Shown one piece after another: positions 1 to 64,000 of a stretch of DNA of 64,000 bases; the stretch's first letter is position 1; each line of letters starts with the position of its first letter. Made by a program: the position numbers and the translations under genes. This DNA is from a candidate division FCPU426 bacterium (GTDB lineage Bacteria; Oederibacteriota; Muellerivitia; Muellerivitales; Muellerivitaceae), in assembly GCA_963771075.1 (NCBI GenBank), contig CAVYSE010000028.1, forward strand, positions 320,001 to 384,000, written 5' to 3'. Under the pieces are notes generated by a model, which did not search any database, had not been told where the DNA came from, and worked only from the letters and a program-made list of their open reading frames with translations.

Positions 1-1
1 G

Positions 2-424
2 ATTCTGGCATTAAACGCGAATGAATGTCCCGCCAAGGACACGCCCGATTTAGCGAAACAATATAAACTTGTCTCGGTCTATTATTCCGTGCCGGACAAC
101 GACCAACAAAATTTCGCCAACGTCGTGTTCCGTTTCGCCTGGAACGGCAAAACGCCCTCTCAAATCGCCGTTCAATTCGTCAACCGGGCCTATGCCGACC
201 GGAAACTCAAGTTCGCGATCAAGGACGTCACTTCCAAAAAACTCGTGCTTTTGGACCCGGTTCATAATTCCCGATTCGGGACGGAATCGTTAAAGGCGAA
301 CTCGAGGGGGAAAATTTGGTCCGGTGAAGTGGACAACATCAATGACAGTTTTTCGCTTCATGTCTGGAACGGTTCGGGCGACGAATTCGACAAGGTGCCC
401 ATCTCCCTCAAAGACCAGCAATGA
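2..424 (+). CDS. hypothetical protein, 5'-truncated by the window edge
   Basis: The frame of ORF 89..424 is open back to position 2 (ILALNANECPAKD...); no recognisable motif. Confidence 0.6.
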   Translation: MLALNANECPAKDTPDLAKQYKLVSVYYSVPDNDQQNFANVVFRFAWNGKTPSQIAVQFVNRAYADRKLKFAIKDVTSKKLVLLDPVHNSRFGTESLKANSRGKIWSGEVDNINDSFSLHVWNGSGDEFDKVPISLKDQQ

Positions 425-487
425 GTTCGATAACCCGGTGGGATAATCATTTCTACCGAAAGACCGCCCTTGCCTTTTTTGTAAGTG

Positions 488-623
488 TTCACCGCCAAGA
501 CGCTAAGACGCCAAAAAAGGCTTACTTTTGGAAAAAAACAAAATCGAAACTAAAACCAGAAAATATTTTGGCGTTATCCAAAATCCTTTGTTTTACTTGG
601 TTTTCTTCGCGGCTTCGCGGTAA
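488..623. repeat. intergenic inverted-repeat element with 9-nt periodic arms and AT-rich core
   Basis: Left arm TTCACCGCCAAGACGCTAAGACGCCAA; right arm CTTCGCGGCTTCGCGGTAA, whose reverse complement resembles the left arm; same layout as 43833-43930. Confidence 0.55.
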
Positions 624-671
624 TGGCCTGAACATCAGTTACCTTTTTTTAATATCAGGAATTGACCTCTT

Positions 672-2564
672 ATGAATATGGACTGGCTTCCAAAAAACCC
701 CGACTTGGCCAAGCAACTGACAGCGATCAAAAAATCGCCTCCTGCGGAAGCTTGGGGCCTGTTGACCGCGATCGCCCAACAGGACCTCAATTTCCTCGAA
801 ACCTTACAGGTGGATAAGGCTTTAAAGGAAAAATTCGCCGACGCCCCGCCCCCCACCCTCAAAACCAAACCGGTTCGTTTGGCCCTTTTGAGTTCCTGCA
901 CGGTGGACCAGCTCTTGCCTGGCATTCGGATCGGCGCGCTACGCCGAGAAATCTGGGCCACCACCTACCTGACGGATTACGGGCAATCCCTTCAGGAGAT
1001 AATGGAGCCCTCTTCCCGTCTTCACCTCTTCAAGCCAACCACGGTCCTAGTCGCCTATGACGCGATCCATTTATTCGGAACCCAGCCCTTGGGCCAAAAG
1101 GCGGAAGACGCCGACCTAAAGCTGGAGCGGGCCCTGGAAGAGGTTCAAAACCTTTGGCGGCTTTCCCGGGAAAAATGGGGAACCCGGGTTATCCAACAAA
1201 CTCCTCTTCCGCTTTTTCCTCCCCTGATGGGTCAAAATGAGCATCGGCTCTCGGGTTCCCCCGCGCACCTCTTGCGTCTTTTTAACGAGCGCCTGCGCGG
1301 CTTGGCCGACGAGCAAAAGGTGGATCTGCTTGACCTTAACGCTTGGGCTTCGGGGGAAGGCTTGAGGGCTTGGCACGACCCCGTCCTTTGGCACAAGGCC
1401 AAGCAGGAAGTGAGCCCGGTAGCGGGACCCCTTTATGGAGATCTAGTCGGCCGTCTTTTGGCGGCCCAGCAGGGACGCTCCTCCAAATGTCTGGTCCTGG
1501 ACCTGGACAATACCCTCTGGGGCGGTGTGATCGGAGATGACGGGCTTGAGGGCATTCACTTGGGACAGGGGAGCGCTTTGGGGGAAGCCTACGTGGCCTT
1601 CCAACGATACGCCCGGGACCTGTCCGGCCGGGGCGTCATCCTGGCGGTTTGCTCCAAGAACGACGAGAAGAACGCCTTGGAACCCTTTGAGAAGCATCCG
1701 GAAATGATCTTAAGGAAAAAAGATATCGCCTGTTTCGTGGCCAATTGGAACGACAAGGCGTCGAACCTTAAGCTCATCGCCCAGCAATTGAACATCGGGT
1801 TGGATTCACTGGTCTTCGTGGATGACAATCCCTTCGAGCGTAACCAGGTAAGGGGAGAATGCCCGCAGGTGGCGGTGCCCGAACTGCCCGAGGATCCCTC
1901 GCTTTATCCCGCCTGCCTGGCGAACGCGGGATATTTCGAGTCCATCGCCCTGACCCGGGACGACCTGGCTCGTACCGAGCAATACCAAAAGAACCTGGAG
2001 CGGGAGAAGGCGCAAGCCTCTTTTGGTAACGTGGCCGAGTACCTCAAAAGCCTGGAGATGGAGCTGATCTGGGGGCCTTTTGACCCCCTCAGCCTGCCCC
2101 GCGTCACCCAGTTGATCAATAAAACCAACCAATTCAATTTGACGACCCGCCGTTATTCGGAGGAAGATACCTCCCGTTTCGCGTCCGACCCCAAGTCCAT
2201 TACCCTGCGTTGCCGGTTGACCGACCGCTTCGGGGATAATGGGATCATCGGCATTGTGATCGCAGTCCAGGAAGGCCCCGATGACTGGGACATCGACACC
2301 TGGCTGATGAGCTGCCGGGTTCTGGGCCGGGGCGTGGAACAGGCCATGCTGGACCTGCTGGTCCAGGAAGTTTCGGCACGGGGAGGGAAAAGGTTGTTGG
2401 GCCGTTACATCCCCACCGAAAAGAATGGTATGGTCAAAGACCATTACGCCGGCCTGGGATTTGTCGCCTTGGGGGACCCTGGGCCGGGGGAGACCCGTTG
2501 GGTTTTAGGGGTCGATGACAAAAAACGCTTCGAATATCCCATCCATTTGAAAAAAGGAAACTAA
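672..2564 (+). CDS. FkbH-like HAD-IIIC glyceryl-ACP transferase/phosphatase
   Basis: DLDNTLWGG, CSKND, FVDDNPFER, KTNQFNLT, DRFGDNG and LMSCRVLGR motifs. Confidence 0.93.
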   Translation: MNMDWLPKNPDLAKQLTAIKKSPPAEAWGLLTAIAQQDLNFLETLQVDKALKEKFADAPPPTLKTKPVRLALLSSCTVDQLLPGIRIGALRREIWATTYLTDYGQSLQEIMEPSSRLHLFKPTTVLVAYDAIHLFGTQPLGQKAEDADLKLERALEEVQNLWRLSREKWGTRVIQQTPLPLFPPLMGQNEHRLSGSPAHLLRLFNERLRGLADEQKVDLLDLNAWASGEGLRAWHDPVLWHKAKQEVSPVAGPLYGDLVGRLLAAQQGRSSKCLVLDLDNTLWGGVIGDDGLEGIHLGQGSALGEAYVAFQRYARDLSGRGVILAVCSKNDEKNALEPFEKHPEMILRKKDIACFVANWNDKASNLKLIAQQLNIGLDSLVFVDDNPFERNQVRGECPQVAVPELPEDPSLYPACLANAGYFESIALTRDDLARTEQYQKNLEREKAQASFGNVAEYLKSLEMELIWGPFDPLSLPRVTQLINKTNQFNLTTRRYSEEDTSRFASDPKSITLRCRLTDRFGDNGIIGIVIAVQEGPDDWDIDTWLMSCRVLGRGVEQAMLDLLVQEVSARGGKRLLGRYIPTEKNGMVKDHYAGLGFVALGDPGPGETRWVLGVDDKKRFEYPIHLKKGN

Positions 2565-2566
2565 TC

Positions 2567-2818
2567 ATGGACTCGTCGGAAATTTTAACCCGCTTGACCC
2601 GGATCATCACCCAGGTCTTGGGGGATGATTCAATTGTCTTGAATCTGGCCACCACCGCTCAGGATGTGCCGGGCTGGGACTCCTTCAACCACATCAATAT
2701 CATCGTTGGGACGGAGGCGGAGTTCGGGATCAAGTTCAACGCGTCCGAATTGGAGGACCTGAAGAACGTCGGGGATTTCGTGGCGCTGGTTGAAAAACGG
2801 ATGGCCAAGAAAAAATAA
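2567..2818 (+). CDS. acyl carrier protein
   Basis: 83 aa acidic protein with GWDSFNH phosphopantetheine site, 2 nt after the FkbH gene. Confidence 0.92.
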   Translation: MDSSEILTRLTRIITQVLGDDSIVLNLATTAQDVPGWDSFNHINIIVGTEAEFGIKFNASELEDLKNVGDFVALVEKRMAKKK

Positions 2819-2842
2819 CCCACGCCCCTTTAAGGACCCGGC

Positions 2843-4438
2843 ATGCTTTTTAACTCCACGCTCTTTCTCCTCCTTTTTTTGCCTGTTTCCCTGATCGTTT
2901 ATTTCCTGCTAGGTTACTACCGGATGAACGCCGCCAAATTTTGGCTGGCTTTCCTGTCCTTCGTCTTTTATGGCTGGTGGAACCCAAGCTACCTCCTGCT
3001 ATTGGCCCTTTCGATCCTATTCAACTATTGCTTCGGTTATTGCATCCAGCTTTTCCAGGATAAACCCAAGATCTCCCGTTGGATCCTGGCGGCGGGGATC
3101 ACGGGCAATTTGGGGACGCTTTTTTACTACAAATACCTGCTCACCCTCCTCAATTGGTTTCATGAAATGGGCGTCTATCACGGCCCCGATTGGGGTGCCC
3201 TGATCCTTCCCCTCGGCATTTCCTTTTTCACCTTCACCCAGATCGGCTTTCTGGTCGATACCCAGGGAGGGATCGCCAAGGAGCGGGGGTTTTTGGAATA
3301 CGTGCTGTTCGTCACCTTTTTCCCCCATTTGTTCGCCGGGCCCATCCTCCACCACCGCGAGATCATGCCCCAGTTTTCCAAAAAAGAGACCTATTTCCTG
3401 AACTGGAACAATCTCGCGGTTGGGTTGGGTATCTTTATCATTGGGTTGGCCAAGAAGGTCCTGATCGCGGACCAGATTGCCCCCATCGCCAACGATATCT
3501 TCCGGCATACGGCGGAAAAACATGTTTTGGAAGCGTGGACGGGAGTGCTGGCCTATTCCTTCCAGCTTTATTTTGATTTCGCCGGATATTCGGAAATGGC
3601 CCTGGGTTTGGCACGAATGTTCAACGTGAAGTTTCCCGCTAACTTCGACTCCCCTTATAAAAGCAAAAACATCATCGACTTTTGGCAGCGATGGCACATT
3701 TCCCTCACCCGCTATTTGACGCTTTACCTCTACAATCCCCTCTCCCTTTGGATCATGCGCCGCCGGGCGGCCAAGGGGATGGCCTTATTAAGGCCCCAAG
3801 AAACGACTTGGGAAGGTTTTTTCATGATGCTAGCCCTTCCCACGCTTTACACCATGATCCTGGCGGGGGTTTGGCATGGAGCGGGTTTCCAATTCTTTAT
3901 ATTCGGACTCCTTCACGGACTTTATCTTTGTATCAATCATGCCTGGCGCTTTTTCGGCCCCAAACAATCGAAAACACCCCTGAAAACCCTCGTTTCCTGG
4001 CTCGACGGAGCCTGGAAATGGGGCCTGACCTATTTCGCCGTTCTGATCGCCCAGATCTTTTTCCGGGCGAAGACGGCCAAGGACGCCTGGCAATTGATCC
4101 AATGTCTTTTCGGTCGTGGAACAGGGGACAGCCCGGGCGGGGCCACGGGCGTCTTGGAATCGATCCTGGATTATTTCGGTACTCCCGTTCCCTATTGGAA
4201 CTATTCCAACTCCCTGGTCACGCTGGGGGTCCTCTTTGTGTTCATCCTCGTGATGCCCAATGTCCTCCAGATTTATGACCGGGAAGAGGCTTCCCTGACC
4301 AAGCTTCGGTCGGCCCCGGCCTTATTCCAATTTCAATTCCGCCCAAATGTCCTTTGGGGGTTTTTATTGGCGGTGTTGGCTTTGGTCACTTTGCTGATGG
4401 TGACAGGTAATTCCGAATTTTTATATTTCCGTTTCTGA
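2843..4438 (+). CDS. MBOAT O-acyltransferase (AlgI/DltB-like)
   Basis: LPLGISFFTF, YFDFAGYSEMA, FWQRWHISL and GVWHGAG motifs; multiple TM helices; C-terminal EFLYFRF. Confidence 0.93.
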   Translation: MLFNSTLFLLLFLPVSLIVYFLLGYYRMNAAKFWLAFLSFVFYGWWNPSYLLLLALSILFNYCFGYCIQLFQDKPKISRWILAAGITGNLGTLFYYKYLLTLLNWFHEMGVYHGPDWGALILPLGISFFTFTQIGFLVDTQGGIAKERGFLEYVLFVTFFPHLFAGPILHHREIMPQFSKKETYFLNWNNLAVGLGIFIIGLAKKVLIADQIAPIANDIFRHTAEKHVLEAWTGVLAYSFQLYFDFAGYSEMALGLARMFNVKFPANFDSPYKSKNIIDFWQRWHISLTRYLTLYLYNPLSLWIMRRRAAKGMALLRPQETTWEGFFMMLALPTLYTMILAGVWHGAGFQFFIFGLLHGLYLCINHAWRFFGPKQSKTPLKTLVSWLDGAWKWGLTYFAVLIAQIFFRAKTAKDAWQLIQCLFGRGTGDSPGGATGVLESILDYFGTPVPYWNYSNSLVTLGVLFVFILVMPNVLQIYDREEASLTKLRSAPALFQFQFRPNVLWGFLLAVLALVTLLMVTGNSEFLYFRF

Positions 4439-4453
4439 TAGGACGTTTAAAAG

Positions 4454-5473
4454 ATGCATAAATTCATGATTTCTTTCACCTTGGTCCTCGCGTTCGGACT
4501 GGCCTTTGCCTGGAACTGGGGGGTGAGTCATCGCCTGTCTTACCTGAGCCGGGATTACGCCCTCCTGACCGGCAAAAACAGGCTGATGGACGGCTGGAAC
4601 AAGCCCGGATTGGCCATCTTCGGGGACTCGACCGTCATGGACGGCGTCTTGCCCGAAAGGTTGGGGCCGGACGTGGTCAATTTCGCCTTAAATGGCTGCA
4701 CGCCTATCGAAAGTTATTTCATGGCGCGCCGTTTGCTGAAAGGCCCGGTCCCACCGAAAGCGGTTCTCCTTTCCTATAACGCCTATCACTTCGTGCATCC
4801 GGATTTTTACTGGGAAAACACGGTGAAATTCGGCGTGATCAGCGGCTTGGAAGCCGACGAGGTCTTGGCCCATATCCTCGAAACGAACGATCAGGAACTA
4901 TTGACCACCTCGAGCCTTTGGCATTTGGAGCAACGGCTCTATTCCTTCCTGCTCTCGCGCGGCTTTCCCTCCTACTATATGTCGTCCCTTTTCGCCGAAC
5001 GCTATGGGGTCCGGGAAAAGGAAAACGAGGAGGCCCTCAAGGTCATCGCCCGCACCCGGGGCCAATATTACTTCCCCCTGTCGGATGGGTCCCAAGACTT
5101 GAACGCGGACACCAAATTGAAGACCTTTAATGTCAGCCCGGTGGTGGATATTTATTTCCGAAAAACCCTCGATATGCTCCGAGAAGCCCATATTCCGCTT
5201 TATTTTTACGCCATGCCCATCAACGAATCGTCCGTTCCCCATCTTGACCCGGGTGTTTTCAAAAGTTATCAGGTTTATTTGGAGGGTCTGGCGAAAGCCG
5301 ATCCCCAATTCCACATCCTTTATCCCATGCGGACGGTTTATCCCTGGAGGCTTTTTTCCGACTACGCCCATTTGAATAAAAATGGTACCCAGCGTTTTAA
5401 CAGGGAATTCGCCCGGATCTTGAACCGTTCCAGGGTCCCGGGCGGGCCTTATGGAGCCCCTTCCGGTCGATGA
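4454..5473 (+). CDS. membrane-anchored SGNH-fold acyltransferase (AlgJ/DltD-like partner of the MBOAT)
   Basis: N-terminal TM/signal, IFGDS block, C-terminal DYAHLN (DxxH); directly after the MBOAT gene. Confidence 0.75.
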   Translation: MHKFMISFTLVLAFGLAFAWNWGVSHRLSYLSRDYALLTGKNRLMDGWNKPGLAIFGDSTVMDGVLPERLGPDVVNFALNGCTPIESYFMARRLLKGPVPPKAVLLSYNAYHFVHPDFYWENTVKFGVISGLEADEVLAHILETNDQELLTTSSLWHLEQRLYSFLLSRGFPSYYMSSLFAERYGVREKENEEALKVIARTRGQYYFPLSDGSQDLNADTKLKTFNVSPVVDIYFRKTLDMLREAHIPLYFYAMPINESSVPHLDPGVFKSYQVYLEGLAKADPQFHILYPMRTVYPWRLFSDYAHLNKNGTQRFNREFARILNRSRVPGGPYGAPSGR

Positions 5474-5531
5474 CTTCATTTGGTCGTTGAACCTTCTAAT
5501 TTACCTGCCACAAAGTTGGGTTAAGATTGGT

Positions 5532-7004
5532 ATGGTTTTGACCGATTCAAAGGAGTTGTCCTTGCCCGGAATCAAGCTTTACGCGAAAAAAAAGTTCAAC
5601 CCAAGGGACCTGGGCGCTTTCGCGGCCTTAACGGGCGATCAAAACCCGATCCATATGGACGCCCTCGTCGCGAGGAGGGCTTTTGAGGGTTCCCGTGTGG
5701 TACATGGAGTATTGGTGCTGCTTCATGGTTTGGATCAGTGGGCCAGGGTACAAAAGAAATGGCCTGTTCAAAGAATAAAGTGTGACTTTAAAAAACCGGT
5801 TCTCCTGGATGAATCAGTCGAATATGTTTGGGGAGAAACCGGGACGGGCTCCATCAGGATAAGGGCCCTGGTGGATGAGGTCGTCTGTGCTGAGATCGAG
5901 TTATTCGGGGAAATGGGAAATGGTTCTTCCCTCCTCCCCTCCCGGGGAGGTCACGAGCCGCTCGATGCCTTAAAAAGCCCTTTAGAATGGGACCCGAGCA
6001 GTGGAAACAAGTTATCCGGGACCCTCTCCAATCCCCCAAACGCCCTTCTTAAAAAACATTTTCCCGATCTTTGCCGTTGGCTCCCGGCTTCGAAGGCATC
6101 CGCCCTGTCCCGCCTTTCCTATATCGTCGGCATGATCTGCCCTGGCCTTTACTCGCTTTTTGCTTCCCTGGATATCTCCCTCACGGACGACAGCCCCTCC
6201 CCCGGTTTGACCCTCTTTTCCATTCATCATTACGATGATCGTTTCCATCAAGTGGAGATCCAGGTCAGCGGTGAATGGGGAGGAACGGTCAAGGCCTTTC
6301 TCCGTCCCAAGCCCTACCAACAACCCGGAATGGAATCGATCCGGGGTTTGGTGGTGCCGGAGGAATTTCTATCGGCCCGGGCACTGGTCATCGGCGGATC
6401 CAGGGGGTTAGGGGAGCTCACGGCCAAGCTTCTTTGTTCGGGTGGAGCAAGGGTCACTCTGGGTTATCGGGCGGGAAAAGAGGAAGCTTTGCGAATTAAG
6501 GACGAAATATCAAAATCCGGCCTGGGATCCTGCCAGCCGCTCCAGGTGGATATCCTCAAGCCCCCTTCCAAAACGTTTATCGAAGCGTTAAGCGGGATCA
6601 ACGGTCTTTATTACTTTCCAACTCCCGTGATCTTCAAAAAAGAATCGAGACTATTCGTCAAAAAGCATTTCGACGATTTCATCGACTATTACGTCGACCG
6701 CTTTTATGCGGTTTGTTTAGCCCTTGAAAATAATTCAGCAAATAAGGTTCAGGTCTTCTTTCCCTCCACCGTTTTCATCGATCAAAGGCCAAACGGTATG
6801 ACGGGTTACGCCATGGCAAAGGCGGCTGCCGAGATCTTGATCCAGGACATCAACCGTTCTTTCAAAAAGGTCAACGTGGTCTCGGCCCGTTTGCCCCGAC
6901 TTGGAAGCGATCAAACCAATTCGATCTTTGAAACCAAGAAGGAGGACGGCATATCCGTCCTACTTCCCATTCTTCGATCCATTCAAAGCCGTTTGAACGA
7001 ATGA
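5532..7004 (+). CDS. MaoC-type dehydratase / SDR ketoreductase fusion
   Basis: FAALTGDQNPIHMD...VVHG hot-dog motif; ALVIGGSRGLG Rossmann motif and YAMAK (YxxxK); ATG 5532 chosen to avoid overlap with the upstream gene. Confidence 0.8.
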   Translation: MVLTDSKELSLPGIKLYAKKKFNPRDLGAFAALTGDQNPIHMDALVARRAFEGSRVVHGVLVLLHGLDQWARVQKKWPVQRIKCDFKKPVLLDESVEYVWGETGTGSIRIRALVDEVVCAEIELFGEMGNGSSLLPSRGGHEPLDALKSPLEWDPSSGNKLSGTLSNPPNALLKKHFPDLCRWLPASKASALSRLSYIVGMICPGLYSLFASLDISLTDDSPSPGLTLFSIHHYDDRFHQVEIQVSGEWGGTVKAFLRPKPYQQPGMESIRGLVVPEEFLSARALVIGGSRGLGELTAKLLCSGGARVTLGYRAGKEEALRIKDEISKSGLGSCQPLQVDILKPPSKTFIEALSGINGLYYFPTPVIFKKESRLFVKKHFDDFIDYYVDRFYAVCLALENNSANKVQVFFPSTVFIDQRPNGMTGYAMAKAAAEILIQDINRSFKKVNVVSARLPRLGSDQTNSIFETKKEDGISVLLPILRSIQSRLNE

Positions 7005-7038
7005 TTCCCTTTCAACTACACCCCTCGAGGAGACATGC

Positions 7039-8940
7039 ATGAGCCGTTTTTTATTATTATTCGTACTGGCCGCCCTTACCGCCGGGCTCGAACCTTGCGG
7101 GGCCCTCACCCCCATGGACTATTACCAAAGCCTAGTGGCGGGAGCCGATGAGGACGGCTTTCAGGATGGCGGCTTTTCCCTGGCTCGTTTTAACAATCCT
7201 TCCGGCTTGGCTTTTGACGCCACGGGCCGCCAACTTTATGTAGCGGATAGGGACAATCAAAGGATACGGGTTGTGGATCTGGACCAGGACAATAGGGTAA
7301 AAACCCTGGCAGGTACCGGCGCGGTCGGATCTCAGGATGGCCCCCTATTCAAAGCCACCTTTAACGCTCCTTCCTTACTCGCCGCGATACCCAATCACCG
7401 CCTGGCCCTTTTTGACGCCGGAAGCGGGCGAATCCGCATTTTGGACCTTCAAAGCCAAACTGTTTCCACCCTCGCGAAAGGCGTCACGATTTGGAACATG
7501 ATTTACCTTCCACAAGACGATTGCCTGTATTTTTCGGAGCCCGACAACAAAAAAATCGAGAAATTGAACATGAAATCATTGGCGATCACGGATGTCGTGT
7601 CAGGCCAATCCCAGCTTTCTTCCCCCGGGGCTTTATGCCTATTTCAGGACCACCTTTGCGTGGCGGACACGCGCTTGCCCACGATTTATGAAGTGAGTGC
7701 GAATCCGGCTTCCGCTTCTGTTTCCCTTTTCCCCGTGGGAAAGGCTAAGGATATCCTGGCCTTGGCCTCTTCGGACGGCATCCTTTATGCGTTGGAGAAA
7801 GGCGACCAGTTGGTCAAGGTGGGTTTGACCGGCCCCGCCACGATCCAATTCCCCACCCCTTGGGGTTTTTTGCTCAAGAATGGGGAACATGAAGGCGCGA
7901 TGAGCCTATTCCATCTTCAAGAGGAAAACCCCGTCGGGTTCCTTTCTTCCCCCTCCGAACCCCGGAAGCTCTACCTATCCACCCAACATTCGATTTTGAG
8001 CGTGCGGGATTATGATTTTGAAAAATGGTGGTCCGCCTTCAAGGATAACGGGCATCACTTGACGGATTTTGATTACCCCGCCCCCAAACCGCCTCGAACC
8101 TTCCGGATCTTGGCCATCGGAACCTCCCGTAATTCCACGTCGGTATTCCTACCCCCCGACCTCAAGGCCGGCATTGACGAGAACATCGAGACACCCCGGG
8201 TCCTCACCTTTTCCAAACGGTTGGAGCTTTTGTTGAACACCGAGGCCACCCTTCAAAACTCGAAGGTTCATTTCGAGGTTTTAAACCTGACCCACCGCGG
8301 GGAACCCATGAGCACCTACGGTTATTATGAAGTCCCTGATTTCGTAAAAAAATATGACATTGATCTGGTGATTGGCCTGGCGGATCAAACGGGCTACATC
8401 GATTATTTTGAGAGGCCCATGACATCCGAAGGCATCCCCGCCCATTCCCTCGATTACGAATATATGTTCAAGCCCCTCTCCCAACGGGCGAATTCGGACG
8501 TGGCCAAAAACCTGCTGGAGCGCTGTAAAGCCCTGAAGATTCCCCTATCGGATAAACAGGATTACCCGGGCGACGGCACTTGGAGCCTTTTTTGCAATGG
8601 CGACTCGCAAATGCAAAGGGATCTCCGGGAGATGACAGGCCGAAGGCTCCAACTCCTTGATCAAAAACTGAAAAATATGAAAACGTCCGGGGGAAATAGA
8701 CCGGGTTTGGTTTTTTATTACGTCCCCGGAGGTGCCCTCCCTAATGATTGCGGCGGGCCTTTTTGGAGGGAGGTTTGCGCCCAGTTCCGCTTGAGTTTCC
8801 TCGACTTGAGCGAACCTTTTAACGCCCTGAAAACCAGCTATGCCCCCGTCTATTTCGACCATTTCACGGCCTACGGAAACGAACTGGTCGCCCTGCTGTT
8901 AGGGCATTACCTGGTCGAGGATAAGTTCATTCCTTTTTGA
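7039..8940 (+). CDS. secreted NHL-repeat beta-propeller + SGNH-like domain protein (paralog 1)
   Basis: Signal peptide; FNNPSGLAFD...LYVADRDNQRIRVVD NHL repeats; FRILAIGTS and C-terminal DHFTAYG; GAGGAG RBS. Confidence 0.75.
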   Translation: MSRFLLLFVLAALTAGLEPCGALTPMDYYQSLVAGADEDGFQDGGFSLARFNNPSGLAFDATGRQLYVADRDNQRIRVVDLDQDNRVKTLAGTGAVGSQDGPLFKATFNAPSLLAAIPNHRLALFDAGSGRIRILDLQSQTVSTLAKGVTIWNMIYLPQDDCLYFSEPDNKKIEKLNMKSLAITDVVSGQSQLSSPGALCLFQDHLCVADTRLPTIYEVSANPASASVSLFPVGKAKDILALASSDGILYALEKGDQLVKVGLTGPATIQFPTPWGFLLKNGEHEGAMSLFHLQEENPVGFLSSPSEPRKLYLSTQHSILSVRDYDFEKWWSAFKDNGHHLTDFDYPAPKPPRTFRILAIGTSRNSTSVFLPPDLKAGIDENIETPRVLTFSKRLELLLNTEATLQNSKVHFEVLNLTHRGEPMSTYGYYEVPDFVKKYDIDLVIGLADQTGYIDYFERPMTSEGIPAHSLDYEYMFKPLSQRANSDVAKNLLERCKALKIPLSDKQDYPGDGTWSLFCNGDSQMQRDLREMTGRRLQLLDQKLKNMKTSGGNRPGLVFYYVPGGALPNDCGGPFWREVCAQFRLSFLDLSEPFNALKTSYAPVYFDHFTAYGNELVALLLGHYLVEDKFIPF

Positions 8941-8960
8941 TCCTTTGCTTTCATGTTTAA

Positions 8961-10991
8961 TCACTTGACCGGAGGTGTTTGGGGGGCCTCAGGGGGGCTA
9001 TCCAGTACCGGGGTAGGTGTCGGCTCGGGAACGGGGAAGTCAATGATATGTCGCTTGATCATTTCATGGGCGATAAAGTAAGCCACGATGTTGCAGAACT
9101 CGGGTGTGTAATGGCCGATACCCCCGCCCTCATCCGTGGGAAAATAGGTCGGCGTGGAAACAATGAAATCATCCACCAAGTCGATATAAGGCCAACCTTG
9201 TTGTTCGGCCACCGTTTTCCAGAAATTCCGGTATAGTTCCAAGGTTCCCGGAGCGTATCGGGATAGGGTCAAGGCCATTTGATACCGGACCGGTTTTCCA
9301 TCCCTGGTTTTTAATTTTCTCAGTTTTTCCGACAACATGCCTATAGGCTTCCCGAGTAATTCAAGTAAATCCTGGCGGATGGCCTTGTCGGTAATCGTCT
9401 TGTCCATATCCTCCATTTGAAAGGCAACATCGGACTTTGGGATGATCCACCCTTTCGCCTTGCATTTATTGTAAAAATCCTCCGGTAGGCCCTTGGGAAT
9501 CTTGTCCTTCCAAGGCTTCAAACCGTATTCCCCATCCCAATTCATTTCTGGAATTCCCTCGGGTGTCATGGGAAACCAGTAATAGCTGATGTAACCGTAA
9601 GTTGGGACAGTCCCGAAGAGATACAAGACCAAATCAATGTCAAATTTATTGACCAAATCGGGTACCTCATAATAGGGCCAAAGAAAAGAGGGCATTCCTT
9701 GATAGCCATGCCCCACGGACAGGACCTCATAATTCATCGGAACGTCATCCAGGGCCGCCTCGGTATTCAACAAAAGCTCCAACCTCTTGGGCATCGCCAA
9801 GATTCGGGAAGGCCCATAAGGTTGATTGGCCGGTTGATAAAAATATGAAAAGGTCAAGGAATCACCCACGATCAATATTCGATAGGTATGGGCGGGCTTT
9901 TTAAAAGGATAGGTGTAATCATTGAGGTTACTGACCGGGTTTCTTGAGTCCAAACCCCATTTCTCATGGATGTCAAAATCGTAATCTTTCAATCGTAGGA
10001 TGTTTTGACTAGTGCCTCCAGTCATGTAAAAACATCTTTCCTGGTTCGGGTCCGCCACGAACCCGGCGCTCTCCTCGTTAAAATGACATAGGTTGGTGAG
10101 ATAGGGACCCCAAGCCGAGGTAATATTCAAATCTCCTTGAGGAATCAGCCGCCCCCAGGGGGCTCCTTGGGAATCGGTCAAACAATAAAGTTTGTCGGCC
10201 CAGCTTGCCATCGCGAGAATATTCCCGTTGATCCCATTTTGTGAAATGATACTGACACTGGTGGAAAAACTGGCGGAAACAGTATTGGGGTGGCAATCAA
10301 CTTGGTAGGTAATCGAACCCATGCGGTTGGAGACGCAAAGATGTCCTTGATAGAGACAAAGGGCGGCGGGGTTTGGGAGATGTTGATCGTTTTTGAGGAT
10401 CACCTGGGTCAATCCGGTTTTAAGGTCTAGCCTCTTTAGAAAACCTTCAATGGGTTGGGTGAAATAGAGAGAGTCCTCGGTTGGGACATAGGTTAGGTTC
10501 CAGACGTCTGGGAGGGATGGATCTTTTGGTTTTCCATCCTTGTCTGGATCCAGTAACAGGGTGTTCACTTGCTTTTGATCCAAATCAAGGACTCGGATCT
10601 TAGCATTTCCTGAATCAAAGACCGCCAAACGGTTACCGGAAAGAAAGGCCAAGACCGTCGGTTTATTAAAGAGCGCCTGGTCGAAGGGGCCGTCTTTAAA
10701 ACCCGGCTTTCCTGACCCTGCCAGTGTCTCCACTCGGTTGTTTTCCTCCAGAAAAACAACCCGGACACAATGATTTTCCCGATCCGCTACGAAAAGTTCT
10801 GTCCCCTCGGGGTTGGTGGCCAGTCCCTGGGGATTGTTAAAAAGAGCGGATTGAAAAGGCCCATCCCGGTAACCCGTGTCACCTTCTCCCGCAACCAGGT
10901 CGTGATACTGAACGAGTGGTTTCAAGGCAAATGCATCGGATATCAAGCCGTTGCACAAGAGAAAAGCCAATAACAAAAGTCGAAAATTCAT
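8961..10991 (-). CDS. secreted NHL-repeat + SGNH-like domain protein (paralog 2)
   Basis: Start MNFRLLLL with GAGG RBS; FNNPQGLA...LFVADRENH; YRILIVGDS; GHYTP; Pro/Thr-rich tail. Confidence 0.78.
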   Translation of the reverse strand: MNFRLLLLAFLLCNGLISDAFALKPLVQYHDLVAGEGDTGYRDGPFQSALFNNPQGLATNPEGTELFVADRENHCVRVVFLEENNRVETLAGSGKPGFKDGPFDQALFNKPTVLAFLSGNRLAVFDSGNAKIRVLDLDQKQVNTLLLDPDKDGKPKDPSLPDVWNLTYVPTEDSLYFTQPIEGFLKRLDLKTGLTQVILKNDQHLPNPAALCLYQGHLCVSNRMGSITYQVDCHPNTVSASFSTSVSIISQNGINGNILAMASWADKLYCLTDSQGAPWGRLIPQGDLNITSAWGPYLTNLCHFNEESAGFVADPNQERCFYMTGGTSQNILRLKDYDFDIHEKWGLDSRNPVSNLNDYTYPFKKPAHTYRILIVGDSLTFSYFYQPANQPYGPSRILAMPKRLELLLNTEAALDDVPMNYEVLSVGHGYQGMPSFLWPYYEVPDLVNKFDIDLVLYLFGTVPTYGYISYYWFPMTPEGIPEMNWDGEYGLKPWKDKIPKGLPEDFYNKCKAKGWIIPKSDVAFQMEDMDKTITDKAIRQDLLELLGKPIGMLSEKLRKLKTRDGKPVRYQMALTLSRYAPGTLELYRNFWKTVAEQQGWPYIDLVDDFIVSTPTYFPTDEGGGIGHYTPEFCNIVAYFIAHEMIKRHIIDFPVPEPTPTPVLDSPPEAPQTPPVK

Positions 10992-11174
10992 CGTTTCCTC
11001 ATAATAAAGTCTGAAGAATCCTTTTTCACCAAGTGTAATTTCAATGGTGAACAAAATTCATATTATGTCTATCTTAGGGTACTATTCTAAGGTTATCGAC
11101 CCCCTTTCAAGATTGGAAGGGATATTCCTGGTGACCCCAAACCGCCGCCCTTCATTTTGAAAGGAACCCGCGTA

Positions 11175-13193
11175 ATGGAAAACTATTTTTCAAAACACAA
11201 CTCTTTGTTCTTTCTTCTCTTCTTCGCCGTACTCTTTCCACAAACGTCCTGGGCCCTCCGGCCCTATTCTTCCCGAATGGCGCTTGTTGCCGGCACGACC
11301 AGTCCAGGTTTCCAAGATGGGGATTTCTTAACCTCCACTTTTAACCGTCCACTGGGAATCACGATTAACCCGGATGGAACCGAACTATTTATCTCCGATA
11401 CGGACAATAACCGTATCCGAATTGTTCATTTGGACCAGAAAAACAACGTCACCACCTTATCCGGGGGTAGGCAAGCGGGAAATCAAAATGGTTCCTTGAC
11501 GGAAGCCCGGTTTAATAAACCCCAGCAAATCCTCTATCTGCCGGGGGACCGGCTGGCGGTGAATGACGCCGGTAATAAGCTTTTGCGCCTGGTGGACCTG
11601 AAGGCGGGGACGGTTTCCACCCTTGCCGGAAGCGCCTCCGCCACCTTGAATGAAGGCCCCGCAACCCAGGTATCCATGAGTTCCATCCAGGACATGGCCT
11701 ACTTTTCGGATCTCGATTCCATCCTTCTGGCTTTCTACGATAAGCCGGGGATTAAAAGGCTGGACCTGAAAAGCGGCACGCTGACCCAGATCAGCTCTGT
11801 TCCCACCAACGGCTTGAACCAGCTAAAACCAGGGGCCCTCCTGGTTTGGGACAAAAAGGTCTACCTTTCCGACAGCAGTTCCCCCAAGGTATTCGCCATG
11901 GAATTGAATGAGAAGGGCGTTGCCGATCCGGTATCCATCGCGACCGCCATGTCCTCGGTGATTGCCTTGGCGCAAAACGGAGGCATCCTGTATGCCCTTC
12001 AGAGAAACGACATGGACCCGATGGATCGGCTTCTTCCCTATCATTATCCGGTCACCTTTGTTTCCGACTGGGGCGACGCGGTACAGAATCCGGCCGGCCG
12101 TCTTCCCACTTTTAAGGACATCTTTAACAACGATTCTCATATGTCGTTTGTGACCGATCCAAACGACAAACGGAAATTTTACCTACTTAACCCTAGCTCG
12201 AATATCGTGACGTCCTTCCGGGATCTCTTTGGAACGGAATTCGCGGGTGGGGACGACCGCAATTACAACGGATTCAACGATTTCGCCTATCCCGAGATCA
12301 AACCGCCCCATACCTTCCGCATCATGCTGGTGGGCGATTCCCGTCCGACCGTAATCCACATGATTCTTTCGACCGATCCCACCCGGAGGCAGCTGACCCT
12401 CTGCAAGAGGATGGAGACCGAACTGAATATGTTGGCGGCCATTGACGACCAACCCCTCAATTACGAGGTGGAGTTCCTGGGACATTCCGCCGGTAACCCG
12501 TTATTCCATTGGCCCACCTACGAAGTCCCCCCCTTGGCCGCCAAAAACGACGTCGATTTGGTGATCCTTTTCATGACGGTGCTTGCGGGGGATAATCCCC
12601 TTTCCGCCTATTTCATGAGCCCCTTGACCAAAGAGGGGATTATGCCTTCCTACTATTACGATCCGGAATTCTGCATGAAACCGGCTGAGCAACGGATTTC
12701 CCCGGGGATCTTGAGGAAATTCTACGACCTCCTCAAGGCCCACCACCTGGTTCAAATCAAGGACAACAATTTCATATTGGACAACGCCCTCGAAAAGGAA
12801 CCGGACCTTCATGACACGGTAGTCCAGCTTTATGGAAAACCAGTCGCCGTGCTAAACCAAAGGCTATCCTCCATCAAAACTTCCTCAGGTAAGCCTGTGC
12901 GCCTGCTTCTTTGTTTCGTCCCCGACACCAACTACCTGATGGACTTTTCCCCCGAATCCAAAATCTGGGAGGACGCGGCCAGCCGGTTCAATTTTCCTTT
13001 TTTGAACCTTTTTCCCGAGGTCACGGCCACGAAGCTTTCCTTTTACCCTCAAGATGAGGAAAGCTGGGCGGGTCATTTCACCGCCAACGGCCACCTGTAC
13101 ATGGGTTCGCTTCTCGTGCACGACTTGATCAAAAAGGGCCTCATCCCCTGGGAAAAGAACCCCGAAGCCACTCCTACTATCGATGAAAAGTAA
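11175..13193 (+). CDS. secreted NHL-repeat + SGNH-like domain protein (paralog 3)
   Basis: Signal peptide; FNRPLGITI...ISDTDNNRIR; FRIMLVGDS; GHFTANGH. Confidence 0.78.
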   Translation: MENYFSKHNSLFFLLFFAVLFPQTSWALRPYSSRMALVAGTTSPGFQDGDFLTSTFNRPLGITINPDGTELFISDTDNNRIRIVHLDQKNNVTTLSGGRQAGNQNGSLTEARFNKPQQILYLPGDRLAVNDAGNKLLRLVDLKAGTVSTLAGSASATLNEGPATQVSMSSIQDMAYFSDLDSILLAFYDKPGIKRLDLKSGTLTQISSVPTNGLNQLKPGALLVWDKKVYLSDSSSPKVFAMELNEKGVADPVSIATAMSSVIALAQNGGILYALQRNDMDPMDRLLPYHYPVTFVSDWGDAVQNPAGRLPTFKDIFNNDSHMSFVTDPNDKRKFYLLNPSSNIVTSFRDLFGTEFAGGDDRNYNGFNDFAYPEIKPPHTFRIMLVGDSRPTVIHMILSTDPTRRQLTLCKRMETELNMLAAIDDQPLNYEVEFLGHSAGNPLFHWPTYEVPPLAAKNDVDLVILFMTVLAGDNPLSAYFMSPLTKEGIMPSYYYDPEFCMKPAEQRISPGILRKFYDLLKAHHLVQIKDNNFILDNALEKEPDLHDTVVQLYGKPVAVLNQRLSSIKTSSGKPVRLLLCFVPDTNYLMDFSPESKIWEDAASRFNFPFLNLFPEVTATKLSFYPQDEESWAGHFTANGHLYMGSLLVHDLIKKGLIPWEKNPEATPTIDEK

Positions 13194-13310
13194 TATCGCC
13201 CTTTTCTTAAGGGATAAAAGTGGCTCACCCCTTCGGCCTATCCCGGCCGATGACATCGGGTAAATTGCTTCCGTCCACCGAATAAAAACCGCACGGTGCA
13301 AAAAAGAAAC

Positions 13311-14180
13311 ATGGACAAATATATATCTTCCAAGTTAGATTCCGCTTACCGTTCCTGTGAACAACAATCCTTCTCCCATTATGAGAATTTCCCCGTAGCC
13401 TCCCTTTTGCTTCCAAAGGTTGTCCGCCCCCATGTGGCCGCCCTCTATGTCTTCGCCCGCACCGCCGATGATTTTGCCGATGAGCCCCGTTTTGAGGGCC
13501 GTCGGTTGGGGGAAATCAACCGATGGGAGAGGGCTTTACGGGACAGCCTGCAAGGAAAACCTTCCCCTCCCGAGCTCGAGGCCTTTGCTCACACCCTTCA
13601 AACCTTTCATATCCCGCTTTCCCTACCGCTTGACCTTCTGAAAGCCTACCGAATGGATGTGGCGCACCGCCGATATTCGACATGGAAAGCCCTTCTTTAT
13701 TACTGCCGGCATAGCGCCAACCCGGTCGGGCGGATGATGCTATTGATCATGGGTTATCGGGATAAAATGCTTCACCGTTGGTCGGATTATATTTGTTCCG
13801 GGCTCCAGCTCATCAACTTCTGGCAGGACACAGCCATCGATTTAAAAAGAAAGCGGATTTATTATCCCTTGGAGGAATTGAAAAGCTCAGGCGTCAAATC
13901 CTCGGATTTGCTGGCCCTTCGGGATTCCCCCCAGGTTCGGGTGCTCGTGCGCTCATGCGTGAACTATACGGAAAACTATTTCCGTTCGGGCTATCCACTG
14001 CTTTCCCACGTTCGAGGGCGGTTTCGGCTGGAACTTCAGGCAACTTACCTGGGCGGTCAGGGAATCCTCTCTAAAATACGCGCCCTGGATTACAATGTGA
14101 TTCAGAATCGCCCGTTTTGGAACCGGTTCGATAAAGGGGAGCTGGCTATCAAGGCGCTCCTGGGTTTCATTCGCCCCTAA
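13311..14180 (+). CDS. hpnC: squalene synthase HpnC
   Basis: HYENFPVAS, ARTADDFADE, SANPVGR and QLINFWQD motifs; start may be 13296 or 13311. Confidence 0.9.
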   Translation: MDKYISSKLDSAYRSCEQQSFSHYENFPVASLLLPKVVRPHVAALYVFARTADDFADEPRFEGRRLGEINRWERALRDSLQGKPSPPELEAFAHTLQTFHIPLSLPLDLLKAYRMDVAHRRYSTWKALLYYCRHSANPVGRMMLLIMGYRDKMLHRWSDYICSGLQLINFWQDTAIDLKRKRIYYPLEELKSSGVKSSDLLALRDSPQVRVLVRSCVNYTENYFRSGYPLLSHVRGRFRLELQATYLGGQGILSKIRALDYNVIQNRPFWNRFDKGELAIKALLGFIRP

Positions 14181-14218
14181 AACTAAAGCTCTCTATTAAA
14201 TTCCCAAGAGGAAGCGGC

Positions 14219-15073
14219 TTGAACCTCCAACATGGGTCGCTGGAAAAAAAATCCAGTTTTTATTTCCCCCTCCTTTTGCTTCCCTCCCGGCAAAGGGCCG
14301 CGATGGAGGAACTTTACCGTTTTTGCTGGACCGCGGACGAGATCGCGGACGCTCCCCACCCCCTTTCCGAAAGAAAGCGATTAATCCAACAACTGGCCCA
14401 GGAGCTACGTAGGGCTTTCCAGGGAAAAGCCAAGGCGGATTGGATGAAATCCTTTCAAGGGGTCATCCAGGATTTCCAACTTTCCCCCGAGCCCCTGGAG
14501 AGCATCCTGAAGGGGGTCGCGAGGGATTTTAAACAAGTCCGTTTCAATGAGTTCAAGGAACTATATTCCTACGCCCTTCAAGTGGCGGGTGGTCCCGGCC
14601 TGGCGAGTATGGAGATTTTCGGTTTCCGGGACGAGCCCCATCGCCTTTACGCCGAAAATCTGGGTGTTTTTCTTCAGTTGGTCAACATTACCCGGGATTA
14701 CAAGGAAGATCTGGAATTAGGACGCGTTTATTTTCCCGCGAAGGACTTCCGCCGGTTCCATTTGACCCCGGGTAAAATCGAAAGGGAAAATTCCCATTGG
14801 CCCCTCTTCGTTCGATTCCAGTTGGATCGGGCTTGGAGCTTCCTGGCCTTTTCCCGATCCGCCCTTTCCAGCCGTCAAAGGGCTTGTTTGACCACCGCCG
14901 AAGCGATCGCGGCGGTCTACGTAAAGCTTTACCAGCGCCTTTACGACCAGCCCCATAAGATCCTGGAGGAAAAAAGGTCTCTTTCCCGATCGGACAAATT
15001 GTTGTCCGTCGTTGGTGCACTGGGCCGTTGCGCCTTGGGGAGCGTCCTGCCAGATTCAAAAGGGAAGCCATGA
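14219..15073 (+). CDS. hpnD: presqualene diphosphate synthase HpnD
   Basis: SSFY, ADEIAD, QLVNITRDYKED...GRVYFP; lies between hpnC and hpnE. Confidence 0.85.
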   Translation: MNLQHGSLEKKSSFYFPLLLLPSRQRAAMEELYRFCWTADEIADAPHPLSERKRLIQQLAQELRRAFQGKAKADWMKSFQGVIQDFQLSPEPLESILKGVARDFKQVRFNEFKELYSYALQVAGGPGLASMEIFGFRDEPHRLYAENLGVFLQLVNITRDYKEDLELGRVYFPAKDFRRFHLTPGKIERENSHWPLFVRFQLDRAWSFLAFSRSALSSRQRACLTTAEAIAAVYVKLYQRLYDQPHKILEEKRSLSRSDKLLSVVGALGRCALGSVLPDSKGKP

Positions 15074-15074
15074 C

Positions 15075-16412
15075 ATGAGCCAAGTGATCGTGGTAGGAGG
15101 GGGATATGCCGGGATTTCAGCCGCCACCGCCCTTGCCGAGCGGGAAATAGGCGTGACCCTGTTGGAAACCCGTTCTTCCCTGGGAGGGCGGGTTTACACC
15201 ATTCCACCCTCCAATTACTTTCCGGCCCCTTGCGATAACGGACCCCATCTTTTTATGGGATGCTACCAGGATACGTGGAAGCTTTTTGACCGATTAGGCG
15301 TCGAAAACGCCTTTCATTGGATCAACCCGCTGGAAATCACATGGATGACCCAAGGAGGTATTCCGGCTTCCTTTACTTGCGCGGATCTTCCGGCACCCCT
15401 CCATTTAGCGGTCGGATTAATCCGGTCCAAGGTTTTTCCCTGGCGTGAAAAACTTTCGCTGGCCCTGGCCCTTCGTCATTTCTCACAGAAACCCTTTTCT
15501 TTACCTCCCGGAGTTCTCACCCTGGCTCAGTTCCTCGACCGGACCCGCCAGGGGCCCCTCTCCCGGGAAAGGTTTTGGGACCCCCTTTGCCGTGCGGTCA
15601 TGAACCTCCAGCCCGATCTTGCCTCCTTGCCGGAATTCGGGGAGGCCTTGCACCGCGCTTTTTTTGGGAAACGTTCGGAATGCACGATGGCTATTCCCTC
15701 AAAGCCCCTCAGTGAGCTGGGCTTTCCCCTGGTAGAAGACTACCTGACAAAAAGAGGTGGATTGGTTCATCGTGGAGATGGGGCTCGCCGTCTTCGCCTG
15801 GCCAGCGGGCCCTTTAAGGTTGAAACCGCCTCTGGCATGGTTTACACCGGGGACGCGCTGGTTCTGGCCCTTCCTCCCCGCTCGTTGGAATCCCTCTGGG
15901 CCACGTCCGGTCTTACCCCTCCCCTATCCTCTGAAAGGATGGGACGATCTCCCATCCTTTCAGTAAATCTTATTTTGGACCACCCCGTGATGGAAGGCCA
16001 TTGGGCGGGTCTCCCAGGCGCCCATTTCGAGTGGGTTTTCAATCGGAATTCCAACTGGGCATACGCCGGACCCGGCCAATACCTGAGCCTGGTATCCAGT
16101 GCGGACCCGGGCCTCGCCTCGAGGAACGAAAAGGAGATCCTGATCCTGGCCCTGGAAGAACTTCAGCGCCATTTCCCCTTGGCCCAAACGGCCCAACGGA
16201 TTCATTCCAAGGTAGTCAAGGAAATGGCCGCCACCCTATCCTTGACTCCGGCTATTTCCACTTTGCGGCCGAAATGCGAATCGGCTTTTGAGGACGTTTT
16301 CTTGGCCGGGGATTTCACGGCCACTGGGTTGCCAGCCACCATCGAGGGCGCTTGTTTCTCGGGCCACCGGGCGGCCGATAAGGTAACGGATTATTTAAAA
16401 TCAAACACGTGA
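15075..16412 (+). CDS. hpnE: hydroxysqualene dehydroxylase HpnE (FAD-dependent)
   Basis: VVGGGYAG, LGGR, DNGPHLFMGCY and LAGDFTATGLPATIEGA motifs. Confidence 0.9.
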   Translation: MSQVIVVGGGYAGISAATALAEREIGVTLLETRSSLGGRVYTIPPSNYFPAPCDNGPHLFMGCYQDTWKLFDRLGVENAFHWINPLEITWMTQGGIPASFTCADLPAPLHLAVGLIRSKVFPWREKLSLALALRHFSQKPFSLPPGVLTLAQFLDRTRQGPLSRERFWDPLCRAVMNLQPDLASLPEFGEALHRAFFGKRSECTMAIPSKPLSELGFPLVEDYLTKRGGLVHRGDGARRLRLASGPFKVETASGMVYTGDALVLALPPRSLESLWATSGLTPPLSSERMGRSPILSVNLILDHPVMEGHWAGLPGAHFEWVFNRNSNWAYAGPGQYLSLVSSADPGLASRNEKEILILALEELQRHFPLAQTAQRIHSKVVKEMAATLSLTPAISTLRPKCESAFEDVFLAGDFTATGLPATIEGACFSGHRAADKVTDYLKSNT

Positions 16413-16413
16413 A

Positions 16414-18534
16414 ATGGAAATGATGCCCTTTCTTCGCCGGCAAAGATTTTTTTTCTTTCCCTCCGCTTCCTGGACTTCGTTCAGTTTATTTTTAATATCA
16501 AATTCTTTTCTGTCGCATGGCTCTCTCGACTGGAAATCCAAACTGCTACTGGGATTCACCGGTCTTTTATTCCCCTTTTTAATTCTCCTTTTCAAACCTT
16601 ACCACCCACTTCCCGGGCCCGAGGGGTGTCAAGAAAAAGAGATTCCCCCCTTATCCCTGTTTTTTTGGATTCTCCTGCTTTTGGCGGCTGGGTACCTGCG
16701 TTTTCACGACCTCACCACCCTCTGCACCTGGCCATTCGTGGACGAAGGACGTTTCGGGTATTTCTCCCTTTGTTTGAGTGAGAAGTGGAGATGGAATCTT
16801 TTTTTTGACCAAACCCAAATTCCCCCTTTTTACTACTGGGGGCTAGGGTTGTTCTTCAAGGTATTCGGGCCATCTCTCCAGAATTTGTGGCTTTTCCCGG
16901 CGATCCTGTCTTTATCGGCTATCCCTCTGGTTTATTTCGCTTCCCGGCTTTTTTTTCCATCTTCGCGTTCGGTATGCGTTACCCTTTTCTGGGCCTTGAG
17001 TTACTGGCCCCTTTTTACCGGTCGTCAAAGCTCATTTTTGTCGCTTCTCCTCCTTTGGCAATTGTTGGCTTTTTATGTTTTGGGTTTATATCTGCGACAA
17101 GAACAACGAGGGTCCCATAAAGCGCAGGCTTTGATTTTGGGCCTCGTTCTAGGCGCCGGGTTTTACGTCAGCGTCCACTGGGTGTTTATGGCCGCTTGGA
17201 CCACCCTGGTCGTGGGGTTCCACCAATTTCGGAAACCCGTCAAAAGCCTCCTCCCTGTGATTTATTTTGGGGGCCCACTTCTTTTATTGCCACTGCCGAT
17301 CTTGGTTGCCTTCCTGACGGGGGATCACGGCTCCTATTTGCAATCCCTCAGCGTTTTTAGCAATGATTTTCAATGGTCTAAACAGGTGCACATTTGGTGG
17401 AAATACATGAGTACCCCGATTTGGGGGGACCCGAATGAACGCCTGGGTTATAACCCGATTTGGGGGGGGTATCTAAATCCCGTGGCGGGCGCATTCTTTT
17501 TATTCGGATTAGCGGAAACATTCCGGAATTTTAAGCAACCGAAGAATTTAGGACTTTTATCGGGTTTTGCTTTTTTCGCATTGCCTGGACTCATGACCTG
17601 CCAATATGAACCTTTTCGCCTTCTTCTCATCCTTCCGGTCCTTGCGTCGATAACCGGACTAGGTATTTGGAAATTATTCACCGAATCAGATAAAGCTACT
17701 TCAAGGCTATTTTGCGTTCTCTTATTGGTTACTTCGATCGCTTTGGATATATACCATTTGGATGGCCCTTACCAACACCTGTGGCGTACCGATTGGAAAG
17801 CCGCGCATATATCATCCAAACTATTGGAACGATGGAAAGCTTTCGAAATTCTCTCATCCATCGAAAGAAAATCGGGCCCGGGTCTTATATTCACGGAATT
17901 TGATCAAACACTCATTGATCAAACCTTAACCACCGCTCTTTATCCCTTTAACGCGTCGCGGAATCCCTCCCTCTCCCCCGATCAGGCCCGTTGGGCGAGT
18001 CTCCTGACCAACATCAATTACGCCCCTTTCCTGAACAAACGCTTTCCCGATTCCAAATGGTTTCCCTTATCGTCCGATCAAGACCCGTCCCATGCGACCC
18101 TGGTCCTGGGCATTATCCCGGTGGAACCCGAAAACAAAAAAACGTTCCTTCATTGGCTTGAAATCGAGAGAAGCCTCCGTCCCGAAACCTTTGAATGGCT
18201 CCAAATCCCTTTGAACCGGACCAGCCCCCACTTGAGCCAATGGCTTTACCCGATTCTTTCCATGACAGAAAAGGACCCTTTTTTGGAATCTTGTCTGGGA
18301 GAAAGGCTTTTTTATGCCGAAATGACCAACGCTCATTGGAACGATGTATTCAAGGTTCTTCAACGGGCCATCACCTTGGGCTACCCATCCGCCAATCTAT
18401 ACAATGATTTGGGTGTTTATTGGTTCGCGATGGGGAATCCCGACAAAGCCCGCGAAGCCTTTCAAGCCGCTAGGCGTTCACCCCTCCATTACATCGGCTC
18501 TCCCTATAATCCTCAGGTCACGACCCATCCCTAA
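16414..18534 (+). CDS. GT-C (ArnT/PMT-like) membrane glycosyltransferase with C-terminal TPR (paralog 1)
   Basis: Many TM helices; LRF..L...WPFVDEG and PPFYYW; TPR-like LYNDLGVYWF...AREAF. Confidence 0.65.
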   Translation: MEMMPFLRRQRFFFFPSASWTSFSLFLISNSFLSHGSLDWKSKLLLGFTGLLFPFLILLFKPYHPLPGPEGCQEKEIPPLSLFFWILLLLAAGYLRFHDLTTLCTWPFVDEGRFGYFSLCLSEKWRWNLFFDQTQIPPFYYWGLGLFFKVFGPSLQNLWLFPAILSLSAIPLVYFASRLFFPSSRSVCVTLFWALSYWPLFTGRQSSFLSLLLLWQLLAFYVLGLYLRQEQRGSHKAQALILGLVLGAGFYVSVHWVFMAAWTTLVVGFHQFRKPVKSLLPVIYFGGPLLLLPLPILVAFLTGDHGSYLQSLSVFSNDFQWSKQVHIWWKYMSTPIWGDPNERLGYNPIWGGYLNPVAGAFFLFGLAETFRNFKQPKNLGLLSGFAFFALPGLMTCQYEPFRLLLILPVLASITGLGIWKLFTESDKATSRLFCVLLLVTSIALDIYHLDGPYQHLWRTDWKAAHISSKLLERWKAFEILSSIERKSGPGLIFTEFDQTLIDQTLTTALYPFNASRNPSLSPDQARWASLLTNINYAPFLNKRFPDSKWFPLSSDQDPSHATLVLGIIPVEPENKKTFLHWLEIERSLRPETFEWLQIPLNRTSPHLSQWLYPILSMTEKDPFLESCLGERLFYAEMTNAHWNDVFKVLQRAITLGYPSANLYNDLGVYWFAMGNPDKAREAFQAARRSPLHYIGSPYNPQVTTHP

Positions 18535-18600
18535 ACACCCCGGGTATTCCCGGTACCCTACAAGCACCCCTTCTCGAAGGGTTGAGGTAAAATGAACCGG

Positions 18601-20685
18601 ATGAAATCCATTCCTTCCTTTATATTCAATCCCTGGGTTTACTTTCTTCTTTTCGGGGCCACTCTCGCTCTCCTTTCTTTTGGGCCCTTTTCTCTCCCTG
18701 CAAAAACCGGGATTGGATTTCTGGGTTTGGTCCTTCCCTTTCTCGCGGCTTTAATCCTCTGTCCCTCCGGTCAGACATTGGAAATCTCCAATCGAAGGGA
18801 ATGGCTTCCATCCGCCCCCGTTTGGTTTTGGATCCTTTTGGGCGGGGTCGCGGTTCTGCTCCGATTTTTTGATCTGACCACCTTTGCGGCCTGGCCCCAT
18901 TACGACGAAGGTCTCACTTCCTACTACGTCCTCGATCTTTGCCGGCATTGGCAATGGAAATTATTTTTCGGCAATAACCAAACCCCTCCTCTTTTCCTCT
19001 GGGGGCTGGCCTTGGTTTACAAGGTGGGCGGGGCTTCTCTTTTTTCCCTCTGGTTTTATCCCGCGGTCATTTCCCTTTTGACAGTCCCCTTGGGCTATTT
19101 CGCCGCGCGTTCATTTTTCCCAAGGTCATTTTCCTTGACCCTTGCTTGTCTCCTCTCCGTTGGTTTTTGGCCTGTTTTTATCGGCCGATTTTCCATACCC
19201 GCCGTATTGGTGGTTTGGGGAGAATGCGGGGTTCTTGCCTTGTTGGGATGGTCTTTCCGTTCCTTCCCCGCCGATAGGAACAAACGTTTATTACTTTTGG
19301 GCCTGGGGGTCGGGCTTGGATTTTACATTTTCATTTCTTGGCCGGTCGTGGCCCTGATGCTGGGGATCGGTGTGGCAGGGTTGGGTCAGTCCATTCGTCA
19401 TCCGCGGGAATTCGCAAAAAGCATGGTGTTTTTTGGGGCCCCCTGCCTTTTGGTCATCACACCCTTGATCTGGGAAGCCATTCGACTGGGTTACGGGGAT
19501 GATTTGACCAACCTGGCCGCCTTTGGCCATTCCATTCCGTTGAGTGAGCAATTTCAGGTTTCCTTTTCCTATCTCACTTCCCTCTTTTGGGGGCTCGATC
19601 CCCAGTACCATACCTATCAACCGGTTTGGGGAGGGTATTTAAACCCCCTTTTGGGCGCTTTATTCCTATTGGGCGCGCTTGAAATCATTCAAAACCGGGA
19701 CAAGGGGATTTACCAATGGCTGGCCCTGGCCTTCCTTGTTTTCCTCTTGCCGGGAATCTTCACGCGGGAAAGAGAGACTTTTCGCATCGTGACCATCCTC
19801 CCGATTTTATTCACCATCACCACTCTCGGGATGGTTCGGCTTTTAGCCACGGCCTCGGTCAAGAAAAACGCCTGGTTGCTCTCGCTTTTCCTCATTTCCT
19901 CCGCGGGCTTGGATATTTGCCATTTGGATAAATATCACCACCTATGGGATCGGGCGGACAATTGGAAAGGCTACGCCAAATCCCTGGAACGCTCTCGAGC
20001 CTATGGCATTCTTGAGAAAGTAAGCGAGGAGGAAGGCACGGGGGGTGTTTTTTCCGATTTCACGCCCGGCCTGAGCGACCAGACCTTAAGCCTCGCCGAC
20101 TATCGGTTTAACGGGGTAGAAAACCCAGCCCTTCCCTGGGAAAACACGCGCTGGGCGGCTGTTTTAACCAATGTCAATGAAAGACCTTTTCTGGAAAGAC
20201 GTTTCGGGCCGGGGCGGGCCTATGCCCTCTCCCGGGAGGAGCTCCCTGCCGATGGAGGCTGGATGCTTTGGATCATCCCCTTGAATGAGACCAACCGTCC
20301 GGTGTTTGGGCGGTGGGTTCAGGCAAACCAGGCCCTGCGGCCATTTACGGAAACCCTCCTGACCCATCTCCAAGGCCAAAGCTATGAAAAAAGCCTTGCG
20401 ACCCTGGCCGATGCGCTGCCCTCTTTCGGCCGGGATCCCTTTCTCCTTTCCTTCTACTGGGAAAAACGGGCGGACCTGTTGATGGAAACGGGAAATCTTT
20501 CCGGGGCCGAGGAATCCCTTCAACAGGCGGTGATCCAAGGTGAACCCTCCGCTGATTTATACTACCGGTTAGGGGTTGTCGAGCTGATCCTGAAAAAAAC
20601 GAAGACGGCCCAAGGGGCCTTTCAATCCGCCCTCCGCGCCCCCTTGAATATAACGAACTCATCCCAGGCCTTGATCTCCAAATGA
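18601..20685 (+). CDS. GT-C membrane glycosyltransferase with C-terminal TPR (paralog 2)
   Basis: LRFFDL...WPHYDEG, PPLF, WGGYLNP; TPR LYYRLGV; start 18592 or 18601. Confidence 0.65.
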   Translation: MKSIPSFIFNPWVYFLLFGATLALLSFGPFSLPAKTGIGFLGLVLPFLAALILCPSGQTLEISNRREWLPSAPVWFWILLGGVAVLLRFFDLTTFAAWPHYDEGLTSYYVLDLCRHWQWKLFFGNNQTPPLFLWGLALVYKVGGASLFSLWFYPAVISLLTVPLGYFAARSFFPRSFSLTLACLLSVGFWPVFIGRFSIPAVLVVWGECGVLALLGWSFRSFPADRNKRLLLLGLGVGLGFYIFISWPVVALMLGIGVAGLGQSIRHPREFAKSMVFFGAPCLLVITPLIWEAIRLGYGDDLTNLAAFGHSIPLSEQFQVSFSYLTSLFWGLDPQYHTYQPVWGGYLNPLLGALFLLGALEIIQNRDKGIYQWLALAFLVFLLPGIFTRERETFRIVTILPILFTITTLGMVRLLATASVKKNAWLLSLFLISSAGLDICHLDKYHHLWDRADNWKGYAKSLERSRAYGILEKVSEEEGTGGVFSDFTPGLSDQTLSLADYRFNGVENPALPWENTRWAAVLTNVNERPFLERRFGPGRAYALSREELPADGGWMLWIIPLNETNRPVFGRWVQANQALRPFTETLLTHLQGQSYEKSLATLADALPSFGRDPFLLSFYWEKRADLLMETGNLSGAEESLQQAVIQGEPSADLYYRLGVVELILKKTKTAQGAFQSALRAPLNITNSSQALISK

Positions 20686-20692
20686 AGGGAAG

Positions 20693-21067
20693 GTGGACCA
20701 AATGGCGCATCGAGACTTTTTAAGCCTGGATTTGGCGGATCAGTGCGAAAGCTTGGCGGGGGAGGTCAACAAGGTTTATTCCCATTTAGCCTGGGCCATG
20801 AAAAACGCCACCGTTTCCCGCCTGAAGCGGCAGATCCACGAGTTGTCCGAGCAGGTCCATAAGGCCAAGACCTCCTCGGGGGCCCTCAAAACCCAGAAAC
20901 ATCTCAAAGAGGCGCTGTCCCTGACCCATGAGTGTGTTCCCCTGATGGCCCTCTGCTTGAAGAAGAACATGCTGTCCAAGGAGCTCCATGACCGATGGGT
21001 GAGACAACTAGGGGCGATCGAAGTTCAACTGGAAGACTGGCTAAAGGGAACGGGTGGTAAGGCGTAG
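20693..21067 (+). CDS. four-helix-bundle protein, diverged
   Basis: 124 aa, all-helical pattern resembling the 23S rRNA intervening-sequence protein family. Confidence 0.5.
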   Translation: MDQMAHRDFLSLDLADQCESLAGEVNKVYSHLAWAMKNATVSRLKRQIHELSEQVHKAKTSSGALKTQKHLKEALSLTHECVPLMALCLKKNMLSKELHDRWVRQLGAIEVQLEDWLKGTGGKA

Positions 21068-21074
21068 AAGCGGA

Positions 21075-22025
21075 TTAAGAGTTGGATCCCTGGAGCTGGA
21101 CGGTAGAGACGGTTTCCACCTGAAGCGTGGAATGATGAATTCCCTTTTTTTCCTCCAACCATCGGCTGGAACGTCGAAGGATCTCCTGGGCCCCGCTCAA
21201 GGGCTGGTCTTCCACCACCAGGTGGGCGGTTAATTGAATCTCCCCTGAGCCCACTTCCCAAAGATGCACATGGTGGACGTCCCGGATCTCCTTGATCTCC
21301 TCCATGAGATCTTTGCGAATCACGTCCGGGGTCATTCCACGGGGCGCCGACTCCAGCAGGATACGCAGGGCCCGCCGGAAAAGTTTGAATGCGATCAAGC
21401 CGATGAGGCAGGCGATCCCCAGGCTCAAGAGGGGATCCACCCAGGCCCATCCGGTTTTCGCGATGACAACCACGGCCACTAATACCCCCAGGGAGGAGGC
21501 AAGGTCACCCATCACATGGATCCAAGCGCTCTGCAGGTTCAAATCATGGCCTTCGGCCCCATGCAGGAACCAAGCCGACAGCGCGTTGGCCAGAAACCCC
21601 ACACCCGCGATGATTCCCATGGTTTTCCAATCGGGAAGACTTGGGTGGGAAAAACGCTGGAAGGCCTCCCAGGCCACCCCTCCGACCATGAGAAAAAAAG
21701 TCATGGAATTGCCCAGCGCGGCCAAGACCTCCAGCCGGGCCCATCCGTAGGTGTGGCGGGAACTGGCGGGCCTCTCGGCCATAATCATGGCGGCGAGGGA
21801 AATGAGAAGCGCGGCCAAATCCGTGAGCATGTGCCCCGCGTCGGAAAGCAACGCCAGGGAACCCGAGAGCACTCCTCCCACCGCTTCCAGGACCAGGATA
21901 CCGCCCGTGATTCCGATGGCCCATAACATTCGGGATTGGCGGCCTCGATCCAAGAACTCCTGGGTCTCGTGAGCATGCGAATGGGCCGATGGGTGGGTAA
22001 GCTTTATTGAATGAGAATGGCTCAT
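21075..22025 (-). CDS. cation diffusion facilitator (CzcD/ZitB-like Zn/Co/Cd exporter)
   Basis: His-rich N-terminus, SLALLSDAGHMLTD, TYGW.RLE, HVMGD, HVHLW, HSTLQVE; start 22025 or 22034. Confidence 0.92.
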   Translation of the reverse strand: MSHSHSIKLTHPSAHSHAHETQEFLDRGRQSRMLWAIGITGGILVLEAVGGVLSGSLALLSDAGHMLTDLAALLISLAAMIMAERPASSRHTYGWARLEVLAALGNSMTFFLMVGGVAWEAFQRFSHPSLPDWKTMGIIAGVGFLANALSAWFLHGAEGHDLNLQSAWIHVMGDLASSLGVLVAVVVIAKTGWAWVDPLLSLGIACLIGLIAFKLFRRALRILLESAPRGMTPDVIRKDLMEEIKEIRDVHHVHLWEVGSGEIQLTAHLVVEDQPLSGAQEILRRSSRWLEEKKGIHHSTLQVETVSTVQLQGSNS

Positions 22026-22172
22026 GAGCCCCATTGTATTGTCTTCACTTTCCCTTTAAACAGGGGATTAAAGGGATAAATTTACTTTCATTTCAAGGCA
22101 GGGTGAAGACTTGTTAAAATCGAAAAGTTCCCTGGCTGATTCCAATCCCAGCTTCCCGCGGACAAGCGAACA

Positions 22173-24284
22173 ATGGAAAACAGATTCAACTCCCATTTGG
22201 GAACAAGCCTGCGTTCTTGGTTTTGTTTTATTTGTTTTTCCCTCACACTTTCGGTTTTAGCCTACTTCCCACTTTCTTTTACTTGTAAAGCCTGGATCTT
22301 CCTTTTAGGTTTTGGAATTCCATTATTTGTTATTTTTGCTTTTACCCCCACTCCTCCTCCCTCAGGCCAGGTAATCCCTCCTTTCCTGGCTGAGGATCAC
22401 CTGGGCCCTCTCCACACCCGTCCCTGGATCGGACTTGTCTTGGTTCTCATCGCGGGGTTGGCCCGATTTTGGGATATCGGGTCCTCGAACCGCTGGCCGG
22501 GCGGGGATCCCGCCCTGACGGCCTTATCGGTCATTCCCTGGATGGATCATTTACAATGGAAACCCTTTGTCACCCTCAGCCAGATCCCTAGCACGCTTTA
22601 TTATCTTTTCTATCTCGTAACAAGGATGACAGGCTCCTTTATTTTGGGCATCCAGCTTCCTTCCGCAGTTCTCTCGTTTTTGACCCTCCTGATGGGATAT
22701 TCCGCCGGTCGAATATTTTTCCCCCGCACCCTCTCAATGATTTTGGGATCATTGATCGCTTTCAACATCTGGGACCTTATGCTTTCGCGTTGCGATGAGG
22801 CCGGGGTCTTACTTCCCCTTTGGGAGTGGAGCGTTTATGTTGTCCTCGGGCTCTTGATTAAATCTGCAAACCCCACAACCTGTAAGTTTCGGGCCTGCCT
22901 TTTGGGATTGGTCCTAGGATTGGGGCCTTATACCTTTATGGCTTGGCCCGTACTGGCGGTTTTGGTTTTTGGAATCGCGATGGGTTGGTTTTGGAAAAAA
23001 CGTGACGCGGCGGCTGGGGGATTTTTTTTATTTTTCCTGTTTCTGGCCCTAACCCCTTTCTTGCTTTCGGTGATGCGGGAAGGCTACGGCGGGCATCTCC
23101 ATGATGTGGCGGCCTGGAACGCTCCAGCATTTTCATGGTTCGCCCAAACATGGGTGGTTTTCAGCTATTTTCAGTCGATTTTCTGGGGCGGGACACCCGG
23201 TATCGATTTGGCTCCCGGGGGAGGGTTTTTAAATCCCATCCTGGGATCCTTTCTTCTCCTGGGTCTCCTTGAAGTCGTAAAATTCAGGCGTCATTTCCTT
23301 TCTCGGTTCCTACTAGTTGCATTACCCCTTTTCCTCCTGCCCGGGCTTCTCTCCCGTAATCTCGAAGCTCATCGGATGATTCTTGTTTTACCCATCCTTT
23401 TGATCATCGCAGCGGTGGGAATCCAATCCTTGGTAACTTCCGTTCCCGGCCGTATCCGCCTGATCATACTGGTCGGGTTCTTGGGAATTTCCGCCATTGG
23501 TGACTCAAGTCGCCTGTTCTTGCCTACAACTGAGATAAAACAAACCTTAGAGTCCCGGGAGGATTTTCGGACCTTACAGGCTTTGGCTCGCGAGCAAGGT
23601 CCAGGGTGGTTCTTTTCCGATATGATTCCCAATACGGAGGATTATTCTCTCGCCTATTGCACCTATCCTTTCAACGCGGCCTGGAATCAACACCTCAAGC
23701 AAGACGTGAAATGGGCCGCCGTTTTTACCCAAACCCATTATCTTCCCTTTCTTTCCAAGGCCTTTCCTTCCTGCCAATGGAGGGTCGCTCCGGCGGATAA
23801 ACCCGGGGTCCCCAGCCGTCACGCTTTGGGGGCGATGGTGGTCACCCCTGAAAACCGCTCACGATTGGAAGGATGGAGGTCATTTTATTTAATCCAGCAA
23901 GAGCTCAATTTGGAATCAGCGGATATCCCGACCGGAAAATCCCATCAAGCCGTCCTGGAAAAATTCCTCCGGGCTTATCCGCAAGTTCCGGCGGACCCCT
24001 TCCTTCAATCCTGTTATTTTGAAAAACTGGTCTATAACTTTTCCTGGGAAAATACCTTTAATCCCGAGGATACATGGACGAATTGGAAGAATTTTTCCGA
24101 TATCTTCCAAAAATCGTTTGAGAAAAGTTACCGGGACGCGGAACTCTGCGAGAAATACGGCCACCTCCTGGCCGTGGAGGGGGAAGACGACAGGGCGAAA
24201 AAAATGCTGGAGAGAGCGGTGAAACTTGCGCCCGGGGTTCCCTGGTTGAAGTATGAAATCAAGCAGTTGGGTTTAGGGAGTTAA
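22173..24284 (+). CDS. GT-C-like membrane protein with C-terminal TPR (paralog 3)
   Basis: Shares GGFLNP, LLPGL, YPFNA and DPFLQS blocks with paralogs 1 and 2; WPGGDP in place of WPxxDEG. Confidence 0.6.
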   Translation: MENRFNSHLGTSLRSWFCFICFSLTLSVLAYFPLSFTCKAWIFLLGFGIPLFVIFAFTPTPPPSGQVIPPFLAEDHLGPLHTRPWIGLVLVLIAGLARFWDIGSSNRWPGGDPALTALSVIPWMDHLQWKPFVTLSQIPSTLYYLFYLVTRMTGSFILGIQLPSAVLSFLTLLMGYSAGRIFFPRTLSMILGSLIAFNIWDLMLSRCDEAGVLLPLWEWSVYVVLGLLIKSANPTTCKFRACLLGLVLGLGPYTFMAWPVLAVLVFGIAMGWFWKKRDAAAGGFFLFFLFLALTPFLLSVMREGYGGHLHDVAAWNAPAFSWFAQTWVVFSYFQSIFWGGTPGIDLAPGGGFLNPILGSFLLLGLLEVVKFRRHFLSRFLLVALPLFLLPGLLSRNLEAHRMILVLPILLIIAAVGIQSLVTSVPGRIRLIILVGFLGISAIGDSSRLFLPTTEIKQTLESREDFRTLQALAREQGPGWFFSDMIPNTEDYSLAYCTYPFNAAWNQHLKQDVKWAAVFTQTHYLPFLSKAFPSCQWRVAPADKPGVPSRHALGAMVVTPENRSRLEGWRSFYLIQQELNLESADIPTGKSHQAVLEKFLRAYPQVPADPFLQSCYFEKLVYNFSWENTFNPEDTWTNWKNFSDIFQKSFEKSYRDAELCEKYGHLLAVEGEDDRAKKMLERAVKLAPGVPWLKYEIKQLGLGS

Positions 24285-27200
24285 AGTGGGACAGCTTTGG
24301 CCCGGTTTTCTCGGATGAAAAGAAGATGCGCTTCCTTGACGGGATAAGGAGTGGTCTGTCCCAGAAGTTTGGCGTAATGCTTCAATTGCTTGCCGTATTT
24401 CTCGGCTAACTTGTTCGGGTCACGGTCGGTTTTATAATCAACGATCACCCATTTCCCTTCTTCCAGAAAAACTAGGTCGAGCACGGCGTTCAAGAAATCC
24501 TTTTCGTGTTTCCCCGTGAGAGGTAATTCCCGGAAGGTCCGTTCGGACCTTTTAGCCCTTTGGATGAGAGGGTTCGCAAGGGTTTGTTCAACCCACTGGG
24601 CGGCCTCGAGTCTTTGCTCGGATGTGAGCCCCATCTTCTCCCCGTAATATTCCGCTGCTTGGGGGATCTGGGCCGGTTTCCAATCCCAGGCCTTTTCCAA
24701 AAGTAAATGCGTGAATGAACCCAATTCCTTTCCTCCCCAGGGGGAACTGGGCTCGGGCCCTTCCCAGAAACGCTCTTCGGTTTCCTTTTTATCTTCATCC
24801 ACCCCGAGAACTGAGGTAACGGATTGAAAGGTGCGCTTACCCCTCATCCCTTCGACCTGGTTTTTTCTCATTTGCCGTTCAGAATCGAGTTTTTCTTTTT
24901 CCGTTTGAAGCGCTGGGTCTTTGGGATCCACGTTCAGCTTCACCGTCCAGACCGGCGGGTCTTCTAAGGATTCCTTGAGGCTGTCAGGCTCGGCCCAAAG
25001 CACTGGCGAGCCCTTTTCTTCCAAGGCCTTCAAGAGCGGTCCCGCAAATAGGTTTTCGTTTTGGAATTTGCCCTCGGGGGGCAATTGGAAATACGGTAGC
25101 AAAAGACAATCCCGGGCGCGGGTGACGGCCACATAGAGCAGGCGGGTGTTCTCAGCCAGTTGTTGTAGTTCCTCGTCTTGTTTGACCGGGTCGTAATTGG
25201 TCGTCTTTAGACCCAGGTCAACCTTGCCCACCTTGAAGGCACCCGCCATGGCCTTGCGGTCCACCAGGCTCCCCGAATCCTTCGGGTCCGACGCCCAGGC
25301 GGAAATAAAGACGATAGGAAATTCCAGCCCCTTGGCCTTGTGGATGGTCATCAAGGTGATGCGGTCCTCCGAGGAATCGGGCCCAGGGGCCTCGCCCTCT
25401 AAGGTTCCCTCTTCCTGTTGGGTGATCAGCCATTGGGTGAAGGCCCGGTAGGTGAAATGCTGGGTGGTTTCCAGATTCCGAGCCTGGTCCAACACCTTCA
25501 TCAGGTTGGCGACCCGCTGTTCCCCGTGGGGTTGTCCAGCGGTGATGGCCAGAAGGTTGGTGTGCTCATAAAGGTAGCTCAGGGTTTCCGAAACGCCGAG
25601 GATGCGGGTGGCATCGAACCAATCCCGTAAACACTTAAAGGCTTTTCCCATCTTTTCTTTCGCATCTTCTTGAAACAGGAAAGAACCTTTGTCGGCACGA
25701 TGAAGGAACAAATCTTCGTCCGAAAACCCAAAGAGGGGCCCCCGCAAGACCGCCACGCAGGCCGCCTCGTCCGCCGGCGAGGAGAGGCAGGTGAGGAGGG
25801 TAGAAAGGGCAACGATCTCGGGCCGGTTGTAGAATCTTTTGCCCCCGATGATCTGGTAGGGCAGGTCCCGCTTGCGCAAGGCTTCTTCCCAGAATTCCTC
25901 GTTTTCATTGGAAAGGTCTCGAAACAGGATGGCGATATCACCCGCCCGAATCGGTCTTTTCTCATGTGTCTGCGGGTCCGAGACCGTCCATCCACCATTA
26001 AGGACCTTTTCTTTCAAGTAGGCCGCCACCCATTCAGCTTCCTGCTGACGGTAAAAGGATTTGGTATCTTCCGACCATTCGGGAATGGGAACCTTCAGAC
26101 CCCAAAGAATAGGGAGTGTGCCTTCGGTCTTCCCTTTTTCCCTGCTGGCGTTCAAGGCCCGATAGGTGATGCCCGAACCCTCGAATTGGGGAAGAAACCG
26201 CTCGTTGACCCATTCGACCAACCCACCCACGGTTCGGAAATTCTCGGTCAGCACCTCCACCTTGCCGCCATTGGCTAGGATTCGTTCCTTGGTAGCTTCG
26301 TAGATGGCCACGTCCGCCCTCCGGAAACGGTAGATGCTTTGTTTGGGGTCTCCCACCAAGAACAGCTTTCCAGGTTCAAGAGCAGCCTTCTTCCAGTCTT
26401 TTTCGTGGCGCCCCTGTAATTCGCAAAGGAAGAAAACTATCTCGACCTGAAGCGGGTCTGTGTCTTGGAACTCGTCCACAAAGAGGGTGTCGAACCGTTT
26501 TTTTATCTCTTCCCGGCTGTCCGGGTGGTCACGTAGAAGGTCCCGAGTCTTTAAAAGCAGGTCGTCGAAATCGAGGAATCCGCTTCGAGCCTTCTGGGTT
26601 TCCCATTCCTTCAAGTAGCCCCCGATCCAATGGATGAGGTTCAACAACACCGCTTCCCGGAAGGGGGCAAAAGCGGAGCTGTGATCCTCGGCGAGTCGTT
26701 CAAAACGCAGGCGGATCTCTTCCAAAACCGCCTTGTCCCAAGCCTTTTGATTGCCTTTCTTTTTGGCCTTGGGAATATCGAGTGAAGCCAATTCAAAAGC
26801 TATCTCTTCAGGCTTTATCGGACCACTCGCATCAATTGCTTTCCCCTTCTCCCTTGCGGGGAGAAGGTCGGGATGTGGGTGGGAATGGCTAACATGGTTA
26901 CCCCTCACCCTACCCTCTCCCTCAAGGGGAGAGGGTTTTTCCAAAATTTCGATGATTTGACTATCGGCCCAGAAGGATTCAAGAGCTTCATACAACTTGT
27001 CTTTGTGGTCCTTGCAGTCTTTCGCGGTCTTTTTGCTCCAAGCGAGGAATTCTTTCCACTCCTTGCGGAATGGCTCGACCGAGAGAAGCGCTTGTTTTTC
27101 CGGGGTTTTCAGAAGAGTCCGATTGCGTTTGAGGAATTGTTTGAGTTTATCCACATGCTCGAAAGTTCCCCCCAGGCGCAGGAACCGGAAGAGGGGTTCA

Positions 27201-27673
27201 ACTGGATGGGAAAGGTTCTTCTTGAGCCAATGTTCCCAGGTCTGGGTCTCAAAAGCGCCGGATTGAACCTCATCCATCAATGCAAATTGGGGGTCCACCC
27301 CGGCTTCGACTGGGTATTCCTTCAATAATCCAGCGCAGAATGAGTGGATGGTCGAAATGGGGGCCTTTTCCATATCTTCTAAGGCTTTTAGGATCAGGTC
27401 TTTTTGTTCGGGTTGTTTTGCTAGGGCCTCTTCAAGTTTGGAGCGCAGACGTTGGGCCAGCTCGGCGGCGGCCTTTTCGGTGAAGGTAATAGCCGCGATG
27501 CGGCTTAAGGGAACCTTTTTTTCAAGCAATAGGGCGATGAGCCGGGCGACCAATTGTGTGGTCTTGCCCGTGCCCGCTCCCGCGTCTACCGCGAAGAGGG
27601 TCTCATGTTCATGAGTGACACGGTCCCGAATTGATTCGTCGGAAACACTTTTCAACTTTCTATTTCCTTTCAA
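24281..27673 (-). CDS. addA: AddA/UvrD-type helicase-nuclease
   Basis: AGAGTGKT, TFTEKAA, VDEFQDT, VGDPKQSIYRFRRAD, TIHKAKGLEF, YVAVTRA and C-terminal IVDYKT nuclease. Confidence 0.9.
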   Translation of the reverse strand: MKGNRKLKSVSDESIRDRVTHEHETLFAVDAGAGTGKTTQLVARLIALLLEKKVPLSRIAAITFTEKAAAELAQRLRSKLEEALAKQPEQKDLILKALEDMEKAPISTIHSFCAGLLKEYPVEAGVDPQFALMDEVQSGAFETQTWEHWLKKNLSHPVEPLFRFLRLGGTFEHVDKLKQFLKRNRTLLKTPEKQALLSVEPFRKEWKEFLAWSKKTAKDCKDHKDKLYEALESFWADSQIIEILEKPSPLEGEGRVRGNHVSHSHPHPDLLPAREKGKAIDASGPIKPEEIAFELASLDIPKAKKKGNQKAWDKAVLEEIRLRFERLAEDHSSAFAPFREAVLLNLIHWIGGYLKEWETQKARSGFLDFDDLLLKTRDLLRDHPDSREEIKKRFDTLFVDEFQDTDPLQVEIVFFLCELQGRHEKDWKKAALEPGKLFLVGDPKQSIYRFRRADVAIYEATKERILANGGKVEVLTENFRTVGGLVEWVNERFLPQFEGSGITYRALNASREKGKTEGTLPILWGLKVPIPEWSEDTKSFYRQQEAEWVAAYLKEKVLNGGWTVSDPQTHEKRPIRAGDIAILFRDLSNENEEFWEEALRKRDLPYQIIGGKRFYNRPEIVALSTLLTCLSSPADEAACVAVLRGPLFGFSDEDLFLHRADKGSFLFQEDAKEKMGKAFKCLRDWFDATRILGVSETLSYLYEHTNLLAITAGQPHGEQRVANLMKVLDQARNLETTQHFTYRAFTQWLITQQEEGTLEGEAPGPDSSEDRITLMTIHKAKGLEFPIVFISAWASDPKDSGSLVDRKAMAGAFKVGKVDLGLKTTNYDPVKQDEELQQLAENTRLLYVAVTRARDCLLLPYFQLPPEGKFQNENLFAGPLLKALEEKGSPVLWAEPDSLKESLEDPPVWTVKLNVDPKDPALQTEKEKLDSERQMRKNQVEGMRGKRTFQSVTSVLGVDEDKKETEERFWEGPEPSSPWGGKELGSFTHLLLEKAWDWKPAQIPQAAEYYGEKMGLTSEQRLEAAQWVEQTLANPLIQRAKRSERTFRELPLTGKHEKDFLNAVLDLVFLEEGKWVIVDYKTDRDPNKLAEKYGKQLKHYAKLLGQTTPYPVKEAHLLFIRENRAKAVPL
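26843..26935. repeat. REP-like palindrome doublet inserted in frame in addA
   Basis: CCTTCTCCC-TTGCG-GGGAGAAGG and CCCCTCACCCTA-CCCTCTCCC-TCAAG-GGGAGAGGG in inverted orientation; translates as PSPLEGEGRVRG...PHPDLLPAREKG. Confidence 0.8.
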
Positions 27674-28124
27674 ACATTAATATCAATATTTCACTTATTT
27701 CATTTTCCTTTGCATCTCGAATAAAAAAGCCATTCCCAATTTGTGTTTCAAAAAAGTTAGGACCAATTCCAAAATATCCTAAGAATTTACCATCTGAATA
27801 AAACTCAATCCGTTTTTTGTGAACGGGAACTCCGTACCACGGAACATACCAATATTTACTTTTTAGACCTATAAATGTTTTAATTTTTTTTATTGTTTCA
27901 GCATCTCTGGTCTCGCCAAATTTTGAATCCATGTTACTTTTAAAAATTAAGTGGTCCGCTTTCTCAATTGATGCGACTGGATAGGTATTTTTCTGATTAT
28001 CATTAAATACCGAACAACCACAAAAAAAAGAGGTCGTAAGGAAAAAAGAAATAATACCTTTAGCGAATCGAAAATTACTCGCGGCTAATTTATTTCCTGT
28101 TGAACCTACATTTTCTTGGCTCAT
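27660..28124 (-). CDS. AT-rich hypothetical putative lipoprotein
   Basis: GGAGG RBS then ATG 28124; hydrophobic stretch ending FCGC (lipobox-like); much lower GC than flanks. Confidence 0.55.
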   Translation of the reverse strand: MSQENVGSTGNKLAASNFRFAKGIISFFLTTSFFCGCSVFNDNQKNTYPVASIEKADHLIFKSNMDSKFGETRDAETIKKIKTFIGLKSKYWYVPWYGVPVHKKRIEFYSDGKFLGYFGIGPNFFETQIGNGFFIRDAKENEISEILILMFERK

Positions 28125-28302
28125 ACCGGTTCCTCCAGCTTGAAAAAATCCCAACCTTATAATCTTCCCGTTTCCGCTCGCCTCGCTTTTCCGCGCCAGG
28201 TCCGCATAAAAATCTACAGTTGCACCGCTCACAAGCCTTGGCCGCAGCGGGGAAAAGGCCCTGCTCCACGTCTTACGATGCGGTCATCAAATGAGCCTTT
28301 AA
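28121..28302 (-). pseudogene. diverged duplicate of the addB 3' end
   Basis: Reads LKAHLMTAS*DVEQGLFPAAAKACERCNCRFLCGPGAEKRGERKRED... versus AddB LKALLMNASQAVERGLFPAAAKACERCDFRLLCGPGSEKRGERKRED; contains a stop and a frameshift. Confidence 0.88.
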
Positions 28303-28344
28303 GTCCCACTTGTTCCCTTTCCCTGGGCGCAATATACTTACGCC

Positions 28345-28527
28345 ATGACACTCAAAACCCTTGAAAAAGCCATCCAAAAGCTGAAGCCGGAAGAGCAACG
28401 TAAGTTTCTTCGCGACTTACCCGCCCTGATCCGCCTTTCCAAGGACGATTTAGCCCGGCTGAAGGCAGCTGAAAAATCCTTTGCCTTCTGGAACAACCCC
28501 GAAGATGCCGTTTATGACCACCTTTAA
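28345..28527 (+). CDS. putative type II antitoxin
   Basis: 60 aa with tail FAFWNNPEDAVYDHL; overlaps the downstream PemK toxin. Confidence 0.75.
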   Translation: MTLKTLEKAIQKLKPEEQRKFLRDLPALIRLSKDDLARLKAAEKSFAFWNNPEDAVYDHL

Positions 28528-28858
28528 AAAGGGTGACATCGTTCTAGTAGCTTTTCCCTTTACCGACCTTACCACCACCAAAGTACGTCCGGCTTTAGTC
28601 ATTTCCTCAGACTCTTTTCAAAGGTCAAGCCTAGATATTGTTTTAGCAGGCATTACCTCCCAGATTCCCAAAAAGCTACCCATTACTGATTTCCTTTTGT
28701 CGGAAGAGGACCAACACCAAGCTGGCCTCCCCAAACCCTCCATCGTGCGGCTAGGCAAGATCGTCACCTTGGACAAACGGTTGATTCGAAAAAAATTAGG
28801 CCATCTTCCTGAGGTCACCCTATCCAAGTTGACCATGGAACTACATAAAGTTATTTAA
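28514..28858 (+). CDS. PemK/MazF-family endoribonuclease toxin
   Basis: KGDIVLVAFPFTD...KVRPALVIS...ITS...GLPKPS.VRLGKI. Confidence 0.9.
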   Translation: MTTFKKGDIVLVAFPFTDLTTTKVRPALVISSDSFQRSSLDIVLAGITSQIPKKLPITDFLLSEEDQHQAGLPKPSIVRLGKIVTLDKRLIRKKLGHLPEVTLSKLTMELHKVI

Positions 28859-31800
28859 GTTAGCTCCTCCAACTTGAAATAATCTCCAACTCTCATATCT
28901 TCACGTTTCCGCTCGCCACGCTTTTCAGAACCAGGTCCGCAGAGCAACCTGAAATCGCATCTCTCGCAAGCCTTGGCTGCCGCAGGGAAGAGACCCCGTT
29001 CCACAGCTTGGGATGCGTTCATTAATAGAGCTTTCAAAGGTTCTTCAACTTTATCCCAATCGGTGGCGTCGAAGGGGGTGGAGCTGTATCCGCCCTTGGC
29101 CGTGATGAACTCATAGACCGCCTGTTCGGGGGTTAGATTTGGATAGAGCGTGCGACAGGCCCAGAGGTAGAGGGGCATCTGAATTTTGGTGCCTTCCTTT
29201 ACGCTGTTCTTCTTGAAGCCGATGTTGCTTCCCGATTTGTAATCCACGACCCTTAAGTGTTTCCCATCCGCTTTGACATCCACCCGGTCCATGAAGCCTT
29301 CCAGCCGGAAGGTCCCGGCGGGGGTGGTAAAGGCCACCTCGGCCTGGCCTGAGCGGCCAAAGGCCTTCTCAAAATCCACCGGCGTCCAATCGGGGTCTTC
29401 CAAGACCTCCCGTAAGACCCTTTCCAGGTCATGGGTCAAAATGAACTGGCTCCATTGCCACAACGCTAGCGAACCGGGTACGCCTTCCTTCTCGAATCGC
29501 CTGAAGATGCGCTGGGTTTCCTCGCTCAGGGCCAGTCGGGCCTTCTTCTGGTCTCGTTCTTTCAGCCAGCCTTCCTTCACGCCCCGGGAAAGCACTTCTT
29601 CCAAAACCTCGTGCATAAGGTTTCCCTTTTCCGCAGGGTCCAACTGAAAGACCCGCTCGGGTTCTGGGTGAATCTTCAACCCCAGCACATAACGGTAGAA
29701 ATAACGCAGGGGGCAGGCGGCGTAGGTTTCCAGGCGTGAGGCCGAGAGGGTCTTTTGTTTCAGGGAATGTTCCTGGCTGAGCCTTTCGATGGTCTTGGCG
29801 TCCTCGAAGACCCCGTCATAGGGGGTGAAGCGGCGTTTGCCCTGTCGTTCCTGGAGCATTTCCCGGGCTTCCTGGTAGAAGGGCTTCCCTTCCAGATAGG
29901 CCTGGGCGGGCAGGGGGTTGCCCTGTCGGGCTTCCTGGAACCGGGTGAGCACCTCTTCCAGGTCGTCGACCCGGGTGGCTCCTTCGCCCCTGATCCAATC
30001 CGAGACCGAGACCTTCTTGATATAGGGGGAATCCGCGCCCCATTCGGTCTGCCGCTTACCCGTTACAGCCCGCAGGGTTTCGTGCAGGTAGCTGGAAGGA
30101 ACCCTTGGGGCACCGGTGCCGGGATGCAGGTGAGAGGCGGTGAGGATGAGGCATTTCTGGGCGCTTCGGGCCATGAGAAGAAAGAGAAGCTTTTCTTCAA
30201 GGCGGCCTTCCGCCTTCTCGGGGATATGGGCCTTACCCTCGAGAAGACCATTGAGAATTCGTCTTTCCTCATCCAAGAGCAGTGGGTCTTGCCGGGGCAC
30301 CCGGGGAAAACCCTGTTCGACCAAGCCAGGCAGTACGATGACGTCGAATGGAACTCCCCGGGCCTGCATGAGTTCCGAAACCTCGACCCCGCCAAACTTG
30401 GGTGTTTCCCAGGGAATCGATACCTCATCCATGAGCCCAGTAAGCAGGGCGGCCAACTCATCTTTCTCGACCGTGAAAGAATCTTTGGTAAGAATCTCCA
30501 CACCCCACCTCAGGGTCTTCAATTGTTCCTTCGCCTCGGAAGGCCGGAAGATCTTTTCGACCAGGTCGAAGAGCACCCGGGTCTTGCCCACCCAGTTTTT
30601 TTCTTTCTCGAAAAGATGCCGATTGTTGATGAGAATCTGTAAAACCTTTTTCCGAAAGCCTGTTAGCGAATCTCTTTCTTCTTTCGAGAAACTTTCCTCT
30701 TCACGCCTTTCGGGGTCGGAACCTTCATGCAGGTGATCCTGCATGCGGTCCAGCCAAGCGCCCTCGCCTTCCACGATGCCCGCTTCCTTGGAAGCCTGAT
30801 CCCACAAATGAGGATTCCAGTCGGCGCCCTTGAGGCCGAACCCTTCCGGGTTGAGGTTGGGGCTGGAAAGGAAATTCATGAGGGTCTCGCGGGGGAATTC
30901 GTTCTGGAAACACTCAAGCAGAAGCAGGAAGGCCTTGGCCTCCGGGGTTTCCAAGAGGAAGACCGGGGGCTTTTTGGCGATGGGTATTCCTTGGCCGTCG
31001 AAGGCCGGGACGATTTCCCGTCGGTAGGCGTCGAATTGGCGAAGGATCAACCCGCATTGGGTGAAGGTGGTTTTTCTTCGCTCTGCTTCCTCAGTAATGG
31101 AACGCACGACTTCCCGCATTTCCCTAGGCTCACCAGGGCACAAGAGAACCTTCAAATCGGAGTCCTCAAACCTCATCGAACCATCACCCTCATCCCGGCC
31201 TTCTCCCCTCAAGGGAGAAGGAGAACCAGCCACCCTCGCCCCTTGAGGGAGAGGGTCAGGGTGAGGGGTGCCTTGAGATTGTTCCGTTATAAATAAATCG
31301 TTTTGCAATCTGCCAAGCGGTGTCGCCTTTAAGCTTTCATACTTACCAACTCCTTTAACCGTTCCATTTTCTTTCACCCATTCCACGAAAGGTTTGGCGT
31401 ATTCAAAAGCCGGATGATCCTCATAGGGGATGAACCAATAATTTTCCATTTTATTGTCATTGCGAGGAGCCGCCCCAATCGGGGCGTTTGGCGACGTGGC
31501 AATCTCAGTTTTTGCTGTTAAATGAAGTAATACTTTTTTTTGTAGTGCCGGCGCGTCGTAAAAACCGTAGGTCCAGAGCGGGGTTTCGGGCGGCGGCAGG
31601 GTCAGGACGTCGACATAGAGGTCTTCGCGGTCTTTCCATTTCTCCCTATTCTTCCAGGCTTCATAGGCGGCAAGAACCCGGGAGAATTCGTCCCATTTTT
31701 CCGAAAGTCGCTTACGGGTTTTGTCCTTCCCGATCTTGCGGGAGGATCCTTTTAGGTCCGCCGGGTCGATGCTGGCCTGCCGAAGCTCGGATAGGGTGGC

Positions 31801-32169
31801 CTGGAGGGTCTTGTGGAAACCGGGGGTATCCTCCACTGCCTTGAAGGATCGCAAGGCGGGTTTGAGGCCCCGGGCCGTCTCCCGCAAAACCCAGGGCACC
31901 AGGGATTCGGGCAGCATCCGAAAACCCTCCTGAATCCATTTTCCCTCGGTGGCTTCCAGCAAGTATTGGTGGAAAGTCAGGAACCGGATGTTGAAAACTT
32001 GGCCATGCGCGCGGGCCAGGACCTCCCGTAGGTGCCGCACCAACAGGCGGTTGGGGACGAGGACCACCAACGGGGTCAGGGGGTCTTTTAGCCTGAGTTC
32101 CTTCACTTCATCAAACAGCGACTGTTCAAGGAAGGGCTGATAAGGGCCTAAATAAATTGAAAAACCCAA
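28855..32169 (-). CDS. addB: AddB-like PD-(D/E)XK nuclease subunit with Fe-S cysteines
   Basis: SASRLETYAACPLRY, GFMDRVD, VVDYKSG, QMPLY, CERCDFRLLC; probable TTG start at 32169 after GGAG (ORF open to 32238). Confidence 0.85.
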   Translation of the reverse strand: MGFSIYLGPYQPFLEQSLFDEVKELRLKDPLTPLVVLVPNRLLVRHLREVLARAHGQVFNIRFLTFHQYLLEATEGKWIQEGFRMLPESLVPWVLRETARGLKPALRSFKAVEDTPGFHKTLQATLSELRQASIDPADLKGSSRKIGKDKTRKRLSEKWDEFSRVLAAYEAWKNREKWKDREDLYVDVLTLPPPETPLWTYGFYDAPALQKKVLLHLTAKTEIATSPNAPIGAAPRNDNKMENYWFIPYEDHPAFEYAKPFVEWVKENGTVKGVGKYESLKATPLGRLQNDLFITEQSQGTPHPDPLPQGARVAGSPSPLRGEGRDEGDGSMRFEDSDLKVLLCPGEPREMREVVRSITEEAERRKTTFTQCGLILRQFDAYRREIVPAFDGQGIPIAKKPPVFLLETPEAKAFLLLLECFQNEFPRETLMNFLSSPNLNPEGFGLKGADWNPHLWDQASKEAGIVEGEGAWLDRMQDHLHEGSDPERREEESFSKEERDSLTGFRKKVLQILINNRHLFEKEKNWVGKTRVLFDLVEKIFRPSEAKEQLKTLRWGVEILTKDSFTVEKDELAALLTGLMDEVSIPWETPKFGGVEVSELMQARGVPFDVIVLPGLVEQGFPRVPRQDPLLLDEERRILNGLLEGKAHIPEKAEGRLEEKLLFLLMARSAQKCLILTASHLHPGTGAPRVPSSYLHETLRAVTGKRQTEWGADSPYIKKVSVSDWIRGEGATRVDDLEEVLTRFQEARQGNPLPAQAYLEGKPFYQEAREMLQERQGKRRFTPYDGVFEDAKTIERLSQEHSLKQKTLSASRLETYAACPLRYFYRYVLGLKIHPEPERVFQLDPAEKGNLMHEVLEEVLSRGVKEGWLKERDQKKARLALSEETQRIFRRFEKEGVPGSLALWQWSQFILTHDLERVLREVLEDPDWTPVDFEKAFGRSGQAEVAFTTPAGTFRLEGFMDRVDVKADGKHLRVVDYKSGSNIGFKKNSVKEGTKIQMPLYLWACRTLYPNLTPEQAVYEFITAKGGYSSTPFDATDWDKVEEPLKALLMNASQAVERGLFPAAAKACERCDFRLLCGPGSEKRGERKREDMRVGDYFKLEELT
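31187..31268. repeat. REP-like palindrome doublet inserted in frame in addB
   Basis: CCCTCATCCCGG-CCTTCTCCC-CTCAA-GGGAGAAGG and CCCTCGCCC-CTTGA-GGGAGAGGG-TCAGGGTGAGGGG; same family as 26843-26935. Confidence 0.8.
31455..31506. repeat. second palindromic element inserted in frame in addB
   Basis: TGTCATTGCGAGGAGC-CGCCCC-AATC-GGGGCG-TTTGGCGACGTGGCAATCTC; translates as EIATSPNAPIGAAPRND. Confidence 0.7.
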
Positions 32170-32214
32170 GGGAAGGCTCCATGGAAAGGGGGGAGGGTGC
32201 TTTTCTTTCGGGGC

Positions 32215-32226
32215 ATTATATATAAT
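32215..32226. promoter_or_regulatory. candidate bidirectional -10 element between addB and ispH
   Basis: Palindrome ATTATATATAAT gives TATAAT on both strands between the divergent genes. Confidence 0.45.
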
Positions 32227-32281
32227 CGCTTTTCCCAAAACCCTAAAGGTCGCGGGTCCGATTCAACCCAGGGGAGCTTGC

Positions 32282-33124
32282 ATGTCTCGTGAAATCCTAG
32301 TCGCCACCGCCGCTGGCTTCTGCTTCGGCGTGAAACGCGCCATCCAGAAGGCTGAAACCATGGAGAAAGCCTTCATTTTCGGCTCCCTCATCCACAACCC
32401 CCAGGAAGTCGACCGCCTGGCCTCCCTCAACAAGAAGATCGTGCACACGCTGGAAGAGGTCGAGGACAACAAGGTGGTCATCACCGCGCATGGCTTGGAC
32501 GTGAATGTCCTGGACCACATCAAGGAAAAGGGGCTTGAGATCATCGACACCACATGCCCCCTGGTGACCAGGATTTACAACGAGGGAACGAAACTTCAGG
32601 ATCAGGGGCTCCAGATCGTCATCATTGGCGACCCCAAACACGTAGAAGTCAAAGGCATCGCCAGCCGCATGAAAAACCCGATTATCATTTATAACGAGGA
32701 GGATATTTCCCAGGTCCCACAGGGTTCCCGCATCGGCGTGGTTTGCCAAAGCACCCTATTGCTGGAAAAATTCGACCGCTTCGTGGGGCTTCTAAGGGGC
32801 CGTTGCTCCGAGGTGATTCCCGTCAATACCATCTGCAAGCCCACCAAGGACCGCCAGAACGCGGCGGCGACCCTATCCAAACAGGTTGATTTGATGGTGG
32901 TCATCGGGGGCCGTAATTCGTCCAACACCCACAAGCTGGCCGATACCTGCCAGGAATTCCTTCCCAATTCGACTTACCATATCGAGACCGCCCAGGAATT
33001 GGACTCCCAGTGGTTCGCGGGCAAGAACAAGATCGGCATCACTGCCGGCGCTTCCACCCCCGATTACCTGATCGAGGAAGTCATCGCAAAGATCCGCACC
33101 TACGACGAGCTGGTTCCCGCCTAA
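32282..33124 (+). CDS. ispH: 4-hydroxy-3-methylbut-2-enyl diphosphate reductase
   Basis: AGFCFGV, IHN, AHG, DTTCP.V, H.EV, NTIC, SSNT and GITAGASTP motifs. Confidence 0.97.
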   Translation: MSREILVATAAGFCFGVKRAIQKAETMEKAFIFGSLIHNPQEVDRLASLNKKIVHTLEEVEDNKVVITAHGLDVNVLDHIKEKGLEIIDTTCPLVTRIYNEGTKLQDQGLQIVIIGDPKHVEVKGIASRMKNPIIIYNEEDISQVPQGSRIGVVCQSTLLLEKFDRFVGLLRGRCSEVIPVNTICKPTKDRQNAAATLSKQVDLMVVIGGRNSSNTHKLADTCQEFLPNSTYHIETAQELDSQWFAGKNKIGITAGASTPDYLIEEVIAKIRTYDELVPA

Positions 33125-33139
33125 TTTTCCAAGGGCCTT

Positions 33140-34159
33140 CTAATTTCTGGAATGGACCGCTTTCAGCCACCGCTCCAAAGTCTTCATATTGCCTAGGGTA
33201 TCTTCCCAGGACATGCGGGGGGATTCCTTCAAACCCAGTTGTAAGCACCGCCCCACCTCATCCGCTTCCAGGCCATAAAGGTTCTGTTTCTCGGTGATCT
33301 TGAAGACTTTTGGTTTTTTCTCATAAATTTGGACCTCGATTGTCGAGATCCCTTTGCTCCACCGTCCCGGATGCCAAGGGGTCGGGGCATGGATCTTTCC
33401 CTTTGAACCCCAAATAGTTACCCCAACGCCTTTTGACAAACGGGTTCCACAGCAAAGCTGGCCAAGGACCCCGTTCGGAAATTGAAGCGACGCCACGGCC
33501 ATTTCATCCACCCCGGTTAATGGGGAGAGAAGGCCGGTTCCCATAACAACGGTGGGGTTCAAGAAGGGTTTTCCGGACGCCGCACCCGCCAAAAGCCGGG
33601 CCATAGAGGCTGGGTAGCACCCAATATCGAGGATTCCGCCTCCGCCCAGTTTCTTGTTCCAAAGCCGGTGTTTCACATTCACGGGCCGGTCAAAACTGAA
33701 AACGGACTCGATCAACTTCACCTCGCCCACCGCCTTTTGGCGGATCAACTGAACCAGGCGCGCGGTCTGGGGATGGCACCGGTACATGAAAGCTTCCATC
33801 AAAAAAACCCGGTGTTTCCGGGTGGCTTCCAGAACCTTGGCCGTATCCTTTAACGTCATGGTCAGGGGTTTTTCGCAAAGGATCGCTTTTCCGGCCTTCG
33901 CGGCATTGATCGCCCACTCAGCGTGGAAAGGATGAGGCGGGGCAATATAAACCGCGTCCACTTCGCTGTCTTGCAATAGCTCGGCATAGGAACCGTAGTA
34001 GTAAGGAATTTGATACTGGCTGGCGAATTCTAAAGCGGGTTTTTCCTGCCGGCTGGCCACTGCGGTCAAGACACCGGTTTTAGAAACCTTTACGGCTTCC
34101 GCGAAGGCGTGGGCAATGCCGCCGGTGGAGAGAATGCCCCAGTGAATTTTTCGGGTCAT
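33140..34159 (-). CDS. Gfo/Idh/MocA family oxidoreductase
   Basis: WGILSTGGIA, CEKP, EAFMYR.HP, GGGGILDIGCY. Confidence 0.92.
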   Translation of the reverse strand: MTRKIHWGILSTGGIAHAFAEAVKVSKTGVLTAVASRQEKPALEFASQYQIPYYYGSYAELLQDSEVDAVYIAPPHPFHAEWAINAAKAGKAILCEKPLTMTLKDTAKVLEATRKHRVFLMEAFMYRCHPQTARLVQLIRQKAVGEVKLIESVFSFDRPVNVKHRLWNKKLGGGGILDIGCYPASMARLLAGAASGKPFLNPTVVMGTGLLSPLTGVDEMAVASLQFPNGVLGQLCCGTRLSKGVGVTIWGSKGKIHAPTPWHPGRWSKGISTIEVQIYEKKPKVFKITEKQNLYGLEADEVGRCLQLGLKESPRMSWEDTLGNMKTLERWLKAVHSRN

Positions 34160-34217
34160 GACATTCCCTTCTTGAGGAATAGCTTTTAGCCGTTAGCTAA
34201 TAACCAACCACTAACAG

Positions 34218-34445
34218 CTAATGGCTTTCTAATGTTTCTTTCATCATCTTCGCCAGGGTGTCGCAGCAGCAGTCAAACCCCATGTTCTGCTTTCCCGGGC
34301 CAGCTCCCTCATTCATCTTAAGTTTAGGGCTTTTTCCATGGACGGGGCAAACCAGGGTTGCCGCCTTGGCTTCCAAGGCTTTTAAGGCCGCTTCCAAGGC
34401 GCTCTTTTGGATTTCCTCTTTAAACTCTCCACTCATCTTTGACAC
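34218..34445 (-). CDS. small Cys-rich hypothetical protein
   Basis: 75 aa with CPVH and CCC motifs; GAGG upstream. Confidence 0.6.
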   Translation of the reverse strand: MSKMSGEFKEEIQKSALEAALKALEAKAATLVCPVHGKSPKLKMNEGAGPGKQNMGFDCCCDTLAKMMKETLESH

Positions 34446-34532
34446 CTCATCAAAAACTTACTTATTAATGGTTTATTCAAAAAAAAGTATTTCTTCGCGC
34501 CCTTCGCGGTAAAAATTTTGTTGCTATAAAAC

Positions 34533-34564
34533 AAAAAAGCCCGTCCCCCTAGAGGGACGGGCTT
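34533..34564 (-). terminator. intrinsic terminator after the LysM gene
   Basis: AAGCCCGTCCC-CCTAGA-GGGACGGGCTT stem followed by a U-tract on the minus strand. Confidence 0.8.
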
Positions 34565-34579
34565 GATTGTCAGCGGCCA

Positions 34580-34993
34580 TCAGAAATAATCGATCGGCAG
34601 GGTGTTGCGCGGCGAAGAATGTGGCGCGAACTTCGGCGTCTTGGAGGCCAAGGACCGGGCGTTCGAAAGGTCATCGCTCGAGGCATCCATGCGGATCTTC
34701 AGGTCTTGTTTGGGATAGATCAAATCCGGGTCCTGGATCAAGTCGCGGTTGGTCTTGAAGATCAAGGGCCAGGCGAAGCTGTCGGCGTAGGTGCTTTTCT
34801 TGCCAGCGATTCCCCAAAGGGTGTCGCGATGCTTCACCATGTAATCGCTCAGCTTCATGGGGGTCGGAACGGCGGTTGGCGCGGCTTCCGCGACCGGCTT
34901 GGCGGTCTCAACCGTTTTAGTGCTGCTACAACCAATGGCCAAACCCGCTACGGCGACCATGGAAAGAATCAGATTTAATTTTGCGCTACCCAT
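34580..34993 (-). CDS. LysM-domain lipoprotein
   Basis: Lipobox AIGC; YMVKHRDTLWGIA...WPLIFKTNRDLIQDPDLIYPKQ; AGGAG RBS. Confidence 0.88.
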   Translation of the reverse strand: MGSAKLNLILSMVAVAGLAIGCSSTKTVETAKPVAEAAPTAVPTPMKLSDYMVKHRDTLWGIAGKKSTYADSFAWPLIFKTNRDLIQDPDLIYPKQDLKIRMDASSDDLSNARSLASKTPKFAPHSSPRNTLPIDYF

Positions 34994-35214
34994 AGGTGTC
35001 TCCTTGATGGCTTAAAAAAGCGTTGTGCCTTTATTTTGCAGCTAAATATTAGACGAATCAAGGCTCTTTTCCAGCCTCAAATGGATGAAAAGCCGTTTTT
35101 TATCCCCGGGAGGTCTTAAATCGTTAAAAACGCCTTCTGTGGGTGCCCGGTTATCCACAACCCATCGAGAAACAAACAATTAACAAGGTGATGAAAAGTG
35201 TCCTTATTCACCCC

Positions 35215-36267
35215 TTAACAAATTCTTGGAAGTTGTTCCCCACTCAACAGGTCCAAAATGCGGGTAGCTCCCGTTACGCTTTTGAGCCGAACCGATTTAC
35301 CTGCCCCTTCCAACACATGGCCTATCACCCTGGATTGGGAACTGACCTGGTATTTAGCCAGTATTTCCAAGGCTTTTGTGGCCTCTTTTTCAGGCAGGAT
35401 CAGGGCAAAACGTCCCTCATTAGCGACATACAAAGGATCTAGACCCAACAACTCGCAGGCCGCGTTGACGGGTTTAGTAATGGGAATGAGGGCCTCGTCC
35501 AATAGGATCGGATGGGGCCCCGCCTGAGCGATCTCGTTCACCGCCGAAGCCAGCCCCCCCCGGGTCAAATCCCGCAGGCAGTGAACGTCCAACCCCGCTT
35601 TTAAAAGAGCCAAGACCGGCTCATGCAAAAAGGCGCAGTCGCTTTCCAATGTGGTTTCGAATTCCAATCCCTCCCGGGCGGCCATGATGGCGATTCCGTG
35701 GCGGCCCAGGTCCCCGCTGAGGATCACCGCGTCACCAGCCTTTACACCCGCCGGGGATATTTCCCATTTTCCTTCCACCACCCCAACGCCCGAGGTATTG
35801 ATGAAAACCCCGTCTCCTTTTCCCTTATCCACCACCTTGGTATCGCCAGTCACGATATAAACCCCGGCTTCATCGGCAGATTTGCGCATGGACTGGGCGA
35901 TTTTCCATAACTGGTCCAGGGGGAATCCCTCTTCCAAGATGAATCCAGCAGTCAGGTAAAGGGGCTTGGCACCCGCCATCGCCAAATCGTTAACCGTTCC
36001 CGTCACGGCCAACTTGCCGATGTCGCCACCAGGGAAAAAGATAGGTTTTACCACGTAGGAATCGGTGGTCATGGCGATACGGGTGCCAGGCAGGTCCATT
36101 ACCGAGGCGTCGTGGCGCTTTAAAAGGGGCGCGTTCCCGAAAGCGGGCAGGAAGATTTTTTCAATCAGTTGCTGGGTCAGCGTTCCCCCGCCGCCATGGG
36201 CCAGGAGAATCCGGTCGTAATCGTTGAAGGGGATGGGACAATCGAGCGCGAAACCGCTATCGGACAT
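35215..36267 (-). CDS. hypE: hydrogenase maturation carbamoyl dehydratase HypE
   Basis: [36 protein letters not shown] and C-terminal GEQLPRIC. Confidence 0.96.
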
Positions 36268-36322
36268 TTTCAAAATTCCTTTAGAGGATGGTTTTCCATT
36301 CTGTTAAATTTTTACGAAAAAA

Positions 36323-36547
36323 TTAAAGAAGTTGAATGAATTCTTCGACGGATAACCCGGCGTCATTAATGATCCGGCGGAGGGTTCCTAATTTAACATC
36401 GCCAGGATGGCTCGGAACAGTCACGGGATTTGGATGGCCTTCTTTGTAAAGAATAGCGTGGCTTCCGGTATGGTGATCCAGGTGAAAACCAACCCTGCGA
36501 AGGGCGGAAAGAACTTCCCGAGCTTTACAAACAGGAACTTTCGGCAA
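36323..36547 (-). CDS. hicA: HicA-family toxin
   Basis: GF....GSH....VTVP.H..GTLRRII..AG pattern. Confidence 0.88.
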   Translation of the reverse strand: MPKVPVCKAREVLSALRRVGFHLDHHTGSHAILYKEGHPNPVTVPSHPGDVKLGTLRRIINDAGLSVEEFIQLL

Positions 36548-36550
36548 GGT

Positions 36551-36763
36551 TTAAACAGTCAGGGCGACGGATTTGGAATGTTTCTTTCGGGCTATCGAAA
36601 GGGAGTGTTTGTTTGCGACGATTAAATAACCTTCAAGCGCATCCAAGAGGGATCTTTTGGCTTCCTGCAGAGTCTCTCCCTCGGAGATGCAACCCGGGAA
36701 AGCGGGGATATAAGCGGTGTAACCGCCCTCTTTTTGTGGTTCAAAAATCGCGTTGATTTTCAT
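36551..36763 (-). CDS. hicB: HicB-family antitoxin
   Basis: GGY.AYIPAFPGCISEGETLQEA; adjacent to hicA. Confidence 0.88.
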   Translation of the reverse strand: MKINAIFEPQKEGGYTAYIPAFPGCISEGETLQEAKRSLLDALEGYLIVANKHSLSIARKKHSKSVALTV

Positions 36764-36852
36764 GGATTAAGATTAACAAATATTAACAATTCATTCCAGG
36801 GGGACCCGAGCGGATTTCTTTTTAAAATCGAACAGTTAGTTATTGTTTCCAC

Positions 36853-36937
36853 GCCACCGTGGGCCTGGAGCACGCGGTCGTAATCGTTGAAGGGGATGGG
36901 GCATCCGAGCGCGAAACCACTATCTGACATTTTCAAA
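36853..36937 (-). pseudogene. diverged duplicate of the hypE 5' end
   Basis: [26 protein letters not shown] versus Hyp[27 protein letters not shown]; 11 mismatches in 85 bp by hand alignment to 36190-36274. Confidence 0.9.
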
Positions 36938-36979
36938 TGCCCCTTTCAGAACAAAGTCTATAAAACACAAACAATTAAT

Positions 36980-37957
36980 TTATTCTTCAACTCTCTCGAA
37001 TAAATAGAATTCATCACCACCATACTCCAGAATCATCTTTTGTTTTTCCATATCCACTACGATTTCTTTCAAATTACCTCTAAAATCATTATTCTTATTA
37101 ATTGGTTCTGTTTTATATACGAATATTTTGTCACTGAAATTGAAATCCCCTGATCTCAATCCCCCGCCACCTGAACCCCAAGCAGTTGAATCCCAGAAAT
37201 AAAAATTTTCACTTTTTATTAGTTTTGGACTATCTGAAATGCGAAATGTGAGTTTTCCATCAGTAAGATTGAGAGACATCATATTAGAACTGACATAAGC
37301 AGTCCTAAGTATATTAGCTTTTGCAACATCATCTGCATCGTTCTGGGTTACTCCGTTTAGGACATAATCGGTCATCCGCCAAATGCCATCCAAATTGCTA
37401 TATGAATGTAAAGTTACATTTTTGTGATGTCGGCGTGTTATATAGCTCGTACAATTTCTTAATAAACTGTTTTCGGAATTTGTGGGATAAATTGCACCCA
37501 CTTCAAAATGAAGCGCTCCATATCCAATGACATATCCTAAATAATTTGAATAAATTTTATTCCGGTCTTGATCAAGAATTGCATCTTTAAAATCTTGATT
37601 GAAAAATTCCTCCTTATGTTCAAGAAGACCTTTTGCATTGGAAAATATTTGAGTCTTAAACTCCCAATTTTCTTTCTCATCATTTATTTGATCATTTAAA
37701 CAAACGGGATAATCAATTTGGTTGGCAAGCCACACATAATCGTTATTTATGACCGCTTGTTTGATACGGTCAAAATATTCTTTAGCTTTTATATCTTCCG
37801 GTGAATCTACTATTTGGGACTCATAAATGTTTACTGATACCCCCCTACTTATTTGTGGAGCGGAAATGCTTTTGATTTCATCACCTAAACAAAAACTGTA
37901 ATTAAAAATAAAAGACAAAAATGATAAAAACATGAGTTTGATTATTGAAATTCTCAT
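36980..37957 (-). CDS. AT-rich hypothetical exported protein
   Basis: Signal-like N-terminus MRISIIKLMFLSFLSFIF; very low GC; no recognised motif. Confidence 0.65.
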   Translation of the reverse strand: MRISIIKLMFLSFLSFIFNYSFCLGDEIKSISAPQISRGVSVNIYESQIVDSPEDIKAKEYFDRIKQAVINNDYVWLANQIDYPVCLNDQINDEKENWEFKTQIFSNAKGLLEHKEEFFNQDFKDAILDQDRNKIYSNYLGYVIGYGALHFEVGAIYPTNSENSLLRNCTSYITRRHHKNVTLHSYSNLDGIWRMTDYVLNGVTQNDADDVAKANILRTAYVSSNMMSLNLTDGKLTFRISDSPKLIKSENFYFWDSTAWGSGGGGLRSGDFNFSDKIFVYKTEPINKNNDFRGNLKEIVVDMEKQKMILEYGGDEFYLFERVEE

Positions 37958-38087
37958 TTTTATCTCGCGATTTCTAACCCCTAGAGATATTTCATTCATC
38001 CAAGTCTACAAACTTTAAGCTCTCCCACCCAAATCCATTATGACAAAGCATCTAGAGACATTTGTTTGACATTTATGGGCTCTTTTG

Positions 38088-38103
38088 TGTGATGGAAGTC
38101 ATA
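38088..38103. promoter_or_regulatory. candidate operator TGTGA-N6-TCATA upstream of the ech operon
   Basis: TGTGA TGGAAG TCATA begins 16 nt after TTGACA (38066-38071), overlapping the expected -10. Confidence 0.5.
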
Positions 38104-38165
38104 ATAAAAATAAACAAGGGGGCATAGAGTAACTATACAAAATCGTTGAAAAAGCGAGGAAAACC

Positions 38166-40057
38166 GTGAATTTGATTGGATTCCTGATCCTATTTCCGCT
38201 CGTACCAGCCCTGCTCTTGGCCGTTATTTCCAACCAGGCCGTTCGGGCCTGGGTGGTCAACCTAAGTGTGGCGGCCATCGCCGCCGCAACCATCGCTTTG
38301 ACCTATGTTTACATGGGCGGGCAGGCCGTTTTCTTCAATTTCGACCCCTCCTGGGTTGATCAGGTTCTGTTGATCGGCGAAGGCATCCTCACCCTCTATC
38401 CTTCTCTGGAGCTGCAAGAACATCAAAAAGAGCGAAGCCTGGATTCCCGCCCTTCTTATCATCCAGGCGGGGCTTACTGCCTATACCGAATTTGCGATCG
38501 GCCCCGCCCCCGTGGAGAACACCCTCTATGTCGATAACTTCTCCCTCATCATGGCCCTCATTATCGGTATCATCGGCGGTTTGATCTGCGTTTACGCCAT
38601 CGCCTACATGAAGGACCACCACGACCACCACCCGGAAATTGTCGGACGACCGCCGCGGGTTCTTCTTCCTGCTCTTCCTCTTCCTCTCGGCCATGTTCGG
38701 CGTGGTCTTTTCGAACCACCTGGGCTGGCTTTTCTTCTTCTGGGAAATTACGACCCTCTGCTCTTTCCTCCTGATCGGCTACAACAAGGATGAGATCGGC
38801 ATCCGCAACGCCTACCACGCCCTGGGATTGAACCTCATCGGCGGGGTGGGCTTCGCGCTGGCCCTCTTTTTAATGGCCCAAAACCACCTGGCCCCGGCTT
38901 TGGATTCGCTGGTTGCCTTGGGCAGGACGGGCCTGCTGGTGGCCGTGCTTCCCGCCACGCTCATCTGCTTCGCGGGGCTGACCAAATCGGCCCAGCTTCC
39001 CTTCAGTTCCTGGCTCTTGGGCGCCATGGTGGCCCCGACCCCCGTTTCCGCCCTGTTGCATTCCTCCACCATGGTCAAGGCGGGGGTCTTCATCATCGTC
39101 AAGTTCGCGCCCGTCATGGAAAAGAACCCGGGAGTCGGCTTTTTCTTGGGCTTGGTCGGTGGCGTCACCTTCCTGGCCGCTTCGCTCTCCGCCGTCACCC
39201 AATCCAACGCCAAACGGGTACTTGGCCTATTCCACCATCGCCAACCTGGGGTTAGTGGTGGCTTGCGCCGGGGTCGGCACCCCGCAGGCGATTTGGGCGG
39301 CCATCTTGTTGATCATCTTCCACGCCATTGCCAAGGGCCTGCTCTTCCAGGCGGTCGGTACCGTCGAGCACAAGATCGGAAGCCGCGACATCGAGGATAT
39401 GGACGGTCTTATCGTCACCCGCCCCGGCTTGGCCTTCGTGCTCTTGATTGGAATCCTGGGCATGTTCCTGGCACCCTTCGGAATGCTGATCTCCAAATGG
39501 GCCTGCTTGCAGGCCTTTATCCAGGCCGATCCGATCCTGGCCATCCTTTTGGCCTTCGGCAGCGCGCCCACCCTTTTCTTCTGGGCCAAATGGATGGGCA
39601 AACTCATCAGCATGCCCACCCTGGAGCGCGCCAAGGACAAGGCCAGCGGTTACGAATGGGCTTCCCTGGGCACCCTGTCGGTCTTGACCATCGCGGCCTG
39701 CGCCCTCTTTCCCCTCGTTTCCTCCCAAATGATCCTTCCCTACCTGCAATCCGTGGGCGTGTTCCTCGACCCCTTAAGCCGGGGCAACATGTCCATCATG
39801 ATCGTGATGCTGGGGGCCTTTTTGGTTCTCCCCCCCGCCTTTCTTTTCCGCCCCAAGAAGGACCAGGTGGTGGCTTCCTACCTGGCGGGCGCCAACCTGA
39901 ACAACGGCAATTCGCAGTTTCTGGGCTCTATCCAGAGGACGATGGGAGTTGAAATGCGCAACTACTACCTCACTTCCATCTTCAGCGAAAAGTGGATCTC
40001 CTTAATCGGCGGGGCGGTCTGTATCGGCCTCTTCGCGGTGATGTTCGCCCTGTCGGC
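38166..40057 (+). CDS. echA: Ech hydrogenase subunit A (antiporter-like), three apparent +1 frameshifts, in frame with echB; end approximate
   Basis: FFWEITTLCSFLLIG, KSAQLPFSSWLLGAMVAPTPVSALLHSSTMVKAGV, FHAIAKGLLF; shifts at about 38400, 38638 and 39222. Confidence 0.85.
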
Positions 40058-40094
40058 CACCAACCCGGGTTGGGGCTTCATGCCATCCATACCG

Positions 40095-40982
40095 ATGGCG
40101 CAATCGGGCTCGGGACTGACCCTGGTCCAGAAACTGATCGGTCTCGGTGTCTTTCTCGTCGGGGCGCCCATCCTAGGCGGGCTCTTAGGCGGGTTTGACC
40201 GGATCGTCTCGGCCCGCATGCAGGGCCGGGTGGGACCGCCGATCTTGCAGCCCTTCTTCGACGTCATGAAACTTCTGCAAAAGCGCACGGTGGTCGTGAA
40301 CCAGGCTCAGGCCTACTACGTGGCCTGCTTCCTCCTCTTCATCGTCCTGACCGGCGCCCTCTTCTTCATGGGCGGCGACCTACTCTTGGTGGTGTTCGCC
40401 CTGACGGTCGGGGCTCTCTTTTTGGTCCTCGCGGCCTACTGCCCCAACTCGCCCTACAGCAATATCGGCGCCGAGCGGGAACTTTTGCAGATGATGTCCT
40501 ATGAGCCCATGCTCCTTTTGATGGCGCTGGGGATGTACCAGGCGGCCCACAGCTTCCACGTGACGGCGGTGGCGGCCGATATCCACCCCCTGTGGCTGGC
40601 CCTGCCGGGGATCTTGCTGGGCTTCATTTACATCCTCACCATCAAGCTTCGAAAGTCGCCCTTCGACCTTTCCACCTCGCACCACGGCCACCAGGAACTG
40701 GTGAAGGGGCTGACCACCGAGTTCTCGGGGTCCCAGCTGGCCCTCATCGAGGTGGGCCACTGGTATGAGAACATCCTCCTGATGGGCCTGGTCTACCTCT
40801 TCTTCGCGGCCTATTCGCCCTGGATCGCGGTGCTGGCGGTGGGCGCCATCTACCTCTTCGAGATCCTTATCGACAACTCTTACGCCCGCCTGACCTGGCA
40901 ATGGACGCTGAAAACTTCGTGGGCCGTGACCCTGGTGTTCGGGGCCGTGAATGTTTTGGTTCTTTACTACTTTTACCAATAA
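40095..40982 (+). CDS. echB: Ech subunit B (NuoH-like), apparently fused to EchA; start approximate
   Basis: DRIVSARMQGRVGPPILQPFFD, GAERE, KSPFDLSTSHHGHQE. Confidence 0.85.
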   Translation: MAQSGSGLTLVQKLIGLGVFLVGAPILGGLLGGFDRIVSARMQGRVGPPILQPFFDVMKLLQKRTVVVNQAQAYYVACFLLFIVLTGALFFMGGDLLLVVFALTVGALFLVLAAYCPNSPYSNIGAERELLQMMSYEPMLLLMALGMYQAAHSFHVTAVAADIHPLWLALPGILLGFIYILTIKLRKSPFDLSTSHHGHQELVKGLTTEFSGSQLALIEVGHWYENILLMGLVYLFFAAYSPWIAVLAVGAIYLFEILIDNSYARLTWQWTLKTSWAVTLVFGAVNVLVLYYFYQ

Positions 40983-40997
40983 AGGGGAGGGAAACCC

Positions 40998-41468
40998 GTG
41001 AGCTACCTATCGAAATCGCCTTGGATCATGCACTACGACGCTTCCAGCTGTAACGGATGCGACATCGAGGTGCTGGCCTGCCTGACGCCCCTTTACGACG
41101 TGGAGCGCTTCGGCATCATCAACACCGGCAACCCCAAGCACGCCGACATCCTGCTCATCACCGGATCGGTGAACGAACAGAACCGCGAGGTCGTGCGCAA
41201 CCTCTACAGCCAGATGCCCGACCCCAAGGCGGTCGTGGCCATCGGAGCCTGCGCCCTTTCGGGCGGCGTCTTCCGGGAATGCTACAACGTGCACCAGGGC
41301 GTGGATTCCACCATCCCCGTGGATGTCTACGTGCCGGGATGCGCGGCACGGCCCGAGGCCATCATTGACGGGGTGGTGCAGGCGCTGGGCCTCTTGGAAA
41401 AGAAGGCCGCGAATTTTAAGGCCGCTCCCGGGGCGAAGGCCCCCACGGCAGAGGCGGTGGCCGTATGA
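40998..41468 (+). CDS. echC: Ech small subunit C
   Basis: SCNGCDIE, NPKHAD, GACA.SGG, PGCAARPE. Confidence 0.92.
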   Translation: MSYLSKSPWIMHYDASSCNGCDIEVLACLTPLYDVERFGIINTGNPKHADILLITGSVNEQNREVVRNLYSQMPDPKAVVAIGACALSGGVFRECYNVHQGVDSTIPVDVYVPGCAARPEAIIDGVVQALGLLEKKAANFKAAPGAKAPTAEAVAV

Positions 41469-41887
41469 CAACCCATTTCGAGGAACAACCGGTCATAAGC
41501 ATTGATAAAAACGGCCTGGTGGCCAAGGTGGCCGAATTGAAGAAGGACGGCTACCGCCTGGTGCAGGTTTGCGCCACGACAGGCGCCGAGAATTTCGAGA
41601 TCACCTACAGCTTCGACAAGGACTACAAGTTCTTGAGCCTGCGCCTGAGCATTCCCCGCGCCGACGCGGTGTTGCCCAGCATTTCGGGCGAGTATTTCAT
41701 GGCCTTCACCTACGAGAACGAGTTCCAGGACCTCTTCGGTATCAAGGTGACGGACCTGAAGCTCGACTTCGGGGGCAAGTTTTACCAGCTGGCCAAGAAG
41801 ACGCCCTTTAATGAAACCAAGGCCGAGGCTACGGCAGCCGCCCAAGCCGTTATTACAAAACCGGCGAACGCCGGGGAGGTTAAGTAA
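41465..41887 (+). CDS. echD: Ech subunit D (NuoC-like)
   Basis: GYRLVQVCAT, PSISG.Y..AFTYENEFQDLFG; position in operon. Confidence 0.88.
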   Translation: MTTHFEEQPVISIDKNGLVAKVAELKKDGYRLVQVCATTGAENFEITYSFDKDYKFLSLRLSIPRADAVLPSISGEYFMAFTYENEFQDLFGIKVTDLKLDFGGKFYQLAKKTPFNETKAEATAAAQAVITKPANAGEVK

Positions 41888-42967
41888 TGGGAAAGCAAAC
41901 GATCGTCCCCTTCGGGCCGCAGCATCCGGTTCTGCCGGAACCCATCCACCTGGACCTGGTATTGGAAGATGAGAAGGTCGTCCAGGCCATCCCCTCCATC
42001 GGTTTCATCCACCGGGGCCTGGAGCGCCTGGCCGAAAAGAAGGAATTCACCGACATGGTTTACGTGGGCGAGCGCATCTGCGGTATCTGCAGTTTCATCC
42101 ACAGCCACGGCTTCAGCCACGCGGTGGAAGGCGCCATGAAGATCGAGGTGCCCGAAAGGGCCCAGTACCTGCGGGTGATCTGGGGGGAAATGTCCCGTAT
42201 CCACAGCCATTTGCTGTGGCTGGGGCTGATGGCCGACTCCTTCGGCTTCGAGAACCTTTTCATGCATTCCTGGCGGGTCCGGGAAAGGCTGTTGGACCTG
42301 GTGGAGGCCACCACGGGCGGCCGGGTCATTTTCGGTTCCTGCAAGGTGGGCGGCGTGCGCCGGGACATCAACGAGGAAGCCATGACGGGCGTCTCCAAGG
42401 AACTGCGTGGAGATCGAGAAGATGAGCGCCGAGATCACCTCGGTCTTCGAGAAAGACTCCTCCGTCAAGAAGCGTACGGTGGGCGTGGGCGTTTTGTCGA
42501 AAGAGGACGCCTACCTACTGGGCGCAGTGGGGCCGGTGTTGCGGGCCAGCGGGGTCGCTTCCGACCTGCGGATGCTGGGCTACGGCGCCTACGGACAGCT
42601 TCAGTTGCAACCCGTGGTCGAGAAGGGCGGCGACTGCTACGCCCGCACGATGGTGCGCTGCCGGGAGGTCCATCAATCATTCGGCCTGATCCGCCAGGCC
42701 ATCGAGCGCATGCCGGCCGGGCCCATCGATGTGAAGGTGGCGGGCACCCCGACGGGCGAGTTTTTCGCCCGGCTGGAACAGCCCCGCGGTGAGGTCATCC
42801 ATTACGTGAAGGGCAACGGAACGAAGTTCCTGGAACGCTACCGGGTCCGCACCCCGACCTTCGCCAACGTCCCCCCCCTGGTCACCATGCTGGCTGGCTG
42901 CCAGCTCGCCGACGTACCGGTCATCGTTTTGTCGATCGACCCTTGTATCAGCTGCACGGAGAGGTAA
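41887..42967 (+). CDS. echE: Ech large NiFe subunit E, one apparent frameshift at about 42408
   Basis: PFGPQHP, ERICGICS and C-terminal DPCISCTER with no cleavable extension. Confidence 0.9.
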
Positions 42968-42970
42968 CCC

Positions 42971-43354
42971 ATGCCCTTTTTTCAAATGTCCAAGCTCGCG
43001 ATCGGAAGCGCATTGAAAAAGCCGTCCACCCGGCTTTACCCCTTCGAGATCCGGCCCGATATCGACAAGACCCGGGGCCGAATCGAATTAAAGGTGGAAA
43101 CTTGCACCTTTTGCACCCTCTGCGCCAAGAAATGCCCCACGGGCGCCATCGAGATGGACCGAAAGGCTACCCCCCGGGTATTCCACCTGGACCGTTTCAA
43201 GTGCATCCTCTGCGGCGCCTGCGTGGAAGGCTGCGCCAGCAAGTCCATTACGACCGAGAACCATTGGGCCGCGCCGATGGATAAGAAGCAGATTTTGACC
43301 TGGACCCAGGCCGCCCCGCCCCCGAAACCCGCGCCTGCCGCCCCCACAGCGTAA
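42971..43354 (+). CDS. echF: Ech subunit F, 2x[4Fe-4S]
   Basis: CTFCTLCAKKCP and CILCGACVEGC. Confidence 0.9.
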   Translation: MPFFQMSKLAIGSALKKPSTRLYPFEIRPDIDKTRGRIELKVETCTFCTLCAKKCPTGAIEMDRKATPRVFHLDRFKCILCGACVEGCASKSITTENHWAAPMDKKQILTWTQAAPPPKPAPAAPTA

Positions 43355-43357
43355 CAC

Positions 43358-43462
43358 CAGCTCACAGCTCGCAGTTGGCAGTTCGCAGTAAAGTCTTTAA
43401 GGCTTACCTGCCATCTGCGAACTGCGAGCTGCCAACTATCTTTGAGCTGTTGACTGTCGACT
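43358..43462. repeat. inverted arrays of degenerate 7-nt tandem repeats
   Basis: CAGCTCA CAGCTCG CAGTTGG CAGTTCG followed by CTGCCAT CTGCGAA CTGCGAG CTGCCAA. Confidence 0.7.
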
Positions 43463-43485
43463 TCTTCTTATGGCTAACTACCCCC

Positions 43486-43821
43486 ATGCATGAATACTCC
43501 GTCGCCCTCAACGTCGCCGACCTTGTGCTCCAGCACAGCCAGGGCAAGCGCATTGAGAAGGTCAACCTTTCGATTGGGGACATGTCGGGGGTTTTTTACG
43601 ATTCCCTGGCCATGTACCTGCAGTTGGTCTTGGAGGAAAAGGGCCACAAGGATGTGGTGCTGAACGCCCAGTTCATACCTGCGACCTTCGTCTGCGCCTG
43701 CGGGAAGGAATATACGGCCTCCAAAATGGCGGAGGCTTGTCCCGCCTGCGGGGGCTATGACCGTAAAATCACCGCAGGCAAGGACTGCCTGGTGGAAAGC
43801 ATCGAAATCAACGACGAATAG
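43486..43821 (+). CDS. hypA: hydrogenase nickel chaperone HypA
   Basis: MHE start; C.CG and CPACG Zn sites. Confidence 0.92.
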   Translation: MHEYSVALNVADLVLQHSQGKRIEKVNLSIGDMSGVFYDSLAMYLQLVLEEKGHKDVVLNAQFIPATFVCACGKEYTASKMAEACPACGGYDRKITAGKDCLVESIEINDE

Positions 43822-43832
43822 ACCCAAAAGTT

Positions 43833-43930
43833 TCACCACAGAGGCACGGAGACACAGAGAACAACAGATAGATTTCGGATGGTTTAAACAAAAAAGGTGT
43901 TTTCCCTGTGACTCTGTGTCTCTGTGGTAA
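43833..43930. repeat. inverted-repeat element with 9-nt periodic arms
   Basis: CACCACAGAGGCACGGAGACACAGAG ... CCCTGTGACTCTGTGTCTCTGTGGT around an AT-rich core. Confidence 0.75.
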
Positions 43931-43960
43931 AAAATTTAATGAATGGTTTTGAGGTGTTTC

Positions 43961-44608
43961 ATGAGTGAAAAAATAGAAGTCAAAACTTCCGCCCAGAGCG
44001 TGAACAACCAGATTGCAGCAGAAAACCGCTCCTTTTTCGCAGAAAAGGGCCTGACCGTTCTCAACCTGGTCAGTTCGGCGGGGTCGGGAAAAACTTCCCT
44101 TTTGGAATCCATGGCCAAGCGCTATGGCCACGAGATGGCCGTCATTACCGGCGATATACAAATGACCTACGACGCCGACCGCATCTCGGCCGCCGGAAGC
44201 CAGGCCCTCCAAATCGAAACCCACGGCACCTGCCACCTGACCGCTCAGATGATCAAAGACCGGCTGAAGGACCTGAATTTAGAGAAGGTGAAACTACTAG
44301 TGATCGAGAACATCGGCAATCTCGTCTGCCCCTCAACTTATGATTTGGGGGAGAACATCAAGGTGGCGCTTTTGAGCGTGGCGGAAGGCGACGAGAAACC
44401 CATGAAATACCCGGCGCTATTCCTCCGGGCCAGCGCGGTGGTTTTAACCAAGGTGGATTTACTGCCGTACGTCAATTTCAACGTCGACCGCGCCCAGAAG
44501 GACTGCCAAAAACTGAACCCTCAGGTGAAGTTCTTCTCCACTTCCTGCAAGACCAGCGAGGGGATGGAAGAGTGGTTTGGTTTCCTAAAAACTCTTCAAA
44601 CCAAATAA
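43961..44608 (+). CDS. hypB: hydrogenase nickel GTPase HypB
   Basis: GSGKT, CHL, ENIGNLVCP, EGDEKP.KYP and TKVDL motifs; GAGG RBS. Confidence 0.95.
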   Translation: MSEKIEVKTSAQSVNNQIAAENRSFFAEKGLTVLNLVSSAGSGKTSLLESMAKRYGHEMAVITGDIQMTYDADRISAAGSQALQIETHGTCHLTAQMIKDRLKDLNLEKVKLLVIENIGNLVCPSTYDLGENIKVALLSVAEGDEKPMKYPALFLRASAVVLTKVDLLPYVNFNVDRAQKDCQKLNPQVKFFSTSCKTSEGMEEWFGFLKTLQTK

Positions 44609-44636
44609 TCAAAAACTTATTAGAGGGCCCCTAAAA

Positions 44637-45302
44637 ATGAAAGAACAGTGGACCGCCGTCGATAACTATATCCAAGACAAGCTCTTGCCCGACGATCTAG
44701 TACTGGAGTCAGCGCTCAAGGCGAGCGATGCGGGAGGCCTCGACCCCATCCAGGTTTCGCCGACCCAAGGAAAATTCTTGCACCTTTTGGCGAAGGTCCA
44801 GGGTGCGCGCCGGATCCTGGAAATCGGAACCCTAGGTGGTTACAGCACCATCTGGCTCGCCCGGGCCCTTCCGCCTGGATGTAGGTTGATCACCTTGGAA
44901 ATTAACCCCAAGCACGCCGAGGTCGCCCAGGCCAACATCGCTCGGGCGGGCCTGGCCGATGCCGTCGAGATAAGGCTTGGCCCAGCCTCGCAAAGCCTGG
45001 CCAGTCTGGTAACCGAAAGCGTAATCCCTTTTGACCTTATTTTTATTGATGCCAATAAAGAAAGTTACCCGGAATACCTGGCCTGGGCCCTCAAGCTATC
45101 CCGTCCAGGCAGTTTGATCTTTGTCGATAACGCCGTCCGAAAAGGTGAAATCGCCAATTCCGCCAGCACCGACCCGAGGGTCAAGGGCACTCAGGGGGCC
45201 TACGAATTATTGGCTAAGGAACCCCGAGTCAGCGCGACAGCTATCCAGACCGTGGGAAGCAAAGGTTATGACGGGTTCATCATGGCCCTGGTTCTATCCT
45301 GA
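44637..45302 (+). CDS. class I SAM-dependent O-methyltransferase (catechol/caffeoyl-CoA type)
   Basis: LEIGTLGGYS, FDLIFIDA.K, VDN, KGYDG. Confidence 0.9.
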   Translation: MKEQWTAVDNYIQDKLLPDDLVLESALKASDAGGLDPIQVSPTQGKFLHLLAKVQGARRILEIGTLGGYSTIWLARALPPGCRLITLEINPKHAEVAQANIARAGLADAVEIRLGPASQSLASLVTESVIPFDLIFIDANKESYPEYLAWALKLSRPGSLIFVDNAVRKGEIANSASTDPRVKGTQGAYELLAKEPRVSATAIQTVGSKGYDGFIMALVLS

Positions 45303-45338
45303 TCGAATCCTTTCCCTAATGGATGGGACCGGACTTAC

Positions 45339-45777
45339 CTAATTGAACAGGCGGACCCACCTATACATATCAAGCGGGTGAGACCGTCTCCGCCAGGCCG
45401 TGGTGAAGGAAGCCCTCAAGGAGATCAAGAGGAGGAGCACCACCACCACGACCAGGGTGGACATGGCCTGTTTGGGGGTGCGGTGGGCGACCCTATGGCG
45501 CGTGTGGGGAACCTTTGATTTCCAGGCCTGGACGAGGGCCGTTTCGGTGTTTTCGAATGAGGCATCCTCAAAGCTGTTCTTGACGAAAAACCCGGCCACA
45601 TCGTTGACCGCTTCCCGGAAAAGGAGGGGCTGGAGGAGGAGCAGGCTGGAAAAGCCCGCCATGGCCAGGAGGGCGATAAAGAGCCCGCGCTGGCGCAGGG
45701 CCATTTTGAAAAGGCTGGAAGGTTGGGCGGCCCGCGTCCAAATCGGCTTCCGAAGCCGGCCCCTTCGCGAATTCAGA
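45339..45777 (-). pseudogene. fragment of an ABC exporter transmembrane domain
   Basis: LLLLQPLLFREAVND plus a second TM helix; no ATPase domain; truncated; boundaries approximate. Confidence 0.45.
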
Positions 45778-45813
45778 CTTCACAATGGAACTCATTTCAT
45801 GTTTTGATAAACA

Positions 45814-46407
45814 TTAACTTTTCGCAAAATCCAAAAGTAATTTGTAATCCCCTGTGTCCGCAGTCTTCAACGCACTTAAATACCGGTCGCGGGTCTTCCC
45901 CGCTGAATCGATGGAATTGTTTTCCGTCATTTCACCCCAGGTAAATGGTTTCTGGCCGTGGGTACTCATTAATAGATTGGCGGCCAGACGGGCGTGGCGG
46001 CCATTGCCGTTGGCAAAGGGGTGGATGGAAACCAGGCGGTGGTGAAACCGTACCCCGATTTCATCCCAAGAATAGGACTTGTTTTGAATCCATACCTTGG
46101 TATCTTCACAGAGATTTTTAACCTCAACGGGTATTTGTTCCGCTGAAACGCCCAGGTTTTTGACGGTGGTTCGGTATTTCCCCGCCCATTTCCAAACATC
46201 CCCCAACATTCTTTTATGTAATTCGCGAAGAAACGTGTCCGTAAGAATTTCCGCGTGCGGCCGGGCAATCGCCCAGGTCACCGCGTCCTGTATGTTCGCG
46301 TGCTCCGCGCGGTTGAGTTCCCCTTGGTTTGTGACATGCCCGGGAACCAAGCCTTCCATTTCATCCGGGTCTAACGGCGTGCTGCCCGGCGCCGGGTATT
46401 CAATCAT
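45814..46407 (-). CDS. mobile mystery protein B (Fic domain)
   Basis: GSTPLDPDE..GL.P N-terminus, W.WAG.YR, Fic motif HPFANGNGRHAR; start 46407 or 46419. Confidence 0.88.
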   Translation of the reverse strand: MIEYPAPGSTPLDPDEMEGLVPGHVTNQGELNRAEHANIQDAVTWAIARPHAEILTDTFLRELHKRMLGDVWKWAGKYRTTVKNLGVSAEQIPVEVKNLCEDTKVWIQNKSYSWDEIGVRFHHRLVSIHPFANGNGRHARLAANLLMSTHGQKPFTWGEMTENNSIDSAGKTRDRYLSALKTADTGDYKLLLDFAKS

Positions 46408-46897
46408 TCGTTTCCCCATCCATTGGCTCCCAGATTCGTGGATCCCCGTCGCGTATCAGGTCCATCGTCAATTCAATGATCTTTTTGGCAGAAACTTCAG
46501 AGTGAATACCTTGGGCTTCAAGATTCATGGTCTGGTCCACGGTTTTTACGATTTTTTCAGCCATCTTCCTGGCCCGGTATTCCACGATCTCGGAGAGGGA
46601 GGCGTACCCCGGTTCGGGGACGATGGCCCAAACCAGCTGGCAGTTCATGGCCCGCGCAGCACGGTCGAGCGAACCCAAGGTGGCTTTTTTGGTGATCTCG
46701 TTGTTTTCAAATTGGTTGATGCCGGGGGCTTGGGTACCGATCTTCTTGGCCAATTGTGCCGTTGTAAGGCCAAGGGCCGTTCGAACGGTCTTTAACCATC
46801 CGTTTTGTGGCATGGCATCTCGCAACCCGAGAAATGGAACAAGTTTGGTGTCTATCATTTCCCTTTGGTTTTTTAGCTTTTTACGGTTAGTTTTCAT
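46400..46897 (-). CDS. mobile mystery protein A (XRE-type HTH)
   Basis: P..GWLK.VR.ALG....QLA, QTM.LEAQ, ..IW; overlaps the Fic gene. Confidence 0.85.
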   Translation of the reverse strand: MKTNRKKLKNQREMIDTKLVPFLGLRDAMPQNGWLKTVRTALGLTTAQLAKKIGTQAPGINQFENNEITKKATLGSLDRAARAMNCQLVWAIVPEPGYASLSEIVEYRARKMAEKIVKTVDQTMNLEAQGIHSEVSAKKIIELTMDLIRDGDPRIWEPMDGETND

Positions 46898-47048
46898 GAA
46901 TTTATATTAAGTTTTATATTAAAATAAATCAATATAAGATAATCTAAATATTATTATAAATGTCTATATATTAAGTTATACATTAATAATATTTGTTTTT
47001 GGGGTTAGATTTCACCATCTTTTAAATGTTTTGAGATTTAAAAAGGGG

Positions 47049-48146
47049 CTAGACGATTGTCTCCGCCCTTCGATACCGATAATAGGCCGAGCAGGCGCCC
47101 TCGGTGGAGACCATGGGGGCTCCCAGGGGATGTTCCGGGGTGCAGTTCTTCCCGAAGGCCGGGCACTGGGCGGGTTTCTTGATGCCTAAGAGGATCTTGC
47201 CGCTAATGCACTCGGTGCTTTCCTCGGCGGTGACATGGGCCACGCCGAACCTTTCTTCCGCGTCAAAGAAACGGTAGTTGTCGTTCAAGGCCCAGCCGCT
47301 CTTGGGGATTTCGCCGATTCCCCGCCACTTCTTGTTCACTACCTGAAACACTTCCTTGATCACCTTCAGAGCCTCGAGATTTCCTTCTTTAAGAACCGAG
47401 CGAGAGTATTGGTTCTCGACCTCGTGCCGCCCCTCTTCCAGCTGTTTCACGCACATATAGGTGCCCTGGAGGATATCCAACGGCTCAAAGCCGGTCACGA
47501 CGATGGGAACCTTGTACTTTTCTGCAATCGGCGGGTATTGCTCCCAGCCCATGATGGTGCAGACATGGCCCGCGGCCAGGTAGCCCTGCACCCGGTTGTC
47601 GGGCGAGGAAAGGATGGCTTCCATGGCGGGGGGCACCAGCACGTGTGAGGCGAGGAGGGAGAAATTATTGAGCCCCAAGGCTTTCGCCTGCACCACCGCC
47701 ATGGCGTTGGCGGGCGCGGTGGTCTCGAACCCCACGGCGAAAAAGACGACCTGCTTGTCGGGGTTCTGTTTGGCGATCTTGACCGCGTCGAGGGGGGAAT
47801 AGACCAGCCTCACCTGCCCCCCATTGGCCTTGACTGAGAGCAGATCCTTATTCGATCCGGGAACGCGCATCATGTCGCCGAAGGAACAGAAGATGACCTC
47901 TGGGCGGGCGGCGATCTCCACCGCCTTGTTGATGACCTCCACCGGCGTCACGCAAACAGGGCATCCCGGGCCGTGTACCAGGGAGATTTGGGGAGGAAGC
48001 AGGTCTTCCAGCCCGTAGCGGGCGATGGAATGGGTCTGACCCCCACAGATTTCCATGATGACCCAGGGCTTGGTGGTGATTTTCTTGATGGATTCGGCGA
48101 GCTTCAGGCAGGCGGGACCGTCCCGGAACTCGTCGACGTACTTCAT
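47049..48146 (-). CDS. hypD: hydrogenase formation protein HypD
   Basis: [33 protein letters not shown]. Confidence 0.96.
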
Positions 48147-48391
48147 TGCGCGCCCTCGTTGGCCAGGGCCTTCAACTGCTGGAAATCCTCCAGGGTTAGC
48201 TTGGCTTCTGCTTCATCCAGCAAGCTGATGGCGACCCCCACGTGCACGATCACGTAATCCCCCACCTTGGCCTGGGGCAGGCAGGAAAGGGAAACCTCGC
48301 GGGCCACGCCGTCAAAATCCACCTTGCCCGTGCGGAAGAGGGGGTCTTCCCCCGTGACCGTCACGATTTTTCCCGGAATAGCTAAACACAT
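48143..48391 (-). CDS. hypC: hydrogenase chaperone HypC
   Basis: MCLAIPG start, [20 protein letters not shown]. Confidence 0.95.
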
Positions 48392-48429
48392 GTAAGGCTC
48401 CTTCTGCGAATTCAGGTCCCAGTTGTGGA

Positions 48430-48960
48430 AATTGATTAATTCGTTTTTCAGTAATGACTTAGGCCAACGACATTTGGTAGGTCTGCAAAGCAAGCTTCAG
48501 AATTCTAAGCGCTTCCTTTTTATGGCCTTGAACAACCAGCATATTTCCTAAGAGCTCCATCGTAAAGCCCAGCAATTTTCATTAAAACGTCCCCATTGAG
48601 TAGGATTTCTCTAAATAATTGGATAGACCGACAATTCAATTATTGCGTCTTTCCGAACGCTCCATTTGAGGTAAACAAAGTATTTTTATTTTTTGTGTAC
48701 AAACTAAAAGTTTCAAGACATAACTTGATCAAAAAATCTGAAACCTGCACAAATTCCGCTTGGTGAACAACAAAATACTGATATAAATCCATGGTTGTTT
48801 TCGTGGTATTTAAATACCAATTCCGAAGCTGATCACTGAACTATCAGCACTTTTTAACGTCCTAAGCCATATTCTCGGCGGACTATATATGCCTGTTTAC
48901 AGGCCCAACAGTTTTTAGGATGTGGGGGATACTTATCATGTGTTTTTTGAAATTTCATTC
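48430..48960 (-). pseudogene. AT-rich fragmented ORF between hypF and hypC
   Basis: Several short coding-like minus-strand pieces, one TPR-like (LLGNMLVVQGHKKEALRILKLAL); boundaries approximate. Confidence 0.3.
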
Positions 48961-49044
48961 TTAAATCCAATTTAAAGTCGCATTCAAACGTTTACTGCAT
49001 GACTTATCTTAACCGGTAGTATTAATTGGATTATCTGACGGCGG

Positions 49045-51361
49045 TCATTTGTTCTTGAGAATTTTTCTCGCGTAGGCGGCCTGGCCAAGGGCCAAACCCC
49101 CGTCGTTGGGGGGCACCTGCTGGTGCCAATAGGGGGTGAAACCCTCTTCTTTCAGGCGCCGGATGGCGCCCTCGGCCAGATACCGGTTCTGGAAACAGCC
49201 CCCGCTTAAAAGCACCTGGGTGCAACCTTCCCGCTTGGCCGCATCCACCAGGCATTCGATGAGGGCATTATGAAATTTGCGGGAAATGATCCCGGCGGGT
49301 TCTTCGCTCCTCAAGTCCGATCAGGATCTCCTTCATCATCGGTTCCCAGTCGAGGATAAATCCAGCTCCCTGCAGAGCAATAAGGGAAAGGGATAGCGTT
49401 CCTTGGTATCGGCCCTGGAGAGCGCGAATTCCAGGCGTCATGGCCGCGTCGCCCTCGAACCGGCTCTTTTGGCATAACCCGGCCAGGGAGGAAACCGCGT
49501 CAAACAACCGCCCCATGCTGGAGGTTCGTCGGCGTGGCCGGGTTATTCAAGAGGTTGCTTGAGCACCGACAGTTCGGCGGGCTCAAAGGCCGACAACGAG
49601 GGGAATGTCGATCCAGGTGAAGATTTCGTCCCCCTCCATCTCATAGAGAATCCCCAAGGCGCAACGCCTGGGTTCTTTGGCATGCCTGGTCCCCCCCGGT
49701 CAGGGGAAAGGTCCGCTGGTGGCCCACCCGCTCATCCTTATCACCCAGCCGGAAAAATTCCCCGCCCCAGATGGTCTGGTCCTCCCCCAGGCCCGTGCCG
49801 TCCCAGGCCGCGCCGAAAGCGGCGCCGTCCACGTGGTTTTCCGCCGCGCAGGCGTAAAGATGCGCCAGGTGGTGCTGGACCTTGATGACCGGCAAAGCCC
49901 CACTCGCATCCCTTGCGGGTCGAGGGGTAATCTGGGTGCAGGTCCACCGCCACCGCTACGGGGTCCGCCTCATAAAGCTAGGAAGGTCGAGAGGGATTGC
50001 TCGAAGGCTTCCATGGAAGGCAGGGTTCCCAGGTCGCCCAAGTGCTGGCTCAAGAAAACCTTGTCGTCCTTGGCCAGGCCTACCGTGTTCTTGAGAAAGG
50101 CCCCGAAGGCCAGGACCGATTCCCCCTTTTCTTTCATTTGGACCGGAAGGGGCGCGTAACCCCGGGCCCGGCGCAAAACCTGGGGCTGGCCGCCTAACAA
50201 CCGGGTAACCGAATCGTCCATGGGCCGGGCGATGGGGCGGTTGTGGACGAGGAAAAGGTCGGCCAAACCCCTCAAGCGTTCCAGCGCCTCTTTTTCCTCG
50301 TAACAAATCGGCTCTTCGGACAGGTTGCCGCTGGTGGCCACCACGGGAAAGCCCAGGTCCCGCATCAAGAGATGGTGCAGGGGGGTTGTGGGAAGCATGA
50401 CGCCCAATTGGGGATTGCCCGGCGCCAACCCTTCCGCAAACCACTCAACCCCTTCCTTCTTATAGACCAACACGATGGGTGCCGCGGAGGAGAGCGAGGA
50501 GTGATTCCTCTCCCCGGGTGATACCACACAGACTTTTTTGATCTCCTCCATCGAGGGAAACATGACCGCGAAGGGTTTGGCCTCCCGGTGCTTGCGGATG
50601 CGCAAAAGATCCACCGCCTCATGATTGCGGGCGTCGCAAACCAGTTGGAACCCGCCCAGCCCTTTCAGGGCGATGATCTGGCTTTTGCGGATGGCTTCCT
50701 CCGCCAACCGAAGCGCGTCTTCTTCTTTCGCCAATACAGCCCCCGATTGGGGGTCCCAGGCTTCCAGTTGGGGGCCGCATTGGGGGCAAGCCGTGGGCTG
50801 GGCGTGGAAACGCCGGTCGGCGGGATCTTTGTATTCTTTTTTGCATTTCGGGCATAGCGCGAATGCCCTCATGGTGGTGTGGGGCCGGTCGTAGGGGAGC
50901 TTCTCGATGATGGAAAAACGGGGCCCGCAGTGGGTGCAGTTGGTGAAGGGGTAGCGGTAGCGGCGGTCGGAGGGGTTGAGGATTTCCGCCACGCAATCCG
51001 GACAGGCCGCCAGGTCAGGCAGGACGAGCACAGTCTTGTCGCCCGCTGAGTCGCTTTCCCTGATCTCAAAATGCCCATAGCCCTTGGGCGGGAAGAACTC
51101 CACCTTCAGGTCATCGATTCGGGCTTGGGCGGGCTTTTCGTCCCGCAGGCGCTTCAAAAATGGGACGAGATCGGAAGAAAGGCCCTCCACCTCCGCTTCC
51201 ACCCCTGCGGCACCGTTCAGGACATAGCCCTTAAGTGAATGTTCCTTCGCCAGGCGGTACACGAAAGGGCGGAAGCCCACGCCCTGGACCACCCCGCTCA
51301 CCCGCACCTTCACCCGGGACAGGGGGAGGGAGGACGGATCGCTGTTGTTTTTCGCGTTCAT
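49045..51361 (-). CDS. hypF: carbamoyltransferase HypF with multiple frameshifts in the 3' 40%
   Basis: VQGVGFRP, four CxxC, KGLGGF, QHHLAH, WDGTG, MGRLFDA, SGGCFQN and NDGGLALGQ spread across several frames. Confidence 0.92.
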
Positions 51362-51380
51362 GGAAGATCTTATTCTTTCA

Positions 51381-51404
51381 CCTTCTCCCCTGGAGGGAGA
51401 GGGT
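51381..51404. repeat. solo copy of the CCTTCTCCC..GGGAGAGGG palindrome
   Basis: CCTTCTCCC-CTGGA-GGGAGAGGGT, intergenic. Confidence 0.55.
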
Positions 51405-51423
51405 TCACTCTTTTACATCCTGT

Positions 51424-51849
51424 TCAGCCCTTAATCCACTCCAAAACCGCCTCGACCGCCTCATCCAGGGCCTGGAGGGTGACAGGGGAGAACCTTTCGG
51501 TGAAATCGAATTGGCGGGCCGGGACCCGGCAAAGGTAAAGACGGGGGGTGGAACCGTAAAGGATGCCCGAGAGCTCGAGCAGGGCTTCGGGTGAAAGGTG
51601 GTGGGTGGAGGCGGAGGCATTCGCTTTCGGGTCTATTTTTTCCACAAGTACCCTGTCACCCTGTGGGTCGGCATCGACAAGGAGGACCCGCTCAAAAGAG
51701 CCCCATTCCTCGGCCAGTTCCAGGTTGAGCTGCTGGGCGGTGCGTGTTTCCACGCCCGGGATCTCGCGTTTTTCCAGCCTGCGGGCCACTTCCCAGCCTG
51801 CCCCGTCGTCGCCCCGGGTGGGGTTGCCGTAACCCAAAACCAGAATCAT
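51424..51849 (-). CDS. hoxW: hydrogenase maturation protease (HoxW-like)
   Basis: LGYGNP.RGDDG.G, VDA, STHH; immediately downstream of hoxH. Confidence 0.8.
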   Translation of the reverse strand: MILVLGYGNPTRGDDGAGWEVARRLEKREIPGVETRTAQQLNLELAEEWGSFERVLLVDADPQGDRVLVEKIDPKANASASTHHLSPEALLELSGILYGSTPRLYLCRVPARQFDFTERFSPVTLQALDEAVEAVLEWIKG

Positions 51850-51865
51850 TTAAATTCCAATCTGT

Positions 51866-51980
51866 AACCACAGATTGCTTCGCAATCACAGAGGCACAGT
51901 AAAAAAGGAATATTTTAGGTTTAAAAAATCCAAAAGCCTTAACCGTGTCTCTGTGGCCCCAAAGGGGCCCGTGGTGAAAA
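51866..51980. repeat. 9-nt-periodic inverted-repeat element with extra hairpins in its arms
   Basis: ACCACA-GATTGCTTCGCAATC-ACAGAGGCACAG ... CCGTGTCTCTGT-GGCCCC-AAAA-GGGGCC-CGTGGTGAA. Confidence 0.65.
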
Positions 51981-52000
51981 CTTTTTTATCTTTGAGATTC

Positions 52001-53434
52001 TTAATCCCTCTCCACGCTCCGGACCAGGTTCCCTCGGTGGTCGTGGATTTTCAAGACCATGGGCATCGATCCCAGGGCGTGGGTGGAGCAGGAAAGGCAG
52101 GGATCGTAACAGCGGATGGCCGCCTCGACCCGGTTCAGCGCCCCTTCCTTCACGTCCGCCCCCTGGATGTACTGGCGGGCCACTTCCAGGACCGACTTGT
52201 TCATGGAGGGATTGTTTTGCCCCGTGGCGATGAGAAGGTTCACCTTCAGGAGGGCGCCCGCGGCGTCCACCTTGTAATGATGGAAGAGCGTGCCCCTCGG
52301 GGCCTCGCAGCAGCCGACGCCCTCCAGCTGGTTGCGGGAGGCCACCACGTGGACATCGGTGGAAAGGATTTCCTTGTCGGTGAGAAGCCGCTCGATTTCC
52401 TCGACGCAGGAGAGGGTCTCAATAAGCCTGGCGTAGTGGTAGAAGAAGGTGCCGTTGACCGCCCGGCCCTTGCCCAGGGCCTTGAAGGCCTCGAACTCCA
52501 CCTGTGCCTTGGGGGTTTTCATTTTGGACGCCACGTTCAGACGCGAAAGCGGCCCCACCCGGTAGACGCCCTCCGGATAGCCCATGGGCTTGTAGTAGGG
52601 GTACTTGAGGTATGAGAAATCCACCGGCATCTCGGCGATGTAGGCTAGGTAATCGGCCGGGTTCACCTGGTCGATCACGATCTTGCCGTCCGGCCCCACC
52701 CAGCGCAGTTTGCCGTCGTAAAGCTCGTGGGAACCGTCGGCCGTGACCAGTCCCATGTGCAGGGTGTCGCTGGGCGCGAAGCTTTCCACCTCTTCCCGAT
52801 GGGACGCCATGTAGTCCTTGAGCAATTTCAGGCCGATCTGGGAGGTTTCCAAGGCCTCGGGAATCCACTTGAGGAGGGTTTCCCGGCTCTCGGGCCTCAT
52901 GGGATTGGTCATGCCCCCGGCGATGACCCCGTCGGTGTGGATCTTCTTACCTGTCAGGTGCTGGGAAATTTCCTGTCCGAACTTGCGAAGCCGGATGCCC
53001 TTCCTGGCCACATCGGGAAACTTGGCGGCCAGGCCCACCACGTTGCGCAGGGCCGGGTCCGAATCCCACCCCAGCAAGAAGTCGGGGGCGGAAAGGTAGA
53101 AGAAGGAAAGCGCGTGCGAGGACAACTGCTGGCCCAGCTGGATCAAGCGGCGCAGCTTGACCGCCGCCTCGGGAATGGCCACCCGCTGGATGGAGTCGCA
53201 GGCCTTGGCGCTGGCGATGGAATGGGATACCGGGCAGATGCCGCAGATGCGCGGAGTGATGACGGGCATCTCGGTGTAGAGGCGCCCCTCGCAGAATTTC
53301 TCGAAGCCTCGGAATTCGTCCACATGAAACTGGGCGTCGGAAACTCCGCCCTTGTCGTCGAGAAAGAGGGAGATTTTCGCGTGGCCCTCAATGCGGGTCA
53401 CGGGGTTGATCTTGATGATCTTGTTCTCAGCCAT
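52001..53434 (-). CDS. hoxH: bidirectional NiFe hydrogenase large subunit (group 3d-type)
   Basis: [33 protein letters not shown] plus C-terminal extension. Confidence 0.93.
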
Positions 53435-53972
53435 ATGCGGCCTTCCTTTCGTTGGGGAGGTCGGGCACCTTGTCGGTGAGGAGCGCGGAAAGGACCTCGA
53501 AAATCAGGTCCGCGTCGGGGGGACAGCCGGGCAGGTAATAATCCACCTTCACCACCTGGTGCAGGGGCATCACCTTGGGGAGCAGGGGCGAAACCCCCAG
53601 GCCGTCGCCCGGGGGAAGCTTGCCGGGGACGTTCGATTCGGCCTCCACATAAGCCCGCTTGAGACACACGTCGGTGCCGACCTGGTTGCGCAGGGAGGGC
53701 ACGTTGGAAGTCACGGCGCAATCGCCGAAGGCCACCAGAACCTTGCAGTTTTCCCGGATATGCTTGATCTCCGCCAGGTGTTCCTCGCTGGAAACGGCGC
53801 CTTCCACCAGCGCGATGTCCACGGGGGGAAAATCCTTCCCGTCCACCACCGGGCTCTTCACGATGTCGGCCAGTTTCACTACTTCCAGGAGCCGCTCGTC
53901 GATGTCCAAAAGGGACATGTGGCAGCCCGAGCATCCGCCCAGCCAGACCGTTCCGATCTTTTTCTTGCTCAT
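53427..53972 (-). CDS. hoxY: hydrogenase small subunit HoxY
   Basis: [27 protein letters not shown] overlap with hoxU. Confidence 0.92.
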
Positions 53973-54676
53973 AGCTCTTTCCTCTTTTCGACCAGTTCGG
54001 TGACCAGGTTGGGGAACCGAAGCAACTTGCCCTGCGAGGCTTCCTTGGGCCAGATGGCGCCCACCGGGCAGATCATGCTGCATTTGCCGCACCAGGTGCA
54101 GGCGCTGGTGGAGCCCCAGGGGTCGTGGAATCCCGCGACAATGCGCGAATCGGCCCCCCGCCCCATGACGTCCCATACGTGGGCGCCCTCCACCTCGTCG
54201 CAGACCCTGACGCATCGGGTGCACATCACGCACCGGTTGTGGTCAATGACGAAGCGGTTGTGGGAAAGGTCGATTTCCGCCTTGGGCTGGAGGTAGGGGA
54301 ACCGCACGTGCTCCATGCCGACCGATTTAGCCAGGTCCTGGAGTTCGCAGTTGTTGTTGGCCACGCAGATGGCGCAGATGTGGTTGCGCTCGGAGAAGAA
54401 AAGCTCCACGATCATCTTGCGGTATTTCTGGAGCTTCTCCGTGTTCGTGTGCACCTTCTGGTTGGGATGAACCTGGGTCACACAGGTGGGCAGGAGCTTG
54501 TTGACTCCTTCCACCTCCACCAGGCAGAGGCGGCAGGCGCCCACCTCGGAGAGCCCGTCGAAATGGCAGAGGGTCGGGATGAAGATGTCGTTCTTGCGGC
54601 AGGCTTCCAGCAATGTCTGCCCCGGATAGGCCTGGACCTCGCGGCCGTCGATGGTGAGGGTGAATGGCTCGGCCAT
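53969..54676 (-). CDS. hoxU: diaphorase Fe-S subunit HoxU
   Basis: IPTLCH...[21 protein letters not shown], two CxxCxxC clusters; own RBS GGAGGT. Confidence 0.92.
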
Positions 54677-56363
54677 TAGCGCACCTCCGCGGGCGACGGG
54701 AGCGAAGTTGCAGACCCCCGCCGGACAGCGTTTTTCTTTTACGTGCGCCTCATATTCATCCCGGAAGTACCGCAGGGTCGAGAGAAGCGGGTTCGGGGCG
54801 CTTTGGCCCAGACCGCAAAGACTGGTTTCCCGAACCATGGGCGCCAGGGATTCCAGGAGCTCCAGGTCGTACTCGGTGGCGGTGCCCTTGCAGATCTTGG
54901 TCAGAAGGTCGTACATCTGCTTGGTGCCCACCCGGCAGGGCACGCACTTGCCACACGATTCGTCCATGCAGAATTCCATGAAGAACCGCGCCACGTCGGG
55001 CATGCAGGAACCCTCGTCCATGACGATCAGCCCGCCGGACCCCATGATGGAGCCCAGCTTCTGGAGCGCGTCGTAATCGAGCGGGGTATCGAGATGCTGT
55101 TCGGGGATGCAGCCACCCGAGGGACCGCCCGTCTGGGCGGCCTTGAACTTCTTTCCGTTGGGGATGCCCCCGCCGATGTCGAAAATGACCTGCCGCAGAG
55201 TGGTGCCGATGGGCACCTCCACCAGGCCAGTGTTCTGGATGCAGCCCGAGAGGGCGAAAACCTTGGTGCCCGTGCTCTTGGGGGTGCCGATGCCCGCATA
55301 CCATTCCCCGCCCCTTTCCACGATGGGGGGAATATTGGCGAAGGTTTCCACGTTATTGATGATGGTGGGCATGCCCCAGAGCCCTTTTTCCGCCGGGTAG
55401 GGCGGCCGGGGATGGGGGGTTCCCCTCTAGCCCTCAATGGAGGCCAGGAGGGCGGTTTCCTCGCCGCAGACGAAAGCGCCGGCCCCGATTCGGATTTCCA
55501 CATCAAAGGAGAAGCTGGTTTCCAGGATGTTCTTGCCCACCAGGCCCAGTTTTTTGGCCTTCTGGATGGCGGTTCCGAAACGCTGGATGGCCAGGGGATA
55601 TTCGCCCCGGATATAGGCGAAACCCCGGTTGGCGCCGATGGCGTAGCCCCCTAAGATCATGCCCTCCAGCACCCGGTGGGGGTCGCTTTCCAAGACCGAG
55701 CGGTCCATAAAGGCGCCCGGATCGCCCTCATCGCCGTTGCATACCAGGTATTTCTGCTCTCCCACGTATTTGTACGACATCTCCCATTTGTTGCCGGTGG
55801 GGAAACCGGCCCCTCCCCGGCCCCTGAGGCCGCTTTGCTTGACCTCGCCGATGACCTCCTCGGGAGTCATCTGGGTCAGGGCCTTTTGCAGGGCCTTGTA
55901 GCCCCCGATGGCGATGTAATCTTCGATACTGTCGGGGTCGATCTTCGAGCAGTTTTCCAGGACGATCATTTGCTGGTTCTTGTAGAAGGAATGCTCGCTG
56001 GATTTCATCGTGGGCGAGGCGTCGGTGTCGGAAAAGATCACCATGTGGGGTACGGGCTTATGGTTCTTCACGTGGTCGGCGAGGATGGGTTTGAGGTTTT
56101 CAGCCGTGACCTTCTGGTAGATCACGTCGTCGGCCTCGATTTCACCAGCGGACCCTTGGCGCAGGCGCCCATGCATCCCACCGCTTTCACTTCCACCCCC
56201 GAGCCAGGGTTCAGGTGGCGGACTTCCTCTTTCATCTTCTCGAGCACCTTCTGGGCGCCCGAGGAAATACAGCTGCCCCCCATGCAAACGCAGACCTTCT
56301 TGGTCTGAGGGCGCTCTCGGCGTGCAGCTTCTCGCGCAGGTTGTAGAGGGCGTGGTTTTTCAT
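54676..56363 (-). CDS. hoxF: diaphorase flavoprotein HoxF (NuoF-like), with frameshifts and one in-frame TAG
   Basis: [55 protein letters not shown]; lesions at about 56310, 56143, 55427-55429 and 54690. Confidence 0.88.
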
Positions 56364-56876
56364 ATCTCGGCCCCCAGTCTTTCCTGGATCTTGGCGACAA
56401 TTTCCGTCGGGATTCACCCGGGGAAGCACCTCGCCGTCATAGACCACCGCGGGGGCCAGCCCGCAGGAACCGATGCATCGCGCGGTCTGAAGCCCCAGCT
56501 TGTTGTCCTTGGTGACGTCGCCCGGCTTGATGTGGAAACCCTTGTCCATCTCCTCCAGAAAGGCATGGGCGCCCTTCACGTAGCAGGCCGTTCCCGTGCA
56601 AACCACGCAGCTATGCTCACCCCGAGGCTTAAGGGTGAAGAAATGGTAGAAGGTCACGACCCCGTAGACGCGGGAGGCGGGAAGGCGCAGTTCCTTGGCG
56701 ATGAGCTCGATGACGGGCTTCGGCAGGTAGCCGAAAAGTTCCTGGACCGAGTGGAGCACCTGGATGAGGGCGTCGTGCCTTTTGCCGTGGGTATTCATGA
56801 TGGTTATGATCCGCCGGACCCTCGGGTCGTTTTTGGGGATGGCCGGGGCGGCCGGCGGCGGATTCAGGGAAGACAT
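56360..56876 (-). CDS. hoxE: diaphorase [2Fe-2S] subunit HoxE (NuoE-like), frameshift at about 56408
   Basis: YGVVTFY, CTGTACYVKG, CIGSCGLAP; corrected 3' end gives an ATGA overlap with hoxF. Confidence 0.88.
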
Positions 56877-56940
56877 GGTTTTTCTCCAATCCAATCTAGA
56901 GCTTTACGCACATGCAAATTACAGGGCCTGGACGAAAAAA

Positions 56941-56960
56941 TTTATGATACCACTCATAAA
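56941..56960. promoter_or_regulatory. palindromic candidate operator upstream of hoxE
   Basis: TTTATGA-TACCAC-TCATAAA. Confidence 0.6.
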
Positions 56961-57308
56961 AAATATTCTAAATGAAGGATCTCCCACTAAACGATAAGGG
57001 CGAGCCAAAACAACCCTCAAGTCAAGAATCGAACCCTGTCCCGGGAGTATCCACAAACCGAAGGGAAGAACTTAGGCAAATACAAATGCGCTCTTTCCCA
57101 ATTCGAGTAAGTGACCCTTATTCCCGCCCGCAGAAAATTTTCGGGCTTCCTTGATTCATCAAAATCTTTTTCCCCCGCCGAAATATTTATCATCCCCTTT
57201 GGGTTGCCTCAGCCCATTTGCTAAATAACATTTTCATGAATGGGGGGCCTGGCACCAGCTATTGGAACACAAAAACCTTACCCGGATTGCATAAGTGTTC
57301 AAGATTTG

Positions 57309-57350
57309 TATGACATGGCTCATAGGATTAAAACTATGAGTTCGCTCATA
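57309..57350. promoter_or_regulatory. two tandem candidate operators upstream of the sulfhydrogenase-type operon
   Basis: TATGA-CATGGC-TCATA (57309-57324) and TATGA-GTTCGC-TCATA (57335-57350). Confidence 0.6.
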
Positions 57351-57429
57351 CGATTTTCGACAAGAGCGGTCCATAAACTGTCATCGAGTGATTCGTCTTT
57401 ACATCTTGTCCGGTTCCTTGGAGGACCCA

Positions 57430-58452
57430 ATGACCGTCAAGCAACTTGATCCCGGATATCTCAATGGTTGGCTGGAAGGCCTGCTCCTCAACCAAACTCT
57501 CGTCGCGCCCGTTGAGAAAAACGGGCATTTCGCCTTCGAGGCCGTCAGTCGCGTGAGCGACATCCGCCTCGATTACGACGTGACCACGCTCCCCCCAAGA
57601 AATTCCTTCTGCCGCCCAAGGAAGTGCTGGTGACCTTCCACAACGGCGTCCCATTACCAGAGTGTCTTCCAGGCCGATCCTTTCATTCTCTTCGGCGTGC
57701 ATCCCTACGACGTGCTGGCCATCTCGCAGATGGACCAGGTTTTCAGCGGAAACCAGAAGGATGAGCACTACCTGGCCCGACGGGCGCAGTGTTCCATCGT
57801 GGCGCTGGACCCGCTCACCATCTCCCCCAACAATTTTTCCGCCTGCATGAACGCCGGGATGGTGAAGGAAGGCTGGGACGTGCTGCTTTCCAAGGTCGGG
57901 GACGTTTTTCTCGCCGAGGCCAAGACCGAAAAGGGCCTGGCCCTGATGCGCTATCTCGCGCCCACGCCCGCGGCCACGCCCGAGCAATTGGCGGCCCGTG
58001 AAAAGATGTGGGAGGCCAACCTGCAAACCCAGCAAAAGCACAAGCTCAAATGCGCCGCCGAGGACCTGCCCGACCTTTTGGGCCGCAATTACGACCATCC
58101 CCTTTGGCAGGAAAGGGCGAACCTCTGCTTTTCCTGCGGGGCCTGCAACATCGTCTGCCCCACCTGCTACTGCTTCGACGTGCAGGACGACGTGGACTGG
58201 AGCCTGAATTGCGGGACCCGCTGCCGGTCCTGGGACGGCTGCCTCTTGCGGGACTTCGCCACCGTGGCGGGGGGGCATAATTTCCGCAACCGTTCGGCGG
58301 AACGTTTCCGCCACCGTTTTTACCGGAAAGCGAAGTATATGCCTGAAAAAATGGGCGAACTGACCTGCGTGGGCTGCGGCCGATGTGTCAGCGCCTGCGT
58401 AGCGAAGATCTCGAATCCGGTCGAAGTCTACAACAAACTTTGGGGGGAATAA
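57430..58452 (+). CDS. sulfhydrogenase-type (group 3b) beta subunit, 4Fe-4S, two compensating frameshifts at about 57595 and 57650
   Basis: GGAGG RBS; CFSCGACNIVCPTCYCF, R.WDGC, CVGCGRC. Confidence 0.85.
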
Positions 58453-58454
58453 CC

Positions 58455-59315
58455 ATGGCCACCACCGCCGAGCAAAAACAGGAAACCCTGACGCCGCACG
58501 ATATTTACCTGCCCCAACCCGCCACCCTGACGCGGGTGGAAACCATGACCGCGGTCGACTCCTTTTTCGAGGTCCGCATGGACTCCGGGGCCGACCTGGG
58601 CCATATGCCCGGCCAATTCGTGGAGGTCTCCGTGACCGGCGTCGGCGAGGCGCCCATCTCGATCTCCTCCTCCCCGACCCGGCCCGGGACCTTTCAGATG
58701 GTGATCCGCCGCATCGGAAACGTCACCCAGGCGCTGCACCGCAAGAAAGCGGGGGATAAGATCGGCATCCGGGGACCTTTCGGCACGGTGTTTCCCGTGG
58801 ACACCGACATGAGGGGCAAGAACGTCCTCTTCGTCGGGGGCGGGATCGGGCTGGTGCCCCTGCGCTCCGCCATCCAGTACGTCCTGGACCGCCGGAAGGA
58901 TTACGGCCGGGTGATCATCCTGTCCGGGACCCGGTCCCCCGCGGACCGCCTCTTCCTGGAGGACCTGGAGGAATGGAAAAAACAACCCGACGTGATGGTC
59001 CTGGAAACAGTGGACCAGGCTTCCCCCGACTGGAAAGGCCATGTGGGAGTGATCACTTCCCTCTTCCCCATGGTCAAGCTCACCGGAGGGCCCTGGGCCT
59101 CCGTGATCTGCGGACCCCCGATCATGTACAAGTTCGTCATCAAGGAATTGAGGCACCTGCAGGTTCCCAACCAGAACATTTTCGTTTCCCTGGAGCGGCG
59201 AATGAAATGCGGGGTCGGCAAGTGCGGCCACTGCCAGATCAACGGACTCTACGTCTGCCAGGACGGGCCGGTATTCCGCTACAAGGAACTTTTTGACCTT
59301 CAGGAGGCCCTCTAA
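58455..59315 (+). CDS. group 3b gamma subunit (FAD/NAD(P)-binding, 2Fe-2S)
   Basis: PGQF, GEAPISISS, RGPFG, GGGIGLVP, CGPPIM, MKCGVGKCGHC. Confidence 0.9.
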   Translation: MATTAEQKQETLTPHDIYLPQPATLTRVETMTAVDSFFEVRMDSGADLGHMPGQFVEVSVTGVGEAPISISSSPTRPGTFQMVIRRIGNVTQALHRKKAGDKIGIRGPFGTVFPVDTDMRGKNVLFVGGGIGLVPLRSAIQYVLDRRKDYGRVIILSGTRSPADRLFLEDLEEWKKQPDVMVLETVDQASPDWKGHVGVITSLFPMVKLTGGPWASVICGPPIMYKFVIKELRHLQVPNQNIFVSLERRMKCGVGKCGHCQINGLYVCQDGPVFRYKELFDLQEAL

Positions 59316-60067
59316 TGGCTAAACCCAAAGTCGCCATATTCGATTTCGCCTGCTGCGAGGGTTGCCAGCTGCAGGTGGTCAACATGGAGGAGGCCCTGCT
59401 GGACCTCCTCAACGTGGTGGACGTGGTGGAATGGCGCGAGGCCATGAGCGAGCAAAGCGAGGTCTTCGATATCGCCCTCATCGAGGGTTCCATCACCCGC
59501 GCCCAGGACGAGGAAAAACTGCAGCGCATCCGGAAGAAGGCCGGCATCCTGGTCTCGCTCGGCGCCTGCGCCGTCTCCGGAGGCGTCCTGAACCTCAAAA
59601 ACCAGCGCTCCAACGAGGATGCGGGCCAGGCCGTTTACGGCGACCGTTTCCACATGCCCCACTTGCAGACCGAGAGCGTCAAGGCGGTGAAGGACGTGGT
59701 GAAGGTGGATTACGAAATCCGGGGCTGTCCCATCGACCGGAAGGAATTCAGCTACATCGTGCGGTGCCTGGCCCTGGGCCGGGAACCCTATGTTCCCAGC
59801 TATCCGGTCTGCGTGGAATGCCGCATCCGGGAAAACAGCTGCCTCTGGGAAAAAGGCGAGATCTGCCTGGGCCCCCTGAGCCGGGCCGGTTGCGACTCCA
59901 ACTGTCCCAGCAAGGGCGCCCCCTGCGTGGGGTGCCGGGGTTTTTCCGAGGACGCCAACCCGGCGGCCATGAGCACCATCCTGAACCTTTACGGGAAAAA
60001 ACCGCAAGACCTGGAAAGCCGCCTCGCCCTTTTCCTGAAACCCACCAAGGAGGCCGTCCATGCCTAA
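59315..60067 (+). CDS. group 3b NiFe hydrogenase small (delta) subunit
   Basis: CCEGCQ, GACA..GG, GCP, VC.EC, CLGP...AGC...CP...CVGCRG. Confidence 0.9.
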   Translation: MAKPKVAIFDFACCEGCQLQVVNMEEALLDLLNVVDVVEWREAMSEQSEVFDIALIEGSITRAQDEEKLQRIRKKAGILVSLGACAVSGGVLNLKNQRSNEDAGQAVYGDRFHMPHLQTESVKAVKDVVKVDYEIRGCPIDRKEFSYIVRCLALGREPYVPSYPVCVECRIRENSCLWEKGEICLGPLSRAGCDSNCPSKGAPCVGCRGFSEDANPAAMSTILNLYGKKPQDLESRLALFLKPTKEAVHA

Positions 60068-61358
60068 GAACGTCAAGATCGATGTCCATCACGTCACCCG
60101 GATTGAGGGCCACGGCAACCTAGTGGTTCGGGCCGCGGACGGGAAGGTGGAAAAGGCCGAATGGCAGGTGCCCGAGGCCCCGCGATTCTTCGAATCCTTT
60201 GTGCGGGGTCGCAAGTGGGACGAGGTGCAGGGCGTGGTCTCGCGCATTTGCGGCATCTGCTCCATCAGCCACTCGCTGGCGGCCATCAAGGCCGTGGAAA
60301 ACGCCTTCAAGATCCAGCTGACCGAGGAACTGAACCAGCTTCGCACCCTCACCCACTATTCGGAAATGCTTCAGAGCCACGTGTTGCACGTGGGTTACCT
60401 GATCGCGCCGGACCTTCTGGGCGTGAAATCGGTGGTGCCCCTGGTGGAGACCCACCTGGCCGTGGTGAAAAAGATCGTGGCCCTTCACCGGGCCGCCAAT
60501 GAGTGGTCGGACCTCTTGGCGGGCCGAACCACCCATCCCATCACCCTGGTGCCGGGAGGCTTTACCCGCATCCCCACCCAGCGCGAGTTCCGCGACCTGC
60601 ACAAGCGCCTCAGCGACCTGGTTCCCCTGGCCCAGGAAGTGGCCGAGGTGGTCCTGTCCCTCGCCGACAAACTGCCCGGCTTCACGCGGGAGACCGAGTA
60701 TGTGGCCCTGAAAAAACCCGGAATCTACGCCTTCTATGAGGGCGAGATCGCCTCCTCCGACCTGGGGGAGGTCACGAGCGTGAACCAGTTCGAGAAGGTG
60801 GTGAACGAGTACGTCACGCCCCAATCCACGGCCAAGTGGGCCCGCTGGCACCGAGACTCCTACGCGGTGGGGGCCCTCGCCCGCTATAACCTGAACCGGG
60901 AGGAGCTATCGCCCCTGGCCAAGAAATGGGCCCAGATGTTCGGCCTGGGGGAAAAGGTGATCAACCCCTATTTGAACTCGGTGGTCCAGCTGGTGGAATG
61001 CGCCCATGTGCTGGAGCATTCCCTCTCGATGTTGGAAGGGATGATGACGAACCCGCCCAAAACTGCGAAGGTGGAATTTCAGGTGAGAGCGGGCAACGGC
61101 GCCGCCGCGGTGGAGGCCCCGAGGGGCATCCTGTTCCACCGCTACCAGTTCAACGAGGACGGGGTTTGCACCGCCGCCAACCTGTGCATTCCGACCAACC
61201 AGAACCACGGGAACCTGCAGAAAGACGTGGAAGCCCTGGTCCCTTCCATCCTCAACCTGAGTCAGAACGACATCCAGAAGTACCTGGAGATGCTGGTCCG
61301 CTCCTATGATCCCTGCGTGTCCTGTTCGACCCATTACCTGGACGTCAAGTTCGTTTAA
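60060..61358 (+). CDS. group 3b NiFe hydrogenase large (alpha) subunit
   Basis: TRIEGHG, RICGICS, EAPRG.LFH, DPCVSCSTH plus short extension. Confidence 0.92.
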   Translation: MPKNVKIDVHHVTRIEGHGNLVVRAADGKVEKAEWQVPEAPRFFESFVRGRKWDEVQGVVSRICGICSISHSLAAIKAVENAFKIQLTEELNQLRTLTHYSEMLQSHVLHVGYLIAPDLLGVKSVVPLVETHLAVVKKIVALHRAANEWSDLLAGRTTHPITLVPGGFTRIPTQREFRDLHKRLSDLVPLAQEVAEVVLSLADKLPGFTRETEYVALKKPGIYAFYEGEIASSDLGEVTSVNQFEKVVNEYVTPQSTAKWARWHRDSYAVGALARYNLNREELSPLAKKWAQMFGLGEKVINPYLNSVVQLVECAHVLEHSLSMLEGMMTNPPKTAKVEFQVRAGNGAAAVEAPRGILFHRYQFNEDGVCTAANLCIPTNQNHGNLQKDVEALVPSILNLSQNDIQKYLEMLVRSYDPCVSCSTHYLDVKFV

Positions 61359-61394
61359 CGCCTGTCCGGGCGCCGGTTTCCCTATAATCTTCCC

Positions 61395-61874
61395 ATGGAA
61401 AACCGGCGCTCCCAACCCGATGCGATCGTGGCCCTCGGCAACCCCTTCATGGGGGATGAGGGTATCGGCCCCTTTTTGTTGGACCGTTTACGCAAGGATT
61501 CCCGACTGCCCTCCCAAGTAGACCTGATCGACACGACCGGCAATATCCTGACCGCTCTTCACGCCCTTTCCGACCGCCGCAAGGTCATGTTTTTGGACTG
61601 CGCCCTCATGGGTTTAAAACCCGGAGATTTCCGCCTTTTTCACCCTTCCCAAGCGCAAACCGAAAAGAACCTGCCCGGGCTTTCCCTGCACGAGGGGGAC
61701 CTTTTGGGGATGCTGCGAACCTCCGGGCTTTTGGGCGAATCGGCGGAAGAAGTGCTGATCTTTGGCGTCGAACCCGAAAGGGTGGAGCCGAAACAAGGCC
61801 TCTCGGCAACCCTTTCTTCCCGGCTGGACCAGTATCTCTCGGAAATTTTGAGGGAATTCAAAAACCAGGTTTGA
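61395..61874 (+). CDS. hydrogenase maturation protease
   Basis: LGNPFMGDEGIG, DCA, SLH; follows the large subunit gene. Confidence 0.88.
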   Translation: MENRRSQPDAIVALGNPFMGDEGIGPFLLDRLRKDSRLPSQVDLIDTTGNILTALHALSDRRKVMFLDCALMGLKPGDFRLFHPSQAQTEKNLPGLSLHEGDLLGMLRTSGLLGESAEEVLIFGVEPERVEPKQGLSATLSSRLDQYLSEILREFKNQV

Positions 61875-62147
61875 TTTTTCCGTTCTCTGTTCTGGTCCAA
61901 AATCGGTTGACCTCCACATGTAAAGAACCCGGAATTCCGGGGGCATGGTTTCCTTCGGGATGAACGTTTTCTGAAAACGTTCAACTCTCCGCGATTGGGA
62001 AAACGTTAGGCCCAAAAAAAGGCAGTTCCCCCTTTCTCCTCCTCCCTCCCGGTGCTAATTTGAACTTGGGGGATCCCTCCCCTCCTTTCCCAAAACAATT
62101 TTCCAACCGCTTGAAATACGGAATCTTTTCACTTCCCGGAGGTTTCC

Positions 62148-64000
62148 ATGCCCAAACATCAAGTGGTTCCCTTGCCCTCGGATCATCTCGACCAGCTGCC
62201 GCTCTTGGGCCATGATTTAAAAACGGCCTTGAGCTACGCTTCTTTTTATTCCGTCGAGAGTCCGTTCGTCTCGCAGTCCATCCAAAAATTCCACAAATCC
62301 CTGACGCGGTTGATCGAAAAGATCGGTCCCCTTTTCATTTGGCGCAGGGATTCGAAACTTTATTTGAACGGCACCGAATGGACCGACATGTTCGATTTCA
62401 CGGAGACCCTGGAGAACAAGGGTATGGACGGGATCGAAGTCCAGGCCCACCTCTCGGTGGGGGAACTGACCCTCTGGCTGAAATGGGCCACCTTTCCGGT
62501 GGCGAAACCCAACCCGGAGTTGAGGGCCCATTGCCCCCATTTGCGCTTCCTGGATAAGGAAGAAACTGAGACCTTTGAGTTGCCTTCCCCGTCCCTCGGG
62601 GAAGAGGTTCTGGTGGACGATTCCCCCGAGGTTCCGGAATCCGTGGTCCCCTCAGCGGCTGAAAAGACTCCGGGAACGAAAGCGGCCCAGGCGGGGAAGA
62701 AACCCGAACCATCTCGCCCGGCACTTGGAACACCCAAGGAATTAAATACTCCCCTACCACAAGAAACTCCGGCCCGGGAAACCCTTTTAAGTTTCCTGGC
62801 GGAGGCATGGCAACACGCCCAGCTCCAACGCCGATTGGTGGGAACCAGCGCGGAATCGGCGACCCTGACCCAATCCTTTGAGAAACTTTTCGGCAGGCTC
62901 TTGGACCGCATCGAAAATAACGGGCCCGAGTTCGAGCATATCGCTCGGTGGTTCAAGGCCAACGAAGGCGACCTGATGGACAGGAACTCCTCGGAAGCTA
63001 TGGTTCCGCTGATGGAAACGGCGGTTGAACATGACTGGACCTCCGTTCTCTTTGATCCCTCCACAGCGGGCTTGGTGAACGACTGCCTGGCCCATTGGGG
63101 AGCCACCGGCAAATCCGGTCTGGTTGAGAAAACCGTAACACGCCTGGCGGAGGGCCTGACCGGAGACCGCTATGAGCGGGAACTGGCCCTGACCCATTTG
63201 ATGGACGCTCGCCCCTGGGTGCACCGCCGTGAGCTGGTGGATAGGGTGCTGGAGAATCTCAACCTTCTGTTGGCCAACGAGACCTCCCCTTCCCTCTATC
63301 AAAGCGGCTTACTCCTGGCGTGGGACCTGGTGGAGCCGGCCCTCCAAACCACCAACGAGTCGCACGTGCTGAACCTCCTGGCAACCCTTCATTTCCACGC
63401 CGATGAGGACAACTCCGCCTTTCCCGACCGCAACCGAATCGCCCGCCATTGGCTCTTTGAGCGGTCCAACGCCGAGCTCGTGAGGAAGCTGGCGGGCTGC
63501 GCTTTCCATGCCGGACAATTGAGGCACTTTCCGCTTTTGGGGGAAATGGCCGCTCCCCTGCTCCTGCAGGATTTTGTCCAAGCCCCGCCAGAGGAAAAGC
63601 CCAACCTGATTCCGATCCTCTCCGAATTGCGTGAGCCGGTCCAATCCGTTTTGGCCGAGCAATTGGCGGAAATGAATGAGGAAGAGGAAGTAAAATCCCT
63701 TTTCCCCCTTCTACGCGTCTCGGGTTTCGACCCCTCCCTGGGCCTTCTCTTGGCGGGTTGGCTCTCCCGGGGAAGCCATGACCTCAAGTTGAGGTTGCTG
63801 GCCCTGATCGAGGAATTGAAAGACCCCATTTCCGGGTTGGCCCTCCGCCTGGCTTTGTTCGACGATTCGGAGGAAATCGCGGCGCGGGCGGCACGGGTAG
63901 CGGGACGGATCGGCTACCAGGCGGCGCTTCCGGTGCTGTTCAAGGCGGCTAAGCTTCGGGAAGGGCGCTTCCCCAACAACGATCAATACTTGATCGCGGT
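62148..64000 (+). CDS. HEAT-repeat protein, 3'-truncated by the window edge (absent from the ORF track)
   Basis: GGAGG RBS then ATG 62148 (MPKHQVVP...); frame open to the end; HEAT-like ALFDDSEEIAARAARVAGRIG. Confidence 0.75.
   Translation, partial: MPKHQVVPLPSDHLDQLPLLGHDLKTALSYASFYSVESPFVSQSIQKFHKSLTRLIEKIGPLFIWRRDSKLYLNGTEWTDMFDFTETLENKGMDGIEVQAHLSVGELTLWLKWATFPVAKPNPELRAHCPHLRFLDKEETETFELPSPSLGEEVLVDDSPEVPESVVPSAAEKTPGTKAAQAGKKPEPSRPALGTPKELNTPLPQETPARETLLSFLAEAWQHAQLQRRLVGTSAESATLTQSFEKLFGRLLDRIENNGPEFEHIARWFKANEGDLMDRNSSEAMVPLMETAVEHDWTSVLFDPSTAGLVNDCLAHWGATGKSGLVEKTVTRLAEGLTGDRYERELALTHLMDARPWVHRRELVDRVLENLNLLLANETSPSLYQSGLLLAWDLVEPALQTTNESHVLNLLATLHFHADEDNSAFPDRNRIARHWLFERSNAELVRKLAGCAFHAGQLRHFPLLGEMAAPLLLQDFVQAPPEEKPNLIPILSELREPVQSVLAEQLAEMNEEEEVKSLFPLLRVSGFDPSLGLLLAGWLSRGSHDLKLRLLALIEELKDPISGLALRLALFDDSEEIAARAARVAGRIGYQAALPVLFKAAKLREGRFPNNDQYLIA

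Follow-up and report, generated by a model that had tools for sequence, protein, structure and literature searches.

The window analysed here, a stretch of 64,000 nucleotides, contains five co-oriented genes on the + strand (positions 672-7004), which encode an FkbH protein, an acyl carrier protein (ACP), an MBOAT protein, a DltD-like SGNH protein and a fusion of a double-hotdog dehydratase with an SDR (DH-KR), all with intact catalytic motifs. The basic observation of the earlier note, five co-oriented genes without a ketosynthase (KS), is reproduced: the open reading frames lie at the positions below with their domains and motifs, and no ketosynthase is found among the 19 neighbouring proteins scanned or on the contig (C28). 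The features are as follows.

672..2564, + strand: FkbH, long form (630 aa; N-terminal FkbH_N, HAD and C-terminal Cys domains)
2567..2818, + strand: dedicated ACP (83 aa; phosphopantetheine site S39)
2843..4438, + strand: MBOAT of PatA/AlgI architecture with a predicted DltB-like carrier-docking segment (531 aa; PF03062)
3689..3880, + strand: RWH-to-WHG segment of the MBOAT (residues 283-346, 64 aa; from the alignment to DltB)
4418..4435, + strand: C-terminal FXYXXF hexapeptide of the MBOAT (F526-L-Y528-F-R-F531)
4454..5473, + strand: DltD-like SGNH acyltransferase (339 aa; N-terminal hydrophobic helix; S59, D303, H306)
5532..7004, + strand: stand-alone DH-KR (MaoC-type double hotdog and SDR; alternative ATG at 5451)
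7039..8940, + strand: secreted NHL-repeat protein, a possible accessory of uncertain membership (PF01436; C-terminal domain without assignment)

The intergenic gaps across the cassette are 2, 24, 15 and 58 bp, the last junction becoming a 23 bp overlap if the ATG at 5451 is used; the start at 5532 is preferred because the database protein (490 aa) and the relatives begin there. Such gaps leave no room for a separate DltX microprotein inside the cassette, the shuttle motif being fused to the MBOAT. No AMP-binding (DltA-type ligase) match appears among the neighbours scanned, FkbH being present instead, and no glycan-synthesis genes were found beside the cassette in the window. Membrane proteins 9-17 kb downstream give weak PMT_2 matches. 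The NHL-repeat protein starts 34 bp downstream of the DH-KR on the same strand, and NHL paralogs flank the cassette in six fetched relative loci (L013-L017, L104). Its C-terminal domain was considered as an SGNH domain on account of motif-like features (G-x-S and a late His), but this assignment was not supported by Pfam, PDB or HHalign.

The FkbH protein scores 308 bits against TIGR01686 (cut-off 147) and matches PDB 3slr with an E of 3e-65, the N-terminal domain giving a weak match to PF21211 (E 0.004). Its D277-x-D279-x-T281 motif and C548, the conserved Cys of FkbH proteins, are invariant in 24/24 aligned sequences. By analogy with characterized homologs, it is predicted to be a glyceryl-ACP loader. 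The ACP passes the PF00550 cut-off and has a W-D-S phosphopantetheine site in which W37 and D38 are invariant and S39 is found in 19/20 sequences. It differs widely from the housekeeping ACP of C7 (115 vs 48 bits), and the FkbH is a single copy, with no other FkbH or similar ACP found elsewhere in the genome.

The DH-KR matches PF01575 (E 3e-11) and PF00106 (E 7e-6), and its D36, H41, GGSRGLG, S412, Y426 and K430 motifs are invariant in 38/38 sequences (G289 in at least 90%). Its model has a pLDDT of 90.5, and the Foldseek matches were SDRs of a general kind and a single double-hotdog dehydratase (4v12), none of them informative about the substrate. A tblastn search of 72,556 plasmids gave four records, one of which is the N-terminus of a 4,928-aa PKS on p1 of Burkholderia sp. 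FERM BP-3421 that carries an FkbH at residues 716-1034. HHalign aligns the two at 99.75% (E 2e-27) over 431 columns covering both domains, with shared motifs, and the same score is obtained for a second PKS of this type from Ensifer canadensis. The FR901464 loading PKS is, judging by gene order, presumably Fr9C; the lactate in FR901464 is the L stereoisomer, and the BryA and tartrolon loading modules are of the DH-KR-FkbH-ACP type. FERM BP-3421 produces FR901464 (PMC10190677), and according to a review (PMC4765723, with reference to He et al. 2014), glyceryl-S-ACP is turned into lactyl-S-ACP by DH-KR proteins when FR901464 and lankacidin are made. The window DH-KR is thus predicted, by analogy, to convert glyceryl-ACP to lactyl-ACP. 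Its identity to the PKS DH-KRs is 20-26% and these form a long separate branch, so that its substrate or product may differ from theirs. A DH-KR profile search for longer fusions gave two fused forms, DHKR-FkbH-ACP-TE (P0173) and FkbH-DHKR (P0174); the search was crowded, and no named PKS was among the matches listed.

The cassette resembles the FR901464 loading module in its collinear DH-KR (D-x-NP-x-H, GGSRGLG, S..Y-x3-K), long-form FkbH and ACP, but its proteins are free-standing, no ketosynthase accompanies them and the acyl group is predicted to go to a membrane acyltransferase. One could nevertheless suppose that FkbH, ACP and DH-KR supply a lactyl or glyceryl starter for polyketide, tetronate or peptide genes elsewhere in the genome, as this is the sole characterized role of such DH-KR-FkbH-ACP units (PMC4765723), and stand-alone KS genes do occur. 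However, the six KS matches genome-wide all lie on other contigs (C2, C4, C16, C18) in ORFs no longer than 465 aa, neither a modular PKS nor an NRPS condensation domain was found in the genome (96.7% complete), and the lone FabH belongs to a fatty-acid cluster on C7. We consider a starter role extremely unlikely.

The MBOAT matches PF03062 (E 1e-16) and the DltB structures (E 7e-25). Against the DltB model TIGR04091 it scores 163 bits, below the cut-off of 375, and it is not a DltB equivalog. H285 and H345 are invariant in 17/17 relatives, H345 (of WHG) aligning with the catalytic H336 of DltB. The protein ends in FLYFRF (526-531), an instance of the FXYXXF acyl-shuttle motif defined in PMC12148441, in which F526, Y528 and F531 are likewise invariant in 17/17. 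The segment between RWH and WHG contains a longer, basic stretch (R306-R308, K311) where DltB has its helix HC, the docking site of DltC according to the interface residues in PMC11035591.

The length of this segment separates MBOATs by gene context. Taking more than 44 aa as long, a classifier that replaced a PLGG word which missed variants, a long segment is found in 50/51 FkbH/ACP-linked MBOATs vs 11/70 unlinked ones. In the MBOAT-anchored rows alone (n=71), it is present in 13/13 linked vs 7/58 unlinked proteins, and all 51 short rows are unlinked; two of the seven unlinked long forms adjoin an AMP ligase, one of these with an ACP too, and for L146 and L150 no carrier was found in the full flanks. 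Limiting this table to rows whose flanks reach 3 kb or more in either direction gives counts of 4/4/0/18 (p 0.005, kin not being independent). The long-segment MBOATs fall in at least four separate groups in a FastTree tree built without the segment columns, which came with long-branch warnings and thus gives only a loose count of independent origins. Complex prediction for the MBOAT with the ACP scored 0.20 vs a mark of 0.32, a run in which the controls did not fold and which therefore counts neither for nor against the pairing. From the sequence correlation, the MBOAT likely draws on the ACP as acyl donor.

The donor is the point at which an ordinary reading of the pair would depart, namely that the MBOAT and SGNH proteins form an acetyl-CoA O-acetyltransferase of the PatAB/AlgIJ type that merely travels with FkbH, ACP and DH-KR serving a separate pathway. 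Most MBOAT relatives (58/71, 35-48% identical) have no FkbH or ACP nearby, DH-KR, FkbH and ACP are often found where an MBOAT is absent, and the genome G003 holds a second MBOAT-SGNH pair (63% and 41%, respectively) with neither FkbH nor ACP beside it. The window MBOAT is, however, of the long form, whereas the short rows are uniformly unlinked; FkbH and MBOAT share their distribution in 30 family genomes, the genes are closely spaced (gaps of 2-24 bp), and nothing else that would use the ACP was found. We regard this possibility as very unlikely. Use of acetyl-CoA had been raised in the earlier note as the outcome opposed to its proposal; the MBOAT carries instead the sequence mark of carrier-linked MBOATs.

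The SGNH protein gives only weak Pfam matches (DUF1574, E 0.003), but the G-D-S59 and D303-x-x-H306 motifs are invariant in 20/20 aligned relatives. Its model (pLDDT 85) has a helix at residues 2-25, and Foldseek ranks 1-9 are all DltD chains, the best with an E of 2e-5; the best match of its profile in the PDB is also DltD (E 0.011), and no ALGX match was found. The membrane anchor is suggested by the N-terminal hydrophobic helix of the model, where the hydropathy scan is below threshold. The clusters around the protein in the ESM Atlas are hypothetical, DUF1574 or PF27429, which adds no function.

The four- or five-gene set is found together in 6/30 same-family genomes and spread over two contigs in a seventh, a recurrence that argues against a chance assembly; of these 30 genomes, the 7 with FkbH are also the 7 with the orthologous MBOAT. 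The DH-KR is present in 5/7 of these relatives and was not found in G025 (89% complete, with the rest of the locus intact) or G008 (98% complete). The window DH-KR is only 34% identical to those of three close relatives, belongs to another clade, lies at the opposite end of the operon and has a lower GC3 (0.59 vs 0.68-0.76). Apparently, it was replaced in the lineage of the window. Two DH-KR lineages beside the same cassette in one family suggest selection for the pairing.

The co-occurrence of the MaoC-SDR fusion with FkbH, on which the earlier note depended, is borne out: among 80 DH-KR loci, 63 have an FkbH (within 10 kb), 60 an ACP, 34 an MBOAT and 27 all three, and in the 10/10 checked loci without an adjoining FkbH, one is present elsewhere in the genome. 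In 301 Alphaproteobacteria, the DH-KR occurs in six genomes (one of them the centre genome, picked via its DH-KR), always no more than about 5 kb from an FkbH, and FkbH in 29. The DH-KR is not tied to the MBOAT, because 46/80 loci lack one in the flank retrieved, AAC(3)-like (17), AT3 (11), PEP-CTERM hydrolase (13) or LbH (10) genes often standing in its place. From the side of FkbH, 26 of 33 loci have an ACP, 16 an MBOAT and 5 a DH-KR, with 7 more having a differently built MaoC and SDR pair; of the 16 FkbH-ACP-MBOAT loci, 2 have the DH-KR, 3 the split MaoC and SDR and 11 neither. Judged by this distribution, the core of the five-gene unit envisaged earlier is FkbH-ACP-MBOAT-SGNH, with predicted glyceryl transfer, and the DH-KR is an optional, exchangeable putative acyl editor. 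Glyceryl- and lactyl-type versions likely both exist, because the DH-KR lies outside the core.

These numbers also bear on the cargo in the window. A carrier-fed relay could deliver glyceryl groups, or a mixture, with a late-arrived DH-KR that is slow on the ACP or serves another acceptor. The prevalence of loci lacking a dehydratase/reductase pair and the divergence of the window DH-KR point in this direction, and glyceroyl groups on surface glycans are known, their genes being unidentified (PMC5378307). On the other hand, the catalytic motifs of the DH-KR are all intact, the genome offers no other FkbH or similar ACP for it to serve, and the two DH-KR lineages beside the same cassette speak for selection of the pairing. 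A glyceryl-delivering relay is thus given an appreciable but minor chance; the acyl cargo is probably lactyl, otherwise glyceryl.

As for the acceptor, homologous loci hold Wzx flippases (16/80), glycosyltransferases and UDP-sugar dehydrogenases, and are often found in polysaccharide clusters. It can be envisioned that the relay acylates instead a lipid-linked sugar, a glycoprotein or an exported small molecule, the NHL-repeat proteins perhaps being later transferases. The lack of glycan genes beside the cassette, the PMT_2-like proteins downstream and the NHL proteins flanking the cassette in relatives would fit such an acceptor, as would the suomilide and varlaxin clusters, whose MBOATs have small molecules as acyl acceptors (PMC10143770). 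However, an FXYXXF shuttle with a DltD-fold partner is an envelope-polymer architecture (PMC12148441), and in addition to the polysaccharide context of homologous loci, the genome lacks NRPS and modular PKS genes. We consider an acceptor other than a glycan polymer distinctly improbable. The lactyl relay of the earlier note gains support from the DH-KR homology and the mark in the MBOAT, its "surface glycan" coming only from homologous loci and DltD/PatB chemistry, as the locus itself has no glycan genes.

Taken together, we favour, with somewhat better than even confidence, a carrier-fed acylation relay in which FkbH, ACP and DH-KR feed the MBOAT, and the MBOAT the SGNH protein, for transfer to an envelope polymer. 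FkbH would charge the dedicated ACP with glycerate taken from 1,3-bisphosphoglycerate, and the DH-KR would turn glyceryl-ACP into lactyl-ACP by dehydration to pyruvoyl-ACP and subsequent reduction. The acyl group would then move from the ACP to the C-terminal tyrosine of the MBOAT (Y528), from which the DltD-like protein would pass it via its serine to a hydroxyl of the polymer. The gene content, the motifs, the DH-KR and SGNH folds, the PKS homology and the co-occurrence are observed, and each chemical step is modelled on characterized homologs.

Such a relay shares with the Dlt pathway of teichoic acid D-alanylation (DltA, DltC, DltB, DltX, DltD) the carrier gene, the catalytic His of the MBOAT, the FXYXXF motif, the DltD-fold SGNH protein and, at the position of the DltC-binding helix HC, a lengthened segment. 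It differs in that the loader is FkbH rather than an adenylating ligase, the cargo is predicted to be a neutral hydroxy acid of three carbons rather than D-alanine, the MBOAT itself carries the shuttle that DltX provides in the Dlt pathway, and an additional DH-KR would edit the cargo; the MBOAT also falls below the DltB cut-off. The fused C-terminal FXYXXF and the adjoining SGNH protein are as in PatA/PatB and AlgI/AlgJ/AlgX, pathways that use an acyl-CoA donor without a carrier protein (PMC12148441), but here the operon has an ACP (24 bp upstream of the MBOAT) and a loader, a 64-residue segment replaces the short GG-loop, and the SGNH protein is DltD-like. The sole literature match for FkbH and MBOAT in one cluster is that of the suomilide/varlaxin aeruginosins (an FkbH domain in AerB and the MBOAT AerQ); there FkbH stands at the start of an NRPS and the MBOAT acts on the completed peptide, the passages on the two proteins proposing no carrier-to-MBOAT hand-over and describing no SGNH or DH-KR protein. 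No description of an FkbH-ACP-fed MBOAT-SGNH relay was found in the literature. Carrier and FkbH-like genes of Campylobacter are a possible precedent. PMC3068675 makes no mention of them, and PMC12148441 (2025) treats Dlt as the carrier-protein MBOAT/SGNH pathway, the others using acyl-CoA.

The cassette is thus likely a novel form of MBOAT-SGNH relay, one that would O-lactylate an envelope polymer. If this reading is true, it represents a third layout, with a carrier-fed donor, a fused tyrosine shuttle and a cargo derived from glycolysis via polyketide-starter chemistry. More tentatively, and with rather less than even confidence, FkbH-ACP with or without DH-KR may be a widespread, undescribed donor module for decorating bacterial surface glycans with glyceryl and lactyl groups that plugs into MBOAT-SGNH, AAC(3)-like, AT3, WcbI, LbH or thioesterase partners. 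The window would then hold its lactyl version, and the PKS modules for lactyl starters would be fused offshoots of this envelope chemistry. Carrier-fed MBOATs would then have arisen several times from acyl-CoA ones via a longer carrier-binding helix, so that segment length would predict donor type, and the RWH-WHG segment would be a possible sequence mark by which the donor of thousands of "AlgI-like" MBOATs could be told. The cassette consists of small parts throughout, which could be reconstituted in vitro. The cassette offers candidate genes for glyceroyl and lactoyl groups of surface glycans, the N-glyceroyl genes being unidentified according to PMC5378307. Many bacteria have this set of genes, which would account for the origin of some unusual surface-sugar decorations.

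The cassette consists of five plus-strand genes in the window (G000:C28:320001-384000), separated in order by gaps of 2, 24, 15 and 58 bp; the genome (G000) measures 4.39 Mb and is 96.7% complete.

Genes of the cassette and the gene preceding it
2-424 (start upstream; 14969-15424 of fetched locus L001): secreted protein of 151 aa, from a small family found again beside the cassette in relatives (cluster c24)
672-2564, + strand: FkbH (TIGR01686, 308 bits, cut-off 147)
2567-2818, + strand: ACP (PP-binding), family profile match
2843-4438, + strand: MBOAT, family profile match
4454-5473, + strand: DltD-like SGNH protein, weak Pfam matches only, assigned by motifs and structure comparison
5532-7004, + strand: MaoC plus short-chain dehydrogenase (DH-KR), family profile matches

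The earlier note had described five co-oriented genes without a ketosynthase (KS), in agreement with the five plus-strand reading frames found here and with the absence of KS among the 19 neighbouring proteins scanned. An alternative start of the DH-KR lies at 5451, 5532 being the start in the database protein and in relatives. In the SGNH protein, the G-D-S59 and D303-x-x-H306 motifs are invariant among 20 aligned relatives (from 52 matches), the top PDB match of its profile is DltD (E 0.011), and with its model (pLDDT 85) Foldseek ranks 1-9 are all DltD chains.

The observations made here are of gene content, motifs, folds, homology and co-occurrence; for the chemistry, analogy with homologs makes us lean towards a lactyl relay to an envelope polymer. 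FkbH would load glycerate from 1,3-bisphosphoglycerate onto S39 of the ACP, and the DH-KR would make pyruvoyl-ACP and then lactyl-ACP. The MBOAT (H345) would shift the acyl group to its own Y528, from which the DltD-like protein would accept it on S59 and esterify the polymer. The cassette would work like Dlt, yet it is not a member, because it has no DltA and no DltX and its MBOAT falls under the DltB cut-off.

As judged from its sequence, the MaoC-SDR protein is a free-standing DH-KR (dehydratase-ketoreductase fusion) of the PKS type, and its family numbers at least 1,134 proteins. D36, H41, the GGSRGLG loop, S412, Y426 and K430 are conserved among 38 aligned members, and in the model (pLDDT 90.5) a Rossmann domain accompanies a pair of hotdog halves. 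In the alignment with the (R)-specific enoyl-CoA hydratase 1iq6, the Asp and His fall on the Asp and His that are catalytic in that enzyme. A tblastn search of 72,556 plasmids returned 4 records, among them the N-terminal part of a 4,928-aa protein encoded by plasmid p1 of Burkholderia sp. FERM BP-3421. HHalign aligns the two (99.75%, E 1.9e-27) over 431 columns across both domains with 20% identity, and all three catalytic motifs are common to both. The Burkholderia protein has FkbH at 716-1034, with regulator and acyltransferase genes ahead of it and an HMG-CoA synthase cassette, a dioxygenase and a P450 at the cluster end; from this gene order we infer that it is Fr9C. In FR901464 biosynthesis, the glyceryl-to-lactyl conversion passes through a pyruvoyl intermediate and gives the L configuration. 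Strain FERM BP-3421 makes FR901464 (PMC10190677), the PKS-NRPS genes of which are described under the control of fr9A and Pfr9C (PMC12301960), and according to a review the DH-KR proteins of the FR901464 and lankacidin pathways make lactyl-S-ACP out of glyceryl-S-ACP (PMC4765723).

The front end of the cassette matches such a loading module, the PKS itself being absent here. That FkbH, ACP and DH-KR provide a PKS starter in trans would suit this likeness, and we regard it as highly improbable; the six KS matches genome-wide all lie on contigs other than the window's, in ORFs of at most 465 aa, the genome has one FabH, and a genome-wide search found no condensation domain. Two phosphopantetheinyl transferases are encoded in the genome. 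A separate locus, L103 (9944-21428), on the conjugative plasmid pT173a of Ensifer canadensis, adjoins IS21 elements and encodes a protein of some 5,000 aa that opens, as the FERM BP-3421 PKS does, with this DH-KR-FkbH loading module.

The DH-KR travels with FkbH. Among the best 80 of 537 DH-KR loci in GTDB contigs, FkbH is present in 63, ACP in 60, MBOAT in 34 and all three in 27; for the 55 of these whose two flanks each exceed 6 kb, the counts are 48 for FkbH and 26 for MBOAT. A cultured strain, Terracidiphilus gabretensis S55 (locus L046), carries the full set of ACP, FkbH, SGNH, MBOAT and DH-KR. Seventeen loci lack FkbH, and all 10 of those searched have it elsewhere in the genome. A lack of co-occurrence with FkbH, which the earlier note named as grounds for rejection, is contradicted by these counts (63/80); the DH-KR is not tied to an MBOAT (34/80). 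Of 301 evenly sampled Alphaproteobacteria, 29 have FkbH. The DH-KR is present in 6, always at a distance of no more than about 5 kb from an FkbH; one of the six is the centre genome, selected through its DH-KR. Natural fusions are also found, P0173 joining DH-KR, FkbH, ACP and thioesterase, and P0174 joining FkbH and DH-KR. P0174 (1,502 aa) has a letter make-up strongly unlike the other rows and a very long branch. Glycosyltransferase-rich loci (L082, L085, L089; P0173) contain FkbH-ACP(-ACP)-thioesterase fusions that adjoin the DH-KR or include it.

The MBOAT ends in FLYFRF, which matches the FXYXXF acyl shuttle; in PatA and DltX the tyrosine of this motif takes the acyl group over from the MBOAT and hands it to the SGNH protein (PMC12148441). 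The shuttle alone is uninformative on the acyl donor; as a fused shuttle it is common to PatA/AlgI and the window MBOAT, the cassette adding a carrier. According to the same source's account of MBOAT/SGNH pathways, those except Dlt use acyl-CoA and no carrier protein (PMC12148441). That the cassette contains an acetyl-CoA-dependent MBOAT-SGNH pair is a reading that we consider very unlikely. DltC binds DltB at M302, V305, I306, M309, K312 and R317 on helix HC, between RWH and WHG (PMC11035591), and these residues align with N298 to R308 and beyond of the window MBOAT, the RWH-WHG segment of which has 64 residues (51 in DltB). Segment length was scored in 121 MBOAT ORFs that contain both motifs and reach a minimum of 380 aa, the rows omitted for missing motifs including 10/80 metagenome loci and 7/17 MBOAT ORFs in FkbH-anchored loci. 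A 44-residue segment with a GG loop is found in 60 rows, 1 of them with FkbH or ACP within 5 kb, and a segment of 46-65 residues in 61 rows, 50 of them so linked.

In the MBOAT-anchored set (best 80 of at least 596 relatives), 13 rows are long and linked, 7 long and unlinked, none short and linked and 51 short and unlinked; among rows whose flanks each have 3 kb or more the counts are 4, 4, 0 and 18 (p 0.005, the kin not being independent). The seven long unlinked rows are L144, L146, L150, L152, L157, L158 and L161. L152 has an AMP ligase and an ACP overlooked by the ACP profile, L144 also has an AMP ligase, the flanks of L157 and L158 are short, and the full flanks of L146 and L150 contain no carrier. 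In a FastTree tree built with the segment columns removed (with long-branch warnings), the long form appears in at least four groups among short-form rows. Against the long segment as a sign of carrier use counts genome G003, of the same family, which has a second, long-form MBOAT-SGNH pair with no carrier beside it and a full cassette elsewhere. The correlation suggests that ACP is the MBOAT donor, and the relay is very probably ACP-fed; the use of acetyl-CoA, named in the earlier note as grounds for rejection, is disfavoured to the extent that the long segment marks linked MBOATs. L152 (402-11343) and L144 are Gram-negative-type loci with NfrA-like, GT2 and AlgF genes, two ALGX-family SGNH proteins, a long-segment MBOAT, ACP and AMP ligase, and may place a Dlt-like donor on an alginate-style acylation apparatus.

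The DH-KR is optional. Of 30 genomes from the same family, 7 have FkbH, and precisely these have the orthologous MBOAT (identity of at least 63%); DH-KR is present in 5. The four-gene locus of G025 is intact without it, the cassette of G008 is split next to a transposase-like ORF, and the G001 copy has stops in several genes. Among 33 FkbH-anchored alphaproteobacterial loci, ACP is present in 26, MBOAT in 16, DH-KR of the window type in 5 and a MaoC-SDR pair of another build, as one protein or two, in 7; either form accompanies 5/16 of the MBOAT-bearing loci. It is likely that the DH-KR was replaced or recruited twice, because it is 34% identical to that of three relatives, of a different clade and downstream rather than upstream, versus 58-80% for the other four genes. 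Transfer of glyceryl or of mixed groups would accord with the MBOAT-bearing loci that have neither form; for the cassette in the window we find it possible but doubtful, and favour lactyl transfer.

No glycan genes lie beside the cassette in the window, a setting in which a non-polymer acceptor can be imagined; with a DltD-like partner, and with DH-KR loci often carrying Wzx flippases (16/80), glycosyltransferases and UDP-sugar dehydrogenases, we judge it unlikely and keep to the envelope polymer. Secreted proteins of one family are encoded at 7039-8940 (+), 8961-11054 (-) and 11157-13193 (+), with further copies on contigs C3 and C11. These NHL-type proteins (about 630-700 aa, 30-37% identical) have N-terminal NHL repeats and an unassigned C-terminal domain with G-x-S and late His motifs; the family is lineage-expanded, with at least 7 copies in the genome, and in several relatives its members border the cassette. 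The genes at 13296-16412, two for squalene/phytoene synthases and one for a flavin oxidoreductase, are presumably hpnCDE-like. Three membrane proteins are encoded at 16414-24284, each about 700 aa long and ending in TPRs; they are possible glycosyltransferases, two of them giving weak PMT_2 (GT-C type) matches. A second MBOAT (L001 11510-13955; G000:C28 ~316500-318950, minus strand) is divergently oriented, has the short segment and about 400 aa, and lacks the FXYXXF end. It is frameshifted in this assembly and has an unassigned partner of 345 aa; G018 and G025 have intact copies close to the cassette.

DH-KR loci without MBOAT carry AAC(3)-like proteins (17/80), AT3 acyltransferases (11/80), exosortase-associated hydrolases (13/80) or LbH proteins (10/80), and L049 and L102 have a WcbI-family neighbour; the FkbH-ACP(-DH-KR) unit appears to be a donor module that serves several transferases. 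In Burkholderiales (L022-L048, L059, L072, L084, L098), the neighbours of DH-KR, FkbH and ACP are an AT3 acyltransferase, an AAC(3)-like protein and exosortase A system-associated enzymes (hydrolase, ligase and decarboxylase), in PEP-CTERM/exopolysaccharide loci that are candidates for N-lactyl or N-glyceryl sugar formation. The genes for N-glyceroyl groups on surface sugars are described as unidentified (PMC5378307). In the openly available papers searched, co-mentions of FkbH and MBOAT concern aeruginosin-type peptides (PMC10143770), and no description of FkbH-ACP feeding an MBOAT-SGNH pair was found. New here are the homology of the DH-KR to that of the FR901464 producer, the counts anchored from either side, evidence for an optional and exchangeable DH-KR, and the segment that marks the MBOAT.

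Follow-up and report, generated by a model that had tools for sequence, protein, structure and literature searches.

The integration of e14 and of phage 21 in icd is a familiar case in which an element supplies a replacement gene end. In homology-facilitated illegitimate recombination, the non-homologous join is usually made with 3-10 bp of microhomology. This process has been described in transformable bacteria (de Vries & Wackernagel 2002; Prudhomme et al. 2002; Meier & Wackernagel 2003; as cited in PMC2884548, PMC3240628 and PMC5361080). Restriction-modification (R-M) systems have been reported to insert with long target duplication (Nobusato et al. 2000, as cited; Furuta et al. 2010, PMC2853133). 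According to PMC5361080, type VI secretion effector-immunity modules of Vibrio cholerae are displaced sequentially and orphan 3' ends occur at Rhs/CDI loci, and the authors of that paper propose homology-facilitated illegitimate recombination. The event at the 3' end of addB that is examined in this paper belongs to this known kind. It lies close to the long target duplications of R-M systems and to the displaced type VI ends, here for toxin-antitoxin (TA) cassettes.

The window is the whole stretch of DNA that was analysed (64,000 nucleotides), and all coordinates refer to it. On the minus strand, the DNA-repair gene addB (28855..32238, 1127 aa) is intact, with Pfam PDDEXK_1 (3e-40) and ADDB_N, and its last 499 aa are 93-95% identical to those of genus relatives. 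The minus strand also carries addA (24281..27673, 1130 aa), which encodes a UvrD-type helicase-nuclease (Pfam UvrD-helicase, 7e-55; UvrD_C; PDDEXK_1). By Pfam and by synteny with relatives the pair is AddAB, an AddB with a C-terminal PD-(D/E)XK nuclease domain standing beside a UvrD-type AddA. The live copy of a repeat (28855..29037, minus strand) is formed by the 61 terminal codons of addB, among them the region of the C-terminal Cys cluster. A dead and diverged copy of the same 61 codons occupies 28121..28302 on the same strand, and the 552 nt between the two copies are filled by a TA pair of the PemK/MazF type. A spacer of 42 nt (28303..28344), beginning at a non-homologous junction (28302/28303), is followed on the plus strand by a predicted antitoxin gene (28345..28527, 60 aa), which overlaps by 14 nt the start of the gene for an intact PemK/MazF-like type II toxin (28514..28858, 114 aa; Pfam PF02452, E 2e-19, profile positions 1-108 of 109). 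The TAA stop of addB (28855-28857) overlaps the TAA of this convergent toxin gene. As the earlier note had described, the dead copy contains a TAA (28273-28275, codon 11 of 61) and a frameshift, seen here as a 1-nt deletion between 28150 and 28151, and it ends in an ATGA, its TGA (28121-28123) overlapping the ATG (28122-28124) of the next gene. The latter is an orphan ORF of 154 aa (27660..28124, minus strand) with low GC (~31%) and a lipoprotein-like N-terminus.

In agreement with the earlier reading of the locus, the ORFs scanned from 14219 to 43818, ~14 kb around the locus, contain no Pfam family of an integrase or transposase, and no tRNA or Rfam family was detected within ~14 kb. The locus is no mis-assembly, since both junctions are carried by contigs of three independent studies. 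The junction of dead copy and antitoxin is bridged in X1 record 4 (0 other letters), X2 record 11 and X5 record 26 (1 each), and that of toxin and live addB in X1 record 5, X2 record 12 and X3 record 21 (0 other letters each); the assembly itself may derive from one of these runs.

The two addB ends share 75% ungapped identity over 152 nt in the repeat search (28151-28302 against 28886-29037). BLAST within the whole 4.39-Mb genome aligned them at 78% over 172 nt (E 3e-30) and returned no third copy of the addB end. The ~74% counted by hand in the earlier note, for 28121-28302 against 28855-29037, is thus close to the measured 75-78%. When aligned by codon, the copies differ at 43 of 173 positions and by one 1-nt gap. 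The differences are distributed 8/9/26 over the three codon positions (out of 58/58/57), a third-position excess. From live to dead copy, pN was 0.126, dN/dS 0.08, and pS 0.68, an estimate from only 58 codons with synonymous sites near saturation. Pairs of working genes within the genus gave pS of 0.51-0.84 and pN of 0.03-0.056. Comparison of the dead copy with four relatives (L002, L003, L004, L046) gave pN of 0.12-0.14, an excess of ~0.08. Sixteen of the 43 differences are private to the dead copy and fall evenly over codon positions (5/6/5), and the remaining 27 are distributed 3/3/21. The predominance of synonymous differences, together with the even private changes, indicates that both copies diverged as working gene ends. 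The divergence took place in two genus-level lineages, and each copy was functional during most of the time that they were apart; one end died later, the downstream copy decaying by ~8-10% per site after its loss of function. The view in the earlier note that the ends resemble orthologues from different lineages, based there on third-position differences, is therefore upheld.

Similarity ends sharply at 28302/28303, beyond which 5 of 28 positions match. The longest exact matches between live and dead copies are ~14 nt and lie within the repeat, none at its edge, and no chimeric switch point was seen along the repeat beyond a general gradient common to relatives. Three derived sites are common to both copies, two of them within 8 nt. 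In a maximum-likelihood tree of 21 addB ends (174 nt), both copies fall inside the genus clade (support 98/98). Within this clade the tree is unresolved, and a sister grouping of live and dead copies is not rejected (AU p 0.39). The phylogeny proposed earlier as a check thus placed both copies in the genus, but not their order within it.

Compared with e14 and phage 21 in icd, the addB locus would likewise combine a functional gene whose 3' end was exchanged with an old, synonymously diverged end across the insert, but it is without an integrase or large element, the insert being 552 nt. With homology-facilitated illegitimate recombination it would share one homologous anchor and one non-homologous join, with ~1 kb of foreign DNA beside the anchor and no need for mobile-element genes. 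The laboratory events usually delete recipient DNA (PMC3240628), whereas the addB locus would retain 183 nt of recipient DNA in displaced form; furthermore, the donor part by the anchor would be a diverged orthologue instead of unrelated DNA. In the reported R-M insertions, as here, an addiction module without mobility gene lies between direct repeats of ~50-420 bp that are single-copy in genomes with an empty site, and a start or stop codon often lies within the repeats, with the target gene kept intact. The flanking repeat at addB is ~183 nt, and each matching locus in relatives (19 family and 12 metagenome loci) had one region matching the addB end. The cargo at addB is a type II TA pair, whereas the review PMC3874152, in the part available, names this mode for restriction-modification only. 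The R-M repeats are also closer to identity (43/46 to 47/47 and 384/412 to 417/423; PMC2853133), unlike those of the present genome (G000), which are 75-92% identical with synonymous-biased differences. This bias indicates that the copies were not identical at birth; at addB, a pS of 0.68 stands against ~8% decay, and the non-private differences remain at 3/3/21. A comparable displacement is described for the type VI, Rhs and CDI systems, in which an incoming module, anchored in a conserved gene upstream, moves the former 3' end and the partner gene downstream of it backwards, so that arrays of displaced ends result (PMC5361080). At addB, however, the gene is a housekeeping recombination nuclease and not a polymorphic toxin, and an unrelated orphan gene of low GC takes the place of the displaced immunity gene.

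On sequence evidence, the cassette is assigned to the PemK/MazF type II class, as a toxin of PemK fold follows a small, overlapping and co-conserved putative antitoxin. The 60-aa antitoxin has no family match in Pfam or NCBIfam, and the promoter scan gave no consensus promoter upstream of it. Homologues of the toxin were found at other loci in G004 (75% identical) and G002 (65%), preceded by antitoxin partners that are 82% and 68% identical, respectively. The presence of homologous pairs at unrelated loci indicates that the cassette moves. Nucleotide homology to other TA cassettes begins only at 28332, 13 nt before the antitoxin ATG. The homologous cassette of G004 is a clean insertion without flanking repeats, so duplication is not obligatory for this cassette. 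The scan of genome contigs also gave PemK relatives at 4 loci.

Most relatives have the gene order addB, low-GC gene, addA, and the addB stop lies in an ATGA in five of the eight correctly placed relatives. The dead copy therefore keeps the operon end typical of the family, as had been supposed. Fifteen low-GC ORFs were found, at 15 of 21 relatives' loci; these and the 154-aa ORF of G000 are mutually unrelated save for 2 pairs. The 154-aa ORF has no Pfam or NCBIfam match, and no relative of it was found in 30 other family genomes or in the scan of genome contigs. Twelve loci were recovered when metagenomes were searched with the addB C-terminus; none is closer than G001, and both the TA pair and the 154-aa gene are missing from all of them. 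Among the loci with an addB end that were compared, 19 from the family and 12 from metagenomes, none had a match to the TA region of this site. An addB followed directly by the TA pair, the donor state required by the explanation preferred below and hence a point against it, was likewise not found among these loci. Run X3 also holds a relative that is ~86% identical in the addB end, with the ATGA and a different downstream gene.

The genes addB and addA are each mosaic across the four species of the genus, which indicates that interspecies recombination happens at the locus. The breakpoint expected by the earlier note near 29050 was not recovered. Instead, pS between G000 and G001 rises from 0.22-0.36 to 0.58-0.65 near 29205. 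Other genus pairs are also high there, in the last 116 codons (0.49-0.84), so that this step marks no specific breakpoint. The changes private to G000 fluctuate equally elsewhere in addB, and no specific addB breakpoint was found by identity, private changes or pS.

The genome was also compared with itself by blastn on 961 overlapping 9-kb windows, dc-megablast having missed the known repeat. As seen from this comparison, a check that the earlier note had put forward, the same layout recurs at hypE, nrdJ and an ABC ATPase gene. At these loci and at addB, a low-GC gene is followed by a dead gene end, a small module of two genes and the live gene; the modules are 0.5-1.4 kb, and the dead fragment always adjoins the low-GC gene. 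The hypE case is a HicAB module in the same window (36182..36937, minus strand). Here, a HypE-like gene of the AIRS family (35215-36273) has its live 5' end on one side of HicB (36551-36763) and HicA (36323-36547); on the other side are a diverged copy of this end (36845-36937, 86%) and, beyond it, an orphan gene of 33% GC (36980-37999). The copies at all three loci share the third-position bias of addB; by codon position, they differ 2/4/11 over the first 31 codons of hypE, 5/2/20 over 35 codons of nrdJ and 4/2/12 over 25 codons of the ABC ATPase gene. The dead nrdJ copy represents an allele class that is intact in G002 and G003, and the live end is of the G001 class. TA components were identified by Pfam at the addB and hypE loci. 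A further candidate, C3:343647-345023 (a HEPN/MNT pair with a 90% repeat), was dropped as a clean case; it lies amid dispersed repeats and a multi-copy gene, 84-94% identical across genera.

The explanation preferred here, tentatively and with a probability of about 0.45, is that the tandem diverged addB 3' ends around the PemK pair arose through recombination of addB-addA with DNA from a different species within the genus-level clade, by the path of homology-facilitated illegitimate recombination. A linear donor fragment would have carried part of the addB core, the donor 3' end and the TA pair. Pairing by RecA in the better conserved addB core would have given the homologous crossover, and the far end of the fragment would have been joined without homology at codon -61 of the resident gene. 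The resident 61 codons, fused by the ATGA to the resident low-GC gene, would then have been pushed downstream, and addB would stay intact, now with the end of the donor. Such a cassette would need no mobility gene, and its addictive nature would help to retain it. Of the proposal in the earlier note that the TA pair came with a replacement end, the origin of the two ends in different lineages stands; two other histories, namely an event of reverse polarity and the single crossover of a circle, fit as well as the joint arrival of the pair with the live end.

Under reverse polarity, which is considered unlikely, the ancestor of G000 would already have had the live addB end with the TA pair. A donor fragment of the addB end, together with the 154-aa gene and the 5' part of addA, would have entered through a homologous crossover in addA and an illegitimate join just upstream of the pair. 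Since a double crossover that replaced the locus would remove the pair, and the toxin would select against such a loss, only recombinants keeping the pair would survive. The rapid turnover of low-GC genes at the site, the constant neighbourhood of dead fragment and low-GC gene at the four loci, and the 7 G000-private changes in the first 96 nt of addA (followed by 1-2 per 90-120 nt window in the next three windows) all favour this order. So do the live ends of addB and nrdJ, which are nearest to G001, and their dead ends, nearest to G002 or G003. However, nearest-relative arguments on the native end are weak because the four genus species are about equidistant (G001-G003 share 74-90% identity with G000 over 20 kb). 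A clean addB-TA state, which was not observed, is required here as well, and the 154-aa gene occurs in no other genome searched. In addition, the module must have existed beforehand at four loci, whereas arrival as cargo directly explains its presence at all of them. An insertion of the Campbell type is less probable again. In that case a circle of ~735 bp, with a donor addB-end fragment and the TA pair, would have entered through one homologous crossover within the 3' end of addB, with duplication of the segment in common; the copies would be reciprocal chimeras of donor and recipient, and the 28302/28303 junction would have been made when the circle formed. It would yield the exact geometry of repeat, insert and repeat with only the TA pair as insert, and in E. 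coli conjugation 56 of 60 candidate events proved to be duplications of this single-crossover type, with lengths of 109-950 bp in the 14 sequenced clones (PMC3240628). Against this, the crossover would be needed within 183 nt of only ~80-85% identity, where exact runs today reach only ~14 nt, and the switch point expected in chimeric copies is lacking beyond the gradient common to relatives.

The remaining alternatives carry little weight. A true long target duplication, with copies identical at birth of which the live one was afterwards replaced through homologous import from another species, is improbable. Restriction-modification systems provide documented examples of long duplications over a start or stop codon that leave the gene unharmed (PMC2853133), recombination in the genus is frequent, and the last 20 nt before the divergent tail, identical in the live end and G001, could resolve a crossover. 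Nevertheless, each of the four loci would have required two events and would have had to arrive at the same bias towards synonymous divergence, and the import would have to stop within the last few codons before the cassette. TA pairs are common on integrase-borne elements. A larger element of this sort in the addB 3' end, bearing a replacement end and later deleted down to the TA pair, would give both a replacement and a displaced end. This origin is nonetheless very improbable, as neither integrase, transposase nor tRNA lies between 14219 and 43818, only small modules are present at the four loci, and conserved cassette ends are lacking, with homology starting so close to the antitoxin ATG. 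Least credible are an in-place duplication of the addB end of G000 that then simply decayed, and an assembly in which two strains were joined as a chimera. The former could draw on the AU result and on the three shared derived sites, but ~8% decay per site cannot yield a pS of 0.68, and the differences (8/9/26) lack the even spread that the earlier note had linked to simple decay. Mis-assembly, also named there, is contradicted by the junctions bridged in contigs of three studies.

Taken singly, the addB event is ordinary genome evolution. The movement of chromosomal TA pairs without transposases or integrases is poorly documented, and addB together with at least three further loci points to inter-species recombination as the vehicle, as opposed to a dedicated mobile element. 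A cassette can be taken up right at the end of an important gene, such as addB or nrdJ, without loss of the gene. It is conceivable, though doubtful, that small TA cassettes of this soil lineage spread without any mobility gene by using the end of a neighbouring gene as a homing arm, or that they defend the locus against allelic replacement and thereby force illegitimate joins. Either way, the same scar is left, composed of a low-GC orphan gene, a dead diverged gene end, a TA module and a live gene. Its gene-end duplicate with synonymous-biased divergence offers a signature that can be searched for in other genomes. If true, this would be the TA counterpart of the R-M 'insertion with long target duplication' and 'resistance to replacement', and its recurrence at at least four loci would represent a general RecA-only route by which chromosomal TA modules move and persist.

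Between addB (28855-32238, minus strand, 1127 aa; Pfam PDDEXK_1 and ADDB_N) and addA (24281-27673, minus strand; UvrD-helicase, UvrD_C and PDDEXK_1), four features are found: a plus-strand pair of ORFs, a 42-nt spacer (28303-28344), a decayed repeat of the last 61 addB codons (the dead copy; 28121-28302, minus strand, 182 nt), and a 154-aa ORF (27660-28124, minus strand) of about 31% GC against 55% in its surroundings. The convergent pair consists of a 60-aa ORF (28345-28527) and a 114-aa PemK/MazF-like toxin (28514-28858), which matches the whole PF02452 profile (E 2e-19). The TAA of the toxin overlaps the TAA of the live copy, the last 61 codons of intact addB (28855-29037), so that no intergenic base lies between them. 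The TGA of the dead copy (28121-28123) overlaps the start codon of the 154-aa ORF as ATGA, as the earlier note had stated, and the stop and frameshift read in this copy were confirmed as a TAA at codon 11 (28273-28275) and a 1-nt deletion at 28150/28151. No integrase or transposase was found in Pfam scans of chosen ORFs across 14219-43818, no tRNA was predicted by ARAGORN around the locus, and no Rfam match occurs within 24000-39000.

The proposed repeat of the addB end around the pair was borne out by a repeat scan (28151-28302 against 28886-29037; 152 nt, 75%, ungapped), by BLAST against the full 4.39-Mb assembly, which returned two copies only (78% over 172 nt, E 3e-30), and by a codon-anchored alignment with 43 differences in 173 positions plus the 1-nt deletion. 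Mis-assembly, named at the outset as a possible refutation, was checked with Logan contigs of four runs from three studies aligned to 27000-30000; each contig crosses one repeat at most, and the assembly itself may derive from one of these runs. The junction of dead copy and antitoxin is spanned by X1 record 4 (27965-28758, 0 differences), X2 record 11 and X5 record 26 (1 difference each), and that of toxin and live addB by X1 record 5, X2 record 12 and X3 record 21 (0 differences each), so that both are bridged in contigs from three studies. The two-copy arrangement is no assembly artefact. Additionally, X3 record 22 represents a relative with 57 differences over 28865-29286 (about 86% identity across the addB end), whose addB stop forms an ATGA overlap followed by a different downstream gene; therefore, diverged haplotypes of the addB locus co-occur.

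Differences between live and dead copies are concentrated at third codon positions (8/9/26 of 58/58/57), with Nei-Gojobori values of pS 0.68, pN 0.126 and dN/dS 0.08, in agreement with the earlier description of the ends as orthologue-like. Working addB ends among members of the genus show pS 0.51-0.84 and pN 0.03-0.056. Against four relatives (L002, L003, L004 and L046), the dead copy has an excess pN of about 0.08 (0.12-0.14). When the 43 differences were sorted against seven other addB ends of the genus clade, 16 were private to the dead copy and evenly spread over codon positions (5/6/5), 8 were private to the live copy (2/1/5), and 19 had both states present in other lineages (1/2/16). 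From the spread of private changes, pS and pN, it can be seen that the dead copy carries about 8-10% neutral decay atop a divergence typical of working orthologues. According to these patterns, the two addB ends derive from two lineages. In-place duplication with immediate decay was rejected, because under that model synonymous sites should have diverged about as far as the decay has gone, whereas the observed pS is 0.68.

A phylogeny of both copies had been suggested as a further check. In a tree of 21 addB ends, both fall within the genus-level clade (98/98 support), but their placement inside it is weak: the maximum-likelihood tree sets the dead copy beside the live copy and G001 with weak support, and a forced sister grouping of live and dead copies is not rejected (AU p 0.39). 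The live and dead copies share three derived states, of which two lie within 8 nt of each other; this may reflect a short conversion patch or chance.

The toxin-antitoxin pair at the addB end is absent from the 19 family loci and 12 metagenome loci holding this end. In most relatives a low-GC gene lies between addB and addA, often beginning at the addB stop, and, of the 8 relatives that the alignment placed correctly, 5 (L002, L003, L005, L008 and L011) have ATGA at that stop, two further, misplaced loci being left out. Since ATGA and a low-GC gene are typical of relatives, the dead copy keeps a family-typical operon end, in line with the earlier note. Low-GC ORFs (GC under 45%) in the gap number 15, in 15 of 21 relatives' loci; these and the one in G000, the genome under study, include two similar pairs only and are otherwise mutually unrelated. 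No relative of the 154-aa ORF was found among 30 other family genomes or in the genome-contig scan. Among relatives (L002-L017, L036-L047), the gap is a hot spot, and many of its low-GC ORFs have signal-peptide-like starts. Towards the 3' end, an addB match in G018 (C58:15697-17189, L010) contains an internal TGA and its last part is shifted, and addA of G001 (C79, L048) reads as two ORFs of 247 and 896 aa; these breaks may be real or assembly errors.

Homologues of the pair exist at other loci in G004 (toxin 75%, antitoxin 82%) and G002 (65% and 68%), with no flanking repeat at either. In G004 the neighbours are, we presume, a GDP-mannose dehydratase-like ORF on one side and a GDP-fucose synthase-like ORF on the other. 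Nucleotide homology of the cassette begins 13 nt upstream of the antitoxin ATG and no earlier. Therefore, the cassette is mobile and lacks conserved ends, and clean insertion is possible.

Compared with the same-genus species G001-G003, addB and addA (24281-32238) are a mosaic among the four species, in which the nearest relative changes by block and block-wise identity varies between about 70% and 97%. Over its first 900 nt, the G000 addB is 87-94% identical to G002 and G003 and 72-80% to G001, and the order is reversed in later segments. This mosaicism indicates frequent interspecies recombination. Over 20 kb of core sequence flanking the locus, G001-G003 are about equidistant from G000 (74-90% by segment). 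Of the breakpoint expected near 29050, a step in pS against G001 does exist near 29205, from 0.22-0.36 across 30105-29205 to 0.58-0.65 in the last 116 codons, but other species pairs are also high there (0.49-0.84). Near 29235 the changes private to G000 become denser, going from 12 across 630 nt to 23 across about 380 nt, with comparable swings elsewhere in addB. The nearest relative is G001 for the live end (84%) and G002 for the dead copy (80%), ranks that carry little weight at saturation.

As judged from sequence comparison, one gene end is present as two diverged alleles that stand in tandem around a mobile, predicted addiction module. No recombinase was found nearby, and interspecies recombination occurs at the addB locus. 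We infer that two haplotypes gave rise to the arrangement through a single homologous exchange and a single join without homology. The simplest route would be homology-facilitated illegitimate recombination, in which RecA would pair incoming DNA with the addB core (88-95% identical among species), the poorly matching 3' end and cassette would act as foreign DNA, and the far end would be ligated at resident codon -61. Such recombination would directly explain why, in every case, the cassette is found beside the live gene and the dead fragment beside the old neighbour.

The polarity of the addB exchange may also have been the reverse, with the attractive corollary that a double-crossover replacement would be lethal to the cell, since it would delete the toxin-antitoxin pair. 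A small circle entering the addB end by a single crossover may likewise be considered; it yields an identical geometry and predominated in E. coli tests (56/60, in the accessible part of PMC3240628), but would need pairing within 183 nt at roughly 80% identity. Thus, of the inference in the earlier note that the pair arrived with a replacement addB end, the ends of two lineages and the intact addB stand, while the specific direction it proposed is one among two or three readings still in play.

The suggested self-alignment for gene-end duplicates beside toxin-antitoxin loci was run on the whole genome (961 windows of 9 kb; repeats of 90-600 nt, at least 100 nt apart) and gave 463 local direct-repeat pairs; in 29 of these, a reading frame of at least 250 aa has a copy at its 3' end. 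Ten candidate pairs were examined by eye, and further cases were found at hypE, nrdJ and an ABC ATPase gene. In the window, Pfam-assigned HicB/HicA lie between the live 5' end of hypE, a HypE-like gene (36182-36274), and its copy (36845-36937, 86%), which takes in about 30 codons together with the ribosome-binding stretch; beyond the copy lies an orphan gene of 339 aa and 33% GC (region 36182-37999). In architecture this case matches that of addB.

At nrdJ (C25:8253-11826, L051; our working name for a class II ribonucleotide reductase gene), the last ~35 codons and a downstream non-coding stretch are repeated (80%, 207 nt), with two small co-mobile ORFs without family assignment inside and a low-GC ORF beyond. 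The non-coding part is conserved in 76 of 85 columns, better than third codon positions. By alignment, the dead copy belongs to an allele class intact in G002 and G003, and the live end to the G001 class; at the same site G003 (L058 295-1731) holds a DUF433/DUF2283 pair between two nrdJ-end copies. The ABC ATPase gene (C24:40917-44582, L052) has its 3' end repeated (77%, 90 nt), with a CopG-type antitoxin-like ORF and an HTH ORF inside and a low-GC 199-aa ORF beyond; the distance to the next conserved gene ranges from 354 nt in G001 to 2.2 kb in G000. All three show a third-position excess, as at addB (nrdJ 5/2/20 in 35 codons, hypE 2/4/11 in 31, ABC 4/2/12 in 25). The simple state, a conserved gene adjoining a low-GC gene, exists in relatives for nrdJ (G002) and hypE (G002 and G003).

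Less clean are a HEPN/MNT case in a repeat-rich region and, outside the window, a 3.9-kb island (C28:404822-409096, L053) with a HATPase_c_3 protein, a SWIM/DUF6880 protein and a small low-GC ORF, between the 3' end of a MrfA-like helicase-exonuclease gene and its 92% copy. Two dispersed repeats also adjoin variable loci: one of about 171 nt (C25:8099-8270), found at least 6 times in G000, at least 10 times in G001, and also in G044 and G024; and one of about 287 nt (C3:342699-342985), with 99%-identical copies in 5 other places of G000 (C28, C3, C26 and C5).

The type of event is already known, and icd/e14 is a parallel case. For restriction-modification insertions, repeats often cover the start or stop codon, leaving the target gene intact (PMC2853133, in part), and the portion seen of a review that also covers toxin-antitoxin systems states the same for restriction-modification systems (PMC3874152). 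Homology-facilitated illegitimate recombination was proposed as the origin of orphan immunity genes and of displaced 3' ends of effectors in Vibrio cholerae (PMC5361080) and invoked for dimorphic small segments in E. coli (PMC2884548), according to the sections available. A literature search by term, within the text it reached, found no account of gene-end duplicates flanking type II toxin-antitoxin pairs; one may exist in print. The part worth following is the recurrence around small two-gene, toxin-antitoxin-like modules adjoining low-GC orphan genes.
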